Origin: a bacterium
GTDB taxonomy: Bacteria; UBA8248
Reading direction: 5' to 3'
Assembly: GCA_963692865.2 (NCBI GenBank)
Contig: OY843592.1
Span: forward strand, 3,072,001-3,136,000
DNA: 64,000 bases
Positions within the stretch are counted from its first letter, which is position 1. Every line of letters starts with the position of its first letter. The translations under genes and the position numbers were made by a program. The notes beneath the pieces are model-generated. The model was not told the origin of the DNA. It did no database searches and worked only from the letters and a program-made list of their open reading frames with translations. This document shows, in pieces, positions 1 to 64,000 of this stretch.

Positions 1-323
1 GGCAGCACCTGCATCGCCTCGGCTTCTAAGGCGTCGACGACGGGGAAATCCTCCTCGGCGGGCAGCAGCACCGTCCGCACCACCGCCGCCCCGCCCGAGA
101 GCGCCACGACCACCCTTCTCTCCGCCTCGCCGGGGAGCAACTCCGCCAACGCTTGTTCGACCTCCTCGGGGTCGTGCACGAAGCCGCGCCGCGCCGCGCC
201 CGGCGCCAGGGAGACCGCCCCCAGGCGCGAGAGGACGAGGCGCTCGTCCTTCTTTTCGAGTTTCACCGCCTTGACGGCGGAACTCCCGATGTCGATGGCC
301 AAAGGCGCGGAATCGTCAGACAC
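1..323 (-). CDS. pilM: Type IV pilus assembly protein PilM-like, N-terminal part (runs off the window start)
   Basis: Not in the ORF track. Manual translation from GTG at 323 gives MSDDSAPLAIDIGSSAVKAVKLEKK...VVVALSGGAAVVRTVLLP, with the actin-like DIGSSxVK motif typical of PilM. Confidence 0.75.
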   Translation of the reverse strand, partial: MSDDSAPLAIDIGSSAVKAVKLEKKDERLVLSRLGAVSLAPGAARRGFVHDPEEVEQALAELLPGEAERRVVVALSGGAAVVRTVLLPAEEDFPVVDALEAEAMQVL

Positions 324-349
324 GATGGTTCTCTACCAGCAGAAGAAAA

Positions 350-1285
350 TCAAAAAAGACGAACGGGCGTCAGGGTGAACGTGCAAACCAGGAGCATCAT
401 ACACGCAAATCCCCAAAAACGCCTCTTGCGCGTCAGCGGCTCCCATTCGTCGATGAGCGGCGGATGCCGCCTGCCCAGCGCGAGCACCATCACGCTCCAG
501 AAAATCCAGCCCGGCCACCAGTATCCCATCACCAGAAGAGCAAGGCCGATGGCGACGGATATCCTCGCGTGCCACCTGCCCAGAAGCGTGTAGACGACGT
601 GCCCGCCGTCGAGCTGTCCGGCGGGGATGAGGTTCAGCGACGTAACCAGCAATCCGCACCAGCCCGCAAAGGCCACCGGGTGGAGGAGGATGGTCTGCCC
701 CTCGGGGACCGGGCCGTGCGCCAGCCACGCGAGGCCGTCGAACAGAAGGGGCGTCCCCAGCCCGATGCCGGGCGAGGCGCCGCCGGGCGCCAGCCGCGAC
801 ATCATGAGGCCTGCGAACAGGGCCGGAACCGCCGCGGCCAGGCCGGCCAGCGGCCCCGCCACGGCCACGTCCATCAGCGCGTTCCGGTTCGCAATGCCGC
901 CGCGTATGCGGATGACCGCGCCGAACGTCCCCAGCAGGGAGGGCGCGGGCAGGAAATAGGGCAACGATGCGTCCACGCCCCACCTGCGGCTCGCGGCGTA
1001 GTGGCCCATCTCGTGCGCGCCGAGGATCAGGAGCAGCGTCAGCGAATAGGGGAGTCCGGCCAGAAGGGCCGACGGCCCGGCGAAGACGGCCTCGGGCGCG
1101 ACGCCGCGCTGGAGCGCGCCCGCAAACAGGGTGGAGAGCAGCGTCAGGACGAACATCAAAGCGGGGACGCCAAAGTCTTTCCAGGCGCTGCTCCGCTTCC
1201 CGGCCCTGACTTCGAACGGCTCGGCGGAGATTTCTTCTCGCGGCGGGAGCCTAAATTCTTCCGGGCGGAAATCGCGAGCGGCCAC
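350..1285 (-). CDS. Site-2 protease family (M50) membrane metalloprotease
   Basis: HEMGH zinc motif, GTFGAVI, AGPLAG and NLIPAGQLDGGH motifs, several TM segments. GTG start at 1285 chosen for its upstream GGAGG; the ORF is open to 1468. Confidence 0.9.
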   Translation of the reverse strand: MAARDFRPEEFRLPPREEISAEPFEVRAGKRSSAWKDFGVPALMFVLTLLSTLFAGALQRGVAPEAVFAGPSALLAGLPYSLTLLLILGAHEMGHYAASRRWGVDASLPYFLPAPSLLGTFGAVIRIRGGIANRNALMDVAVAGPLAGLAAAVPALFAGLMMSRLAPGGASPGIGLGTPLLFDGLAWLAHGPVPEGQTILLHPVAFAGWCGLLVTSLNLIPAGQLDGGHVVYTLLGRWHARISVAIGLALLVMGYWWPGWIFWSVMVLALGRRHPPLIDEWEPLTRKRRFWGFACMMLLVCTFTLTPVRLF

Positions 1286-1510
1286 CTGCTCGTCCCCTCC
1301 CCGTTCCTGGCGGGGGGCCGCATGAGGGGAGCGGCCGCCCGGCCCGAGGCCTCCTGTTCGTCCGTTCAATGGCTGCACCCAAGGCAGGCGAAGAGATAAG
1401 AAATCGCGCGTCGCGGGGATTCTAACCCGACCCGCGCGGTTCACGCACCTTGACACCTCGCGCCTCAATTCCTACCCTCGCGTGTGCGCCGCTCCGCCCG
1501 TGAGAAAGAA

Positions 1511-3565
1511 ATGCCCGACTCCGCAGCGAAATTCATACTCATCGCCGCTCTGGCCGCGTCCCTCCTCACCGGATGCGGCGCGGACCCCGCACCGGACACG
1601 CCGGCCAAGGGAGCCGCCCGTTCGCCCGTCCAAAAGACGAGGCCCGCTCCCGAGGCGAAGGCCGAAGCCCTTCCGACGCCCGGGAAGAGCGCGCCCCCGC
1701 CCCGCGCGCTGAAGCCACTCGCCCCGGATTCCAAAAGCTGGTCCGCCCCCGCCCCCTCGCCGCCCGAAGCGCCGCTCGCCGCATTGAAAGCGAAGTGGAC
1801 AGAGAATCCGACCGCCCGAGACGCCGACAAGACGCTGCTCGACATCGCCAGACACGAACTCGCGCGCGGAGATCTGAAGGCGGCGGTGAGGGGCCTGAAA
1901 CGGCTCCAGGAGAAATTCCCCCTCTCGCCTCTTTATTCCGAAAGCGCGTTTTATCTCGGTCTGGTGCTCCAGGCCGCAGGCCGGAATGACGAGGCGTGGA
2001 TTTCTCTCAGAAGCGCTTTAAGCGGAGAAACAAACCCCGAAAGGCGCGCGATGCTCGAAGCCTCCCTCGGAGCGGTGTATGAAAGGCGCGGCGAGCCCCT
2101 CTCCGCCCTGCTCTCCTACGCGCGCGCCATGAGGAGCGACGCGCAAATTTTCGGAAAAGACATCCTCATCGGGCGGGTCGAGGCGCTGGCGAAAGAAATC
2201 GCGCTCCACCGGCTTCACGCGGCGGCCGAGCGTTTCGCGGGTTCGCCCGCGGGCCCGCTCCTGCGGACAGCCCTGGCGGAGCGGGAGGAAGAGGAGCGCC
2301 GCCGCGAGAAGGCGCGCGATGCCCCGCCCGAGCACGCGAAAGCGCCCTCCCAAAGCCCGGCGGAAAAACCGAGTGCGGCCGCGGGTTCCGCGCGCGTGGG
2401 GATCATGCTCCCGCTCTCGGGGCCCGCCGGCGGCGCGGGCGGGCGCGTCTACGACGGCATCCGTCTGGCGCTTCGCCACAGCCTGGCGAAATATCCCGAT
2501 CTCCGCCTTCAACTCGCGATCCGCGACACGAAGAGCACGGCGCTGTCCGGGGGCGACGCGGCGGAGGTCGCCGCTGAACTGATCGAGCGGGAAAAGGCCG
2601 TCGCCCTCATCGGCCCGCTCCTCACCGAGGCGGCCGATGCCGCCGCCGAAGCCGCGAACCGCCTGAAAACCCCCATGCTCACGCCGTTCGCGCTCCGGAT
2701 GCGCATGAACCCCGATTTCCCCTGGGTGTTCCGCAACTCGCTCCCGAACCGACTCCAGGCCCGGGGCGCAGCCGCCTACGCCGTCCGGCATCTCGGGCTG
2801 CGGCGCTTCGCCGTCCTGCACCCGGAGAACCGCGACGGAAGGGAGCTGACCCACGCCTTCGCCCAGGCGGTGGAGGAGATGGGCGGCGAGGTCGCCCGAA
2901 TCGTCTCGTTCCCCGAAAACACCACCGACTTCCGGGCGCAGATGCGCGCCCTCGGCGGCATGGACGATCGCCAGTTGGGCAGGGCGAGGCGCTCGCAGGG
3001 GCTCGGAAAACCGGCTCCCTACCGGCTCGGCCTCGACTTCGAGGCCCTCTTCGTTCCCGTCCGGCACGAGAAGGCGGTGCTCATCGCGCCGCAGATCCTC
3101 TTCTACAACATGCGCGGGATAAGGCTCCTGGGCGGCGCCGGATGGAACGACCCCCGCCTGCTCGAACACGGGGAGCGCTACGTGGAGGGCGCGGTCTTCG
3201 TCGACGGGTTTTTCTCGGGATCGACGGAGCCCGGGGCCGCGCGTTTCGTCGGCGAGTTCAAGAGCGCCTTCGGGAAAGCGCCGGACGTCTTCTCGGCCCT
3301 TGGCTACGACGCCGCGCGAATCGTCTTCGAGGCGCTCGCCCGAGGCGCGAAGACGCGCGAGGACGTGAGGCGGCATCTCGCGTCCCTCCGGGGCTTCGAG
3401 GGCGTCGCGGGGCTGACGGACATGGGCGCGGACAACGACGCGCGCCGCCAGTTGTTCGTCCTCTCGGTTCAGGGGGGAAAAATCCGGTATCTCCAGATGG
3501 TCGCGCCGGGCGGGGCGTTCGAGGGCGCGCCGCTCTCCCCGGTTCCGACCCCCGCGACGCAATGA
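1511..3565 (+). CDS. LpoA-like lipoprotein (TPR region plus type I periplasmic-binding fold; penicillin-binding protein activator)
   Basis: Lipobox LLTG-C, Pro/Ala linker, TPR-like helices, then RVGIMLPLSG...IGPL...ALGYDA...FEGVAG. Confidence 0.75.
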   Translation: MPDSAAKFILIAALAASLLTGCGADPAPDTPAKGAARSPVQKTRPAPEAKAEALPTPGKSAPPPRALKPLAPDSKSWSAPAPSPPEAPLAALKAKWTENPTARDADKTLLDIARHELARGDLKAAVRGLKRLQEKFPLSPLYSESAFYLGLVLQAAGRNDEAWISLRSALSGETNPERRAMLEASLGAVYERRGEPLSALLSYARAMRSDAQIFGKDILIGRVEALAKEIALHRLHAAAERFAGSPAGPLLRTALAEREEEERRREKARDAPPEHAKAPSQSPAEKPSAAAGSARVGIMLPLSGPAGGAGGRVYDGIRLALRHSLAKYPDLRLQLAIRDTKSTALSGGDAAEVAAELIEREKAVALIGPLLTEAADAAAEAANRLKTPMLTPFALRMRMNPDFPWVFRNSLPNRLQARGAAAYAVRHLGLRRFAVLHPENRDGRELTHAFAQAVEEMGGEVARIVSFPENTTDFRAQMRALGGMDDRQLGRARRSQGLGKPAPYRLGLDFEALFVPVRHEKAVLIAPQILFYNMRGIRLLGGAGWNDPRLLEHGERYVEGAVFVDGFFSGSTEPGAARFVGEFKSAFGKAPDVFSALGYDAARIVFEALARGAKTREDVRRHLASLRGFEGVAGLTDMGADNDARRQLFVLSVQGGKIRYLQMVAPGGAFEGAPLSPVPTPATQ

Positions 3566-3586
3566 GGGGCGCGGATGCCCGAGCAC

Positions 3587-4352
3587 CCGTCGATACGTCC
3601 TTCGACAAGCTCAGGACTACTCAGGGTGAGGTCGGTATGGCGGCCTGCTTAGGTCGATAGAAAACAATCCCCTCATCCCGAGTAGCCTCCGAAGGGGGCG
3701 TATCGAGGGATACCCGACCCTTCAAGGGCCATTGAAAAACCCCTTTTTGCTCGGAATTCACCCCCCACCTACGCGGCGGCAGGCTTCACGGAACCGTTGA
3801 CACCCTCATCCTGAATAGGCGCGTAAGCGCCGTATCGAAGGATGGGGTCGCATCTCTCCGGCTGGTGCGAACTTCGCCCTTCGATACGCGGCTTCGCCGC
3901 TATTCAGGGTGAGGAGAAGGGGATTTGACGGCCTCGGGACTACTCAGGGTGAGGAAAACAAAAACCACCCTCATCGCGAGTGGGCCCGGCAACTCGCAAC
4001 AATTCCCTCATCCCGAGTAAGCCCGCAAGGGCCGTATCGAGAGCCCGCCCTGAGCCTGGCGAAGGGGACGCCGGAAAACAGCCTCCTGCCTGAAAACCAA
4101 CCCCCCCTTGCCCCCTTGCCGGGGGGGCTGCCTTGACAAAGGCTTTTTCAACGCCCCCCTTTAGGGGGTTGTTGAAGAAATCCTGATTTCGTGATTCGGC
4201 GAATGAAACCAACCGTGGAGGAAGATTCGTAGGGACAGGCCCCTGCGCCTGTCCAAGGTTGCTGCGAGGCGGTACGGTTTTGTTCGTCATTCCGGTGAAA
4301 GCCGGAATGACGGCGGTGGTCAATTCCGAGCGAGGTGGGCTTTTTCAGCAAC
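3587..4352. repeat. Mosaic REP/BIME-like intergenic repeat array
   Basis: Several CCCTCATCC(T/C)GAGTAG..GTATCGAAGG and CCTTCGATACG..CTACTCAGG(G/A)TGAGG units, a CGTAGGGACAGG..CCTGTCC hairpin, a GTCATTCCGG..CCGGAATGAC hairpin and GGGTTGTTGAA/TTTTTCAAC ends. Confidence 0.85.
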
Positions 4353-4373
4353 TCCTTCAGGCCGCGTTTTCTC

Positions 4374-5147
4374 TCAGATCTGAATCGCGCCGCAGGAGAT
4401 GGTGTAGGCCTGTCCGGTGATGCCGGCCGCCTCCTCGCTCGCGAGGTAGAGCGCCATCGCGGCGACCTCCCCGGGCGCCAGGAATCGCCCCATCGGAACC
4501 TCGTCCTTGTAGCGATTCATCATCGCCTCGCTCTCTTCCGCATCGCGGGCGAGGCCTTCCCGGAAGGCGGCGACCATGCCCGTCTCCACGAAGCCGGGGC
4601 AGATCGCGTTCACGGTGACGCCCGCCGCCGCCGCTTCGAGCGCGACCGAGCGCACGAGGCCCAGCACGCCGTGCTTCGCCGCGTGGTAGGCGCTGCGGTT
4701 CGGCCCGCCGATCTTGCCCGACACCGAACTGATCGCGATGAGGCGGCCCCAGCCGCGCTCGCTCATTCCGCCGATAGCGGCGCGAAAGGCGTAGAACGCG
4801 CCGTTCAGGTTCACGCGGATCATCTCGTCCCAAAGGGCGTTCGTGGTCTCATGGAGAGACGCATGGCTGAGCGCGCCCGCGTTGGCGACCAGAACGTCCA
4901 CGCCGCCGAACTCCCGCTCCGCGCGTCGGACCGCCTCTTCCACGTTTTTGGAGTCGCCCACGTCGCAGGGAACCGCCAGGGAGCGCCCGCCCTTCTCCCT
5001 AATCTCCTCGGCGACCGCGTCGATCTCGGAACTCGTTCTCGCGGCGACGGCCACGTCCGCGCCCGCATCTGCGAACTTGAGCGCGATGGCGCGCCCGATG
5101 CCCCGCCCGCCGCCGGTGATGAAGGCGCGCCTGCCCTCAAGCCGCAT
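4374..5147 (-). CDS. SDR family oxidoreductase
   Basis: TGGGRGIG, NAG, YHAAK, ICPG motifs. Confidence 0.93.
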   Translation of the reverse strand: MRLEGRRAFITGGGRGIGRAIALKFADAGADVAVAARTSSEIDAVAEEIREKGGRSLAVPCDVGDSKNVEEAVRRAEREFGGVDVLVANAGALSHASLHETTNALWDEMIRVNLNGAFYAFRAAIGGMSERGWGRLIAISSVSGKIGGPNRSAYHAAKHGVLGLVRSVALEAAAAGVTVNAICPGFVETGMVAAFREGLARDAEESEAMMNRYKDEVPMGRFLAPGEVAAMALYLASEEAAGITGQAYTISCGAIQI

Positions 5148-6231
5148 GGGCGCGCTCCCCCGTCCTCATCATGCGGGAGCGTAAGGCCAGATTATCGAAG
5201 AAAATCTCCACCTCGCGGAGGACGGCGTCCATATCCTCCATACGGTTCACCTTCTCACGCATCGCCGAACCACCGCGCAAGCCCTTCGTGTAAGCGGGCA
5301 GATGCTTCCGGGAGTGGAAGGCGGCGAGGCGATCGCCCAGAACCTCCCGCAGGAGCCCCAGGTGGCGAAGCGCCATGTTCTTTTTCTCGATAAGACCGGG
5401 CGGCGGGGGCAACTCTCCCGTCTTGAGCCAGTGGAGCAGGCGCGAGAAAATCCACGGATTGCCGACCGCGCCCCGCCCGATCATCAGGGCGTCCACGCCG
5501 GTGCGGCGAATCATGGCGATGGCGTCTCCCGGACTCAGGATGCTGCCGTTTCCCAGAACGGGAACCTTGACCGCGCGCTTCACACGCGCGATGGCGTCCA
5601 GATCCACCGCGCCGCTGAACATGGCCTGCCGGGTCCTGCCGTGCACGGTGATGGCCCTGGCGCCCGCATCCTCCACCGCTTTGGCGAAAACCTCCGCAGA
5701 GCTTCGCTCGACCGTGTCCCAGCCGGTGCGCATCTTGACCGTCACGGGGATTCGCACGGCGCGAACCATGGCCGAGACGATTTCATACGCCCGTTCGGGA
5801 TATCTGAGCAGCGAGGAGCCCGCCTGGTTTTTCGTTATCTTCTTGACGGGGCATCCGCAGTTCAGATCCACGATGTCCGCGCCCGCCTCTTCCACCATCG
5901 CCGCCGCCTCGCCCATCTGGGCCGGATCCGCGCCGAAAAGCTGGATGGAGACCGGCTTCTCCGCCGCGTCGTTCCGCATCAGGTCGTACGTCTTCTGGTG
6001 CCGCCGCACGAGCGCCTGGCTGCTCACCATCTCGGTGGCCACCATGCCTGCGCCGTGCGCCTTGACCAGGGAGCGAAAGGGCAGGTTCGTATAGCCCGCC
6101 ATGGGCGCCATGACGAGGCGGCTCTCGATCCGAACCCCGCCGATCTCGAGGGGCGAATCGAAACCCGCAGGCGGCGGAACGGCCTCAAGCGGCTCTTCGC
6201 ATACGCACGGGCCCGCTTCTTCAGGGCGCAT
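5137..6231 (-). CDS. dusB: tRNA-dihydrouridine synthase DusB
   Basis: MAPMAG, QLFG, DLNCGCP, VTVKMRTGW, VHGRTR, GNG and MIGRGAVGNPWIF motifs. Confidence 0.92.
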   Translation of the reverse strand: MRPEEAGPCVCEEPLEAVPPPAGFDSPLEIGGVRIESRLVMAPMAGYTNLPFRSLVKAHGAGMVATEMVSSQALVRRHQKTYDLMRNDAAEKPVSIQLFGADPAQMGEAAAMVEEAGADIVDLNCGCPVKKITKNQAGSSLLRYPERAYEIVSAMVRAVRIPVTVKMRTGWDTVERSSAEVFAKAVEDAGARAITVHGRTRQAMFSGAVDLDAIARVKRAVKVPVLGNGSILSPGDAIAMIRRTGVDALMIGRGAVGNPWIFSRLLHWLKTGELPPPPGLIEKKNMALRHLGLLREVLGDRLAAFHSRKHLPAYTKGLRGGSAMREKVNRMEDMDAVLREVEIFFDNLALRSRMMRTGERAHAA

Positions 6232-6252
6232 CAGCCTCTCCTCCGTTAAACG

Positions 6253-7377
6253 CTACGCACCGGACGCATCTCCCAACTCCCAGGAAGGGTCCGCGTCCAT
6301 GTCCGCATAGTCCATGAATTGCCCGCCGCCACGTTCTCGCAGCCTGAAGCCGCCGGCGCAGGCGATCATCGCGGCGTTATCCGTGCAGTATTTTCTCGCG
6401 GGGAAATGGAGCGACCAGCCTTCCTCCTCCGCCCGCTCACTCAGCTTCGCGCGCAGATACGAATTCGCGGCCACGCCCCCGCTCACGGAGACGGCGGGCA
6501 GATTCTCCCGGCGAACCACCCCGCTCACCTTCTCCACCAGAACCTCCACCGCCGCTTCCTGAAAGCCTGCGGCCACCGCGCACGCCACCTCTTCGGGCAC
6601 TTCCTGGGGACGCGCCCAGGGGGGGAGGTTCCTGTCGCTGAGATACAACCCTCTTTCTTTCTGGTAGTTTAGCACAGCCGTCTTCAAGCCGCTGAAGCTG
6701 AATGCGTAGGGCCTGTCTTGAAGAAACGGCCGGGGAAACTCGACCGCCTCCATCCCGCTTCCGTTCGCCTCCAGAAACTTCGCGTGCAGCCTGTCTACGA
6801 CGGGGCCGCCCGGATAGCCCAGCCCCATGATGGCCGCCACCTTGTCGTAGGCCTCGCCCAGGGCGTCGTCCAGCGTGCCGCCCAGGTGCGTGACGCCCGT
6901 GTGCCCCTCCACGCGGTAGAAGTCCGTATGCCCGCCCGAGACCACGAAGCCCAGGTGCGGGAACGGGGGCGGCGCGCCGCTATCGTCTCCCGTGGGCAGA
7001 TACAGGGAATGAACGTGTCCGTCGAGATGATGGACGCCGATGAGCGGGAGGTCCAGGCTCCACGCCAGACCCTTCGCGGCGGAAAGGCCCACGAGCAGGG
7101 CCACCACGAGGCCCGGGCCGCGCGTGACGGCCACGGCGTCGATTTCCTTGACCGAAACGGACGCTTCTTCCAGAGCCGCCTCCAGCACGGGGCCGATCAT
7201 CTCCACGTGGCGGCGCGCCGCGAGTTCGGGCACCACGCCGCCGTAGCGCGCATGGATCTCGTGCTGTGAGGCCACGACGTTCGAGAGGACTTTGGGAGCG
7301 GAACCATCCCCGAATTCGAGCACGGCCGCCGCCGTCTCGTCGCAACTCGTCTCCACGCCCAGGATATACACGTTCAT
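6253..7377 (-). CDS. tsaD: tRNA N6-adenosine threonylcarbamoyltransferase TsaD
   Basis: ILGVETSCDET, GGVVPELAARRH, HHLDGH, VSGGHT, GEAYDKVA, FSFSGLKTA, CTDNAAMIA. Confidence 0.96.
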   Translation of the reverse strand: MNVYILGVETSCDETAAAVLEFGDGSAPKVLSNVVASQHEIHARYGGVVPELAARRHVEMIGPVLEAALEEASVSVKEIDAVAVTRGPGLVVALLVGLSAAKGLAWSLDLPLIGVHHLDGHVHSLYLPTGDDSGAPPPFPHLGFVVSGGHTDFYRVEGHTGVTHLGGTLDDALGEAYDKVAAIMGLGYPGGPVVDRLHAKFLEANGSGMEAVEFPRPFLQDRPYAFSFSGLKTAVLNYQKERGLYLSDRNLPPWARPQEVPEEVACAVAAGFQEAAVEVLVEKVSGVVRRENLPAVSVSGGVAANSYLRAKLSERAEEEGWSLHFPARKYCTDNAAMIACAGGFRLRERGGGQFMDYADMDADPSWELGDASGA

Positions 7378-7560
7378 ACTCCCCGCTTTGCGCAAACCTC
7401 ATCAAGCTCTGGTTCAAGTGGATACGGGAATTTTCGCGGGGAAGCAACGCCCGGCGGGGCGTGAAGGCGGGATTCGGTGCCCATCATCGGCGAATATGAA
7501 GGTTCGGGGGAAACGGGGGAAAGCAGTTTGAGCGGGAAGGACCCTGAGAGGTTTCCATGT

Positions 7561-7875
7561 TACTCCCCCCTTGAGGGGTTGTTGAAAAAGCTCGATGCGG
7601 CGAAATCCCTCTCCTAGTCCTGCGCAGCCCGCCGCTCCGCCTCACCCTGAGTAGCCGCCGAAGGCGGCATATCGAAGGGCGAAATTCACGCCCCCCATCC
7701 TTCGATACGGCGCTTACGCGCCTACTCAGTATGAGGGTTTGGGGCGCTTGCTCGGGATGAGGGCGTCAAGCGTTCTGCGAAACCGATATCGCGCGGCGGG
7801 TCAATCCCGACAGCGACCCCTGCACATCCTCTCGAATGGCGACCGTAGGGACAGGTCGCGACCTGTCCCTACTAC
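7561..7875. repeat. Mosaic REP array
   Basis: ACTCCCCCCTTGAGGGG, GTTGTTGAAAAAG, an inverted pair of CCTGAGTAG..TATCGAAGG units, and CGTAGGGACAGGTCGCGACCTGTCCCTAC. Confidence 0.85.
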
Positions 7876-7934
7876 AACAAACCGCAAACTCTCCCTCCCC
7901 GGCAAGCCAGACGACAAAAAAGGAAAAAGCCGGC

Positions 7935-8570
7935 CTACACCGTGATGACGATGCCGCATCTTCGGCCCGCCTGGCGAACGTCCGAGAGAAACATCGTGTC
8001 GAACAATCCATCGCGCGCGTCCGTGATACTAAAATCCTCAGGCTTCACGCGGTCTCCGAAGAACAGGTATGCGGTGTCCGGGTCGCACTGGTTCGAGGTC
8101 CAGAGCAGACCATGGACTTCAGGAAACTGGTGGTGAATGGCGCTCGCCCACTGGGCGGTTTCGGCATAGAGCTTAGGAGATGCGCCGATCAACGAACTGC
8201 GAGCGATGCGCCATCGCTTGAGATCGGGGGCGCGTAAGGATGCGAGGCGCAAATCCCGTAGGACTTCCAGCCGGGCGTGCGCACGGCTTTGCACTAGCGT
8301 TCTGGGAACGGTTTTGCGTTCCGCTGTGACGGGAACATCGTGGAAGATCGTTTCATGTATCGCCGCCTCCAGCGTGTCGGCCGCGTAAAGAGACGGGACG
8401 CATTTGCCCGCCGCATCGTAGACGGGTGCGAAGCGCGTGGGAGAACCCTTGCAAGGATTGAAAACGCTCATGCCGTAATTCCTGTCTTGCACCCGGTGCA
8501 CGAGCACACCGGCTTCGAGTGTAATGGCGCTGGGCTCCGCCAGCGCAGCCTGAGGTTTTCGAATCGTCAT
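7935..8570 (-). CDS. RES-domain toxin (MbcT/ParT-like NAD+-consuming family)
   Basis: R-E-S signature: PTRFAP, LYAADTLEAAIHETIFHD, GLLWTS. Lies directly downstream of an antitoxin-like gene. Confidence 0.85.
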   Translation of the reverse strand: MTIRKPQAALAEPSAITLEAGVLVHRVQDRNYGMSVFNPCKGSPTRFAPVYDAAGKCVPSLYAADTLEAAIHETIFHDVPVTAERKTVPRTLVQSRAHARLEVLRDLRLASLRAPDLKRWRIARSSLIGASPKLYAETAQWASAIHHQFPEVHGLLWTSNQCDPDTAYLFFGDRVKPEDFSITDARDGLFDTMFLSDVRQAGRRCGIVITV

Positions 8571-8584
8571 CCAGGGGACACGCC

Positions 8585-9259
8585 CTAACCGACAGCCGGA
8601 TCGGCAAGTCTCCGGGCCGCATCGACGACGGCGTCCGGTTCGGAGAGGCGCTCCTGCGGCTCGTCGCCGTCCAGCCAGCCGTTACCGGATGCGAACCACA
8701 TGGCGATTTGCCAACCCGTCATGCCCTTCGGAAGAGCGGCGAGAATCGCCTTGATGACCGGCAGCGGAACTCCGTCGGCGAACTGAAAGGCCGGATAGTG
8801 GTCAACTCCCGAGCGGCGCACCGCGAACAGCCTGCCCTCCCGTTTCCAGCGGGAGGCGGGCTCGCTCTTGTTGCGCGGCTTCAAGCCCGATACTGCGCGA
8901 ACCTCGGCCCCGGTCAAAAGGGGCGTTTCCTGAATATACCGGGAGCGCAGCCTGGCATTGTCGATTTCGAGTTCATTCTCGACCCGGGGGCGGGGCGCGT
9001 CCGAGAGAATGACATCAAGTATTTTCTCGATATTCGCTTCGGATAATCTAGATCCGCGCTCGGCCGCAAGTGAAGGCAGAACTTCGATCGCTCGTTCGAG
9101 CAGTTCCGCCCGCCCCTCCGCGCGTTCGCCCACGAGGAGCCAGGCGCCGGGCAGAGGATCCTCCGAGCGGGAGGAACCACCGATCCTCCTCCGCAGACTG
9201 GCTGGCAGCCGCTCGATTTCGCCGGGCGTCAGATCGATCAGCGACAACGTTTCACTCAT
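8585..9259 (-). CDS. MbcA/Xre-like antitoxin of a RES toxin-antitoxin pair
   Basis: YPAFQF and WQIAMWFASGNGWLDGDEP motifs typical of the MbcA/ParS C-terminal domain; 14 bp upstream of the RES gene. Confidence 0.78.
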   Translation of the reverse strand: MSETLSLIDLTPGEIERLPASLRRRIGGSSRSEDPLPGAWLLVGERAEGRAELLERAIEVLPSLAAERGSRLSEANIEKILDVILSDAPRPRVENELEIDNARLRSRYIQETPLLTGAEVRAVSGLKPRNKSEPASRWKREGRLFAVRRSGVDHYPAFQFADGVPLPVIKAILAALPKGMTGWQIAMWFASGNGWLDGDEPQERLSEPDAVVDAARRLADPAVG

Positions 9260-9370
9260 GCGGACATCCTCCAGGATGAGGCGTGAGATCCAATAACAAA
9301 TAAAATATAGGGAATATCATTGGTGGCGTCAAGCCTGTGGGTCCGTAAATGAGGGATCCGGGGTGTCACA

Positions 9371-9658
9371 TCTCCCTTGAGGGAGTTGTTGGAAAAGCCC
9401 CCCTGACAAGGGTTGTTGAAAAAGTCCCGTCAAGGGCAGCGAACGCTCTCTCCCCGGTCGCGTCGAACCCTCATTCCTCAATCGGGTTCGACACTCGCAA
9501 ACCGCAAAGCCTCAACCCTCACCCTGAGTAGCCGCCGGAGGCGGCGTATCGAAGGGCGAGGTGAGTCGAACACCTCACGCCGTGCGAGAGGGCATCCTTC
9601 GATACGCGGCTTCGCCGCTACTCAGGATGAAGTAGAGAGGGCTTTTTCAACGCCCCCT
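9371..9658. repeat. Nested repeat element: GGGTTGTTGAAAAAG...CTTTTTCAACGCCC ends enclosing an inverted REP pair
   Basis: Ends near 9409-9424 and 9642-9656; internal units near 9517-9556 and 9596-9630. Confidence 0.8.
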
Positions 9659-9744
9659 GCGGCAAGCGCGGCTTTGCTGCCATGAATCTGAATGATTTCC
9701 GACAATGGGCAACGAAATACCTCCACCTTCACGCAACGGCCGGC

Positions 9745-10911
9745 CTAGTCGCGCCTGGCGCCAAATACGCCGGAAACGTCGTGAATATCTCCACCGATCC
9801 TGTCGTTTTCAGCAACAGACGTCCTGAAACTGAACAAGCCACCCACTTCCTCGTGGCTCGGACCGTAGAATCGGCCTGAGATGCCTCTCCTCGCGCGATG
9901 TCGACTGACATTTGATTCCACCTCACTGATAGGAACGACTCCGAACGATCCGTTATGGAGTTTCAGCCCTGCCCAAGTAACATCATTGAAATTCGCACCA
10001 GTTTGTTCGTCTTTCATATTACTGAATTCAACATCCACCAGCAGACCAGAATTTCCTAGCGGATTGAAAACCGTAATTGTGGCATCGCCTTTGACGAAAC
10101 TATCCGGCTCGGCAATACGGATGCCAACCATAATCCCGGACCAAGTCGCGGCGCCGCCGGCTAAAACATCCGGATTCGAATCGATTGCGTTTCCTATCGA
10201 ATAGGCGCCATAGTAATTTGCGGAAATCCGGTTTTCTTCAGACGCTATCTCGATCCCGGGTGTCTTGAGAAGGAAAAAACTATGGTCGATCCAGCCGGCC
10301 AGGGCGCGGTAGTTGGTCGCATCGCCTCCTCCTCCTGAAACCTGCGTCCTTTCCGCCAAAGACACGCCGCGGCGGCGTTCGATGAAACGAAAGCCGGAAA
10401 AGTCAAACTTGCCAACCGCCCTGTAGTGAACCGGTCCGAGCCCTCCCTCACATCCCAATAACAGCGCCGCACACGTTACGGCGTCAGGAGGAGGAGGATC
10501 AGCACCAAATCGAGCCAACGCGAGAGATTTCGAATTGCTCCTTAAGTCGCTCAAAACGCCTTCGATTTCATTCGTCTCGAGAATCAAGGACTTGAAGCCA
10601 GGCACCCCGCCGGCAACCTCATACTCGACCGCGCCGTCGTCGGCTACGATCACCACACACGCGGGGCCGCCTGCCGGACACGACACTTCGACGTTGCCAT
10701 GCTCCTCGGAGGTGCCCGGCCGGACCGTGAACTCCTCCATCGGGGCAAGACCGTGGTTCGCGGGCGCCCCGGACAGAGCTACTGTGGCTTCTTCGTCCAC
10801 GGGTGGCATGGGCATCGAATCGACCACCGACCCGCTGCCTCCACAACCAGCCAACATCACCAAGAGCGGCAAGGCTACAAGAAGCGAAAGCTGATTCTTC
10901 CTATTCAACAT
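9745..10911 (-). CDS. Surface lipoprotein with C-terminal TbpB-like beta-barrel
   Basis: Lipobox LAG-CGGSG; ATWSGIMVG, ISGRFYGPSHEEVGGLF and terminal GVFGARRD resemble TbpB/fHbp-type barrels. Confidence 0.7.
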   Translation of the reverse strand: MLNRKNQLSLLVALPLLVMLAGCGGSGSVVDSMPMPPVDEEATVALSGAPANHGLAPMEEFTVRPGTSEEHGNVEVSCPAGGPACVVIVADDGAVEYEVAGGVPGFKSLILETNEIEGVLSDLRSNSKSLALARFGADPPPPDAVTCAALLLGCEGGLGPVHYRAVGKFDFSGFRFIERRRGVSLAERTQVSGGGGDATNYRALAGWIDHSFFLLKTPGIEIASEENRISANYYGAYSIGNAIDSNPDVLAGGAATWSGIMVGIRIAEPDSFVKGDATITVFNPLGNSGLLVDVEFSNMKDEQTGANFNDVTWAGLKLHNGSFGVVPISEVESNVSRHRARRGISGRFYGPSHEEVGGLFSFRTSVAENDRIGGDIHDVSGVFGARRD

Positions 10912-11296
10912 TGTTCGTTCCTTATGTTGCTTTTCGCTTTAGACACAACCCCTCGTTCATTCTGCACAAAGCTTGGGGTTTGTTCCAATTGAGGCGCATT
11001 TTGCAGATGCTTTCGGCGTTCTACGACCGGTTCGACTGGCCTCCACCAAGTGGTTCCTCAACACATTAGCCCAGCGTTAAGCCTGGAACAATATGCGGGA
11101 TTCAGACAGGCGCGCAGCCAGTCCGTATATCGTGTAAAAAAGGACAGTCCGGGCGAAACGAATTCTACATTTTCGCTCAAAATCTTCTGCAAGTTGATAA
11201 AGAATTCGACGAGATAGAACCAATGAGGGCGGAAACGCAGGTCTCCCGCAATGGCAAAACTTAGGTATGGAATACGCCAGTGGGTCCTCGCAGGAA

Positions 11297-12604
11297 CTAG
11301 GCGTCTTTCTTGTTCAGGAACGAATCCTTGAGGTATTCGACGGCGCGGTCGAGCTGGGCGTCCTTCTCTTCCTCCTCGGCCGCGCCCTGCGACTCGCCGG
11401 ACGGCGCGCCGCCCGGAGCGCCTTCTTTCTGCTCCCCCGCTTTCTCCGACTCGCCAGGCAGGTGGCCGGGCAGGTCCTTCTCGCGCATCGCGCTCGCGCG
11501 CCTCACCGCCTCGCTCACGATGTCGGGCTCGATCCCCTCGCCCTGGATGCGCCTTCCTTTGGGGGTGAAATAGAGCGCGGTGGTCAGCCGCAGTCCCGAG
11601 CCGTCCGAGAGCGGAACGACGGTCTGCACCGACCCCTTGCCGAACGTCTTGACGCCGACGAGCTTGGCGCGTCCCAAATCCTGGAGCGCGCCCGCCACGA
11701 TCTCCGACGCGCTCGCGCTGCCCGCGTTCACGAGCACCGCCATGGGAATCTTCCCGCCCGGCGTCTTGCCCGTCGAGGTGAAACGATGCTCCTGGTCGGT
11801 CATGCGGCCCTTGGTGTAGACGATCAAGCTGCCGGCCCCGAGGAAAATATCGGACACCGAAACGGCCTGGGAGAGAAGCCCGCCGGGGTTGTTGCGCAAA
11901 TCGAGAACGAGCGCTTTGGCGCCCTTGTCCTCGAGTGCGGACAGGGCGTCCCGCACCTCCTCGTCGGTTTCGTTCTGGAAGCTGCGAACCCGGATGTACG
12001 CGATGTCCTCGGGCAGCATGCGGCTCCTCACGCTCTTGATGCGGATGATCCGGCGCGTGATGGTGAAGGGGAGCAACTCCTTCTCCCCCTTGCGCCTCAC
12101 GGTGATCTTCACCTTCGTGCCGGGCTTGCCCCGAAGCTTCTTGACGACCTCCTGGAGCGGCATGTCTTTCGTGGGTTCTTTCTCGATGAAGATGATCTGA
12201 TCGCCCGCCTGCACGCCGGCCTTGTACGCCGGGGTATCCTCGATGGGCGTCACCACGGTAAGTACGTCGTCCCGGATCGATATCTCCACGCCCAGGCCCC
12301 CGAAGCGGCCCGTGGTCTCGACCTGCATCTCCCTGAAATACTCGGGGCTCAGATAGCTCGTGTGGGGGTCGAGCGTGCGGAGCATGCCCTGGATGGCGCC
12401 GCGAATCAGCTTCCTGGCCTCGACCTTGTTGACGTAGTTCTCCTCGACGAGGCTCAGCACCTCGCTGAACGCCCGCAGTTCGGAATACGCGCTCGTCTCG
12501 CTCGCGGAGAGATTCGCGACGGGGCCCGCCGCCATCCCCGCGACGAACAGCGCCAGAACGCCGGCCCAAATCATCCACCCGGACAAACGATATTTTTTCG
12601 ACAT
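11297..12604 (-). CDS. ctpA: Carboxy-terminal processing protease (S41, PDZ)
   Basis: LDPHT, FGGLG, DLRNNPGGLL, SASASEIVAGALQD, TFGKGSVQ. Confidence 0.95.
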   Translation of the reverse strand: MSKKYRLSGWMIWAGVLALFVAGMAAGPVANLSASETSAYSELRAFSEVLSLVEENYVNKVEARKLIRGAIQGMLRTLDPHTSYLSPEYFREMQVETTGRFGGLGVEISIRDDVLTVVTPIEDTPAYKAGVQAGDQIIFIEKEPTKDMPLQEVVKKLRGKPGTKVKITVRRKGEKELLPFTITRRIIRIKSVRSRMLPEDIAYIRVRSFQNETDEEVRDALSALEDKGAKALVLDLRNNPGGLLSQAVSVSDIFLGAGSLIVYTKGRMTDQEHRFTSTGKTPGGKIPMAVLVNAGSASASEIVAGALQDLGRAKLVGVKTFGKGSVQTVVPLSDGSGLRLTTALYFTPKGRRIQGEGIEPDIVSEAVRRASAMREKDLPGHLPGESEKAGEQKEGAPGGAPSGESQGAAEEEEKDAQLDRAVEYLKDSFLNKKDA

Positions 12605-12758
12605 CTCTCACTCCTCAGAGGATGCGGCCCAAAAGAGCGATTCTACTCCACGAGGCGCGATAACGCCACAAGAGAGCGCAGTTTCGGGTGCGGGAGAAGA
12701 ACATGGCGTCGTGTCCACCTCCGCATAATAGGGAGTCATTCTTCTCCGGTTGCGTCAT

Positions 12759-13010
12759 GGGGGGTTGTTGAAAAAACCTCGCCGCCTCGTTCTGAACAGC
12801 GGCGAAGCAGCGTATCGAAGGGGATGCCTTCTCGCCCCGGCGCGAGGCGTTCGACTTCCCAAGCCCTGCGATACAAACGCTCCCTCCCCGGTCGCGTATG
12901 ACCTTCGGAGGCTATTCAGGATGAGGAAAGAGGCGTCGTCCGTTTGCGGGGGTCGAACGCGACCGGGGAGGGAGTGTTCGCTGTCCTTGACGGGGCTTTT
13001 TCAACAACCC
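12759..13010. repeat. Nested repeat element with GGGGTTGTTGAAAAA...TTTTTCAACAACCCC termini
   Basis: Terminal inverted repeat of about 15 bp enclosing degenerate GTATCGAAGG and CTATTCAGGATGAGG units. Confidence 0.8.
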
Positions 13011-13035
13011 CATGTGCGCTCACTCGGAATTACCC

Positions 13036-13563
13036 TCATTCAGTGGAGCGGTCCTTCTCGGAAGAAGAGTCTTCCAGGACGGGAGCCAGCAGGTGATGGA
13101 TGATCTCGGCGACGAATTCGCCGCGCCCCCGCACGCCGGCCTTTGTGTAGAGGGTGCTGGCCTGCAGCCGGGTGGTGTTTTCCTTGACCTGGCGCAGTTC
13201 GGCGATTTCGGCAAAGCGGTAACCTTTGATGATCATCCATGCGATTTCTCTTTCACTGGGGGTCAGTTTCCACTCATCCATCTGTTCTTCGATGCCGGCG
13301 GCAAGCTCGCCTGCGAGCGCCTTGTTCCGGGTCTCCTCCCGTTGCAGGCGCGTTCGCAAGTCGGCGATATCCTTCAAACTGAGGATGAGGACCACCAACA
13401 CGGAAAGAAATACGAACGCTTCGACAATAAAATGCGTAGAGGCGAATTCTCCCTCCAAAGATGCGTCTGCGATCAGGTCATAAATCAGGAACAATGCGGC
13501 CGGAAAAAGTATGGCTACCCGGAAAGTTCTATTTGAACTTTGTTCTGGTAGTATTCTTCTCAC
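13036..13563 (-). CDS. Membrane-anchored LuxR-type HTH transcriptional regulator
   Basis: Two N-terminal TM helices, a coiled coil, then WKLTPSEREIAWMIIKG..EIAELRQVKENT HTH. GTG start at 13563 is inferred. Confidence 0.82.
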   Translation of the reverse strand: MRRILPEQSSNRTFRVAILFPAALFLIYDLIADASLEGEFASTHFIVEAFVFLSVLVVLILSLKDIADLRTRLQREETRNKALAGELAAGIEEQMDEWKLTPSEREIAWMIIKGYRFAEIAELRQVKENTTRLQASTLYTKAGVRGRGEFVAEIIHHLLAPVLEDSSSEKDRSTE

Positions 13564-13779
13564 ATCAGATCGTCCTATTTTCGGACTGTACAGGCACCAT
13601 TCTGCGTTGTGGCGGCAGGCAAGAATTATATCGATAGGATATCTTAATTTCACAGCCTTTGAAAATGGATTGATTTGTCGAATGCCGAACACACCCGATG
13701 CGCCTCTGTCTCAACCTGGGCGCATGCGCACGGCGAGTACGACTCAATGACAAAAAGGGATTGTCCCGGACGAGAGGGG

Positions 13780-14214
13780 TCAATTCCGACCAGTGCGGGA
13801 AGTCCTGTTTTTGCCTTTCATCCAAAGGGCAGCGCGCCGCAGCCTGCGGAACCAGGGGTACAGCATTCGCACGCGCCCTGGATTCGAAGAAAACCACTTC
13901 GCGAACCTGTTGAACCAGTCGCCTCCGCTCGTCATCGCCTCGAGCGCGGTCATGGCCGCAGCGCCCTGATAGTTCCGGCCGTCCAGGACGAGAATCATCC
14001 CCTCCTCGATGTCGCAGCCTTCCCGCCGCAACTCGGCGACGAGTTCGGGCGCCTGCCCGGCGTCGATGAGTTTCAAGGTTCGCCCGGTTTGCGTCTCGAA
14101 CCTCGATTTTCGCGCATAAAAGCTGCAAAACGGGCACTCGCCGTCATAGAGCAAAAAGGCGTCCCGTGAAGATAAATCGGCGGATTGAACGCGCCCGGCC
14201 TCTGGTGAAGTCAT
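13780..14214 (-). CDS. DCC1-like (DUF393) thiol-disulfide oxidoreductase
   Basis: N-terminal LLYDGECPFC (DxxCxxC), YQGAAA, and C-terminal LYP..R. Confidence 0.85.
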   Translation of the reverse strand: MTSPEAGRVQSADLSSRDAFLLYDGECPFCSFYARKSRFETQTGRTLKLIDAGQAPELVAELRREGCDIEEGMILVLDGRNYQGAAAMTALEAMTSGGDWFNRFAKWFSSNPGRVRMLYPWFRRLRRAALWMKGKNRTSRTGRN

Positions 14215-14411
14215 GCTTGCCCCTCCGGTTCCACGCCCATATTCTCCTCACATAAAACATACAGCCAAGAGATGATCCCCCCGCGTGAACTCCGCAACAG
14301 AGCGAAATCGGCGGCGTCCCTGAAGATAATGCCCGCATCAGCCTCACGGCTTCAGCGAGATCAAGGCAATCCGGATTGCTACCTGAACATTGTAAAGTTT
14401 CATGGTTGAAA

Positions 14412-15779
14412 TCATTTTCTCCTCCGCTTCCGGCGTCGCTCATGAAGAGGCACCTCCAAGGGCTTGATCCACGCCTTTGGCCAAATCGAGCGCGGCTCCT
14501 TCAAGAGGTTGACGTCGGGGTCCAGCAAGTGTTGTCGCCTCCGGCCGTTCAGGGACACCCTGGCGTCGACGCGGATCGAGGATACCTTTATTCCTTCCGC
14601 CCGCAACCGGTCGCCCAGATAGTAGACGAATTGATGAATCATGTCCGGTCTGCCGGCCATTTTCCTCGCCTGCCAGGATTTGATGTAGCGGGTGGGAGAT
14701 ACTTTATACTCGTTTCCCGACTCGTCCGCGACCAGAAACCGCACCCGCCCGGATTTGCTGCGAAGCTTCATGTGCCAGGCGTAGAGATGTCCCTCTTCGG
14801 TCCAATTCACATTTCCGGGATAGAGCCAGTGCCTCAGCGGCATCAACAGTTGCCAGCAGACATAGGCCGCGAGGAATGTAAATACGACCCGGGAACATCG
14901 ATTTGCGCCGGGAGGTTGCGCCGTCTGGTTTCTTTTCAGGATTACATATCGCCTGGGCCAGTCGGGAGGAAAAAACACCGTTGAGAGGGCGATGGCGAAC
15001 CAGGGGAATATACCGATGTGAAAGATGACGGCGTTGGTGAGGTTGAAAAACAGCACGCCTGCGAATGCCGCAACCCTCGTCCGCCTCCACATCAGGAGCG
15101 GCACGATGAGCAGGTCGAAGAACAGAGCGCCATAGTTCATGAGCATTACGACCGATTCCTGACCGAACAGGGGGCCGAGCAAGGGATAGTCCATGCGTTT
15201 ATGCAGCCAGCTTCTCAACGGCTCCCCGGCCAGCCAGTCGGCGTTGATCTTGGCGATGCCGCCGTAGAAATAGACGACGCCCATCTGGAAGCGCAGAATC
15301 CACAGACTCCACACGGGGACGGTATCCGTTCCCGCGCAGAGTCCGAACTTCGCATCCAGCGACACGGCCCGGTTCGCCGGGACCACTGTCATCAGAAAGC
15401 TTACCAGGCACACGAGATAAAAGTGATTCAGGTAGCGCGCCTGCTCGAGCAGGAAGACATAGCTGAAGGCGATGAAGAAAAGAGCGGCGGCGACGCGATA
15501 GAACAAGCCGAAGGTGATGAGCAGGGCCAGAAAACCCAGCCCCAGGAAATGCCAATACATTCCATCGCCGGGCCAGGGCGCGACCCAGTCGAACCCGAAG
15601 TAGCGGAAATGAAAATCCGGCGTGATCCAGTAGTTGCGTATCCAGCCCTTCTTGAAATAACGCGCGACTTCCCACAGCATGATCAGCCCGAAAAGTATAC
15701 GGACCATCACCAGCGAGGCAATATCGGTGGGCTCCGCAAGCCGCTCACGCCACTCCGTTACCACCTGCTTTGCGCTCAT
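14412..15779 (-). CDS. HTTM-domain vitamin K-dependent gamma-carboxylase (VKGC) homologue
   Basis: RILFG, YLNHFYL, YFYGGIAKINADWL, IGIFP, NWTEEGHLYAWHMKLRSK and SLNGR..DPDVNL cover both the HTTM and VKGC lumenal-domain motifs. RBS GAGGA before ATG 15779. Confidence 0.92.
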   Translation of the reverse strand: MSAKQVVTEWRERLAEPTDIASLVMVRILFGLIMLWEVARYFKKGWIRNYWITPDFHFRYFGFDWVAPWPGDGMYWHFLGLGFLALLITFGLFYRVAAALFFIAFSYVFLLEQARYLNHFYLVCLVSFLMTVVPANRAVSLDAKFGLCAGTDTVPVWSLWILRFQMGVVYFYGGIAKINADWLAGEPLRSWLHKRMDYPLLGPLFGQESVVMLMNYGALFFDLLIVPLLMWRRTRVAAFAGVLFFNLTNAVIFHIGIFPWFAIALSTVFFPPDWPRRYVILKRNQTAQPPGANRCSRVVFTFLAAYVCWQLLMPLRHWLYPGNVNWTEEGHLYAWHMKLRSKSGRVRFLVADESGNEYKVSPTRYIKSWQARKMAGRPDMIHQFVYYLGDRLRAEGIKVSSIRVDARVSLNGRRRQHLLDPDVNLLKEPRSIWPKAWIKPLEVPLHERRRKRRRK

Positions 15780-15973
15780 TTTGTTTTCCTCGAACAAGTT
15801 CCGAGGGTTCGCATCAGGCTTGCGCCATCTTTTCTATGCGCCAAGCGGAATCTTGCAAATGGAGGGCAGCGCCGCGGCAAGCGGCAACTCGCAAGAAAGA
15901 CTTGTCCGAAGCGATTGCAATTCAGCGAGGCGCATGGAATTTCCTGTTCGCTCTCCTTAAAGAGCAATCGAAT

Positions 15974-18754
15974 CTATGGCGTACGTTTGGCCCCGAACGC
16001 GCCGACGATGCTCTGGAGGCTGTCCACCGTGTTGGCTCCGAAAGTTCCCGCCACAGAACCGGGATGATCGGCGGGGTCGGCGCGGTTGCCCAAGAACTTA
16101 CCGCCCCACTTGCCCGTGAACGCGACGCCGTCGTCCGTCGTCTCGCTGGTGTCGCCGTCGAAGTTCCCCCCGAGGTCGCCGTCGGTGATGCCGGCGGAAC
16201 CCAGAGTCAACGCGGGCAGGGACACGCCCCCATCCGTCCTGCCCCCCGTAATCGACCCCGAGACGCTTCCCAGCGCAGCCGCGTCACCAAAATCGACCGC
16301 CAGATCCGCTCGCGCGTCGAAATAATCGAATACGGGGTTTGCGTCCGCATCCGCCTTCGTCATGTACAGACCGGTCGCGGGCCCGCTGTAGGTCGCCGCG
16401 CCCGTCAGGCCGGCCAGGTTGTCGTTTTCGAAGGGATCGTTGCCCCCTGCGGCGACGCCCAGTTCGTACGAGCCGGTGTAGTTTCCGTCGCCGGGGTCCT
16501 TGTAGATGAACAGCCACGAACCCAGCGAGAGGTAGTCTTGGTCCGTGTTCTCCTGGCTGTCGGTGTAGGCGTCCCAGTTAAAGATTCCATCAGAAACATC
16601 CTTGTGGGTCTCGACGCCCCTCCAGCCCGCCGCCGGGCTGTCCGTCATCCTCGATGACACGTCCTGATCCGTCGTGCTCAAAGTCGAGACGGTGGAGCCG
16701 GTTTCGCGTTTAAAGGTGAACTGCACGTCCCCGCTCGCATCGCGCTCCACGAGGAAATACGAAGGATCCAAGACGCGACCGCCGGGGGTGTGGGACGATT
16801 GCGTGGTGCTGCTCATTTCTCTCGACGTGGGCGTGTGCCCCAGAAGCCATGCTCCCCCGGCTCTCAGGATGTGATCCGCAGCGCCCCTCGCCAGCTTCGG
16901 GGTCTCGTTGATTTCCATGCTCGTCTCCGGCAACGCGGGCGTGGACGCGGACCCCACAGGCCGCGCTCCCCCGGCCGTCAGGATATGCACCGCGGCGCCT
17001 GCCGCCAGAACCGGGTTCTCATTCACTTCTTTCAGCAAAGACCCGTAGCGAGCTGATGGGGTTCGTTTGGCCCCGAACGCGCCGACGATGCTCTGGAGGC
17101 TGTCCACCGTGTTGGCCCCGAAGGTGCCCGCCACGGAACCGGGATGATCGGCGGAGTCGGCGCGGTTGCCGAAGAACTTACCGCCCCACTTGCCCGTGAA
17201 CGCGACGCCGTCGTCCGTCGTCCCGCTGGTGTCGCCGCCGAAGTTCCCCCCGAGAGCGCCGTCGGTGATGCCGGCGGAACCCAAGGTCAACGCGGGCAGG
17301 GACACGCCCCCATCCGTCCTGCCCCCCGTAATCGACCCCGAGACGCTTCCCAGCGCAGCCGCGTCACCAAAATCGACCGCCAGATCCGCTCGCGCGTCGA
17401 AATAATCGAATACGGGGTTTGCGTCCGCATCCGCCTTCGTCATGTACAGACCGGTCGCGGGCCCGCTGTAGGTCGCCGCGCCCGTCAGGCCGGCCAGGTT
17501 GTCGTTTTCGAAGGGATCGTTGCCCCCTGCGGCGACGCCCAGCTCGTACGAGCCGGTGAAGCTCCCGTCTTCGGGGTCCTTGTAGATGAACAGCCACGAA
17601 CCCAGCGAGAGGTAGTCCTCGTCCGCGTTGCCTTGGCTGTCGGTGTAGGCGTCCCAGTTGAAAATGCCGTCCGTCGCATCCTTGTGGGTCTCGATCCCTT
17701 TCCAGCCAGGCGCCAGATCATCCATCATTCTCGATGAAACGTCTTCATCCGTCGTGCTCAGGGTCGAAACGGTGGAGCCGGTTTCGCGTTTGAAGGTGAA
17801 CTGCACGTCCCCGCTCGCATCGCGCTCCGCGAGGAAATACGAGGGGTCCGAGACCCGCCCGCCGGGGGTGTGGGACGATTGCGTCGTGCTGCTCATCTCC
17901 GACACTCGACCGTCGATGAGGGAGGACGTAATGATGAGGAAGGAAGACGATTGCGTCGTGCTGCTCGTCTCCTGCAACGCGGACCCCAGAGGGCGCGCTC
18001 CCCCGGCTTTCTGGATGCGCTCCGCGGCGCCCCTCGCCAGCTTCTGGTCCGCCTTGACTTCCTTCAACAAAGACCCTTTGCGAACCGATGATGCCAAATT
18101 GCCGATTCTGCCATCATCATCGTCGTCGTCGCTGTCGTTATCGTTGTCATTGTCATTGTCGTCATCGCTGTCGTTGTCGTCGTTATCATTATCGTTGTCG
18201 TTATCGTTGTCGCCGGAGCCGGGAGGCGAGTTTCCAGGCTGATTCACGGGCGGCGAGGCGCCGTCATCATCGTCGTCGTCGCTGTCGTTATCGTTGTCAT
18301 TGTCATTGTCGTCATCGTTGTCGTTGTCGTCGTTATCATTATCGTTGTCGTTATCGTTGTCGCCGGAGCCGGGAGGCGGGTTCCCAGGCTGATTCACGGG
18401 CGGTGAGGCGCCGTCATCATCGTCGTCGTCGCTGTCGTTGTCATTGTCGTCATCGTTGTCGTTGTCGTCGTTATCATTATCGTTGTCGTTATCGTTGTCG
18501 CCGGAGCCGGGAGGCCGGTTTCCAGGCTGATTCACGGGCGGCGAGGCGCCGTCGTCATCGTCGTCGTCGTCGTCTGACTCCGACATTATCATCGTGCTGG
18601 ATGCGGCCTCGGCCCTGGGGGAAATGGCGTCCCCCACAATGGTTAAGAGCGCGGACACGGTTCCGCCCCCACCGTAACCCCAGACGATGAAAACAAGCGC
18701 GAACGAGATCGATATGGCGAAAAGCGAAAATTTAGAGAGGGGTTTTCTTGCCAT
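15974..18754 (-). CDS. Large exported acidic protein: three Asp/Asn repeat blocks and two tandem TbpB-like barrel modules
   Basis: Hydrophobic N-terminus, D/N tracts, and two near-identical modules (ATYSGPATGLY...WGGKF.GN...GSVAGTFGA...GAFGAKR). Confidence 0.8.
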   Translation of the reverse strand: MARKPLSKFSLFAISISFALVFIVWGYGGGGTVSALLTIVGDAISPRAEAASSTMIMSESDDDDDDDDGASPPVNQPGNRPPGSGDNDNDNDNDNDDNDNDDDNDNDSDDDDDDGASPPVNQPGNPPPGSGDNDNDNDNDNDDNDNDDDNDNDNDNDSDDDDDDGASPPVNQPGNSPPGSGDNDNDNDNDNDDNDSDDDNDNDNDNDSDDDDDDGRIGNLASSVRKGSLLKEVKADQKLARGAAERIQKAGGARPLGSALQETSSTTQSSSFLIITSSLIDGRVSEMSSTTQSSHTPGGRVSDPSYFLAERDASGDVQFTFKRETGSTVSTLSTTDEDVSSRMMDDLAPGWKGIETHKDATDGIFNWDAYTDSQGNADEDYLSLGSWLFIYKDPEDGSFTGSYELGVAAGGNDPFENDNLAGLTGAATYSGPATGLYMTKADADANPVFDYFDARADLAVDFGDAAALGSVSGSITGGRTDGGVSLPALTLGSAGITDGALGGNFGGDTSGTTDDGVAFTGKWGGKFFGNRADSADHPGSVAGTFGANTVDSLQSIVGAFGAKRTPSARYGSLLKEVNENPVLAAGAAVHILTAGGARPVGSASTPALPETSMEINETPKLARGAADHILRAGGAWLLGHTPTSREMSSTTQSSHTPGGRVLDPSYFLVERDASGDVQFTFKRETGSTVSTLSTTDQDVSSRMTDSPAAGWRGVETHKDVSDGIFNWDAYTDSQENTDQDYLSLGSWLFIYKDPGDGNYTGSYELGVAAGGNDPFENDNLAGLTGAATYSGPATGLYMTKADADANPVFDYFDARADLAVDFGDAAALGSVSGSITGGRTDGGVSLPALTLGSAGITDGDLGGNFDGDTSETTDDGVAFTGKWGGKFLGNRADPADHPGSVAGTFGANTVDSLQSIVGAFGAKRTP
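15984..17896. repeat. Intragenic direct duplication, period 1080 bp
   Basis: About 15984-16816 matches 17064-17896; for example lines 16261-16440 and 17341-17520 are identical. Confidence 0.95.
18112..18572 (-). repeat. Tandem coding repeats (DDDDDGASPPVNQPGNxPPGSG-[DN]n) x3
   Basis: Three copies of GGCGCCTC(G/A)CCGCCCGTGAATCAGCCTGG (minus strand) separated by GAC/GAT/AAC/AAT microsatellite-like tracts of unequal length. Confidence 0.95.
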
Positions 18755-19094
18755 CGGTTATTCTCCTTTCCGATATTCATCAAACTCGTCGTCGGCATGG
18801 GAGACGCCGCCCAACGTCAATGAAAGGGCGTGGCGCAACCCGGCGCAACAGGGAATGCTTATTGGACAGTCTAGCGACTGAGAGGCGACGTCCTCCATAT
18901 ATTGTTGGTTATATATTTCCCGAATCCATACCAACGCTATATATGAGAGGCCCGATTTTGCGGAAAGTGATGCCCGGCGCTGGCGAATGCGCCGAATCGA
19001 AGAAGGCGCCGCATTCTTGCAGCGCCCGGAATGTCAAAAACTGAACCGGAGCGGCCCGCGCCCGTTCCGGCCGATGGGAATTTCTGTAAATATC

Positions 19095-19144
19095 GATAAA
19101 TTCAGGGGGTTTTTTGATAAATTGACGACGTATTTCGATAAATT
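19095..19144. promoter_or_regulatory. Phased GATAAATT x3 array (21-bp period), probable protein-binding site
   Basis: GATAAATT at 19095, 19116 and 19137; an inverted 27/28 copy of the core lies at 41131-41158. Confidence 0.5.
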
Positions 19145-19276
19145 TCCTGCTCCCGGCGGAGGCGCAACTCCCCCGCCGCCGGAAACATGGTGAGAATACA
19201 CGAGCCTGCGGGCGCGATCATCACGGCAAATGCGCGCATCTGCGGGCAAATGCGCGCGTCGTTTCACGGGGAACGT

Positions 19277-21313
19277 TCAGAGGATGTCTTTCGTCCGCTC
19301 GGCGATGCGCTCCGGCGTGAGGCCGAAATGCGCATAAATTTCCTTGTAAGGCGCGCTGGCGCCGAAGCGATCGATTCCGAGCACGGCGCCGTCCTCCCCC
19401 ACCCATTCGCGCCAGCCCATGGTGGCGCCCGCCTCAACCGCCACCCTCGCCTTCACTCCCGCCGGAAGAACGGAATCGCGATAGGCGGGAGATTGCTCCC
19501 GAAAAAGCTCCCAACTCGGCATGCTCACGACCCGGGCGTCTATTCCATCCATCGCCAACATACTTTGCGCCTCCACCGTGAGATGCACCTCCGAGCCGGT
19601 GGCGACCAACACGGCCCGGGGAGAACTCCCCTTTTCCGGTGAGATGACGTAGGCCCCCCGCGCCAGCGCATCCGCTCCGTTTTCCGCCGAACGCTCCAGG
19701 ACGGGCAGGCCCTGCCGGGTCAACACGAGCATGGTCGGGCCTTCGAGGCGCTCGACCGCCACCCGCCAGGCCGTGGCGGCTTCATTCGCGTCGCATGGGC
19801 GTATGACGACGATGCCCGGCATGGCGCGAAGAGAGGCGAGGTGCTCGATCGGCTGGTGGGTGGGACCATCCTCGCCCAAGCCGATGGAGTCGTGCGTCAT
19901 CACGTAGATGACGGGCAATTCCATCAGCGCCGCGAGTCTTATGGCCGGCCGGGCGTAATCGGTGAACGTGAAGAAGGTGGCCGCATACGGGCGAACTCCA
20001 CCATGCAGGGCCATCCCCGAGCAGGCTGCTCCCATGGCGTGTTCTCGGATTCCCCAGTGGATGTTGCGGTTGGCGTAATCTCCTCTGGCGAAATTTCCCG
20101 ATTCTTTGATGAGCGAATTGTTGGAAGCCGCCAAGTCCGCGCTCCCGCCGACAAGCCAAGGAATGGCGGAGGCGATTTCATTCAGCACCTGGCCGGACGC
20201 CGCCCGCGTGGCCAGCGCCCCACCCCCGGCCTCGAAGCGGGGAATGCGGCTCTCCCAACCGGCAGGCGGTTCACCTTTAAGCGCCGCCTGAAATTTTGCG
20301 GCCAACCCCGGGTTCTCCGATTCAAATTCCGCGAACCGGCGATTCCAGTCCGCCTCCAGCGCGGCGCCTCGAGGAACCGCTTCCCCCATGTGGGCGGACA
20401 CTCCATCGGGCACCAGGAACGTCTCGCCCTCGGGCCAGCCGTAGTTCCTTTTCGTGGCTTCGACTTCTTCACTCCCCAGGGGAGCGCCATGCGCCCGCGC
20501 GGTATCCTGATATTTCGGCGAGCCATACCCGATGTGCGATCGAACGACGATCAAGGACGAGCGCTCGACCTGCGCCTTCGCCAGATTGAGCGCACCGGAA
20601 ATCCGGGATAAATCCTCCGCGCTGTCGCCGAGATTCTGCACGTGCCAGCCGTACCCCTCAAAGCGCTTCACCACGTCATCGGAATAACTGAGCGACGTTT
20701 CGCCATCGATGGTGATGCGGTTGTCGTCATATACGCATATCAACTTGCCAAGACCCAGATGCCCCGCCAAGGATGCCGCTTCATGGGAAGCGCCCTCCAT
20801 GACATCGCCGTCGCTCATGAACACGTACGTATGGTGATCCACAATCGAATGGCCTGGACGATTGAAAACGCTCGCCAAATGCGCCTCCGCCATCGCCATT
20901 CCGACCGCGTTCATGAAGCCTTGCCCGAGCGGGCCCGTGGTGGTCTCGACACCCGGCGTAAGCCTGTATTCGGGATGCCCCGGCGTCTTGCTCCCCCACT
21001 GACGAAAGCGGACGATCTCAGGGAGCGAAAGTTCATAACCGCTCAGATGGAGAATCGCATAAAGAAGCATTGAAGCATGACCACACGAGAGCACGAAGCG
21101 GTCGCGGTCAAACCAGCCGGGATTTCGGGGATTGTAGCGCAGATGGTTCGTCCACAACTCATACGCCAGCGGCGCAAGAGCCATCGGCGTGCCCGGATGG
21201 CCACTGTTCGCCTCTTGCACGGCATCCATCGAAAGCGTGCGTATGGTGTGAATCGATTGCTCGGAGATGCTGGTGCCGGAGAACATTTCTTTCTCTTTCG
21301 AAAATTTCGTCAT
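19277..21313 (-). CDS. tkt: Transketolase
   Basis: [51 protein letters not shown]. Confidence 0.97.
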
Positions 21314-21425
21314 GCCGAATATGCTCGCTTACCTAGTGAAAAAACAAAAAAGACCGCAGCAAAGGCATCATCCAGCCATCAGATACCGATACTTCAAGCA
21401 ATCCATTCAATGCGTATGGATTGGG

Positions 21426-22613
21426 TCACGCGTTGGCCTTGCGCCGCTGCAACGTTTCGAGCCAAACTTCCAAAGTTTCCACAACTCTCTGGTCAGCTAG
21501 AGGAAGAACCGGTTTCGGTCGGTCTTTATCTTTTTTCGCATCATTAGGCAACAGCGACGCGGCTGACTCTTCCACTTTTAGCTCGAGCTCCGATACTTTT
21601 TTCAATATCCAAGGGGCGTTCTCTCCCAAGGTTTGCGCCTTTAGACAGATGTCCAGCGCCTGTGCATCGTTTCCCTCTTCGACATAGAGCTCGACCATCT
21701 TTCGAAGAATGGGGACGACGACTTTTTCATCAACAACATCCTCTTCTTCTAAAACGACATTAAACTCTCGCCCCTCATTCTCGGATTCAGATACTTTGTC
21801 CGTCGAACTCGAAACATCTGTCAAGTATTCAAATTCAGATGCAGACGCTTCAACGTCCCCTTCACCTGCTTCCATATCTTCGGACGCCGCATCATCCGCC
21901 TTCGCCTCACCGGATACGTTTCCCTCACCTTTTACTTCCCCTGCTATCAAACCAAGATTTTCTCCCATCTCGGGGTATCCCGTGGGCACATCAACATCCT
22001 CATCCTGCGACATTTGTTCTCGGACAGCAGCCAATCTCTCATTCCATTCGGCTTTAGCCGGTTCAGACTCCAAAAGACGTTCGTAGACGTCCCGCGCCTT
22101 ATCCAAGTGACCTTGAGCCATATAAAGTTCAGCTAGAGCCGGCGTGGCTACTACATCCAATTCCCCTTTAGAAACAACAGGTGAGGAGCTACCAACACCG
22201 GAGTCGGTTATCGCGCTTCGGGGCGATACTTCCTCGGCCCCGAACATCTCGGCTGCCCTTAACGCAACTTGCGCGGCCTCCTCATCGCCCTTTCTCCGCC
22301 AACACTCAACTAAAAGACGTTGACCCAAAATGTTCCAGGGAGCAATTTCCAGCGCTTTTGCGACAAAACGGGTTGCTTGTTCGTGTTCATCTTTCGAGAT
22401 GAGTATTTCTCCGAGCAGAACACCTGCGGCTGCGTAGTTGGGATATGTTGCAAGTCCATTTTTCAGGAGATTTTCGGCCTGGTCTACTTCGCCTTTTTCC
22501 CATAAAAGGGATGCCAAAGGGAAAAAAACCGCTGAGGAGGGGTATTGTTGCAAACGCTCTTCCAAGGCTTTAATTCGGGCTTCTGGGTTACGCAAACGAC
22601 GTATCATTGACAT
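21426..22613 (-). CDS. Tetratricopeptide-repeat protein with acidic linker
   Basis: N-terminal TPRs, ATPALAELYMAQGH and C-terminal LEVWLETL. Confidence 0.75.
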   Translation of the reverse strand: MSMIRRLRNPEARIKALEERLQQYPSSAVFFPLASLLWEKGEVDQAENLLKNGLATYPNYAAAGVLLGEILISKDEHEQATRFVAKALEIAPWNILGQRLLVECWRRKGDEEAAQVALRAAEMFGAEEVSPRSAITDSGVGSSSPVVSKGELDVVATPALAELYMAQGHLDKARDVYERLLESEPAKAEWNERLAAVREQMSQDEDVDVPTGYPEMGENLGLIAGEVKGEGNVSGEAKADDAASEDMEAGEGDVEASASEFEYLTDVSSSTDKVSESENEGREFNVVLEEEDVVDEKVVVPILRKMVELYVEEGNDAQALDICLKAQTLGENAPWILKKVSELELKVEESAASLLPNDAKKDKDRPKPVLPLADQRVVETLEVWLETLQRRKANA

Positions 22614-22751
22614 CTAAATTCTCGGTGGGGGAATAAGGGCGCATACCCATGTTTGAACAAATTCTAACAAAGGGCACCCTGCCATGACAAAGAGTTTCGT
22701 ATCTCCTATGTCATCCAAGCTCTAATGTAAGCATGAGTTGTGGATTCTGGC

Positions 22752-23225
22752 CTATCGTTCTGAGTCGACGACAGCCAAGGCATTCACTTCGATGAGACAC
22801 CGCGAGTCGGTAGCCAGCTGAACCACCTGAACAGTGGTGGTGGTTGGCCTATTGTCTCCAAAATACTCCGCCCATACCTGATTGAGAGAATCTTGCTCCG
22901 CCAAGTCGGTTACAAATCGGTGGGCGGAGACGACATCGCTAAAATCACCGCCCACCGCTTCAAGACTTTTTTTCAAATTCTCCAACGTTGCCCGAGCCTG
23001 TCCTTCCATATCCCGGGGCATGGCGTCAAACTCTTCCGGTCGATGCGGGTGATGATGATAGACGGGCGCAGCGGTTACTCCAGCCAGAAATACGAGGCTC
23101 CCTCCAGTGACTTTGATAGCCGGCGCATAAGGCATCCACAGATCAGGAGCGTCCGGCCAATGGAGATGCTCTATTTTTTTAACCACTCCGCTCTCCTTCC
23201 ATGTATCAGACAACCCATATTCCAA
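22752..23225 (-). CDS. RidA/YjgF family protein
   Basis: VFLAG, QARATLENLKKSLEAVG, NQVWAEYFG..RP, LIEVNALAV. Confidence 0.85.
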   Translation of the reverse strand: MEYGLSDTWKESGVVKKIEHLHWPDAPDLWMPYAPAIKVTGGSLVFLAGVTAAPVYHHHPHRPEEFDAMPRDMEGQARATLENLKKSLEAVGGDFSDVVSAHRFVTDLAEQDSLNQVWAEYFGDNRPTTTTVQVVQLATDSRCLIEVNALAVVDSER

Positions 23226-23499
23226 ATACTTTCATTCAGTCCTCGAAACAACTCCTGCACCAATTGAGTAAGTGAGATAAAAAATTACCCAATCAACATT
23301 TTTGCGCTTGCAGTTTTATATCTTATCATCCGCAGGCGGGATGACGCCCCCACAACCTCTTCAAACTCAAACCTTGAAAAACGCGGTTATTCCATGCCTC
23401 GGCCTGAAACCGCAAACCCACTAAACGTATTTACCATTACAGAAATCTATTCGATAATCATTACCCGTATTTTCTTCTTCATGTCCAAAAGGATACCCT

Positions 23500-24264
23500 A
23501 TGTCTACCAAACTGCTGGCGGATAAGCGTGTCATCATCACGGGAGCATCAACCGGCATCGGAGCTGCAATCGCCCACAAATACGCCCATGCAGGGGCTCA
23601 CATATGGGGCGCAGGAGGCAGCGACCCACAAGGGCTGCGAAGCACCATCAATGCGTGTAAAAATCTCGGAGCAAACGCCGATGGAAAATGTTATGATTTG
23701 TCCGAAGCACGGCGCGCCGTTCAACTGATTCGTGATGGCGTCGAATTTCTGGGCGGGCTTGATATTTTAGTTGTTTGCGCGGGCACGCGCGCCTTCAAAC
23801 CCATCGTCGAAATCACGGATGATGAAGTCGACCTCTTGTTCGAAGTAAACGCCAAAGCCGCCTATATCGCATCCCGAGAGGCAGCGAAGGTAATGATCCC
23901 CCAACAAAGCGGTTCTATTTTAATGATCGGATCGTCCGCCGGCCATCGAGGCAGAGCCGATACGAGTCTTTATTCGGTGACCAAATCCGTGCTTCACCAT
24001 CTCACGAAATGCCTGGCCCTGGAATTGGGGCCGCTGGGAATCCGCGTGAACTGCCTGGCGCCGGGCCTCGTCGCAAGCCCGCGCGTAAAAACAAGGCTCG
24101 ATGCAAAACCTGAATATCTTCAATCCAGGCTAGAGGGCATACCACTCCACCAACTCGGCACGGTCGAAAATATGGCGGCCACAGCACTGTTTCTGGTCTC
24201 TCCTGAAAATGAATTCATGAATGGCTCAATCGTGCTTTCCGATGGAGGCGTTACGGCAGGGTAG
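23500..24264 (+). CDS. SDR family oxidoreductase
   Basis: TGASTGIG, YSVTK, IRVNCLAPG, DGG. Confidence 0.92.
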   Translation: MSTKLLADKRVIITGASTGIGAAIAHKYAHAGAHIWGAGGSDPQGLRSTINACKNLGANADGKCYDLSEARRAVQLIRDGVEFLGGLDILVVCAGTRAFKPIVEITDDEVDLLFEVNAKAAYIASREAAKVMIPQQSGSILMIGSSAGHRGRADTSLYSVTKSVLHHLTKCLALELGPLGIRVNCLAPGLVASPRVKTRLDAKPEYLQSRLEGIPLHQLGTVENMAATALFLVSPENEFMNGSIVLSDGGVTAG

Positions 24265-24269
24265 AAACC

Positions 24270-25625
24270 ATGTGTGATGTGCTATTGAGAATTTCAAGAA
24301 ATAAGTTTTCTTTTCTGATAGCTTTAGTCTGCGCCTTCACCTTCTGCCCATATAAAAATATCGCTGATGGTGAAACAACCCTAGACACCCACCAAACACT
24401 CACCGCATTGGTATCAAGCAGAACGAAGTGGTTATTGACTGCGCCCACCGAAAAAGGTTCCTTCAAGACAAAAACTACCCTGCTGGCCTTTACAATGGAT
24501 GGCGACTTTCATCCCATCACCTTCAAGAAGACAAACGGAGTATTCCGTGCGCATGTGCAAGACCATCCCACCCCCTCCGACCTGGCTGCAAATGTGCCGC
24601 CCACACAATTGCCGGACGGAAGCTTTGTCGGCGCAGGAAAAAGCGGAATGTTCATCAATGTCGACACTATCGAGCGACGCTGGTTGTTCGTTTGGCCCAG
24701 CATTCGCCCTTCAACCCTATCGAAACCTGCTGTTCTGGGCCAAGACGATGTGGCGATGGTCGGCGTGGATGGCTCCATACTTTTATTCCAAAAAAAAGAA
24801 GACAAATGGCTCCAAACCCAACTCATCAAAGCGAAAACGGCAAGAGTCCTGCCAGACGCAATCTTAACGACAGCCGATCTGGACGGAGATGGCCGAAAAG
24901 AACTCATCGCGCCCGCGGCGCCATCCAAACGTTACGGACACGCCATACTCGGGGATGACATCGAACCTACAGAAATTCACGCATACCGTTTCAACAAAAA
25001 ATCTCTCCAACTCATGGGCACATACTCCGCAGATAAGGATGGTGTTTTCGAAACCATCGGCACCCTCGTATCGGACTTGGATAAGGACGGGAAACAGGAA
25101 ATTCTCGTCACTCAAAGCAATTCCGACAATGGGGCAGCCCATCTCGTTTTGGGAATGAGGAACAAAAAACTCGCGCTCAAGGCCCGAGGAGGCGCAATCG
25201 GGTCGAAAAATCGCTGGTCGCATCTATTGGGCGCATTCAACATCGATGGCGACGCTCCCAAAGTCGTTGCCGTTGAAACACCACATCTGACAGGCTTTTT
25301 GCTGGCGCTGCGTCTTAGCGGCAAACGACTCCGAGAGCGGGCTCGTATGGCCGGTTTCACTACGCATTCGGTTGGTTCTCGAAATCTTTGGGAATTCACC
25401 TTACTGAGACGACGAGGAGTTGTAGAAATCGTGATGCAAAGGGTCGGCCGGCGGCATTTGAGCGGGCTCGCGCTCTTTGGAAATCGCTGGCACTTCAGGT
25501 GGTCGCGACCTATTCCCTCACCCGTTCACTCCAACATACTCACCGCGGATTTCAATCAAGACGCGAAAGACGACATCGCTTTCGCCGACCAATCCGGCCT
25601 CGTCCACATCTATTTATCAAAATAA
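24270..25625 (+). CDS. Exported FG-GAP/VCBS-repeat protein
   Basis: Signal-like N-terminus; ADLDGDGRKEL, DLDKDGKQEI and ADFNQDAKDDI Ca-binding FG-GAP-type motifs; RYGHAILGDDIE. Confidence 0.7.
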   Translation: MCDVLLRISRNKFSFLIALVCAFTFCPYKNIADGETTLDTHQTLTALVSSRTKWLLTAPTEKGSFKTKTTLLAFTMDGDFHPITFKKTNGVFRAHVQDHPTPSDLAANVPPTQLPDGSFVGAGKSGMFINVDTIERRWLFVWPSIRPSTLSKPAVLGQDDVAMVGVDGSILLFQKKEDKWLQTQLIKAKTARVLPDAILTTADLDGDGRKELIAPAAPSKRYGHAILGDDIEPTEIHAYRFNKKSLQLMGTYSADKDGVFETIGTLVSDLDKDGKQEILVTQSNSDNGAAHLVLGMRNKKLALKARGGAIGSKNRWSHLLGAFNIDGDAPKVVAVETPHLTGFLLALRLSGKRLRERARMAGFTTHSVGSRNLWEFTLLRRRGVVEIVMQRVGRRHLSGLALFGNRWHFRWSRPIPSPVHSNILTADFNQDAKDDIAFADQSGLVHIYLSK

Positions 25626-25723
25626 ATCCTAATCGATTCAATTTGGATACGACTATCGATTCGAACAACGCGCCATTTCTTAATTCCCACTAACCAATGG
25701 CTTTTAGAGTAGTGCACGGCACT

Positions 25724-27070
<1,347 letters not shown>

Positions 27071-27212
27071 TTAGGGTAGCCCATCTATAGTCAGGGACAA
27101 AAGGCCGGGAAGAACTTTTTTACGCCCTCATTCCATTTGATCTTCAAGACGTCGAATGATATCGGAGTAAAAACCTCTGTTCGTTTTCAAAAACCAAAAG
27201 GAAGGCCGAATT

Positions 27213-28424
27213 ATGCCGCTGACGGGTGTACGTGTATTAGACTTAAGCCGCCTGCTTCCCGGCGGACAATGCACATTGATGCTCGCCGATATGGGGGCTG
27301 ACGTCATCAAAGTAGAAGAACCGGTGCGCGGCGATTATATCCGCCTCGCGTCGCCTTTTGATGAACGTGGCGTTTCCCCCCTTCACCTTTGCTATAACCG
27401 CAATAAACGCTCCCTCGTATTAGACCTCAAAAATAAAAGAGGCGTGTCCACATTATTCAGGTTGGTGAAAGATGCAGACGTGCTTGTCGATAGCTTCAGG
27501 CCCGGTGTGATGGAGCGCCTCGGGATTGATTACCAAAAACTTAAAAAAGAGAACCCGGCCCTTGTCCATTGCGCCATCACCGGATATGGACAAGAAGGTC
27601 CGCTCGCGCGAACCCCGGGACACGACTTGAATTTCCAGTCCTTGGGCGGCGTCGTGGAACTCACCGGCGCCGCCGGGGGTTCTCCGTATGTGCCCGGGGT
27701 GCTTATCGGGGACGTGGGCGCCGGCATGTGGGCGGCCTTCGCCATACTCGCTGCCTTGCGCCTTGCCGAGCGAACAGGAGTCGGGCAATTTATCGACATT
27801 TCGATGCTCGAAACCGTAATGAGTTTCCTCTCCATCCATGGACAAACATATCTTTCTACAGACCAGTGCCCGGGGCGTGAAGAGATGCGGCACAATGGCC
27901 GAAGGCCATGTTATCGCCTCTACCCCACCAAGGACGGTCGGATGCTTTCCGTCGCGTGCTCGGAACCGAAATTTTGGGTGAATTTGTGTGAAATGATCGG
28001 GCATGATGATTTTTATGGTGACCATGGAGCCAGAGGCGAGCGGCGCAAAGAGGTAATTCGGGCACTCAATAACACTTTTCAAACCAAGACTCTCGATGAG
28101 TGGGTTGCGTTTTTTGATGGCGCGGATGTATGCGTGAGCCCTGCGCTTAACGTGAGCGAAAGTTTCGGGCACACACAGGTCAAATCAAATGGATTCGTAA
28201 GGGAATACCAACATCCCACTGAAGGAACTTATCCCGGCACGCGACCGGCACCCAAATTCTCGGACCTCCCGATAAGGGACTCCCTGCCTCCACCCCGATT
28301 GGGGGAACATTCCGTTGAAGTATTAAAGGAATACGGGTTTCAGGATGAAGAAATCGAGAGTTTGATGGCATCCGGCGCTTCCCACCGGGGCGCCGATCCT
28401 GTGGGTGAAACCATCAGTGAATAA
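27213..28424 (+). CDS. CaiB/BaiF family III CoA-transferase (AMACR-like)
   Basis: VLDLSRLLPG, LADMGADVIKVE, NRNKRS, FRPGVMERLG, GHDLNF, PPPRLGEHS. Confidence 0.93.
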   Translation: MPLTGVRVLDLSRLLPGGQCTLMLADMGADVIKVEEPVRGDYIRLASPFDERGVSPLHLCYNRNKRSLVLDLKNKRGVSTLFRLVKDADVLVDSFRPGVMERLGIDYQKLKKENPALVHCAITGYGQEGPLARTPGHDLNFQSLGGVVELTGAAGGSPYVPGVLIGDVGAGMWAAFAILAALRLAERTGVGQFIDISMLETVMSFLSIHGQTYLSTDQCPGREEMRHNGRRPCYRLYPTKDGRMLSVACSEPKFWVNLCEMIGHDDFYGDHGARGERRKEVIRALNNTFQTKTLDEWVAFFDGADVCVSPALNVSESFGHTQVKSNGFVREYQHPTEGTYPGTRPAPKFSDLPIRDSLPPPRLGEHSVEVLKEYGFQDEEIESLMASGASHRGADPVGETISE

Positions 28425-28528
28425 AACCCTTTTAATCATACAATCCAAAAAGCGCAAAATGACCAAGAATTCATCCGGCAGGGTTATGGTAAAGCGGATT
28501 AAAATAGCTTCACGAGATGAATCAGTCG

Positions 28529-28993
28529 TTATTCGCCACTGCTGCGCTCTTCTAACTTTTCCAATTCCGCTTCGAAATCTTTGAGGGTCCTGAATGAACG
28601 ATATACCGATGCGAAACGCACATAGGCCACCTCATCCACCTCCCTCAGCTCTCCCATGAGTCTTTCTCCTATTGCTTTTGTCGATATCTCTTTCTCGCCA
28701 CTATCCAGAATATAGCGCTCCACGCGGTCGACAATCGCCTCTTGATCCTCAGCGGAAACAGGCCTTTTCTCCAGCGCCTTCTTGATTCCTATGCTGATTT
28801 TGTCGCGAAGATAATTCACGCGTGTGCCATCTTTTTTAACAATGAGTGGCCAGGAGACTTCCGCCCTCTCATAGGTGGTAAAACGGTGAGCACATTTCTC
28901 ACATTCGCGTCTTCTACGAATGGAATTGCCTTCCTTGGTCGTCCGGCTGTCGACCACTTTGCTCTCAGAATGACTACAAATCGGACATTTCAT
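28529..28993 (-). CDS. nrdR: Transcriptional repressor NrdR
   Basis: MKCPIC..SKVVDSR, RRRRECEKC, RFTTYE, VAYVRFASVY. Confidence 0.97.
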   Translation of the reverse strand: MKCPICSHSESKVVDSRTTKEGNSIRRRRECEKCAHRFTTYERAEVSWPLIVKKDGTRVNYLRDKISIGIKKALEKRPVSAEDQEAIVDRVERYILDSGEKEISTKAIGERLMGELREVDEVAYVRFASVYRSFRTLKDFEAELEKLEERSSGE

Positions 28994-29017
28994 AGGAATC
29001 CGGCCCAGGCGGTAGAA

Positions 29018-29479
29018 TCATCCGGACGTTGGCTGAAGCGCATCTTCCATATCGGAAATCTTATCCAAACGTCGAGTATGACGCCCGCCTTCGAACTCTG
29101 TTTCCAACCAGATGGCCACAATTCTTTCCGCCTCCTCAGGACCCACCACCCGGCCACCCAGAGCCAAAACATTGGCGTCATTATGCAGACGACTCATCTT
29201 CGCCGCCCATTCATTGTGACAAGCAACGGCGCGAACACCCGGAAATTTATTCGCCACGATGACCATACCTCCGGCCGACCCACAACAAAGAATTCCCCTC
29301 TCGGACCTGCCTTCGCTCACCGAACGAGCGGCGGGCCCGGCATAATCCGGGTAATCACAAGATTCATTCGAGTTCGTCCCAAAATCATGATAGGGAATCG
29401 CTCTATCATCAAGCAGTTGTTTCACTGCCTCTTTGAGTTCATATCCTCCATGATCAGCTGCAAGAGCGATTTGATTCAT
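29018..29479 (-). CDS. rpiB: Ribose-5-phosphate isomerase B
   Basis: ADHGG, DYPD, CGS.GG, ANK..GVRA, HNDANVL, FEGGRH.RR. Confidence 0.95.
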   Translation of the reverse strand: MNQIALAADHGGYELKEAVKQLLDDRAIPYHDFGTNSNESCDYPDYAGPAARSVSEGRSERGILCCGSAGGMVIVANKFPGVRAVACHNEWAAKMSRLHNDANVLALGGRVVGPEEAERIVAIWLETEFEGGRHTRRLDKISDMEDALQPTSG

Positions 29480-29629
29480 CGGGATTCTCCGGGCGATGTG
29501 CGTTGGAGGGATGCAATCTTTCAAAACCTAGGTCGTAGCAAATCATAAGTCAAGCGATCACTCATTTACTCTGCCATCCAACACTGATCATCTTGCTCGC
29601 AAAAACACACCATTATGCGGCAGGAAGCA

Positions 29630-30901
29630 TCAATATGGCTTCAGTTCCGTTCCGGAAATTGATTTCCCCAAAAGAATCTTTGATGCTTCCTGTGCCGTTT
29701 TTTTGAATTCATTCTCAGCGGCCAACCTTTCTCCTTTTTCTTGCAAACATCGCGCCTCGATTAGATGCAGCGCCAGACGTACCCAAGAATCCTCACGTTC
29801 TACAGACACGGCCATGGCGGACGCCTGCTCCAAGCTTTGAGCCACTTTCTCGATTTGACCCGCCTCGAGCATCAGAGCTGCGTGCAACACGTGATGATGG
29901 ATATCCTTCTCCCTGCGCTTTCCCGCGGATTGGACATTTGCAGCGGCTCTCTTGATCGCGTTTTGTGACTCCAGAGGCCCAACTGCTAACGCCAACCTTT
30001 GCAGAAACGCCAAACCACCCAGAGCCTGATAGCCATTTTCCCAAGTCCGGAGAGCTCTCCGTTCACGACCTGCCGCTAACAGCGCATCACCCAATAACAG
30101 ATATGATTTTTTTTCTTCGGCCAGATGACGCTGAGCATGCTCCAAAAAAGGAATGGCCGCCTCCGGTTCAGAGTCGTTCAATTTCGCCTCTCCCGCAGCT
30201 AGATACACGCGGCCGGCGATTTGATTATCCGCTTGCCGATCAATATCAGACACCCCCGATTGTGAGAGTTTCTCGCAAATTTCGACGGCAGCTTCGATGC
30301 GGCCATTTTCCAAATACATATCCCTGAGTTTTCTCAACACCAAGGGGCTCGCGCCTCTTCCTCTACTGTTTTGGGCAAGCAACGCCAACGCTTCTTTCGC
30401 CCGACCTGAATGATCGAGGGTCTCCGACAAGCGAATAATGGAATCAGGTGAGTTGTTCGAAACAACACGAAGACGCTCGTTCCACTGAATGGCGTCATTG
30501 GGATTGCCGGAATCTCTCGCCAAATCAGCCGCCAGTCTCAAGGCGGGAATAAAGTAAGGATCATCCTTCAATGCGCGCCTGAGTTCCCTTCGGGCGCGCC
30601 TTTTTTTCCCTTGAATTCCAAGGTTTTGAGCCCTGGCAAATCGCTCTTGGGCACGATACAAACGTTTTTGTTTTTTTGAAGTTTTCTTGCGCGAAAACCA
30701 ACCAAGAGCGGCCTCACCCCACCCTAGGACAGATGCCAGAAACGAACCAATGAGAGCCGCTCCGAATACCACCAGAGCCATAGGAACTCGAACGGACCAA
30801 GCATTCGTAAGACGCAGGTCTATGATTTCTCGATTGTAATGAAGGAAATAGACGGCAGCCGCAATCGGAGCCGCCAGGATAAGAAGAGTCCGAATCTTCA
30901 T
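29630..30901 (-). CDS. LapA-domain/TPR membrane protein (LapA-LapB or HemY-like)
   Basis: Two N-terminal TM helices followed by multiple TPRs. Confidence 0.65.
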   Translation of the reverse strand: MKIRTLLILAAPIAAAVYFLHYNREIIDLRLTNAWSVRVPMALVVFGAALIGSFLASVLGWGEAALGWFSRKKTSKKQKRLYRAQERFARAQNLGIQGKKRRARRELRRALKDDPYFIPALRLAADLARDSGNPNDAIQWNERLRVVSNNSPDSIIRLSETLDHSGRAKEALALLAQNSRGRGASPLVLRKLRDMYLENGRIEAAVEICEKLSQSGVSDIDRQADNQIAGRVYLAAGEAKLNDSEPEAAIPFLEHAQRHLAEEKKSYLLLGDALLAAGRERRALRTWENGYQALGGLAFLQRLALAVGPLESQNAIKRAAANVQSAGKRREKDIHHHVLHAALMLEAGQIEKVAQSLEQASAMAVSVEREDSWVRLALHLIEARCLQEKGERLAAENEFKKTAQEASKILLGKSISGTELKPY

Positions 30902-30922
30902 TCGCAACTCACCGTCCGGTAT

Positions 30923-31300
30923 CTAATTATCGCCGCGCCTTTCAATTGCATTTTGAGCCGCCACTGTATAACGCGCATAGGGAATCGCTTCCAGGCGGGA
31001 ATAGGGAATCGGCTCCTCCGACTCCTCGCAAATACCATAAAGTCCTTCTTCTATCCTCTGAAATGCCGCTTCCACTTCCCGTAAACGCTCTCTCTCCCTT
31101 TCTCCCAAGTCCATTAAAACCTGACGAGAATATGTGTCGGCAGCCATGTCCGCAATATCTTGAGTCCCATCATCGCCAATTTCTTTGGTATGTATCTTAC
31201 TTTTCTCTACATCCCCAAGTATTTCACGGCGCACTTCATTCAATCTTTCTTCTAAATCTCTTAGCTGTTTTTTAGTCAAATGCTTCACTTTGAACCTCAA
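30923..31300 (-). CDS. TraR/DksA family transcriptional regulator
   Basis: DIADMA coiled-coil tip and YGICEESEEPIPYSRLEAIPYA, a one-Cys variant of the zinc finger. Confidence 0.88.
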   Translation of the reverse strand: MRFKVKHLTKKQLRDLEERLNEVRREILGDVEKSKIHTKEIGDDGTQDIADMAADTYSRQVLMDLGERERERLREVEAAFQRIEEGLYGICEESEEPIPYSRLEAIPYARYTVAAQNAIERRGDN

Positions 31301-31307
31301 CTTTCAT

Positions 31308-31631
31308 TCAGATAACCTCAGCACCGGGTACCATTGGCTTGATGATGGACGCATGGGACCATAAATCTTCGAGTCGGTAAAAATCTCGGCTCTTTTCGTT
31401 GAATATGTGGACAAGAAAATCACCACAATCCATCAACACCCAATTTCCTTCTTCCAAACCCTCCGTCAGTAATACAGTATCACCAATTTTCCTCAGCTTT
31501 TCCCTGGCCGCCTCGCAAAGCGCTTTCACATGCCGGAGACTCGTCCCGTGGCAAATCAAAAAAGCATCTACCTCTACCGATAGAGGTCGAAGGTCCAAAA
31601 GCACTACATTCATCGCTTTCTTCGCTTCCAA
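31308..31631 (-). CDS. rsfS: Ribosome silencing factor RsfS (start uncertain)
   Basis: KKA.NVVLLDL, HVKAL, EG...WVLMDCGD..VHIF, RDFYRLEDLW; located next to nadD. Confidence 0.9.
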   Translation of the reverse strand: MEAKKAMNVVLLDLRPLSVEVDAFLICHGTSLRHVKALCEAAREKLRKIGDTVLLTEGLEEGNWVLMDCGDFLVHIFNEKSRDFYRLEDLWSHASIIKPMVPGAEVI

Positions 31632-31695
31632 TGACTCATGGAGAGCATGAAGTCGATTCTCTAGTTCCTTAATGGGTCTCCATCCTCCTCAATCT

Positions 31696-32403
31696 TTAGC
31701 AAACAATTCCCGAATACCCATATAATCGGCGGCGAATTATAAAGAGTTCGACCTCGCGTGGCAATAAATGCCCTATGGAGGAAGACTCTTTTATGCGCTG
31801 CCTAATCCGGGTTGATGAAATGTCAACTTCAGTGATCGGAATAAATTTTATGACCCGTTTTTTGTCCATAAATTTAACTTCTTTTAATGACTCGTCTATG
31901 CAATAACCTGGTTCAATTGCTTGAATCACTCTGAGAAGTGTTTCGACATAATCTCGGGTATTTTGATTTCCCCGCAAAGTAACAGCAAAATTGATAGCGC
32001 TTAACACCTCTTTTGGCTTATGCCATGTGCTCAACTCAACAAACGCATCCGCACCGATAATGAAAAACATTTCGCTTCCAGGAGATGTCTTTCTCGTTAG
32101 TTCCTCCAAAGTATCAAGCGTATATGATGCCCCTCCTCGCTCTACTTCGACGGGATCACATACATACGCGGGATAATCCTCCAAGGCAATCCGAACCATT
32201 TCCAGCCTGTCTGCCGCCGAGGCGACTTCATCTCTCGGCTTATGAGGCGGTAAGGCAGACGGAACAAACCTGATTTCGTCAAGCAGCAGCGTTTGATGCA
32301 CTTCTTCGGCGGACCGCAGGTGCCCAAAGTGAATCGGGTTAAATGTCCCGCCTAGAATCCCGGTGCGCAATCGCTCTCCTTGATTGTTCCTATTCTTCCT
32401 CAA
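31696..32403 (-). CDS. nadD: Nicotinate-nucleotide adenylyltransferase
   Basis: GILGGTFNPIHFGH, PPHK, SYTLDTL, IIGADAF, ISSTRIR. Confidence 0.95.
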   Translation of the reverse strand: MRKNRNNQGERLRTGILGGTFNPIHFGHLRSAEEVHQTLLLDEIRFVPSALPPHKPRDEVASAADRLEMVRIALEDYPAYVCDPVEVERGGASYTLDTLEELTRKTSPGSEMFFIIGADAFVELSTWHKPKEVLSAINFAVTLRGNQNTRDYVETLLRVIQAIEPGYCIDESLKEVKFMDKKRVIKFIPITEVDISSTRIRQRIKESSSIGHLLPREVELFIIRRRLYGYSGIVC

Positions 32404-33540
32404 TCAGGACAAAATTGTTCCGGTGAATGATTTCATCGTAGTCCTTACTTCCGAGAATAGAGGCGATTTCTCTAGTTTGTTTCCCGACGATGCGGGCGGC
32501 ATCATCGCTTGAATAATTCGCCAAGCCGCGTCCAAATGCCACTCCCCGAGTGTCTCGTATCTCCACCACATCACCAAAACGGAAATCCCCCCCAACTGAT
32601 ACGACACCACTCGGTAAGAGGCTTTTCCCTCTATTCAACATGGCGTTTACGGCGCCGTCATCCAATTTGAGCCACCCGCGGGGTTTGGCCGTGGTTCCTA
32701 TCCAACCCTTTTTCCCCTTTAAGCGTGCGCCATTCGGCACAAAAAGCGTCCCCAACGGTTCACCCATCACTACACGATCGATGATATCGGGATCCCGCCC
32801 TTTTACAATGAGGGTGCTAATACCCACTTTATTGAGAATATTTACGGCCTCAACCTTCGTGCGCATTCCCCCGTGAGCCAGTGGGTTCGGGCTGGCACCT
32901 GCGACCGAGGCGATTTCTCTCGGCAGGCCCTCGACACGGGGGATCAAACGCGCTGTTTTCGACCGCCTGGGGTCCTCATCATACAAACCCGCTACATCCG
33001 ACAAGATAATGACAAGACCTGCTTGAACCATTTGAGCTGTTTGGGCAGCTAGTGTGTCGTTGTCTCCAAAACGGATTTCTTCAATGGAAACCGTATCGTT
33101 TTCATTCACAATTGGAAGCACGCCTTTGCCAATCAATGCCTCAAAGGTATTACAAGCGTTCAGGAATCGGCTTCTTTCATCTAAATCTGAATGGATGAGC
33201 AAAACCTGCGCCGTCTCGATGCCCTTCTGCCTAAATGCGCGGCCATATGCTTCCATCAAGATGGGCTGGCCAACGGCAGCGGCGGCTTGGCGCTCGGGAA
33301 CCGCTTTTGGAATTTCTTTAAGACCCAGCCTTTTCACACCGGCCGCAATCGCTCCAGATGAAACCATAACGACTTGCCTGCCATTTTCTCTAAGCTTCGC
33401 AACTTGGGAGGCAATGCGCCCCAAAACCCTACGGTTCAGACCCAGTTCGTCAGATGCCGTCAAAACTGAACTTCCCACTTTGACCACAATGCGTCGGCTC
33501 TTGAGTGCAGGATCATCTCTTCTAATCATCGTCTCACCCA

Positions 33541-33541
<1 letters not shown>
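32390..33541 (-). CDS. proB: Glutamate 5-kinase with PUA domain
   Basis: VVKVGSS, VSSGAI, AAVGQ, NENDTV, FGDND, GGMRTK. Confidence 0.96.
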
Positions 33542-34602
<1,061 letters not shown>

Positions 34603-34609
34603 TTAAAGG

Positions 34610-34867
34610 CTACTCCACCGGAATGACACTGATGATTCGGCGGCCCTTGGCTTTGCGCTCGAATTTCAATTTTCCGCTTGCCTTGGCGAAAAGGGTATGG
34701 TCATTGCCCAAACCGACATTTTCCCCCGGATGAAAAACGGTGCCGCGTTGCCTGACGAGGATGGTTCCCACATTCACGCTTTCCCCCGCAAAACGCTTAA
34801 CGCCCAAGCGGCGTCCGGCGCTATCTCGTCCATTGGATGAACTTCCACCAGCTTTTTTATGAGCCAT
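34610..34867 (-). CDS. rpmA: 50S ribosomal protein L27
   Basis: [26 protein letters not shown]. Confidence 0.98.
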
Positions 34868-34879
34868 TTTCTAGTCCCT

Positions 34880-35197
34880 TCATCCTGATGTGAAGATGTC
34901 TGTCACTTCTATTTGAGTATAAGGCTGCCTGTGCCCTCGTTTGGTGCGGACTTTCTTACGGCGCTTGAAGCGAAAAGCGATGACTTTTTTTCCACGTCCA
35001 TGGTCACGAATCACCGCTCTCACTTTGGCTTTACGAAGCGCCTCTTTCTCAGTGACAACTTCTTCCCCATCCACGATAAGTCGAACATCTTCAAACTCAA
35101 CACTTTCTCCAACATTACCGGTCAAGCGCTCGACCAAGATTTGGTCCCCCGTTTCAATCCGCATCTGCTTACCACCGGTCTCTACTACTGCATACAT
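34880..35197 (-). CDS. rplU: 50S ribosomal protein L21
   Basis: MYAVVETGGKQ...GHRQPYT. Confidence 0.98.
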   Translation of the reverse strand: MYAVVETGGKQMRIETGDQILVERLTGNVGESVEFEDVRLIVDGEEVVTEKEALRKAKVRAVIRDHGRGKKVIAFRFKRRKKVRTKRGHRQPYTQIEVTDIFTSG

Positions 35198-35349
35198 TCA
35201 ACAAATCTCCCTGATGCCCCAAATTATGCTTTGGTCTTAAAAATCAACCATTTCCCTAACTTTCGGTCGTAACGAAGAGGATATCTATCAATCCAGCCCC
35301 AAAAAGTCAATTCAAGGTCATACAAACCAATCGCCTTTTTTCGTTGCTC

Positions 35350-35748
35350 TTATTTTCTTTTCTTCTTGATTAAGCTGAAAGTCACGCGTTCGGTCCGATA
35401 CGATACGGTACGTCTTACGGGCAAATATCCCTTTTTCTGCACCGATACGGTAAAACCCTTAAAGACATCTTTCATGCCCACCTTGAATTTCAGGCGCAAA
35501 GGTGTTTTGCCTTGGTAAATGTCATTGATGAAAACATCGGCCTGTGGCGGATTCGACACAACGATCAGTTGACGATCCTTGAAGCCTTTAACCGGATTTT
35601 CAACATTTCTCTCCCACCATTTATCCATTTGCTTTCTGGTTTTGGCGCATCCCGACAGAGCCGGAAGAAGCAAGAGGAGAATGCCAAACCCCAGAAAAAG
35701 CCGGACTAACAATTTATTTCGGTTTTGTTCGTTCGATTTTCGAGACAT
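35350..35748 (-). CDS. PEGA-domain lipoprotein
   Basis: LSG-C lipobox; VVSNPPQADVFINDIYQGKTPL and KKGY are PEGA signatures. Confidence 0.75.
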   Translation of the reverse strand: MSRKSNEQNRNKLLVRLFLGFGILLLLLPALSGCAKTRKQMDKWWERNVENPVKGFKDRQLIVVSNPPQADVFINDIYQGKTPLRLKFKVGMKDVFKGFTVSVQKKGYLPVRRTVSYRTERVTFSLIKKKRK

Positions 35749-35887
35749 CACGAAACCTTCAGGAAATCGGTCGTTCCCAATACTCCGCATAAGCACCGGT
35801 CATGTTAGTTTACCTGAAAATATACATCGGAAAAACTCTTCATTTTGACAATGATTCCGGCTTTATGGCAGCCGCCTTCCGCGATGG

Positions 35888-36802
35888 TCAATCGCCCACC
35901 TTCTGCCCAGACCATTCTTCAAACATTTGCAACAGTTCCGTCTGGTCCGAATCAGGGCCAAATTTTTGCACACCCAGACCGTAGATCTGACGGGCATGAT
36001 TCAAATAAAACGCCGCCACTCCATTTTCGCGCGCCAAATCGCTCCCCATCGAAAGGTCCTTGTGCATCAACCCGGTGGAAAACCCACAAGTAAAATCTCG
36101 CGGCAGGAGAAAGCGAGGCCATTTATCTCTTGTGGCGCTATTCATGCCCGAACCGCCATTGAATACTTGAAGCGCCTTTTCGGGGTCAAGACCCAACTTC
36201 GTCGCCAAAACCATGGCCTCCATCGATGAGAGCAGGCTCGTGGCGGAGAGAAAATTATTCACGCATTTCATCACATGCCCGGATTCCGGCGCTTCATCGA
36301 TATGAACGATGGTCTTGCCCAATGTTTCGAAAATCGGCATCGCCGCATCCACAATTCCTTTGGGTCCACCCGGCATAATCGCCAGAGTCGCGGCTTCCGC
36401 TCCTACGACGCCGCCCGAGACCGGCGCGCCGATAAGGCGCAGGCCCTTTTCTTCCACCCGCGAGGCAAGGGTTCGCGTCCTCGTGGGATAGGAAGAACTC
36501 ATATCGATTATCAATTTCCCCTTATCCAGGTGCGTGGATATTCCATCCGGCCCATCGACCACTTTATCCACGACATTGCTATCGGGCAACATCGTGATGA
36601 CGACATCGACGCGCCTCGCCAGATCGGACAAACTATCAGCCCCTTGCACACCATCGTCTCTTAATGCCTCGACATTGTCCGGTCTCGTGTCATAGGCCAC
36701 GACCGCGTAATCGCCACGCCTCAGATTTTTTGACATGGGGGTGCCCATTTTTCCTATACCGACGAAACCGATTTTTACGCTGCCTGGCTCTAGGGTTTTC
36801 AT
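35888..36802 (-). CDS. NAD(P)-dependent beta-hydroxyacid dehydrogenase (3-hydroxyisobutyrate dehydrogenase family)
   Basis: GFVGIGKMG, IDMSS, APVSGG, KCVNN, KDL. Confidence 0.9.
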   Translation of the reverse strand: MKTLEPGSVKIGFVGIGKMGTPMSKNLRRGDYAVVAYDTRPDNVEALRDDGVQGADSLSDLARRVDVVITMLPDSNVVDKVVDGPDGISTHLDKGKLIIDMSSSYPTRTRTLASRVEEKGLRLIGAPVSGGVVGAEAATLAIMPGGPKGIVDAAMPIFETLGKTIVHIDEAPESGHVMKCVNNFLSATSLLSSMEAMVLATKLGLDPEKALQVFNGGSGMNSATRDKWPRFLLPRDFTCGFSTGLMHKDLSMGSDLARENGVAAFYLNHARQIYGLGVQKFGPDSDQTELLQMFEEWSGQKVGD

Positions 36803-36978
36803 AATTTCCTCGCTATCTGAAAACTGGTTGTAGAAGACGCCATCAATTGTTTAGGTGTTTTTGATTCGCCCGAAGGTTTTTGTCAATCCCCAACCGGAGT
36901 GGTAAGCTTCTTCATGCTTTTAAGCTTCTCTCATCAGCCCGCCCTTGATTTTCCATATGCCGTTCAAGGAGATCCGAA

Positions 36979-37704
36979 ATGGCGCCGATTTCGGCGGATG
37001 ATGTTGTATGTTATCTGGAAGAGAATCCTGGTTTCTTCATCGAACATCCGGACTCGCTTCGTCAAAGCGGCCTGCTGACGCAAGACAGCCCTTCGGCAAA
37101 GGTGCTCAACTTGCGAGACAAGCTTTTCGACCGCCTGAAAGGCGAGAGAGAAGATTTGATAAGGCTCCTCGATGAGACGATAGAAATCGTTCGCCAGAAT
37201 GAACAGATCGAAAAAGACTTCATCGCCATTGAACAACTGCTCTTTGAGCAGCCGCCCTCGTTTGCGAGCCTTTCGGAAATCGTGAAAAACATCGAATCGC
37301 GCTTTGGCATAGAATACGCGGGTTTCTTGCTTCTGGAGCCCACCGACGGCATTCCGGTGATCGCCGCGAAACCGGACGAATCATCCCGCATTCGCCCACT
37401 CGGCAAAATAGAAGAAGAACTCGTTCCCATGGAGGGGGGAGTCGAGCTCAAAGGCAAACTGGAAGGAGGCGGAGGCCCGTTGTTTCCAGATACGTTGAAC
37501 CAGAAAATACAATCAACCGCTATTGTTCCTTTAGAAATCCATGAGAAAAAAATCGGCTTCCTCATATTGGGTTCGAAAGACCCCGAACGATATCAGGAAG
37601 GGATGGCGACCCACCTCCTCAGACGCCTCGCCATGCGTTTGGCCCTGGGGATTTCCATTTTCCAGCGATTCAACAACGGAAAAACGGCCAAAACGAACCC
37701 CTGA
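36979..37704 (+). CDS. DUF484 (YigA-like) GAF protein
   Basis: VVCYLEENPGFFIEHP and C-terminal LILGSKDPERYQEGMATHLL. Confidence 0.8.
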   Translation: MAPISADDVVCYLEENPGFFIEHPDSLRQSGLLTQDSPSAKVLNLRDKLFDRLKGEREDLIRLLDETIEIVRQNEQIEKDFIAIEQLLFEQPPSFASLSEIVKNIESRFGIEYAGFLLLEPTDGIPVIAAKPDESSRIRPLGKIEEELVPMEGGVELKGKLEGGGGPLFPDTLNQKIQSTAIVPLEIHEKKIGFLILGSKDPERYQEGMATHLLRRLAMRLALGISIFQRFNNGKTAKTNP

Positions 37705-37751
37705 AGCCGAGCATCACATCGCCATGAGCCTTCCCGGCCTCCGGTGGCTCT

Positions 37752-39143
37752 TCAAGCCGGAACACGCTCCGCCTTGGAGACAAGCTCCATCACCTCGGTG
37801 ATGCTGTTGAGATTTTCCAGATTCCTCACCCGCTCGATGAGCAACGCGCCCGTTTCCTTTTCGAGCGCAGGGGCCGTCATCACGTGGAATCGTTCGATTA
37901 ACTCATCCCAGGTCAACGGATTGCGCGAATCCCCCTTGGGATAATCCTGATGCGCCTCGAAAACGCCTCGATCCGTCTCGATCTCGACATGCGCCTGCCA
38001 TTTATCCGGAAATTCCTTTTCCATTTCGGCGTCGCCGCAGCATTCGATCTTCTTGATGATTGAAGAGTAAACCTGGGAGCGGAGGAAATCGTCGGCATAC
38101 TCGTCAAGCCCCGCGGCGCGCCTGAGTATCGCCACCGCCACGGCGTATTGGAGGCTGAACTGCGCGTCAACGATGTTTTGCGGATTCGTTTTCATGTCAT
38201 AGGGCTCGATGACCACCATCACGCTCGTCTCGGGGACCCGGACTTTCACCCGCCTGATTTCCTCGGGCCGTATGTCATGCGCTTTGCAAACTTCGATCGT
38301 GGCGTCAATCGAAGCATGGTTATAGCGGCAACATGCGTAGGGCTTTATGGCGCTCTCGCAGATTTCCCAATACTCGCCGAAGCGCTCGACCACGTACTCG
38401 GGCGTATAATCATCGCTATGGCCGTGCAAAAATCCCGTTTTCCCGCCCAGAATATCTTCCGGCCCCGTATAGCCTTCCTGCGCCAGATAGGCGGCGATGA
38501 TGCCGCTGTGCGCAGCCCACCCCGGGTGGAACCTCTTCGTCCAGGCCCCGTTGTCGAGGTATTGCATCGAACCCGCCGCCTGGCTGCCCGCGATGCCCAT
38601 CGCATTGGCGGTGGCCTCGACGGACAGCCCCAACAGCTTCGCTGCCGTGATCGCGGAAGCGAATGTGCCGCACGTGCCCGTAGGATGGAATCCGCGCTCG
38701 TAGTGGCTCGTCGGGTTCACGGCGTTTCCGATGCGATTGGTGACCTCGTAACCCGCCACGATGGCGGCGATGACCCGTTTCGGATCGGGTTGATGCGCCT
38801 CGGCGACCGCCAACGTGCTGGGCATGACGCTGACCGCGGGATGCAGGCTCGAGCGCGTGGTCACGTCATCCATTTCCGTGGCGTGGCTCACGCCGCCGTT
38901 CACCAGCGCGGCATGGGGGGCATCGGTTTTCAAATCCGAGCCGACGATGGTGCACGGCCCGCCGCCGGGCGCGCGCTTTCGGGCGAAATTGTGAAATACC
39001 CGGGAACTGGCCGCTTCCACCGCTCTCAAGGTAACGCCGAAGTGATCGAGCAGAAAATACTTCGCGCGCTCCCTGGCCTCCTCGGGCAGAGATTCGTATG
39101 TAACTGCGTGAACGTGCTCCACAAGCATCCGGCTGATATTCAT
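37752..39143 (-). CDS. MmgE/PrpD family protein
   Basis: AALVNG..SHATEMDD, LHP, GFHPTG, KRFHPG, KPYACCRY.H, AQFS. Confidence 0.92.
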   Translation of the reverse strand: MNISRMLVEHVHAVTYESLPEEARERAKYFLLDHFGVTLRAVEAASSRVFHNFARKRAPGGGPCTIVGSDLKTDAPHAALVNGGVSHATEMDDVTTRSSLHPAVSVMPSTLAVAEAHQPDPKRVIAAIVAGYEVTNRIGNAVNPTSHYERGFHPTGTCGTFASAITAAKLLGLSVEATANAMGIAGSQAAGSMQYLDNGAWTKRFHPGWAAHSGIIAAYLAQEGYTGPEDILGGKTGFLHGHSDDYTPEYVVERFGEYWEICESAIKPYACCRYNHASIDATIEVCKAHDIRPEEIRRVKVRVPETSVMVVIEPYDMKTNPQNIVDAQFSLQYAVAVAILRRAAGLDEYADDFLRSQVYSSIIKKIECCGDAEMEKEFPDKWQAHVEIETDRGVFEAHQDYPKGDSRNPLTWDELIERFHVMTAPALEKETGALLIERVRNLENLNSITEVMELVSKAERVPA

Positions 39144-39369
39144 TCGAACTTCTCCTTCACTGAACCAGGCGTGTGATTCTTGGGTTTGCGCCTGCGCAGG
39201 CATTCTCCACAACCCGGGAAATCATCGTAGAACTCGCATATATCTCCTCCCGGCGCAAGGGCGGACGAGCCGCGCAAAGCCCCCGGGAGGCGGATGGGTT
39301 TGTCATAACGCACCCTTGCGGATAGAATTCGACATCATTTTCGCGTCCTCCCCGTTTTGGAGACATGAA

Positions 39370-39714
39370 ATGCAATCCTGCATTTTCTGCAAAATCGTAG
39401 CGGGCGATATCCCCTGCAAGAAAGTGTATGAAGACGACGCGCTGTTCGCATTCGAAGACGTCAACCCGGCGGCGCCCACGCATATACTCATCATCCCGAA
39501 AAGGCACATGGAGACGCTCCACGAAATCCAGGACGCGGACAGGGAGCTGATCGGGTCGATATTCGTTGCGGCGAACGAGATCGCCCGCAGACGGGGAATC
39601 GCGCAAGAAGGTTTTCGGATCGTCGCGAATTGCGGAGAAAACGGAGGCCAGACCGTCTTTCACATCCACTTCCACCTCCTGGGCGGGCGCCGCATGGAAT
39701 GGCCGCCGGGCTAG
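39370..39714 (+). CDS. Histidine triad nucleotide-binding protein (HinT-like)
   Basis: CIFCKI, HILIIPK, GQTVFHIHFHLLGGR, WPPG. Confidence 0.95.
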   Translation: MQSCIFCKIVAGDIPCKKVYEDDALFAFEDVNPAAPTHILIIPKRHMETLHEIQDADRELIGSIFVAANEIARRRGIAQEGFRIVANCGENGGQTVFHIHFHLLGGRRMEWPPG

Positions 39715-39822
39715 CGGAGGAGCCTTCACGGCCCGCCCCCTGAATTGACCGATATCGAAGCATGGCCCCTCGTGTCCTGACCCCGCGCGGAGGCGGCTTA
39801 GGCGGGAAGGATTCGCCGCGCC

Positions 39823-40884
39823 CTAGGCCACCCAGCCCCCGCCGTAGAGCACTTCGCCGGAATAGAAAACCGCCGCCTGGCCCGGCGCCACGGCGCCCAG
39901 ACACGCGGGGTCATGGGGCCTGATTTCGACGATTCCCCCGCCTTTGAGAGCCACTTCGCAGGGCGCCGCGCGGCCCCGGTGCCTCACCTGCACTTCCAGT
40001 GCGGCGGATTCGGGGGGAATCGACCAGCGCACGTCCCTGGCGGAGAAAACCTCGCGCGCGAGGGCTTCGCGCCCGCCCACCACCACGGTGGCCGAATCCG
40101 CTTCGAGCTCCACCACGTAGCGCGGCGGGCCGCCGCCCAGGTCCAGACCCCGCCTCTGCCCCACGGTGAAGTTGGTCACCCCGCCGTGCCTGCCGAGCAC
40201 GTTCCCCGCGAGGTCCACGATGTCGCCCGGCCTGTCGATCCCCGGTTTCTCGCTCTTGAGAAAGGCGCGGTAGTCGTCTTTCGGAACGAAGCATATCTCC
40301 TGGCTCTCGGGCTTCTCCGCCGTGGCGAGGCCCAGTTTTCGGGCGTATTCCCGCGTTCGCTCCTTCGTGAACTCCCCCAGGGGGAACGCGGTCCGCGCGA
40401 GTTGTTCCTGCGTCATGCCGAAGAGGAAGTAGGTCTGGTCCTTCTCCGTATCGAGGCTCCGCGCGACGCTCAGGCGGCCGTTCACCTCCACCCTTCTGGC
40501 GTAATGGCCCGTGACGAGCAGTTCCGCCCCGAACGCCATCGCGCGCGCGGCGAGATAATCGAACTTCACCACCTGGTTGCACTTGACGCAGGGCACGGGC
40601 GTTCTGCCGCTCTCGTATTCGGAGACGAAGTCCTCGATCACGCTCTCCCTGAAGGATTCGCGCACGTCCATCACGTAGAAGGGAATGTCGAGCTGGGCCG
40701 CCACCGCGCGCGCGTCGGCCAGGTCGCGCGGCGCGCAGCAGCCCCTGTGGAAGGATTCCTGCGCGGGCCTGTCGGCGAGGCGCAGCCCCACGCCGATGGT
40801 CTCATGGCCGGCCTCCGCCATGAGGGCGGCGGCGGCCGAAGAGTCCACCCCGCCGCTCATCGCCACCACCACGCGCTTCGCCAT
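39823..40884 (-). CDS. mnmA: tRNA 2-thiouridine(34) synthase MnmA
   Basis: [49 protein letters not shown]. Confidence 0.96.
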
Positions 40885-40975
40885 CGCCGCCTCCGGGGTA
40901 CGCCGTCCATATCCGGGCCACGTTATACACCACCCGCGTCAGTCGAGGCCACAGGGCGTGGGGCCCCTTGGGAGG

Positions 40976-41170
40976 AAATGCGCGCGGATGCGGGCAAATG
41001 CGCGGGTCCGAAAAAAATTTTATTTCCTGTAAAATTCGATGAAATCGTCATGTTCCGTCTTATGGTTACGATATAAATCATTGAAATAGAAAAGATTTTC
41101 GTCTCCAATACCTTACCGTCCGTTTTCAGGAATTTATCCAAAAACCCCCTGAATTTATACAATTTTATCC
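40976..41170. repeat. Second copies of the motifs found at 19.1-19.3 kb
   Basis: 41131-41158 is the reverse complement of 19096-19123 (27/28); 40976-41008 is a direct match to 19228-19260 (29/33). Confidence 0.8.
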
Positions 41171-41199
41171 GAAATAGGATTATTTTCATTTTCGTTTGA

Positions 41200-41900
41200 C
41201 AGGGGGCTTTGGTTTTTCTTGCCCCCCTGACAAGGGGGGGTGCCTTCGATGAGGGGGTCGGGGGGTTCGCGCGGAAGCGGCCTGCCCGCTAAAGGCGATG
41301 CCCCCGACGAGGGAGTTTTCAACAACCCCGAAAAAGGTGTGTCGAACGCGACCGGAGAAGGAACGCTCGAAACCTTCACTCTCGCCCCGCCGCCTGCTTT
41401 CCATGAGAAAACCCCCTCTCCTTCCGGTCAATCCCGATTGATGAACGAGGGATTGCTCCAACCGGGAAGCGGAAAACCGCTCCCCCGCGCCGCGCGCACG
41501 ATACCGCAGCCCGCGCCTCGGGCGAGCACGGCAATTGCGGGGAAATGCGTGGCCGGGCGTGATTCGGGCATTTCCCGAAAAAAAGCGGTAAACCGCCGAC
41601 CGGACACAGACGAAACGCCGGGCGAATCGGGGGGTTTTCCTGAACAAAAGGCGAGGCTGGCCGGGACGCATCTATGGGGTTGCTGAAAAGTCCTGTTTGC
41701 GTGATTCGGCGCATGTAATCGACAGACGAGAGAGGAGATGCACTCCCCCCTTGAGGGTCGGTGCAGGGGCCGCATATCATGCGGCCCGGCTTTTTCGCCC
41801 TTCGGCGGCGGGCCGCATGATATGTCGGGCATATATGTCCGACCTGCAAAACCATCGCCCCCTTTTGCCCATGCTCGTCATTCCGGCGCACGCCGGAATC
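41200..41900. repeat. Mosaic REP/MITE array
   Basis: TTTTCAACAACCCC, GGGGTTGCTGAAAAG, CACTCCCCCCTTGAGGG, GGGCCGCATATCATGCGGCCC and GTCATTCCGGCG..CGCCGGAATC units. Confidence 0.75.
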
Positions 41901-42225
41901 TGGAGCCGACGGGAGTGGCGACGCGGCGGCTGTTCATCCCCTTCTCATAATTGGAAACGAAGCAGAAAAACAAAGACGAAACCTTTTTGTCCATTCCCTT
42001 GAAATCCGGCAGATTCCTTACTAAACCGCTGCTCGGGGCCGGACTGAACGGCTGGCGGATCAGGGGAAAAACCGATATGCTTTTGACGTGGAACAGATGG
42101 CGTCCTTCTCTTTTTCAGACATGGACGTAGCTTAACGCCGCCTTCCCCCGGAACGGCAACGCGTTATGCTATTCAGGATTCGGTGCAGGTCGAAAAGTTG
42201 GGGCTCATCACAGTGAACGGAGGCG

Positions 42226-43347
42226 ATGATGTTCAAACGACTCTACATCGACAACTACAGGTGTCTGGTTAATTTTGACTTGCCTTTGCAGGAAATGACG
42301 TTACTCCTGGGACGTAATGGTACCGGGAAAACCTCTATCCTGGACGTCATGTACGCCCTGCGTGAGCTATTGAGCGGCAGGGTAAAAATTTCAGATCAAT
42401 TTATATTCCCATCACGCACCCTGACGGGATGGCAATCCAACAATTTTCAAACATTCGAAATCGAGGTGCAAATTCACGAGGATGTTTTGGTCTACAGGCT
42501 CGAAATCGACCAAGACGCCACTAACGATATATCCCGAATTTCCCGGGAAATTCTTTCTTCTAAAGATGGGCAACCGCTGTTCAAGTTCGAGCATGGCGAT
42601 GTGCATCTTTTTCGTGATGATCATTCGGAAGGTCCGACTTATAAGACGGATTGGACTGAATCTGCTTTGGCGCGCGTTGCTCCCGGCGATAGCAACTCAC
42701 GGCTCACCAGATTCCTTGAAACCATGCGCAATGTGATAATTTGTGGATTATATCCGGCAAATTTCGAACCCGAATACACTCGCCACGAGCTGATGTTGGC
42801 GAGAAACGCGCAAAATTTTAGTTCTTGGTATCAACATCTTCAGTTGGAACAGCCCGGAAAAGTCGAGATATTCAGAAATACCCTCAGGTCTATAATCGAC
42901 GGTTTTGATGGAATAAGATTAGAGAAAGTCGGTATCAGTTCCCGTGCTTTTATGATGGACTTTAGAGAAAATGGGAGAGAATACAGTCTCGCTTTGGATG
43001 AAATTTCTGATGGGCAACGGGCATTAACGGCTCTATATGCGCTCGTTCATTTATCCTCTGGATTAGGATACATTCTTTTTCTGGACGAACCGGAAAATTA
43101 TCTGGCGTTAGCGGAGATTCAACCTTGGCTGATGGAGCTGTCTGAACATTGTGGTGAAGAAATACCGCAGGCCGTGCTTTGCTCTCATCATCCCGAATTG
43201 ATCGATTATCTAGGATATTCACATGGCGTTTCGCTTTCTCGGGAGAGGTCCGGAGCAGCGAAGTGGATGGATATCTCCGAATACGAATCACCTGCGGCGG
43301 AGGGGCTCAAATTGTCAGAGATTATTGCCAGAGGATGGGAAAGTTGA
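42226..43347 (+). CDS. AAA_21/ABC-type ATPase (predicted defence ATPase)
   Basis: IDNYRCL, Walker A GRNGTGKT, signature ISDGQR, Walker B LFLDEPEN, SHHP; lower GC than its flanks. Confidence 0.88.
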   Translation: MMFKRLYIDNYRCLVNFDLPLQEMTLLLGRNGTGKTSILDVMYALRELLSGRVKISDQFIFPSRTLTGWQSNNFQTFEIEVQIHEDVLVYRLEIDQDATNDISRISREILSSKDGQPLFKFEHGDVHLFRDDHSEGPTYKTDWTESALARVAPGDSNSRLTRFLETMRNVIICGLYPANFEPEYTRHELMLARNAQNFSSWYQHLQLEQPGKVEIFRNTLRSIIDGFDGIRLEKVGISSRAFMMDFRENGREYSLALDEISDGQRALTALYALVHLSSGLGYILFLDEPENYLALAEIQPWLMELSEHCGEEIPQAVLCSHHPELIDYLGYSHGVSLSRERSGAAKWMDISEYESPAAEGLKLSEIIARGWES

Positions 43348-43886
43348 AGCGGCAAGCCGAACTTATCCTGCTCTGTGAAGATCAGCAACAAAAAACCTTC
43401 TTGACCCGTTTCTTCAAATCCATGGGATGGGAAAGCAGAAAACTCAGAGTCGAATCTTAGCCGCTTGGAAAGGGTTCCGCCGAGCAATTCGTACGTGAGA
43501 GATTCCCGGTGGAACTCAAAGCATACCGGCAGCGTAGAGATCACATTAATTGCAAGCTTGCCGTAATGCTCGATGGAGACAACCGCGGTCTTAATGTCAG
43601 GTTGAGAGGTCTCGAAAGCGCTTGCCGGCAGGTCTCGGTAGAGCCAAGAAAAAACGATGACCAAGTCGCCGTATTCGTTCCGACCTGGCGTATCGAGACG
43701 TGGTTCGCCTATCTCGACGGAGAAACGGTTGACGAAACAATACGCAATTATCCCCGCCTTGAGCGGCCTGGAGAATGTCAGCGCCATGTGGACGCTCTAA
43801 AGCAAATGTGCCTCGAAGGGCGTTTGCGTAACCCGTCCCCTCCATCTTTGGATGCTGCATGCCGGGAATATCGAACGCTCGGATAA
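43344..43886 (+). pseudogene. DUF4276/TOPRIM-like ATPase partner interrupted by an in-frame TAG at 43458-43460
   Basis: TTG start overlaps the ATPase stop; MKRQAELILLCED..LRVES*PLGKGSAEQFVRERFPVELKAYR..VMLDGD..IETWF stays in one frame on both sides of the stop. Confidence 0.72.
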
Positions 43887-43974
43887 CGAGATTGAATTGC
43901 GCGAAAATTCCGTTTTTGTCCCTGCGCTTCGCTTCGAGGTTTTCTCATGTCTGGATCCGCGGCTCCGACCACGT

Positions 43975-44490
43975 TTCGCCCCTGACCGCCGCTCAGCCTC
44001 ACCCCGACTGCCGAGGGACCTATCGAAGGGCGGGAGGAGCGGATACCTTGCGCCGGGGTGAGGGTCAATCGCTCCCGCATTAGTTGCGATTGACCTTCGA
44101 TACGCGGCTTCGCCGCTACTCAGGATGAGGCGGAGAGATAGGCCGCTGCGCAGGGTGAGGGGGCCGTCGGATCGGGATGAGGGGGGAATTTCGCTCCCGT
44201 AGGGGCGGCTCGCGAACGGCCCTTCCCGGAGAAAAAACGGGCGCTTCGTGAAGCGCCCCTACGGTCGTCTTTCAAGAGGGTATTGTATGTCAGACATATA
44301 TGTCTGACATATCATGCGGCCCTGATTTTCGCCTCCACAAGGCGGGCCGCATGATATGCGGCCCCTACAAAAACCGTTCCCCCCCCCGGTCGCGTAAAAC
44401 ACTCGTTCATCAGGACTTTTTCAACGGCCCCCTCAAGGGGGGAGTGATTGCCGCCCTGGTTCGTCATTCCGGCGCGCGCCGGAATCCATT
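43975..44490. repeat. Mosaic REP array
   Basis: CCTTCGATACGCGGCTTCGCCGCTACTCAGGATGAGG near 44094-44130, CGTAGGGGCG..CGCCCCTACG, CATATCATGCGGCCC/GGGCCGCATGATATG, CCCCCTCAAGGGGGGAGTG and a GTCATTCCGGCG hairpin. Confidence 0.85.
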
Positions 44491-44594
44491 TTGACTTTTC
44501 ACCGGGCGGGATCGACCACGACCCCGTCGCCGTCCTTTGCCGTAGGAGCGGGGTCGGCCACGGGCGTCCGCCCCCGCAAAACACCGCATCCCCG

Positions 44595-45941
44595 TCACCC
44601 CTCAATCCCGCCTCCCGCCGCATGGTCGAACACCTTCGCCGGATCGAAGTCCTCCATCCCGACCGGGGGCAGCGAAACGCCCGCGTACGCCCCCGCCGCG
44701 CGGAATTTCTCGAGCAGCTCCCCATCGCTCAGCGGCCTCTCCGGCATGCCGCGCGCGGCGCCGCAAAAGCCGGCGGCCGTGCGGCCGTCCTTCAAGCCGA
44801 GCGTGAGGCGGATGCTTTCGGGGTGTTTCTCGCGCATCTCGTCGGTGGAAAGATCGGGCGCGCGCTCGACGCTCACCCGCGCCATGAGGGCGGACTTCTC
44901 GGGGCAGACGGCGCCGGGCGCGAGGTCCTCATACCGCACCCGGCCGTTAAGCGCGGCGCAGGCCAGGGCGTAGGGCAGGCTGAACTGCATCTCCTGCGGC
45001 GTGGCCGGATTCGGAAACACGAGACTCTCGCAGACGAGCCGCGGCGCTTCGGCGTGAACCGCGGCGACGTCGTCCGCGCCCGCGCCGAGTTCCGCCATGA
45101 GTTCGACCATCAGTTCGATGGCGGCCAGCGCCGCCGAGCAGACCGGGCTGGTCTTGAAGAGCAGGCCCGGGTCGCACAGGCGCCAGCGCCGGCCGATGGT
45201 GTCGAGCGCGGCCTCATCGGCGACGCCGCCGTTGAGCAGCGCCAGAAAGCCCCACTCGTCCTCGAAGGCGGCTTCCGGCCCGGTCAGTCCGGCCTTTGCC
45301 GCCCGGGCGAACGTAACGGCCCGGCGCGCGGCCTCGCCCACGAGGAGGGGCTTGGCGTCCGTGCCGAGCACGACCTTTCCCCCGCCTGCGGCGGCCGCGG
45401 CCAGGCCGATCGCGCTCGTCATCGCGTCCTCATCGAACTCCAGCAGGCGTCCGGCGGCGGCGGTCGCGCCCGTGAGGCCCAACGTGACCGTGCTCCACCA
45501 GCCGCGAAAGTAGTGCCCGTGCGCGCACAGGTCGGCGAGGGCGTACGCGACCTCCGAACCCGCGACGAAGGCGCGGCGAAGCGCGTCGGCGCCGGAGCCG
45601 AGTTCCTGCGCGAGGCCTAAGGCGGCGGGCAGCACCACCGCCGATCCGTGCATGATTCCCGTGTAGGAGGTATCGTCGAAGTCCCAGACGTGCGCCGCCG
45701 TTCCGTTGACGAGCGCCGCCGCCTCCGGGTCCGCCCGCCCGCCGGTCGCGAGCGCCGCTCTCCCCTCCCCGCGCGTTACCGCCGCAGCCAGGGCGCGCAC
45801 GGATGGATGCGCGCCCCCCGCGAGCATGACGCCCAGGGTGTCGAGCATGGCCCTGTCCGCGGCCCGCCGGACCTCGGAGTCGACCCGGTCCAGACCGCAG
45901 GCGAACCTCGCGAATCGCCGGGCTATCGGCGGCGTTTTCAT
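44595..45941 (-). CDS. MmgE/PrpD family protein, co-oriented 18 bp after grdB
   Basis: AALVNGTAAHVWDFDD, MHGSAVV, KTSPVCS, MQFSLPY. Confidence 0.9.
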   Translation of the reverse strand: MKTPPIARRFARFACGLDRVDSEVRRAADRAMLDTLGVMLAGGAHPSVRALAAAVTRGEGRAALATGGRADPEAAALVNGTAAHVWDFDDTSYTGIMHGSAVVLPAALGLAQELGSGADALRRAFVAGSEVAYALADLCAHGHYFRGWWSTVTLGLTGATAAAGRLLEFDEDAMTSAIGLAAAAAGGGKVVLGTDAKPLLVGEAARRAVTFARAAKAGLTGPEAAFEDEWGFLALLNGGVADEAALDTIGRRWRLCDPGLLFKTSPVCSAALAAIELMVELMAELGAGADDVAAVHAEAPRLVCESLVFPNPATPQEMQFSLPYALACAALNGRVRYEDLAPGAVCPEKSALMARVSVERAPDLSTDEMREKHPESIRLTLGLKDGRTAAGFCGAARGMPERPLSDGELLEKFRAAGAYAGVSLPPVGMEDFDPAKVFDHAAGGGIEG

Positions 45942-45959
45942 GCGGCGGCGGCCACCCCG

Positions 45960-47276
45960 TCAGTACTCGAACACCGTCGGGCCGTCCACGCTTTCGGCGA
46001 GCGCGGCGACGGCGGTGCGGGCCGCGCCCAGGCGCCATTCGCGCTCGGCCTCGGGCGTCCGGGAGGGGTCGCCGAAGGGATGGTGGAAGTGTCCGGCGCG
46101 GTTGTTGACGATGCGGTTGACCCCGATGTCGCGCGCCACGTCGGGCAGGCAGGTGACGACCACGGTGGGGATGCCCTCCCGCTCCAGCGCCCTCGCCAGC
46201 GCAGCCCCGCTACGCGTGCCGGTGCCTCACGTGGCGGGGAGGACGACGCCCTCGACGCCCGCCTTCTGGAGTTCCGCGGCCCAGGCGCGGCCGATGCCGT
46301 CCATGGCGGTGAAGGCGCCGCCGTTCCCGCAGGTGCTCAGGAAATCATCGTGCAGTTCGGCGATCTCGCCCTCCTCCGCAAGCCTGCGGAAGGCGTCCAC
46401 GGCGAGCATGCGGTCGGGCGCCTCGTTCACGAACACGGTGTTGAAGCCCCCGTGTATCGAGATGAACGCGCCGCCCGGAAGGGCGTCTTTCCCCGCGAAG
46501 GAATACGCCGCCCAGTTCTCGTTCCTGGAGCCCGAGAAGCGGTCCGGGTTGCCGGGGGGCACCATGCCGCCTTCGGAGACGATGGCGATGCGCGCCTTTT
46601 TGGGGTCGGCGACGGGCGCAGGGGGCGCTATCTCCTCCAAGGAGGGAACGTCGAGTTCGGTCTCGTAAGGCTCGCCCCTGATTTTCTTCAGCACCATGTC
46701 TACGGCGCGGCGCGAGGTGGGTAGCTCGGCGATCTCGTTGTAGCGGATACCGCGCGGGAGATAGCCCTCCTCGACCGCGCTTCGAATCTCCTCGCCACGG
46801 GCGAGCCTGAGACCCAGGCGGACGGCGGCTTCGAGCGCCTCCTCCATCCCGACGGCGGAATCGGCGGCGGGGACGGTGTGGACGCTCGCGCCGGCGGCGG
46901 GGAAACCGGGGTTTTCCGCGTGCATGGCGGTGACGACGGGAACGCCCGCCTCCTGCGCTGCGCGGCAGACGGCGGCGCAGGCCAGCCCGTAGCGCCCGGC
47001 GTTGAAGGCGGGTCCCGCGATGAGGAGATCGGGCGAATGCTCCATAATCCGCGCGAGCGCCTCTTCGGCGCAGGCCTCCTCGTTTTCGGCGAAAAGACCG
47101 TCGCCCGCGAAGACGGTGGCGGCGACTTCGGCGTCCGCACCCAGGATTTTATCCAGCAGCACGCCGGGGCCTATGGGGCCGGGACGACTGGATACGGGGT
47201 GATCGCTCCTCTCCTCGCCCCCCACGCCTGCGAAGAACTGGTTCAAGTAGTGAACGACCCGAAGTCTACCGCTCAT
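45960..47276 (-). CDS. grdB: Glycine/sarcosine/betaine reductase selenoprotein B-like subunit (Sec UGA at 46229-46227)
   Basis: RVVHYLNQFFAG.GGEE, GPAFNAGRYG.AC and HGG motifs. The frame continues through TGA as VLPAT-U-GTGTRSGAALARALEREGIP..GVNRIV..HPFGDP..PTVFEY, joining ORFs 46227..47276 and 45960..46163. Confidence 0.92.
46199..46215 (-). promoter_or_regulatory. Putative bacterial SECIS hairpin of grdB
   Basis: GCGUAGC-GGG-GCUGCGC stem-loop beginning 11 nt after the UGA, with a G-rich apical loop. Confidence 0.7.
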
Positions 47277-47502
47277 TGCCCGGCCTCCTGTGTGGATTCA
47301 TCCAGATCGACATTTCAGGGAATTATATACCAAAGTAACACACAATCTCTCATGAAACGTCAGGTGAGTGTTAGCTTTTCACGCTCTGAACCATTGCTTC
47401 ATCCAGATGCTCCTGTCTGGCCTTGGCGCGGACTTTCTTCCAAAGTTCAGTCTGGCGCGGCTGATAGTCCATGGGCTTGAGGGGAGGGTTGGGGGGGCCG
47501 TT

Positions 47503-48108
47503 TCATCGGTTGCGTCCAGCCCGACGGCGTTCTCGCGCTATTTCTTCAATTAACGGAAACGGGTCTTCGATGAATGGAGTGCTCAGGGGCCAAGTCAAAG
47601 GCACGCTGGTGGCCAGCAGATTCTGTCGCTGATATTCGGTGTATCGCTTGTGTTTGGACCTCGGCAGATCCTCGTTACGGGCGAATCCGAATCGCCACTC
47701 CTGCCCAAACTCAAAAAGATTGACGGCGAGAATGTCGAATTTGCCCGGCAATAAACATGTGGTTTCGATGGCGCTTCCATCGGGCAGCCGAACTGTTCGC
47801 CTGTCGCTTGCATCCACCTGACACCGCCCTACATAGCCACCATTGCTTCGGCGAACGCTTTTCGTCTGCAACGACTTCACCTCTACGGTGATGGTCTCAC
47901 CCTGGTATTCAAAGCTGAAATCCGCCGGGCGCGTGCGGTCATGGTCATCATAACGGGTCAGTTTGTGTATTCGCGCATCAGAAAATACGGAGCGTTGCAA
48001 CTTGTATTCGGCGATAAAGCCGACCAAAGGCCCACGAGCGCTGGGCCTTTCGGATAGGATGATATTCAAGTCCTCTATGGTGAGACCCCAGTCCTCGATT
48101 ATCCCCAT
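47503..48108 (-). CDS. Putative type II restriction endonuclease (PD-(D/E)xK)
   Basis: PADF...EVKS catalytic-type motif; overlaps the upstream methyltransferase gene by 10 bp; lower GC. Confidence 0.65.
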
Positions 48109-48791
48109 GCTTGCTTTTTCTCGAATACGAGAAAATAGGAATGATTTTTGCGCGCATGTTTTTGTTTTAGAATGCGACTTGCGGCAGGCCGATTTCTGCG
48201 CATAACCACGAAGAGATCCCGAGCGTAAAAACCGTTCGCCGTGTACTCATTGATGATCTCTACGTGAGTCAACCATTGTTTGTTGGCGCTCACTTCATCC
48301 TGGCACTTCACAATCAGTACCCCTTTATTTCGCAATACCCTTGAGGCTTCCCGCCCGGCGGAAAAGTACATATCCAGCACGGCTGCATGATATTTCGGTC
48401 TCGTTGCGGGAGATTTACTCCCATTTGAATATGAGTCTCGAAAAGCGGCATACGAACCCGATCCTGCCAACATGGATTCTTGAGAACGATAGAACCCTTC
48501 CATGTACGGAGGATCGAGCACGACGCAATCAATGGTTTCATCACCATAGGGAAGTTTTCGGCAATCGACGTTCGTGCTTTCAATGTCGGATGCGATGACC
48601 TTGTAATCATCCGGGTCGACATTTTGCCAAAATATCCCCTTCCCATAAGTAACGTCCGCTATGGTGGAACCCCGGGGAACGTGAAGCTGTAATATCGAGG
48701 GGAATACGTCCGCATTTCCGGCAACGTGCGCGCTCAGAATCAAGTCGCTGGTAGCGACGCCGGATGGCGATTTTCGCGTTGCGCGACTCAT
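48099..48791 (-). CDS. Amino (N6-A/N4-C) DNA methyltransferase
   Basis: Motif I-like IADVTYGKG followed by catalytic LDPPY and RVLRNKG. Confidence 0.85.
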
Positions 48792-48844
48792 GCCGCCGAA
48801 TCCTTGCGGCGGAACTTTTGAGCGTTAGGGTCGTGCTCAGGATG

Positions 48845-49000
48845 TTTCATTTATTCTTTTGTTTCCATCGGGCGGAGATTATAAAGGCCGGAAAACTCAT
48901 TCACGTATCTTTGGCGGTGTCTGCTTCTCATCTTATGATATACGCCATAATAGCCTCTTTTCAACATCGACCAAAACGACTCAATCCCGCTCGGGTGTGC
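48845..49000 (-). mobile_element. IS1595-family transposase C-terminal remnant
   Basis: Manual translation SGIESFWSMLKRGYYGVYHKMRSRHRQRYVNEFSGLYNLRPMETKE* matches the IS1595 pattern (N.IE.FW..LKR...G.YH.....L..Y..EF). No N-terminus is present. Confidence 0.8.
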
Positions 49001-49175
49001 TTATTATTCAGCAAGTAGATACTCATGGGCTCCATTGATTTTCGTTTTTTTTACACTATCCGTGGTATCCTTGTCAACTATATTCGGTTTTCCATCTTCT
49101 CGCGCTTGCCTTTGGCATGTTCTTTCGCGTGTCAAACACCTGTTCGGGCGAACGTCTCCCTCGACGACCCCGCCC

Positions 49176-50459
49176 TTAGTACGCCCTGCCCACCATGTTG
49201 TTGATATCCCGCGCCCACTCGTTGGCGTAGTAGTCGCTGTCGGACAGGGTGAAGGCCTCGCGCATGTCGCATCGCCTGCCGTTGTAGAATTCCACGACTT
49301 CCGATCCGATGACCCGCTCCACCGCAGGGGCGGCGATGCGCTCCCCCTGCATCCCCTTCGAGACGACGGCGTCGGCCTCGGGCACGTGGAAGACGAGCGG
49401 GAACTCGCCCGAGCCCGGCTGGCCCACCTCGTAGATGATCGGAACGGCGCGCACGCCCGCCTGCTCGAGCGCCTGGACGGTGAGCCAGTAGTCCACCGTG
49501 GAGTTGCCGCCGCCCTCGAAGGCGAGCACCGCGCCGTCGGCCTTCAAGAGCGTTGCGAGCTTGGCGGCGTATTGCGCCGAGCGCTCCTTGAGGGCCTGGT
49601 TGTCGTGGTGGCCGCGCGTGATGATCATACCGCCGAAATCGAGGTCCACCCCGTGGCGGCGGTAGAGCTCGTATATGAGCGGCTTGTTGCAGTGCAGATA
49701 CGTCGGCGCTTTCTGCTGCGTCTTGTAGTTCGCCCCCACCACCGCGCCGTCGAGCATCTCGTTCGGGTGGATGAGGGTGGGCAGCGAATCCCCCAGGTTC
49801 TTGCCGTACATGAAGGTCTGGACCATGGACGCCTGGTGCATCACCTGATCGACGAACACGACGCGGGGGAGAGCGGGGTCGACATCTGCGAGTTCGAACG
49901 TCTCGACTTGTACGGGCGCCATATCCTTCGTGTGCGCGGCCAGCCGGGAGGCCAGTTTAAGCGTCGCGAGGCGCACGGCGTCGTCGTGCGCTTCGTTCGA
50001 GGCGCCCTCCAGCGGCTCGTAGCAGGCGACGAGGTTCGCGGTCTCCGAATTCGTGCAGTGAACCGCGCCGGGGCCGCACATGTCGATGATTCCCTCGCGA
50101 AAGCTCATGATGCCCGTCATGGGACCCAGGAAATGCGTGGAACTCACGACGCACATCCCGGCGAGCTTGTGCGTGCGGCCGTCGCCCGCCGTCTTCGCCG
50201 GGCCGAGAAATCCGGGATACGCGCAAGAGCGCCCGCTCACCTTGTAGAGCGGCTCGACGGCGTCCAGGACGTTCGTGATGCGGGCAGATTCACCCGGCGC
50301 AGCGGCGTCGAAGCGCACGCTCTTCAAGTCGCCCTCTTCGAGCGCGAGTTCGCGGAGTTCGTCCGCGTCCACGGTGAGCGTCCCGTCTTTGTATGCGAAG
50401 CGCTTCCCGACGATGATCTTCGAGACGGGGAAAAGGCCCATCTCCAGCCGCATGGACAT
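49176..50459 (-). CDS. grdE: Glycine/sarcosine/betaine reductase component B proprotein-like subunit (GrdE/GrdG/GrdI family)
   Basis: MRLEMG, PGESARIT.V.D.VEP, GRTH.L.G, EGIIDM.GPG, HPNEMLDGAVV, KERSA, EGGGN. Confidence 0.88.
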   Translation of the reverse strand: MSMRLEMGLFPVSKIIVGKRFAYKDGTLTVDADELRELALEEGDLKSVRFDAAAPGESARITNVLDAVEPLYKVSGRSCAYPGFLGPAKTAGDGRTHKLAGMCVVSSTHFLGPMTGIMSFREGIIDMCGPGAVHCTNSETANLVACYEPLEGASNEAHDDAVRLATLKLASRLAAHTKDMAPVQVETFELADVDPALPRVVFVDQVMHQASMVQTFMYGKNLGDSLPTLIHPNEMLDGAVVGANYKTQQKAPTYLHCNKPLIYELYRRHGVDLDFGGMIITRGHHDNQALKERSAQYAAKLATLLKADGAVLAFEGGGNSTVDYWLTVQALEQAGVRAVPIIYEVGQPGSGEFPLVFHVPEADAVVSKGMQGERIAAPAVERVIGSEVVEFYNGRRCDMREAFTLSDSDYYANEWARDINNMVGRAY

Positions 50460-50470
50460 ATTCGCCTCCC

Positions 50471-50923
50471 CTACCCCGCCGCGCGCATCGAGGCCAGGTC
50501 GCTCTCTATCTGCGGCAGGTCGAGCACCATTTCCATCATGAGCAGCTTCTCGGCGTACACGTCCCCGGGAACCTGGGCGCGCACCTTCTCTTCCAGAATG
50601 TGAAAAACGGGGAGTCCCAACGAGACTCCCGCCAGGGGCCCGGCCCAGCTCGGGTCTCCGGTGGTCAGCGTTTCGACCGCCAGCCGAAGGCCTTCACCGG
50701 GCATTCCCAACACCACCATCAGGTTCTCCGACCCGATTTCATCGGCGATCGACTTGATGGCGGACTGGTTCTCCAGGTCCATGGCGCCCGCGGAGGTTCA
50801 GACGAAACACTCCGTCTTCTCGAACACGACCTCCGCTCCCGCCGCCTCGATACACTCGGCGATCAGCGGGCCGGGAACGCCGTCGCGCTCGCCGAGCGCG
50901 ATCACCTTCTTGCCCTGGAACAT
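50471..50923 (-). CDS. grdA: Glycine reductase selenoprotein A (Sec UGA at 50800-50798)
   Basis: Manual translation [57 protein letters not shown] gives the canonical CxxU. GGAGG RBS upstream. The ORF track shows only the part after Sec. Confidence 0.95.
50762..50780 (-). promoter_or_regulatory. Putative SECIS hairpin of grdA
   Basis: GGA-C-CUGG-AGAA-CCAG-UCC stem-loop 17 nt downstream of the UGA. Confidence 0.6.
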
Positions 50924-50954
50924 GAGCATCCTCCACCTGCAAAAAACGAACGAA

Positions 50955-52382
50955 TCAAACCTCTATCAGCACCGAAGCTCCGTCGGCCTGCCGGGACATC
51001 CGGCCCAGGAACAGACTCCCTTTGGCGACGACCATTGTACTCGCAAGGCGGCCCGCCCGCATCCGCTCCAGGGCGTGGCCGAGAAAGGGAACGCCCGCGG
51101 GGATGTGGCCCTGCGTGGGCGCGAAACCGGGCATCCCGCGGGTTTCGACGAAGCCCGGAATCTCCTCGCGGGCGATCTCCCCGCCCATGACCGCCAGGGC
51201 GGCCAGCATCCTGTAGTTCGCGGCGGCCACGTCTCCCGCGCCCGCGGGCAGCATGATCTCGGGATTGTGCAGTTCGACGGCGTACTTATCGACGCTACCC
51301 ATCTTGCGTCCGGCGCGCGCCAGCGGATCCCGCACGAGCGCCTCCGCCAGCCCTTGCGGGGTGGAGGGTTTTCCCGCCGCGTGGCGTCCGGCGATCTGGA
51401 GATTCACCCGGGGGCTGGCGTCCGCATCTCCGGTAAGAAAAAACGCCACGCCGCCCAGTACGTCTTCCAGGACGGGTATCTCCTTCTCCAGATGGAAGTA
51501 GGCCTTCATCCCCAGCTTCGCCATCGAACCGCCGCCGACGACGGCGGCGTTCCCGACGACGCCCGCCTCGATGAGCGCCGCTGCGTGTACGAGCGCATAA
51601 ACGGGCGCCGCGCAGAAGGACTTCACGTCCACGCCCGCCGCATTGGCGCAGCCCGCCATCTCGGCGATTGCCTTGGCGAGATTGCCGCCGCCGCGGTTGT
51701 AGCGGTCGCCTACCGCCTCCTCCGAACAATTGATGACGTACTCTACCCGCCAGGGCGCGATGCCCTCCTGAACGAGAAGTCGGCGCAATGCGTATGCGCC
51801 GCTGGCCTTGGCCGCGAGGTTCTCCAGCAAAATGCGGGCGTCGAGGGATTCGTCCGACTCATGATCTCGGCGAACGCAGCCGATCAAGCTCCCATCCTGA
51901 AAAAGCGGCAGGGCCTCTCCCCGCTCGATGCGCCCTGAAATGTCTTCCCGCTTGTATTCCCTGGGTGGTTTTTCCCCATCGAGAAGCGCAGCGGCGGATT
52001 CGGAACCTACCTCACCCGGAACACGGCGCTCCCTATCGAGCATGATCAACCCGAACTGATCGGCCGCCTCAATAAGGGCGTAGAAGGCATCCTGCGGGAG
52101 GATTTCCCCGAAAGCGCCCTCGGGCGATGCGCCAGCGGGGGAATTCTCGTACCAGGGAGTGGGGAGTTCACCCAAATCCTCGGGCGCGATATTGCCGATG
52201 AAGGCTTGATTCGGCGCGTAGTCGACCGCATCTGCGAAAGACCGTAACTCCGTGAATTCCTCGCCCGGCGCCTGCTCCTTCCTTACGGCCTCGCGCCAGG
52301 GTTTCGAGCCGTAACGGACCAGATCGGGAACATGAACGAGAACGTTCGCCGCCGCGCGCAGATACGCAGTCATCACAGCCAC
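50955..52382 (-). CDS. grdC: Glycine reductase component C beta subunit (FabH-like fold)
   Basis: [85 protein letters not shown]. Confidence 0.92.
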
Positions 52383-52466
52383 CCAAAAAGGAGGAAGGAA
52401 AGTCTACGGGGGAATTTGTACCGGAAACGAGAGGGCGCCGCCATGCCTGCCCTCGACTGAACCGCC

Positions 52467-53252
52467 CTACCCCGCGGTATAGCCGCCGTCGGCGTATAGA
52501 ACGTGGCCGGTGTAGAAATCCGACGCGCTGGATGCGAGGAACAGGAGCGGCCCGGCCAGATCTTCGGGCTCGCCCAGCCGCCCCTTGGGGATCCGGCTCA
52601 CGATGCCGTCGCGCGTCCTGACGGCTTCGGGCGCGTCTGTGAACATCCAGTCCGTAAGTGCGGAGCGGAAGACGGTCGGCCCGACCGCGTTGACGGTGAT
52701 GCCCGTCGGCCCCAGCTCGCAGGCGAGCGCCTTCGTGATGCCGTCCACCGCCGCCTTCGACGCGCAATAGGCGGTATAGCCCGCGGGGTGGCCGAGAATC
52801 CCGCGCGTCGAGGAGACCAGGACGATCTTGCCGCCCTCTCCCTGTGCCTTCATCCGCCGCGTCGCGGCGCGCGCCAGAAGCCACGACTGCGTGACGTTCG
52901 CGTCCATGACGTCGGCGAACGCCGCGGGCGCCATCTCATCTATCTTCCCCACCCTGTTGATGCCCGACGCCACCACCAGGATGTCGAGGCGGCCATATTC
53001 CTCGACGGCCTTCTCCACCATACCGTCGGCCGCGGCCTCGGACTCGGGCCGCGCGTTCACCGCGGCGACTTCGGCCCCCAGCTCGCGGCACTCACCGGCA
53101 ACCGTTTCGAGCGCCTCCGCTGTTCCGGCGGTCAGCGTGAGGCGGCAGCCCGCTTCTGCCAGCGTCCGCGCGGCGACCGCGCCGAATGCGCCCGAAGCGC
53201 CTGTAATGAGCGCTGAGCGTCCGCTTACGTCGAATAATTCCGAGGGTTTCAT
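52467..53252 (-). CDS. SDR family oxidoreductase upstream of grdC
   Basis: TGASGAFG, YCASK, IPKGRLGEPEDL, YADGGY. Confidence 0.92.
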   Translation of the reverse strand: MKPSELFDVSGRSALITGASGAFGAVAARTLAEAGCRLTLTAGTAEALETVAGECRELGAEVAAVNARPESEAAADGMVEKAVEEYGRLDILVVASGINRVGKIDEMAPAAFADVMDANVTQSWLLARAATRRMKAQGEGGKIVLVSSTRGILGHPAGYTAYCASKAAVDGITKALACELGPTGITVNAVGPTVFRSALTDWMFTDAPEAVRTRDGIVSRIPKGRLGEPEDLAGPLLFLASSASDFYTGHVLYADGGYTAG

Positions 53253-53389
53253 GTCGTACTTTCCTGATAGGGGACACGACCCGCGTCCCGCAGGCGTGAG
53301 AGATGATTCCGTATGCCCCATGCTAGGTATCATGCGGTCGTCGTGTCAAGAATGTAGGGGTTGTCATCTCCTGCAGTAGTGAAAGAAAT

Positions 53390-53547
53390 CACTCCCCCCT
53401 TGAGGAGGAGTCGCGGAAACCAAGCCCTTGGGCGAAGGTTGACGCGGTGGGGGGTAGAATGCATTTTATCGCCATTGTGAATTTTACCCCCCACCAGTTC
53501 GCTTTCGGGCTTGCGCCCTCACCTCACTGACTCCCCCTCAAGGAGTG
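53390..53547. mobile_element. MITE-like element with CACTCCCCCCTTGAGG..CCTCAAGGAGTG terminal repeats
   Basis: Same family as 55309-55478, 57053-57203 and 59712-59880; non-coding and palindromic. Confidence 0.7.
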
Positions 53548-53755
53548 ATTGGCTGGCGCTCTACAAGGGAGGAATATAGTTACCTCCCTCCTTGGGCGGG
53601 CACCATACGTGGAATTACGAAATCGTGGGCTTTTTCAATAACCCCTCATCGCTCGCGTTTGACGCTCAAGAGATTGATCCCCAAACCGCGCGATCGAACG
53701 GACGCTCAGTCCCGCCCCTGCAAAATCATTTTCGTGTTTACCGGCTAGCCCTCCG

Positions 53756-55057
53756 TCAAACGACCTCGACCCAGGTCTTCATGCCCGACGCCTGGTGGGC
53801 CAGGGTGTGGCAGTGGATCAGCCATTTGCCGGGGTTGTCGAACACGCAGAGGACGTCCCGTCTCCGGCGCGGGTCGACCAGGGTGGTGTCGCGGTAATGG
53901 CCGGGCGCGCCGTCCTCGCCGAGTTCGTGGAAGTGATGGCCGTGGATGTGGATACCGTGCGGAAAGGCGGTGTCGTTGCGCATCGTGATCAGCGCCGTCT
54001 CGCCTCGCTCGAAGCGCCGCCAGGGCGCGTCCGGCAAGCCGGAATGGTCGTTGAAGGCCCAGAAATCCTTGCCCCCGTGCCGCCCGCCCATCGCGCCGCC
54101 CTGCATGGCGAGCGTAAGCCGCCGCGCGTTTTTGCGGTCCGGCGCAGGGATATTGACCGGCGGCAGGGGCGCGACCGGGGCGTCGATGGGCGCGGGGTTC
54201 GCGCCTTGCGCCGTGATTTTGCCGAGTTCATAAGGTCCGCGCCGGGTCAGGAAGGCGAAGGTGACCGTCGCTGCGACGTCGAGGATGACGTCGGTCCGCT
54301 GCGCGGGCGCCAGTTCCAGCTCACCGAGCGGCTCGGTCTCAGCCAACGGCATGCCGTCATGCGCCACGATCTTGCCTTCGCCGCCGCCGATCTTCACCTG
54401 GAAAATCCGCGCCGTCGCCGTGTTGATCAGCCGCAGGCGAACCCGGTCTCCGCGACGCACCGTCTCCCGGGAGGGGAGCGCCCGTCCGAAGTTGCCGAGC
54501 CGCCCGTCATGGGAGAAGTCGTGCCGGTTGCCAAAATTCGGTTGCAGCTCGCCGCTGCGCGTCAGTCGCCAGTCGTCGAGTACCACCGTGATGTCGTGGT
54601 CGACGCGCGGCGGGTCGCGTTCCTCGACGATCAGGGGGCCGTAGAGACCCATCGCCACCTGCTCCCAGGAACGCTCGTGCGAGTGGTACCAGTAGGTGCC
54701 CGCGTAGGGCATGTCGAAAGCGTAGTCGAACGTCGCGCCCGGCTTGACCGTCGCCTGGGTGAGTCCCGGAACCCCGTCCATCGGGTTGTCGATGTGGATA
54801 CCGTGCCAGTGGATGGCGGAGTCGTGCTCGATCCCGTTCTCGAAGGTGACGGCTACCCGGCCGCCCTGGCGGGCGCGGATCTCGGGACCCGGCGTCGAAC
54901 CGTTGAACCCGAGCATTCGCGTCACGCCCTGCCCATCCGGCAGGAGGCGGGCGGTGACGGGTTCTGCCTTGAGGCGCATAGCCGATGGCGCCGTCCATCC
55001 GGTCGCGGGGGCCAGCGCCGTCGCCGCCAACGCCAGAAGAAAATCCCTTCGATTCAT
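53756..55057 (-). CDS. Tat-exported multicopper oxidase
   Basis: MNRRDFL Tat signal; copper motifs HWHG, WYHSH, HGIHIHGH, HCHTLAHQASGM. Confidence 0.95.
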   Translation of the reverse strand: MNRRDFLLALAATALAPATGWTAPSAMRLKAEPVTARLLPDGQGVTRMLGFNGSTPGPEIRARQGGRVAVTFENGIEHDSAIHWHGIHIDNPMDGVPGLTQATVKPGATFDYAFDMPYAGTYWYHSHERSWEQVAMGLYGPLIVEERDPPRVDHDITVVLDDWRLTRSGELQPNFGNRHDFSHDGRLGNFGRALPSRETVRRGDRVRLRLINTATARIFQVKIGGGEGKIVAHDGMPLAETEPLGELELAPAQRTDVILDVAATVTFAFLTRRGPYELGKITAQGANPAPIDAPVAPLPPVNIPAPDRKNARRLTLAMQGGAMGGRHGGKDFWAFNDHSGLPDAPWRRFERGETALITMRNDTAFPHGIHIHGHHFHELGEDGAPGHYRDTTLVDPRRRRDVLCVFDNPGKWLIHCHTLAHQASGMKTWVEVV

Positions 55058-55200
55058 GATCGATCTCCCTGATACGAGCTTCCAGCGGCGCGATGATAAT
55101 ATCCCCCGCGCCTCGCGGCGGCAAGAGAATCCGCCCCGGTCGAGGAATGAATGTTCGTACCAACCATTGGGGTAGAAACTACCGTAATGCCGGCGAATTC

Positions 55201-55246
55201 GCTCTTGTTCGTCATTCCGGCGCATGCCGGAATGACGAACAAGAGC
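55201..55246. repeat. Perfect REP-type hairpin with 21-bp stem
   Basis: GCTCTTGTTCGTCATTCCGGC-GCAT-GCCGGAATGACGAACAAGAGC. Confidence 0.9.
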
Positions 55247-55308
55247 ACACCCATCATACGGAAAAATCCCGACCGTAGGGACAGGCTCCCATGCCAGAAT
55301 CAAATATT

Positions 55309-55478
55309 CACTCCCCCCTTGAGGGGAGTCGAAGAGCTAAGGGCGAATGCCCGCAAGCGATTCGGTGGGGGGAGAATTCCGGCTAATGAAAGGGGAATTC
55401 CTGCGATAAAAGCTCCCCCCACGCATCAGCCTTCGCACAAACCGCTCGGCTTCTGCTACTCCCCCTCAAGGGGGGAGT
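55309..55478. mobile_element. MITE-like element, inverted relative to the 57053 copy
   Basis: CACTCCCCCCTTGAGGGGAGT...ACTCCCCCTCAAGGGGGGAGT termini; internal sequence is the reverse complement of the 57053 copy. Confidence 0.75.
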
Positions 55479-55507
55479 AATTCTCTCGCTAATCCCCTTT
55501 GGAATTG

Positions 55508-56908
55508 CTACGCGGGACTCGCCTCCCGAACCTTCTCCGCCAGCAGGGCGGTGAGGGAGGCGATGTCTTCGACCGCATCGAGGCGATACCAGGCGTCCCA
55601 GGCGGCCTGGGCCTTTTCTTCGGTGAGGCCGGCGGCGCACTCCAGGAACTTTTCCTTGAGTTCGAGCTCGGTGAGCGGATTTTCGACGTGGCCGCGCGCG
55701 CGGGCGAAAAAGCGGGTGAGTTCGCGCCCGTCCTTGAGTTTCACCCAGACTTCGGCCGCCTCCGTCTCGGGGTCCTCGCGCGCCATCTTCTCATCCAGTT
55801 CGAACGCCACGCGCTTCTGGAGGGCGGCGATCTCGGGCCGCCCCACGCTGTCTTCCTCGAACTGGCGGATGCCGACCTTGCGGTCCACCAGGGCCGAGGC
55901 GATGCAGAACGGCATGGAGAATTTTCCTTCGAGACCCGTGGCGGCCTCCTTGTAGCGCAGGACCTTGAGCGTCATGGTGGATGCGCGCGCGCCGAGAGCC
56001 GCCACGTCGGCGACGTGGATGTCCTCACGCTTCACCAGATCGAGCATGGCGTCGATGCCGGGATGCGTCATAGCGCAGCAGGGGTGGATCTTCACGCAGA
56101 CGCCCTCCTCGATGTCCCAGGGCCGCCCCCAGGGGGCGACCGCGCGCTCCCAGTCCGCGAACTCATGCGCCCTGGGTCCGATACCCTCCGCCGCCATGGC
56201 CGCCGTGAAGCCCGTCTCCAGCGTATCCTCCGCCGCCGTGAAGCCGTCTTCTGCGAGTTTCGCCGCCACGAGGCCCGCCCGCGCGGACTGGCCCGCGTGG
56301 AATGGCTTGGTCATCGTGCCGAAGTTCGACACCAGCCCCGCCGAGCCACTCGCGCCCAGGCTCAGGGCGTTTCGCGTCTGTTCCTCATCCAGACCCAGCA
56401 GATAGGCGCAGGCGCCCGCCACGCCGACGGATCCCAGCGTGGCCGTGGCGTGAAAGCCCCGGCGGTAGTGCATGGGGTTCACCGCGCGGCCCAGGACGTG
56501 CAACAGCTCGAAGCCGAGCGTGTAGGCTTCGAGAACCTTCGCGCCGCCGATTCCGCGCTCCTCGGCCAGCGCGATGAGCGCGGGCACGAGGGTGACGCTC
56601 GGGTGGCCCAGCATCACGAAGTCCACGTCGTCGTAATCGAGCGCATGGCCCGCCGTGCCGTTCACGAAGGCGGCCCAGGAGGCGCTCGTGCGCTCCTCCG
56701 CCCCGATGAGCCGCGCGACGGGTGCGCCGCCCTCTGACGCCGCCAGCCGATGCGCCAGCCGCGCGCACTCATCCCCCCTGCCCGCCAGAATCACGCCCAG
56801 CGTATCGAGGGCGGCGTTTCGCGCCCCCGCGCGGGCGGCCTCGCCGACGTCCGAAGCGTGAACCGCCGCGATTCTTTTCGCCAGTTCTCTTGTGGCCGGG
56901 TAGGTCAT
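55508..56908 (-). CDS. MmgE/PrpD family protein
   Basis: AAFVNGTAGHALDYDD, GHPS, GFHAT, NFGTMTKPFHAG, KIHPCCA.TH, GKFSM. Confidence 0.93.
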   Translation of the reverse strand: MTYPATRELAKRIAAVHASDVGEAARAGARNAALDTLGVILAGRGDECARLAHRLAASEGGAPVARLIGAEERTSASWAAFVNGTAGHALDYDDVDFVMLGHPSVTLVPALIALAEERGIGGAKVLEAYTLGFELLHVLGRAVNPMHYRRGFHATATLGSVGVAGACAYLLGLDEEQTRNALSLGASGSAGLVSNFGTMTKPFHAGQSARAGLVAAKLAEDGFTAAEDTLETGFTAAMAAEGIGPRAHEFADWERAVAPWGRPWDIEEGVCVKIHPCCAMTHPGIDAMLDLVKREDIHVADVAALGARASTMTLKVLRYKEAATGLEGKFSMPFCIASALVDRKVGIRQFEEDSVGRPEIAALQKRVAFELDEKMAREDPETEAAEVWVKLKDGRELTRFFARARGHVENPLTELELKEKFLECAAGLTEEKAQAAWDAWYRLDAVEDIASLTALLAEKVREASPA

Positions 56909-56954
56909 GGAGGGAATCTCCTTGTGTGCGGGTGAAGTCCAAGAGAAAGGTTTT

Positions 56955-57500
56955 CGTAGGGGCGAACCTGCGTGTTCGCCCCTAGATGGTTTGTTGAAAA
57001 AGTCCTTGCGGGTCGGGCCAAAACTTTCTCCCCTTGCAAAGCGCCCAACAACCACTCCCCCCTTGAGGGGGAGTCACAGAGGCCGAGCGGTTTATGCGAA
57101 GGCCGATGTGGGGGGGGATATGCCACAGAATAAAATCTCCCGCCACCGAATCGCTTGCGGGCATTCGCCCTTAGATCTTCGACTCCCCCTCAAGGGGGGA
57201 GTGAACTTCAAAAGCGTGGACGCAACCCAAAATCGCTTCCCGGACTTTTTCAACAGCCCCTCAAGGGTTTGTTGAAACACCTCCGTCTCCGACCCCCGCA
57301 AACCGACGACACTTCTTTCCTCATCCTGAGTAGCGGCGAAGCCGCGTATCGAAGGTCAATCGCAACTAATGCGGGAGCGATTGCTCCTCACCCCGGCGCG
57401 AGCCTTCGACTCCCCTCGCCCTTCGATACGCCGCCTCCGGCGGCTACTCAGGGTGAGGGGGGTAGGGGGGGGTGCCTTTACCCTGCCGAGGGGATTTTTC
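56955..57500. repeat. Composite repeat array containing the MITE at 57053-57203
   Basis: GTAGGGGCGAAC..GTTCGCCCCTA hairpin, TTGTTGAAAAAGTCC..GGACTTTTTCAAC enclosing the MITE, then an inverted REP pair near 57318-57458. Confidence 0.85.
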
Positions 57501-57567
57501 ACGCCCCGGGTCCGTCGCGCCCGTAGACGCAGGTTCTCCCCTGCAACTGCGGTTCGACCGATTCGCA

Positions 57568-57600
57568 GGGCGGCCCCCGAAAGGGCCGCCCCCGATTTTT
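57568..57600. terminator. GC-rich hairpin immediately after the leuA stop, possible terminator
   Basis: GGGCGGCCC-CCGAAA-GGGCCGCCC; the T-tract is on the plus side only. Confidence 0.4.
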
Positions 57601-57602
57601 CG

Positions 57603-59237
57603 TCAGATGCCGCGCGGGCGCTCTGCGGGCTGCTTCGCCTTTCGCCCCTTGCCCCCGGGTTTGCGCATGTTCTCCGTGAGCTTGAACTTGTTCACCGCGT
57701 TCACGAAGGCCTTGGCGCCCGCCTCGACCGTATCGGGGCTCGTGGCGTGGCCCGCTATCTGCAGACCGCCCTCGAACTCCACCATCATGTTCACCTCGGC
57801 GAGCGCGTCGCGCCCCCGCGTTACGGCGTTCACCGAGAAATCCGCCAGACGGCATTCGACCCCCACGACCCGGCAGATGGCGTTGATGGCCGCGTCCACG
57901 GGGCCGTTGCCCTGGCTCACTTCGGAGAACTCCGCCTCGCCCTGCCGGATCCGCACCGTGGCCGTGGAGGCCGGCTGCGTGCCGGTGGAGGACGTGACCT
58001 GCAGGAACTCGAGGTTGTAGTAGTTCTCCCCGCCCTCGGCGCGGTTTTGCTGCAAGAGCGCTATCAAATCCTCGTCATAAACCTCTTTTTTCTTGTCCGC
58101 GAGGTCGATGAAGCGCGGGTAGATGGCCGTGATGTCCTCGCGCGACATCTTGAAGCCGAGCTGCTCGTAGCGCTTCCTGAGGCCCGCGCGGCCCGAGTGC
58201 TTGCCGAGCACGAGCGTGTTCGAGGGCCTCCCCACCGACTTGGGCGTCATGATCTCGTAGGTGATGGCCTTCGAGATCACCCCGTGCTGGTGGATGCCCG
58301 CCTCGTGGGCGAAGGCGTTCTTGCCCACAACCGCCTTGTTCGGCTGCACGGGCACGCCCGTCATGGAGGTCAGGAGCCTGCTCGTGGGGTAGATCTCGCG
58401 CGTCTTGATCCCCGATTTGTAGTCGAGCTCGTCCCTGCGCGTGGCGATGGCCATTACGAACTCCTCCAGCGAGGCGTTGCCCGCCCGCTCGCCGATGCCG
58501 TTGATGGTGCACTCCACCTGCCGCACGCCGGATTCGATCGCCACGATGCTGTTCGCCACCGCGAGGCCCAGGTCGTCGTGGCAGTGCGCGCTGAAGACCA
58601 CGTCGTCATAACTCGGCACTTTCTCGAAGATGTGCTCCCAGAAGCGCTTGAATTCGCTGGGGATGATGTAGCCCACCGTGTCGGGGAGGTTGATGGTCGT
58701 CGCACCCTCCTCAATGGCGATCTTGACCGTCTCGGCCAGGAAGTCCCAGTCCGAGCGCGTAGCGTCCTCAGCGCTCCACTCCACGTCCTTGCAGAGTTTT
58801 CGCGCGTGGCGCACCGAGGCGGCGATCTCCTTGAGGAGTTCCGCGCGCGTCATCTTGAGTTTGTGCTTGAGGTGGATGTCCGACGTGGCGATGAAGGTGT
58901 GGATTCTGGGTTTTTTCGCGTGGCGCACCGCCTCCCAGCAGCGGTCGATGTCCTCGCGCGCGGAGCGCGAAAGACCGGCGACGATAGTCTTGCTCACCGC
59001 CTTGGCCACGTCGCGCACCGATTCGAACTCGTCGTTCGACGCGATGGGAAAACCGGCTTCGATGATGTCCACGCCCAGTTTTTCGAGTTGAAGCGCCATC
59101 TGCACCTTCTGGAAATGATCCATGCTGCAGCCGGGCGACTGCTCCCCGTCCCTAAGCGTGGTGTCGAAAATACGGATTCGGTTCGAGGCTCTGCCTCTGG
59201 ATGGTTTCTTTCGTACTGCCGTGGCTTGTCTCGCCAT
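57603..59237 (-). CDS. leuA: 2-isopropylmalate synthase
   Basis: IFDTTLRDGEQSPG, IEAGFP, PDTVG, HCHDDLGLA, GERAGN, HEAGIHQHG, GNGPVDA regulatory domain. Confidence 0.96.
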   Translation of the reverse strand: MARQATAVRKKPSRGRASNRIRIFDTTLRDGEQSPGCSMDHFQKVQMALQLEKLGVDIIEAGFPIASNDEFESVRDVAKAVSKTIVAGLSRSAREDIDRCWEAVRHAKKPRIHTFIATSDIHLKHKLKMTRAELLKEIAASVRHARKLCKDVEWSAEDATRSDWDFLAETVKIAIEEGATTINLPDTVGYIIPSEFKRFWEHIFEKVPSYDDVVFSAHCHDDLGLAVANSIVAIESGVRQVECTINGIGERAGNASLEEFVMAIATRRDELDYKSGIKTREIYPTSRLLTSMTGVPVQPNKAVVGKNAFAHEAGIHQHGVISKAITYEIMTPKSVGRPSNTLVLGKHSGRAGLRKRYEQLGFKMSREDITAIYPRFIDLADKKKEVYDEDLIALLQQNRAEGGENYYNLEFLQVTSSTGTQPASTATVRIRQGEAEFSEVSQGNGPVDAAINAICRVVGVECRLADFSVNAVTRGRDALAEVNMMVEFEGGLQIAGHATSPDTVEAGAKAFVNAVNKFKLTENMRKPGGKGRKAKQPAERPRGI

Positions 59238-59711
59238 GGGTTCAAGGCTCCTCAGGAATTTTCATGTTTTCGTGAATGTGCGCCTTGAGCGGAACGCCGG
59301 GCATTGGTTGAGTGAGCGGGCGCTTGCGCGCAAGGCGGGTGAACGCGCTGGTTTCCTAGGAAGCCAGTGGATGGCGGGGCGTCTTGAACACGCCCCAGGA
59401 CCTCCTGCGATCCTGATGCCTCATCGAATCAATACTCCATATCGCTCAATCGAACGCGAGGGTGCGCGGCTCAACGGGCGGAGACCACGCGATTCCTCGC
59501 AAAAGCAACACCGATCTTATGGGTCAAGCGCGCGCCGAGGTCAAGTCCCTTTTTTCGTTTTTTTCGATTTCGGTAATCATCGCGCTGATACCTACGGCTG
59601 AATCACACATGAAACGCGGCTGTCGAACAAGTCCGGATTTCTTGATTCGGTACATGGCCCCGACTGGGAAGGGATGAAACTTTACTCCTCCATAGCAGAG
59701 CGCCAACCAAC

Positions 59712-59935
59712 CACTCCCCCCTTGAGGGTCGGTCTCCCTCGGGGAAGACCGACGGTGAAGCCGAGCGAATTGCGCGAAGGCTGAACCGGTGGGGGGAGCT
59801 TTTTCTGTGGCATGTCCCCCCACCGAATCGCTTGCGGGCTTTCGCCCTTAGCTCTTCGACTCCCCCTCAAGGGGGGAGTGAACTTCAAAAGCGTGCGCGC
59901 AACCAAAATCGCTTCCCGAGGACTTTTTCAACCCC
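59712..59935. mobile_element. MITE-like element plus flank, direct copy of 57053-57258
   Basis: Shared CACCGAATCGCTTGCGGGC..TCGACTCCCCCTCAAGGGGGGAGTGAACTTCAAAAGCGTG..GGACTTTTTCAAC. Confidence 0.8.
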
Positions 59936-59940
59936 CGCCC

Positions 59941-60702
59941 CTACTGCGCGTATTGCCCGCCGTCGATCACAAGCGTCGAGCCCGTCATGAAGCTCGATGC
60001 GTCGCTCGCCAGAAAGAGAATCGCGCCCTTGAGTTCCTCGGGCCGGCCGATACGCCCCATCGGGATGTGGGCCTTGATCATCCGCTCACCGGCTTCTGAC
60101 GCGAAGAACCTGCTGTTGATGTCGGTGAGGAAATACCCCGGCGCCAGGGCGTTCACGCGCACGCCCGTCTTCGCCCATTCGAGGGCGAGCGTCTTGGTGA
60201 GCTGGATCAGGCCGCCCTTGCTCGCCGAATAGGCGGAGAGCATCTTGACGCCGATGAAGCCCGCGACGGAGGCCACGTTCACGATCGCCCCGCCGCCGCG
60301 CTCGATCATCCCCGGCGCGGCGGCCTGGCACATCAGGAACGCGCCCCGCAGGTTCGTCTCCAGCACCTGGTTCCAGCGCTCAATCGGCAGATCCGCCGCC
60401 CAGCCCTCGCCGCTCACGCCGCTGTTGTTCACCAGAACGTCGACCCCCCCCAGCGCGCCTTCGGCCTCGCGCGCCGCCTCGCGGATGGATTCCGGCTCCG
60501 TCAGATCGCAGGCGACGGCGTGGGCCGCCCGCCCCAGGGCGCGAATCTCCTCCGCGGCTTCTTCCAACTTCTCTTTTCGCCTCGCCGCCAGGGCGACGTC
60601 CGCTCCCGCTTCGGCCAGCGCGTTGGCCATCGCGCGCCCGAGTCCCGTGCCGCCTCCCGTGACCAAAACTCTCTTTCCGCTTAAATCAAATAGTTGGGAC
60701 AA
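59941..60702 (-). CDS. SDR family oxidoreductase (KduD/gluconate 5-dehydrogenase-like)
   Basis: LFDLSGK, TGGGTGLG, YSASKGG, LAPGYF.T, IDGG. Confidence 0.92.
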   Translation of the reverse strand: MSQLFDLSGKRVLVTGGGTGLGRAMANALAEAGADVALAARRKEKLEEAAEEIRALGRAAHAVACDLTEPESIREAAREAEGALGGVDVLVNNSGVSGEGWAADLPIERWNQVLETNLRGAFLMCQAAAPGMIERGGGAIVNVASVAGFIGVKMLSAYSASKGGLIQLTKTLALEWAKTGVRVNALAPGYFLTDINSRFFASEAGERMIKAHIPMGRIGRPEELKGAILFLASDASSFMTGSTLVIDGGQYAQ

Positions 60703-60737
60703 CTTTCCTTCCCCTGAATATAAGGTTTCCCCGATTT

Positions 60738-60929
60738 TTGCCCACAGAATCCGTGAATAAGCTGTGGATAAGTCTGTTTAGAGGGCCTCTAAACCCCCTA
60801 TTTTCCGACACTTAATACGTTCTGACACTTTTTTGAGCAAACGTTTTAACATCAATGTTTTCAATAATATACACAAAATTTTCGCCTCTTCGGGCCTTGC
60901 GCTTTCGTTTTAAGCATTGTTTTTGCACA
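60738..60929. promoter_or_regulatory. DnaA-box cluster in an AT-rich intergenic region
   Basis: Perfect TGTGGATAA at 60763-60771, plus degenerate TTGCCCACA 60738, CGTGAATAA 60752, ATATACACA 60867 and TTTTGCACA 60921. Confidence 0.5.
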
Positions 60930-60980
60930 AGTTTCATGGACGAAATCCCGTTTTCGCGTCCGACAGCGCCTTTAGAATTA

Positions 60981-61577
60981 TCACTTTGACACGTCTTCAT
61001 CGCCCGATATCCCCGCCGCTCCCGCCTCGTAGAAGAGCAGACACGTATCGCCGTAGCGCCTCTCGCGAACGAGTTTCGACTCGCCTGCCGCACCTTCATG
61101 TCGCGCGACGCCCCTAGGCGCCTCGACCACCAGCTTCGCGCAAATCGGCTCGGGCGCAAAGACGGCATCGAGAACTTCTCGCCGAAGGGCGTCCTCCCTC
61201 CAGGGCGGATCGGCGAAGGCCAACTCGAACCGGCGCGAGCCTTGCGCCCGGATGCGCCCAATCTCGGCGATCACGTCCGCGCAGCGCACCTCGAAGCCAT
61301 CGGCCAGATCGAGGGCGTCCGCGTTTCGCCGCATCGCCGCGCAAAGGCGCGGGTTTTTCTCCACCGCCACCACGCCCGTCGCCCCCCGGCTGATCGCCTC
61401 AAGCGAAATCGCGCCCGAACCCGCGCACAGATCGAGCACGCGCGCGCCGACCACCGCGCCCCCCCAGATGTTGAACAGCGCCTCGCGCACGCGCTCGCCC
61501 GTGGGCCGCACGCCCGCTTCTTCCGGCGAGGGAATCCGCCGGCTCCCCGCCGCGCCGCCGATGATCCTGAGCGACAC
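60981..61577 (-). CDS. rsmD: 16S rRNA m2G966 methyltransferase RsmD
   Basis: LRIIGG, VRPT.ERVREALFN, LDLCAGSGA.SLEA.SRG, ADPPW, RRYGDT. Confidence 0.93.
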   Translation of the reverse strand: MSLRIIGGAAGSRRIPSPEEAGVRPTGERVREALFNIWGGAVVGARVLDLCAGSGAISLEAISRGATGVVAVEKNPRLCAAMRRNADALDLADGFEVRCADVIAEIGRIRAQGSRRFELAFADPPWREDALRREVLDAVFAPEPICAKLVVEAPRGVARHEGAAGESKLVRERRYGDTCLLFYEAGAAGISGDEDVSK

Positions 61578-61586
61578 CGCCCGGCC

Positions 61587-62495
61587 TCAGAGGCGCTCGA
61601 AATGGGCCAGTTCGCCGAAGGCCCGGTAGCGCGCGTCGATCTCCTCCGCAGTGAGCGCGCGCATGCGATCGTAGCTGAACGACTCCACGTTGAACGACGC
61701 CATGACGCTGCCGAATACGACCGCCCTGCGCATCCCCGCCTCGCTCAGGTCGCCCGTGGCGGCGATATGACCCATGAAGCCGCCGGCGAAGCTGTCGCCC
61801 GCCCCCGTGGGGTCGCACACGTCCTCAATCGGAAGCCCGGGGGCGGAGAACACGCCGTCCTCGTGAAAGAGCAGCGCGCCGTACTCGCCCTGTTTCACCA
61901 CCAGGGTCTTCGGGCCGACCTCCCGGATTCTGCGCGCGGCGCGCGCGATGTTCGCCTCCCTCGAGAGGGCGCGCGCCTCCGCGTCGTTGATGACCACCAG
62001 ATCGACCATCGAGAGGGTTTTGAGCAACTCCTCGCGCTTTCCCTCGATCCAGAAGTTCATGGTGTCGCACGCCACGAGCCGGGGCGAATTCGCCTGGCCC
62101 AGGACGGCGGCCTGGAGTTCGGGGTCGATGTTCGCCAGAAAGACGAACCCGGTGTCGCGGAAATTATCCGGCAGCTTGGGCGAGAAGCTCTCGAATACGT
62201 TCAACTGCGTGTCGAGCGTATGGGCGGTGTTCAGGTCGAACCCGTATTCTCCCTTCCAGCGGAAGGTCTCACCCTCGCTTCGCTCGATGCCCGAGGTGTC
62301 GATTTTCCGCTCCTCCAGGAATTCGAGCGTGTCGGCGGGAAAATCCGCCCCCACGACGGCCACGAGCCGCACGTCCGTGAAATAGCTCGCCGCCACCGAG
62401 AAATAGGTGGCCGAGCCCCCCACCGCCTCCTCGCGCTCGCCGAAGGGCGTCTTCACCGAATCAATCGCCATGGAACCGACCACCAGAAGACCCAT
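61587..62495 (-). CDS. PfkB family carbohydrate kinase
   Basis: LLVVGS.AID, GGSATY, DTMNFWI, KQGEYGA, DPTGAGDSFAGG. Confidence 0.93.
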   Translation of the reverse strand: MGLLVVGSMAIDSVKTPFGEREEAVGGSATYFSVAASYFTDVRLVAVVGADFPADTLEFLEERKIDTSGIERSEGETFRWKGEYGFDLNTAHTLDTQLNVFESFSPKLPDNFRDTGFVFLANIDPELQAAVLGQANSPRLVACDTMNFWIEGKREELLKTLSMVDLVVINDAEARALSREANIARAARRIREVGPKTLVVKQGEYGALLFHEDGVFSAPGLPIEDVCDPTGAGDSFAGGFMGHIAATGDLSEAGMRRAVVFGSVMASFNVESFSYDRMRALTAEEIDARYRAFGELAHFERL

Positions 62496-62722
62496 CTTTC
62501 CCTCACAAAAAATGTTCATACGGGCCGACTCAGACCGACGCGCTGAAGCGGCCTCGCCCTTTTGCATTTTCCTCTCACTTTCAGGACGCCAACTCTAGCC
62601 TCAAAGGGCGCGCGTTTCAAAGGGGATATCCATTTTCAGGCGAAATATGCTTTAATGCGCCAAAACCCAGACGGCAAGCGAGCGCATTCTTTTTTGCCGC
62701 TTCACGGGTGAAGGAGAGCCGC

Positions 62723-63820
62723 ATGGACGCGAATCACCCCCTCGCCACGCGCGAGGAGCTGGCCAATCTCGATTTCTTCGACGACCTCGCCGACCGCTAC
62801 CTCGCCGTGGACGGTCTGGAGGCGCGCTGGGTGCCTTTCACCAAAAAAGAGATTCTCCCCGACAGAAAAACCGCCGGGCGCATGCACTACCTCGTCTCCC
62901 TCGCGCGCGCGGTCGAAGAGACGCTCGATTCCGCCTTTCGCGCGGGCCACATCCCCGGCACCGCCTTTTTCGGGCGGGGAAACGAGGGGGCGAGCGTCGC
63001 GAGCGCGATGTGTCTCGAAGACCACGAATGGCTCGTGCCCATGCACAGAAACTGCGGCGCGCACCTCGCCAAGGGCCATCCGCCCAGGAGCATCATGTCG
63101 CATTTCTTCGGACGCGCCGACGGCCCCTCGGGCGGTCGCGACGGGAATTTTCACGTGGGCTACCGCCCCAAGCGCATCACCCAGCTCATCAGCCACATCG
63201 GCACCATGGTGCCCATCGCGACGGGCGTGGCGTGGGCGGCCAAGGCGCGCGGCAAGGGCGAGGCCACCATCAACTACATCGGCGACGGCGGCACGAGCTC
63301 GGGCGACTTCCACGAGGCGGTGAACTTCGCCGCCGTGCGCAAGCTCCCCCTCGTCGTCATCATCGACAACAACCAGTACGCCTACAAGACGCTCCTGAGC
63401 GACCAGTACGCCTGCGACGCCCTGGTGCTCAAGGCGCCCGGCTACGGGATCCCCGGCTTTCTCATCGACGGCACGAACGCGCCCCTGATGCGCCACGTCT
63501 GCAGCCAGGCGCTCGCGCGCGCGAGGGCGGGCGGCGGACCCACGCTCATCGAGAGCGTCACCCTGCGCGCGGCGGGCCATTCGGTCTACGACAAGTTCGC
63601 CGACTACGCCGACATGGCGCACTTCGAGCAGTGGACGGACGAGCGCGACCCCCTCAAGCGGCTCGACGAGATTTTCGTCGAGTTCGGCGTCATGACGGCG
63701 AAAGAGGTCGCCGCCTCGCATGATAAAGCGAGAAAAGACGCCGAAGACGCGAGAGATGAGGCGCTCAAAAGCCCGATGCCCGACCCCGCGCGCCTGACCG
63801 AAGGGGTATTCGCCGAATGA
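62723..63820 (+). CDS. TPP-dependent 2-oxoacid dehydrogenase E1 alpha subunit
   Basis: GDGGTS.GDFHE..N...DNNQYA TPP motif and GHS. ATG 62723 follows AGGAG; the ORF track starts at GTG 62708. Confidence 0.92.
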   Translation: MDANHPLATREELANLDFFDDLADRYLAVDGLEARWVPFTKKEILPDRKTAGRMHYLVSLARAVEETLDSAFRAGHIPGTAFFGRGNEGASVASAMCLEDHEWLVPMHRNCGAHLAKGHPPRSIMSHFFGRADGPSGGRDGNFHVGYRPKRITQLISHIGTMVPIATGVAWAAKARGKGEATINYIGDGGTSSGDFHEAVNFAAVRKLPLVVIIDNNQYAYKTLLSDQYACDALVLKAPGYGIPGFLIDGTNAPLMRHVCSQALARARAGGGPTLIESVTLRAAGHSVYDKFADYADMAHFEQWTDERDPLKRLDEIFVEFGVMTAKEVAASHDKARKDAEDARDEALKSPMPDPARLTEGVFAE

Positions 63821-64000
63821 TCACCTACCGCGAAGCGCTGAGTGCGGCCCTCTGGGAGGAGATGGAGCGGGATGAGGACGTGTTCTTGCTGGGCGAAGAC
63901 ATCGGCCTGGGCGGCGGGGCCTTCTACATCACCAAGGGCTTCATGGAGAAATTCGGGCGCGACCGCGTGGTGGACGTTCCCCTGAGCGAGGCGGGCTTCA
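63817..64000 (+). CDS. 2-oxoacid dehydrogenase E1 beta subunit, N-terminal fragment
   Basis: ATGA overlap with the alpha gene; MITYREALSAALWEEMERDEDVFLLGEDIG..GGAF.ITKGF.EKFG..RVVDVPLSE. Confidence 0.9.
   Translation, partial: MITYREALSAALWEEMERDEDVFLLGEDIGLGGGAFYITKGFMEKFGRDRVVDVPLSEAGF

Follow-up and report, generated by a model that had tools for sequence, protein, structure and literature searches.

The window, a stretch of 64,000 nucleotides of a bacterial genome, contains four neighboring genes that encode a LuxR/GerE-like membrane protein, a DCC1-like DxxCxxC protein, a homologue of the vitamin K-dependent carboxylase (VKGC) and an exported acidic protein (Table 1). The original prediction of four minus-strand open reading frames was correct for all four, coordinates included, and the gaps between them are 87, 197 and 176 bp. 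The same prediction described the genes as co-oriented, which is true of the window genome and not of the three congeners that carry the module (3/3), where the LuxR-like gene is on the opposite strand and convergent with the DCC1-like gene (L006, L007 and L008); relative to these it is inverted in the window genome. Because the LuxR-like gene is convergent in the congeners, the module is not one conserved operon. Co-transcription of the acidic gene and the VKGC gene rests on a single RNA-library contig that bridges the gap between them (15738-16174), and such contigs may contain DNA. RNA-library contigs gave no coverage of 14392-15287 (VKGC) or 13048-13495 (LuxR).

Table 1. Coordinates of the genes and protein features of the module in the window.
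Feature	Position	Strand	Basis
LuxR/GerE-like membrane regulator gene	13036..13692	-	ORF, 218 aa
DCC1-like DxxCxxC gene	13780..14214	-	ORF, 144 aa
VKGC enzyme gene (HTTM + VKGC_lumenal_dom)	14412..15797	-	ORF, 461 aa
Exported acidic protein gene, candidate substrate	15974..18754	-	ORF, 926 aa
Poly-Asp/Asn tract, aa 58-215	18110..18583	-	Composition count and TRF
TbpB-like lobe 1 (handle + barrel), aa 231-575	17030..18064	-	Model, Foldseek and TbpB_B_D
TbpB-like lobe 2, aa 576-926	15977..17029	-	Tandem duplicate of lobe 1

The enzyme matches both Pfam domains at full length (HTTM, 2.4e-89; VKGC_lumenal_dom, 6.6e-44), aligns to human GGCX chains with an E value of 3e-45 and is the sole HTTM match in the 4.15-Mb genome. 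The motifs singled out by the original prediction are all present: YGGIAKINADW (K183), NHFYL (N124, H125) and W341-H-M343, which align to human K218, N159/H160 and W399/M401, respectively. Eight of ten human GGCX active-site residues are kept (N159, H160, K218, W223, D263, F286, F299 and M401), and these eight are invariant in 155/155 VKGC orthologues, so that the Pfam matches, the GGCX alignment and the invariance together uphold the claim of a complete VKGC orthologue with its catalytic residues. The two replaced residues are Arg436, which is Lys here, and Tyr395, which is His here, with His at this position in 149/155 orthologues. According to the available text of PMC12647623, from which the roles of the active-site residues are taken, the carboxylate of the Glu is bound by Tyr395, which also stacks against a hydrophobic residue just before that Glu. 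The stretch equivalent to human 374-418 is kept, and the C-terminus falls near human residue 515, the last ∼240 residues of GGCX being missing. The invariance of N159 and H160, which hold the substrate carboxylate, and of F299, at the CO2 site, indicates a carboxylate-bearing substrate.

The acidic protein has one N-terminal hydrophobic segment (aa 5-30) that fits export or membrane anchoring, as judged by hydrophobicity rather than by a signal-peptide prediction. Its tract (158 residues: 69 D, 36 N, 1 E) is essentially Glu-free, as had been claimed, and consists of three 50-aa units, each with a D/N run and a GASPPVNQPGNxPPGSG spacer (TRF: period 150, 3.1 copies, 93% matches, 18110-18569). 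A six-frame scan of the genome found no other 30-aa segment with ≥60% D+N. The genome's only D/N tract thus adjoins its only HTTM gene, and this is more than chance. The lobe 1 model, built from alignment A4 (pLDDT 78.5, pTM 0.80), was matched by Foldseek to HpuA, TbpB, fHbp and hemophilin (E about 2e-5, TM 0.45-0.55), and TbpB_B_D matches lobe 1 at E 3.9e-4, which is under the cut-off; 7 of 15 family members match. Lobe 2 is 81% identical to lobe 1 by tblastn, and 91% identical across the last 296 aa in alignment A4.

The DCC1-like protein matches Pfam PF04134 above the curated cut-off (1.9e-9), with the motif D-G-E-C-P-F-C and no hydrophobic or TM segment. Each of the four VKGC-positive genomes of the genus has two DCC1 copies and most other congeners have one; the module gene is a second, module-specific paralogue. 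A natural fusion, P0057 (53% identical to the window enzyme), carries a DCC1-like domain N-terminal to HTTM and the lumenal domain, and HTTM-DCC1 fusions are described in the accessible part of preprint 10.64898/2026.08.19.745780. The 218-aa protein has a weak GerE/LuxR match (E 0.0025, 17.9 bits against a cut-off of 23.5), a match to NCBIfam LIC13292_fam (4.8e-15) far under that model's cut-off, hydrophobic segments at aa 56-79 and 82-113, and a C-terminal HTH. Menaquinone biosynthesis, which the predicted chemistry calls for, is represented in the window genome by futalosine-type genes (two MqnA/D-type matches), and a search of that genome found no VKOR.

VKGC occurs in 4/23 genomes of the genus, and all four module genes are present or absent together; the LuxR-like gene is found in exactly these four genomes, and the acidic TbpB-like gene adjoins VKGC in 4/4 (the window and three congeners). 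Linkage in related genomes, the decisive test of the original prediction, was therefore positive, with the module kept or lost as a unit. On its flanks the module has genes for S41, transketolase and a TPR protein in the window and in L006 alone; the 20-kb loci L007 and L008 show none of them. At eight loci of VKGC-negative congeners (≤50% identical) there is an ORF with the same barrel, and each of these ORFs has a Cys lipobox (G-C-G), followed in seven by a Gly-rich stretch. None of the eight contains a poly-Asp tract (D+N 10-13%), and in this genus a TbpB-like protein with poly-Asp is found only where VKGC exists.

We surveyed 156 independent loci of VKGC orthologues from other phyla and metagenomes, calling poly-Asp matches on six-frame open frames rather than on predicted genes. 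Under a strict criterion (≥10 D in 15 aa, ≤4 kb from VKGC), 12 of the 156 loci have a match in the 880 kb near the enzyme and none in 874 kb of far flanks (binomial p = 2.5e-4); this supports a recurrent placement of VKGC orthologues beside exported poly-Asp proteins. Runs of ≥6 D gave 15 near and 1 far (p = 2.7e-4), and control runs near/far were E 1/0, K 1/0, N 1/0 and Q 0/0. Across five genomes that carry VKGC (36.5 Mb), the DNA pattern for D6 was located 16 times, and one of these sites is 0.76 kb from VKGC. The matches are in genomes labelled Cyanobacteriota, Chloroflexota, Bacteroidota, Acidobacteriota, Actinomycetota, Myxococcota, Verrucomicrobiota, Planctomycetota and Tectimicrobiota. 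Partner domains include DUF5666, PKD with a T9SS tail, SLH, PepSY_like (three), Kazal, a pilin-type N-terminus, or none; since these neighbors are exported and have unrelated folds, the poly-Asp tract is their shared feature. No poly-Asp neighbor was found in a 35-row clade of Pyrinomonadaceae, other Acidobacteriota and metagenome rows, and poly-Asp tails also occur in a same-family genome with no detected VKGC (G057), which counts against the link. The predicted linkage of DCC1 (DUF393) to VKGC did not extend beyond the genus in 79 other genome loci: DCC1 is absent from the 131 neighbor ORFs of loci L010-L051 and from the families common to at least two of the 129 neighbor ORFs of L052-L088. 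LuxR linkage outside the genus was likewise not found.

Taken together, these results support the original prediction in part, and the locus is best explained, tentatively and at somewhat less than an even chance, as a four-gene envelope module centered on a bacterial vitamin K-dependent carboxylase with an intact catalytic site, proposed to modify an exported poly-Asp protein, most likely by Asp carboxylation. At the outer face of the inner membrane, the enzyme would draw on menaquinol and O2 to form a strong base; with CO2 or bicarbonate, it would modify the poly-Asp tract of the exported protein, whose gene lies just upstream. Carboxylation of Asp side chains to malonate-type residues, analogues of Gla, would be the likeliest reaction. 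It would raise the metal binding of a tract that stands in for the Gly-rich anchor linker in a bilobed, TbpB-like surface protein. The additional DCC1-like CxxC paralogue, which is cytoplasmic, may re-reduce the oxidised quinone or epoxide in this genome without VKOR, and the membrane LuxR-like protein may regulate the module. Several observations count against parts of this proposal. The known protein reaction is on Glu, whereas the tract is nearly devoid of it; the His at the Tyr395 position, and the lack of a hydrophobic neighbor in poly-Asp, argue against GGCX-like binding; and the DCC1-like protein has no export signal, while the GGCX active site faces the opposite side of the membrane. 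Our literature searches found no paper linking bacterial VKGC to poly-Asp proteins. With the pairing of VKGC and poly-Asp in distant phyla, the enzyme family acquires a candidate protein substrate that can be tested.

It is very unlikely that the association is a statistical or annotation artefact produced by non-coding six-frame repeats or by loci that are kin. The use of open frames leaves room for such an artefact, as does the fact that the D6 matches inspected exclude L018 and L054, and the VKGC tree has two all-poly-Asp clades, with the poly-Asp label more clustered than in shuffles (none of 500 reached so low a value), which leaves the loci short of full independence. Against this, 17 matches lie in ORFs, a signal peptide, lipobox or TM helix was seen by eye in 16/16 of those with the N-terminus present, and 9 of 14 partner ORFs scanned have Pfam domains. 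The matches spread over nine phylum labels, the label needs at least 8-9 changes on the tree and is thus not confined to one clade, and a second collection partly replicated the result (4 new loci in 77). A stand-alone envelope enzyme for quinone chemistry or for an unlinked substrate, with the poly-Asp genes merely co-located, is unlikely but carries distinctly more weight. An adjacent poly-Asp gene is found in only about 8-12% of the surveyed loci (12 to 19/156), the remaining 88-92% or so having none, and VKGC neighbors are otherwise very diverse (170 Pfam families in 129 neighbor ORFs). A Leptospira orthologue reportedly epoxidises vitamin K without carboxylating, which also counts against the carboxylase reading. 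Mere co-location does not sit well with the confinement of all strict matches to the near flanks, with 10 of the 12 being on the strand of VKGC and several separated from it by 26-110 nt, or with the genus pattern, and the unrelated partner folds argue against one conserved envelope operon.

A slightly more probable alternative, still unlikely, is that the poly-Asp proteins work with the enzyme without being its substrates. Their role might be to enrich bicarbonate, Ca2+ or another metal locally at the face of the membrane, or the tract might be a docking tag while the enzyme modifies other residues, a lipid or a small metabolite. The adjacency is real, yet silent on which molecule is modified. 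The tract is at the extreme C-terminus in L015, L056, L062, L078 and L082 and near the N-terminus in L017, L023, L132 and the window, which suits a tag equally with a target. As far as the available texts go, MloH, the bacterial orthologue that has been characterised, works on a small-molecule intermediate rather than on a protein, and giant-virus relatives are proposed to drive lipid desaturation (PMC13486548). The invariant carboxylate and CO2 sites speak against this alternative, and among 264 neighbor ORFs there is no second gene with recurrent linkage to the enzyme.

The module resembles several known systems in part. As in human GGCX, whose HTTM and lumenal-domain fold family it shares, the enzyme has a catalytic Lys with Trp and Asp partners, a quinone-sandwiching Phe and Met, a CO2-stacking Phe and an Asn-His pair for the substrate carboxylate, and the candidate substrate is an exported, acidic, likely metal-binding protein. 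Unlike GGCX (758 aa), the enzyme has 461 aa, it is encoded side by side with its candidate substrate, and its genome lacks VKOR; the candidate target is poly-Asp with almost no Glu and with no hydrophobic residue before the acid, and no Gla domain or propeptide was found by a search whose control was also silent. The predicted handle-plus-barrel fold of both acidic-protein lobes is common to the Slam-dependent surface lipoproteins TbpB, HpuA, fHbp and hemophilin, and the window genome has one Slam (SlipAM) gene. The genus also has TbpB-like paralogues, lipoproteins whose anchor linkers are rich in Gly, whereas the VKGC-linked copies in 4/4 genomes lack the lipobox Cys (WGYGGGG, not LAGCGGGG) and have poly-Asp/Asn at the place of that linker.

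In SdpAB, the HTTM protein SdpB works with a separate SdpA in the lumenal-domain role. The module, with its HTTM enzyme genetically coupled to a DCC1-like CxxC domain and a neighboring exported protein or peptide, can be likened to the HTTM-DCC1 fusion/DUF5819 and linaridin HTTM systems, as the accessible part of 10.64898/2026.08.19.745780 presents them, and to SdpA/SdpB-type systems. Those HTTM proteins have no VKGC lumenal domain, a separate DUF5819 or SdpA standing in. In the module this domain is part of the enzyme, DCC1 has a gene of its own, and the candidate substrate is not a small peptide but a large folded protein with a poly-Asp tract. MloH, from the malonomycin pathway of Streptomyces (Law et al. 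2018), is described in the available text as a bacterial orthologue of VKGC that adds a carboxyl group to an aspartyl unit, which shows that the family can act on Asp. It acts on a PKS-NRPS intermediate within a biosynthetic cluster, in a reaction described as alpha-carboxylation, whereas there are no PKS or NRPS genes here and the partner is an exported protein made on ribosomes. In the portion of PMC13486548 available, the giant-virus gamma-carboxylase-like epoxidase-desaturase with VKOR is also VKGC-derived, keeps K218 and has a linked thiol-based quinone recycler; these forms lack residues 374-418 and are judged epoxidase-only. The window enzyme keeps this region together with the CO2 and carboxylate sites, and its recycler would be DCC1 in place of VKOR.

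The four minus-strand ORFs of the module were found at exactly the coordinates of the original prediction (see table), with gaps of 176 bp between the acidic and VKGC genes, 197 bp between the VKGC and DCC1-like genes and 87 bp between the DCC1-like and LuxR-like genes. The enzyme, which had been described as complete, matches the Pfam HTTM family PF05090 over its full length (E = 2.4e-89, profile positions 2-259 of 259), and the VKGC lumenal domain PF22777 is fused after it (E = 6.6e-44, positions 3-150 of 152). It aligns with the solved chains of human GGCX at an E value of about 3e-45, and 8 of the 10 named active-site residues are identical in the alignment (human N159 = N124, H160 = H125, K218 = K183, W223 = W188, D263 = D228, F286 = F251, F299 = F264 and M401 = M343). 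According to the accessible text of PMC12647623, Lys218 is the catalytic base and works with Trp223 and Asp263, Phe286 and Met401 form the quinone site, and Phe299 belongs to the CO2 site. The replaced positions are human Tyr395 (His337) and Arg436 (Lys379), which leaves the substrate-carboxylate triad Asn159/His160/Tyr395 incomplete, with N124 and H125 kept and His337 as its third member. All eight conserved residues are invariant in 155 of 155 aligned bacterial orthologues, and 149 of them have His at the Tyr395 position; conservation of the catalytic residues across bacterial VKGC proteins has already been published (PMC12647623, accessible text).

Residues 288-457 of the enzyme align to human 348-515, so the counterpart of human 374-418 is present; giant-virus relatives without this region were judged to be epoxidase-only in the accessible text of PMC13486548. 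The alignment stops at human residue ~515, and nothing corresponds to the last third of the animal enzyme, its C-terminal lumenal part (human ~516-758). The enzyme is encoded by the only HTTM gene in the 4.15-Mb genome. A search for the VKGC family gave 4556 proteins with E values up to 0.001, and many bacteria have full-length orthologues whose catalytic residues are intact. Six longer forms of the enzyme were found, and the three that were read carry neither a poly-Asp tract nor a DCC1 fusion.

Coordinates of the features discussed (window positions, unless a fetched locus or genome is named)
Feature	Sequence	Coordinates (strand)	Size
LuxR-like gene	window	13036-13692 (-)	218 aa
DCC1-like gene	window	13780-14214 (-)	144 aa
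VKGC enzyme gene	window	14412-15797 (-)	461 aa
Acidic protein gene	window	15974-18754 (-)	926 aa
Further TbpB-like gene (lipoprotein)	window	9745-10911 (-)	388 aa
Nested inverted repeats, whole region	window	12761-13011
Nested inverted repeats, outer arms	window	12761-12781 / 12991-13011	21 nt
Nested inverted repeats, inner arms	window	12876-12903 / 12951-12978	28 nt
Segment skipped in related-strain DNA contigs	window	12882-12985	102 nt
Library contig bridging the acidic gene/VKGC gap	window	15738-16174	438 nt
Stretches without library cover	window	14392-15287; 13048-13495
Low-GC block	window	about 22-38 kb
Slam (SlipAM) gene	window's genome	G000:C1:1253133-1254002
LuxR-like gene, convergent with DCC1	L006 (congener)	12489-13022
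LuxR-like gene, convergent with DCC1	L007 (congener)	8508-9032
LuxR-like gene, convergent with DCC1	L008 (congener)	8690-9280
Acidic gene of G010:C15, two overlapping ORFs	L008 (congener)	11874-12764; 11488-12090
Cys-rich poly-Asp peptide	L082 (Planctomycetota)	9486-9668 (-)	60 aa
PepSY_like poly-Asp partners	L037	8682-9896; 11584-12243
PepSY_like poly-Asp partner	L145	3792-5051
PepSY_TM-like membrane protein, region	L010	7097-7762
D/N-repeat lipoprotein	L206 (G058:C1:4513500-4519500)	2369-3241	290 aa
D/N-repeat membrane protein	L206 (G058:C1:4513500-4519500)	3951-5174	407 aa
Coiled-coil repeat protein, D14 tail	L107 (G057:C245)	around 46443
Coiled-coil repeat protein, K-flanked D7 run	L104 (G057:C245)	around 34269

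The acidic protein has a single N-terminal hydrophobic segment (aa 5-30). Its acidic tract, said in the original prediction to be essentially free of Glu, holds a single Glu in 158 residues, together with 69 Asp and 36 Asn, and comprises three 150-nt tandem repeats; no 30-aa window outside it reaches 60% D+N in a six-frame translation of the 4.15-Mb genome. Downstream of the tract lie two modules that are 81% identical to each other. A model of the barrel lobe built from 15 relatives reached pLDDT 78.5 and pTM 0.80 (a single-sequence fold gave pLDDT 34.9) and matches HpuA, TbpB, factor-H-binding protein and hemophilin in Foldseek (E about 2e-5, TM 0.45-0.55). The Pfam family TbpB_B_D scores 21.4 bits on the window lobe against a cut-off of 26 and matches 7 of the 15 relatives at E values up to 0.01, while the barrel-family profile found nothing meaningful among PDB sequences (best E 0.41, a viral capsid protein). 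The paired modules, the Foldseek matches and the TbpB_B_D hits identify the acidic protein as bilobed and TbpB-like, each predicted lobe consisting of a handle and an eight-stranded barrel.

The N-terminal lipobox Cys is lacking in the acidic protein of the window and of L006, L007 and L008, the loci that carry the module in three congeners; none of the four has any Cys among its first 60 residues. Relatives of the barrel module in congeners lacking VKGC are lipoproteins with a G-C-G lipobox (e.g. LAGCGGGG) at 8 of 8 loci read, and have Gly/Pro/Met-rich linkers and a D+N content of 10-13%. The VKGC-linked copies in all four genomes have lost the lipobox Cys and carry poly-Asp in the place of the linker. 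The genome has one Slam gene. A further TbpB-like protein, a lipoprotein (LAGCGGSG), is encoded 5 kb from the module; its C-terminus gives sub-threshold matches to TbpB_B_D and Slam-lipoprotein families, and it belongs to a genus family of TbpB-like lipoproteins. In the congener G010 (contig C15, loci L008 and L009) the acidic gene, which has one lobe and only a short D tract, is split into two overlapping ORFs, the result of a frameshift or an assembly error. A Gla-domain search of the genome gave 0 matches, as did its control everywhere, so this negative carries no weight.

The linkage proposed for the module recurs in related genomes: the VKGC enzyme is encoded in 4 of the 23 genus genomes, and the acidic TbpB-like gene lies directly upstream of it in all four. 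Beyond these, a search of 51 genomes of the phylum gave one partial match, in another genus. Of the 23 genomes only the four with VKGC have the LuxR-like gene, and each of the four has two DCC1 copies while most other congeners have one. Genes for an S41 protease, a transketolase and a TPR protein flank the module in the window and in L006 and are absent from the 20-kb loci L007 and L008. The G+C content of the 64-kb window ranges from 0.47 to 0.70 in 2-kb steps.

The DCC1-like protein scores 39.2 bits against PF04134 (cut-off 27.8) and has the motif D-G-E-C-P-F-C, so that its assignment as a DxxCxxC protein stands. No export signal was found in it, and any recycling by DCC1 would therefore take place at the cytoplasmic face. 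The predicted linkage of DCC1 to VKGC holds within the genus, where a second copy accompanies the module, and fails outside it: DCC1 is absent from 131 neighbour ORFs of loci L010-L051 and from the families listed (25 of 170) as common to at least two of 129 neighbour ORFs of L052-L088, and is not a VKGC neighbour there, save conceivably for a single copy in L052-L088. Tblastn searches of the 80 genome and 78 metagenome loci with the window DCC1, LuxR-like and acidic proteins found only a congener. A functional link is plausible in view of the module's own DCC1 paralogue, of an orthologue 53% identical to the enzyme (P0057) in which a DCC1-like domain is fused to the N-terminus, and of the HTTM-DCC1 fusions described in the accessible part of a preprint (10.64898/2026.08.19.745780). 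For quinone supply, the genome has two MqnA/MqnD-type menaquinone genes and no VKOR gene was found in it.

In the LuxR-like protein two hydrophobic helices are combined with a C-terminal helix-turn-helix. Its match to PF00196 (GerE) is weak (17.9 bits against a cut-off of 23.5, E = 0.0025), and that to the NCBIfam regulator family LIC13292_fam has E = 4.8e-15 (56 bits against a cut-off of 200). Its gene is inverted in the window genome relative to the three congeners, in which it is convergent with DCC1, and the DCC1 end and the S41 start on either side are still alignable. No inverted repeats were found flanking the inverted gene, and we therefore see no evidence for an invertible switch. Nested inverted repeats do lie between the S41 and LuxR-like genes; DNA contigs of a related strain skip a segment there, so strains differ by an insertion or deletion of the inner palindrome.

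Expression data came from contigs of one metatranscriptomic library of a related strain, which may contain DNA and show neither strand nor single transcripts. These contigs cover parts of the acidic gene, the 5' part of the VKGC gene and DCC1, and the one that bridges the gap between the acidic and VKGC genes is a weak hint of co-transcription; the two stretches without cover are not counted as silent. A scan of 12600-19300 gave 4 promoter-like sites (1.8 +/- 1.4 in shuffles) and 15 terminator-like sites (7.0 +/- 3.0), with no clear site of either kind in the module gaps. One library contig joins 16688 to 17769, skipping 1080 nt, and yields a one-lobe acidic gene; either the two lobes, 81% identical, collapsed in assembly, or a genuine one-lobe allele exists, as in G010.

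Beyond the genus we sampled 80 of more than 500 VKGC loci from contigs of species-representative genomes and 78 of more than 500 from metagenome contigs, with orthologues 40-83% identical to the window enzyme. Removal of the congener L009 and the duplicate L139 left 156 loci, 133 of them with at least 2 kb of flank. By a strict criterion (at least 10 Asp in 15 residues of an open frame), 12 loci had a poly-Asp tract near the enzyme (within 4 kb) and none in the farther flanks (880 kb near versus 874 kb far, binomial p = 2.5e-4), and 10 of the 12 matches lie on the enzyme's strand. A neighbourhood survey for adjacent acidic low-complexity exported proteins was among the checks named in the original prediction. 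Runs of at least 6 Asp in open frames of at least 60 aa occurred near the enzyme at 15 loci and far from it at one, at 4.3 kb (p = 2.7e-4), and runs of at least 5 Asp at 20 near and 2 far. The two criteria with p values together gave 19 loci, at 17 of which the partners were read (L018 and L054 were left out), and the pairing is found at about a tenth of surveyed loci. In L052-L088 the commonest VKGC neighbours were DUF4440/SnoaL-like proteins (6 of 129 ORFs).

The partners have no common fold, and the poly-Asp tract is their only shared feature. Pfam domains among 14 partner ORFs comprise DUF5666, PKD with a T9SS tail, SLH, PepSY_like (three), Kazal repeats and a pilin-type N-terminus, and 5 of the 14 had no Pfam domain. 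By eye, a signal peptide, lipobox or membrane helix was seen in 16 of the 16 partners whose N-terminus is present. The tract lies near the N-terminus in L017, L023, L052, L132 and the window acidic protein, and makes up the very C-terminal end in L015, L056, L062 and L078, where 26-110 nt separate it from the enzyme gene downstream. The latter position recalls a sorting signal of the sortase type, a role that we set aside since the tract is N-terminal or internal in many partners and the carboxylase site of the enzyme is complete. In L017 the enzyme is paired with the N-terminal head of a T9SS protein, and this head bears the tracts. PepSY_like domains recur among the partners, and in L010 the poly-Asp lipoprotein is separated from two-component genes upstream of VKGC by a PepSY_TM-like membrane protein. 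A Planctomycetota locus (L082) encodes an exported Cys-rich peptide that contains CC-x-x-CC repeats and ends in eight Asp; its gene lies 489 nt from the VKGC orthologue, on the opposite strand.

We tentatively favor, at close to an even chance, the reading that the enzyme modifies the poly-Asp tract of its neighboring candidate substrate, most likely by carboxylating Asp. The carboxylate-holding and CO2 sites are invariant, the tract is all that the partners share, and MloH, a member of the VKGC family, acts on an aspartyl unit (Law et al. 2018, as described in citing texts). In the portions of the literature covered, the only characterized bacterial VKGC case acts on a small molecule. Counting against Asp modification are the replacement of Tyr395, the missing C-terminal third of the animal enzyme and the lack in poly-Asp of the hydrophobic residue against which the human enzyme stacks. 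A Leptospira orthologue, too, is reportedly without carboxylase activity. That the poly-Asp protein is a partner or tag whose Asp residues stay unmodified is somewhat unlikely in our judgment.

It is quite unlikely that the function of the enzyme is unlinked to envelope genes that are merely co-located with it. Poly-Asp tails are not restricted to VKGC-bearing genomes, as G057, which belongs to the same family and in which VKGC was not found, encodes two coiled-coil repeat proteins whose Asp runs lie close to or at the C-terminus. As a further background estimate for the survey, the D6 DNA pattern was counted in five VKGC-bearing genomes: their 36.5 Mb contain 16 occurrences, and one lies 0.76 kb from VKGC (a D7 pattern missed the three congeners and was replaced by D6). 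That the association is a sampling artefact is very improbable. Under the run-based criterion used for at least 6 Asp, control runs gave near/far counts of 1/0 for Glu, 1/0 for Lys, 1/0 for Asn and 0/0 for Gln. Poly-Ser, poly-Thr and poly-Arg windows likewise gave higher near than far counts (28/4, 6/0 and 38/23), an excess part of which probably reflects GAY repeats in other frames and matches inside the enzyme gene. On a FastTree tree of 155 enzymes the poly-Asp label changes at least 8-9 times, and none of 500 shuffles gave a count as low, so the label is clustered beyond the shuffled data. Every row of two small clades carries the label, and no row does in a clade of 35 (Pyrinomonadaceae, other Acidobacteriota and metagenome rows); the loci are thus not fully independent.

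Under the favored reading, Asp modification, substrates encoded in trans are conceivable: the Chloroflexota genome G058 has VKGC without an adjacent tract, and a pair of D/N-repeat envelope proteins is encoded 1.6 Mb from the enzyme. Both members of the pair contain long NSNDDDDDDNDNDD-type repeats.

To our knowledge, no protein substrate has been established for bacterial VKGC orthologues, and the full-text literature searched, with subscription journals mostly outside it, gave no published link of a bacterial VKGC/HTTM enzyme to poly-Asp proteins. A recurrent exported poly-Asp neighbor across phyla makes the substrate question experimentally addressable. The modification, if it exists, would be a new protein modification of bacterial envelopes, would explain the old reports of beta-carboxyaspartate in bacteria, and would offer a simple peptide substrate with which to study or engineer O2-driven CO2-fixing chemistry. 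In its widest form, which we regard as possible if doubtful, the proposal is that bacterial VKGC orthologues are poly-aspartate protein carboxylases of a widespread modification system in at least nine phylum-level groups, in which menaquinol, O2 and CO2 would turn Asp runs of exported proteins, lipoproteins and small peptides into malonate-type (beta-carboxyaspartate) tracts. In roughly one genome in ten the substrates would then be encoded beside the enzyme, and in all others at another site, and poly-Asp would serve as both recognition and target element, the bacterial counterpart of Gla.
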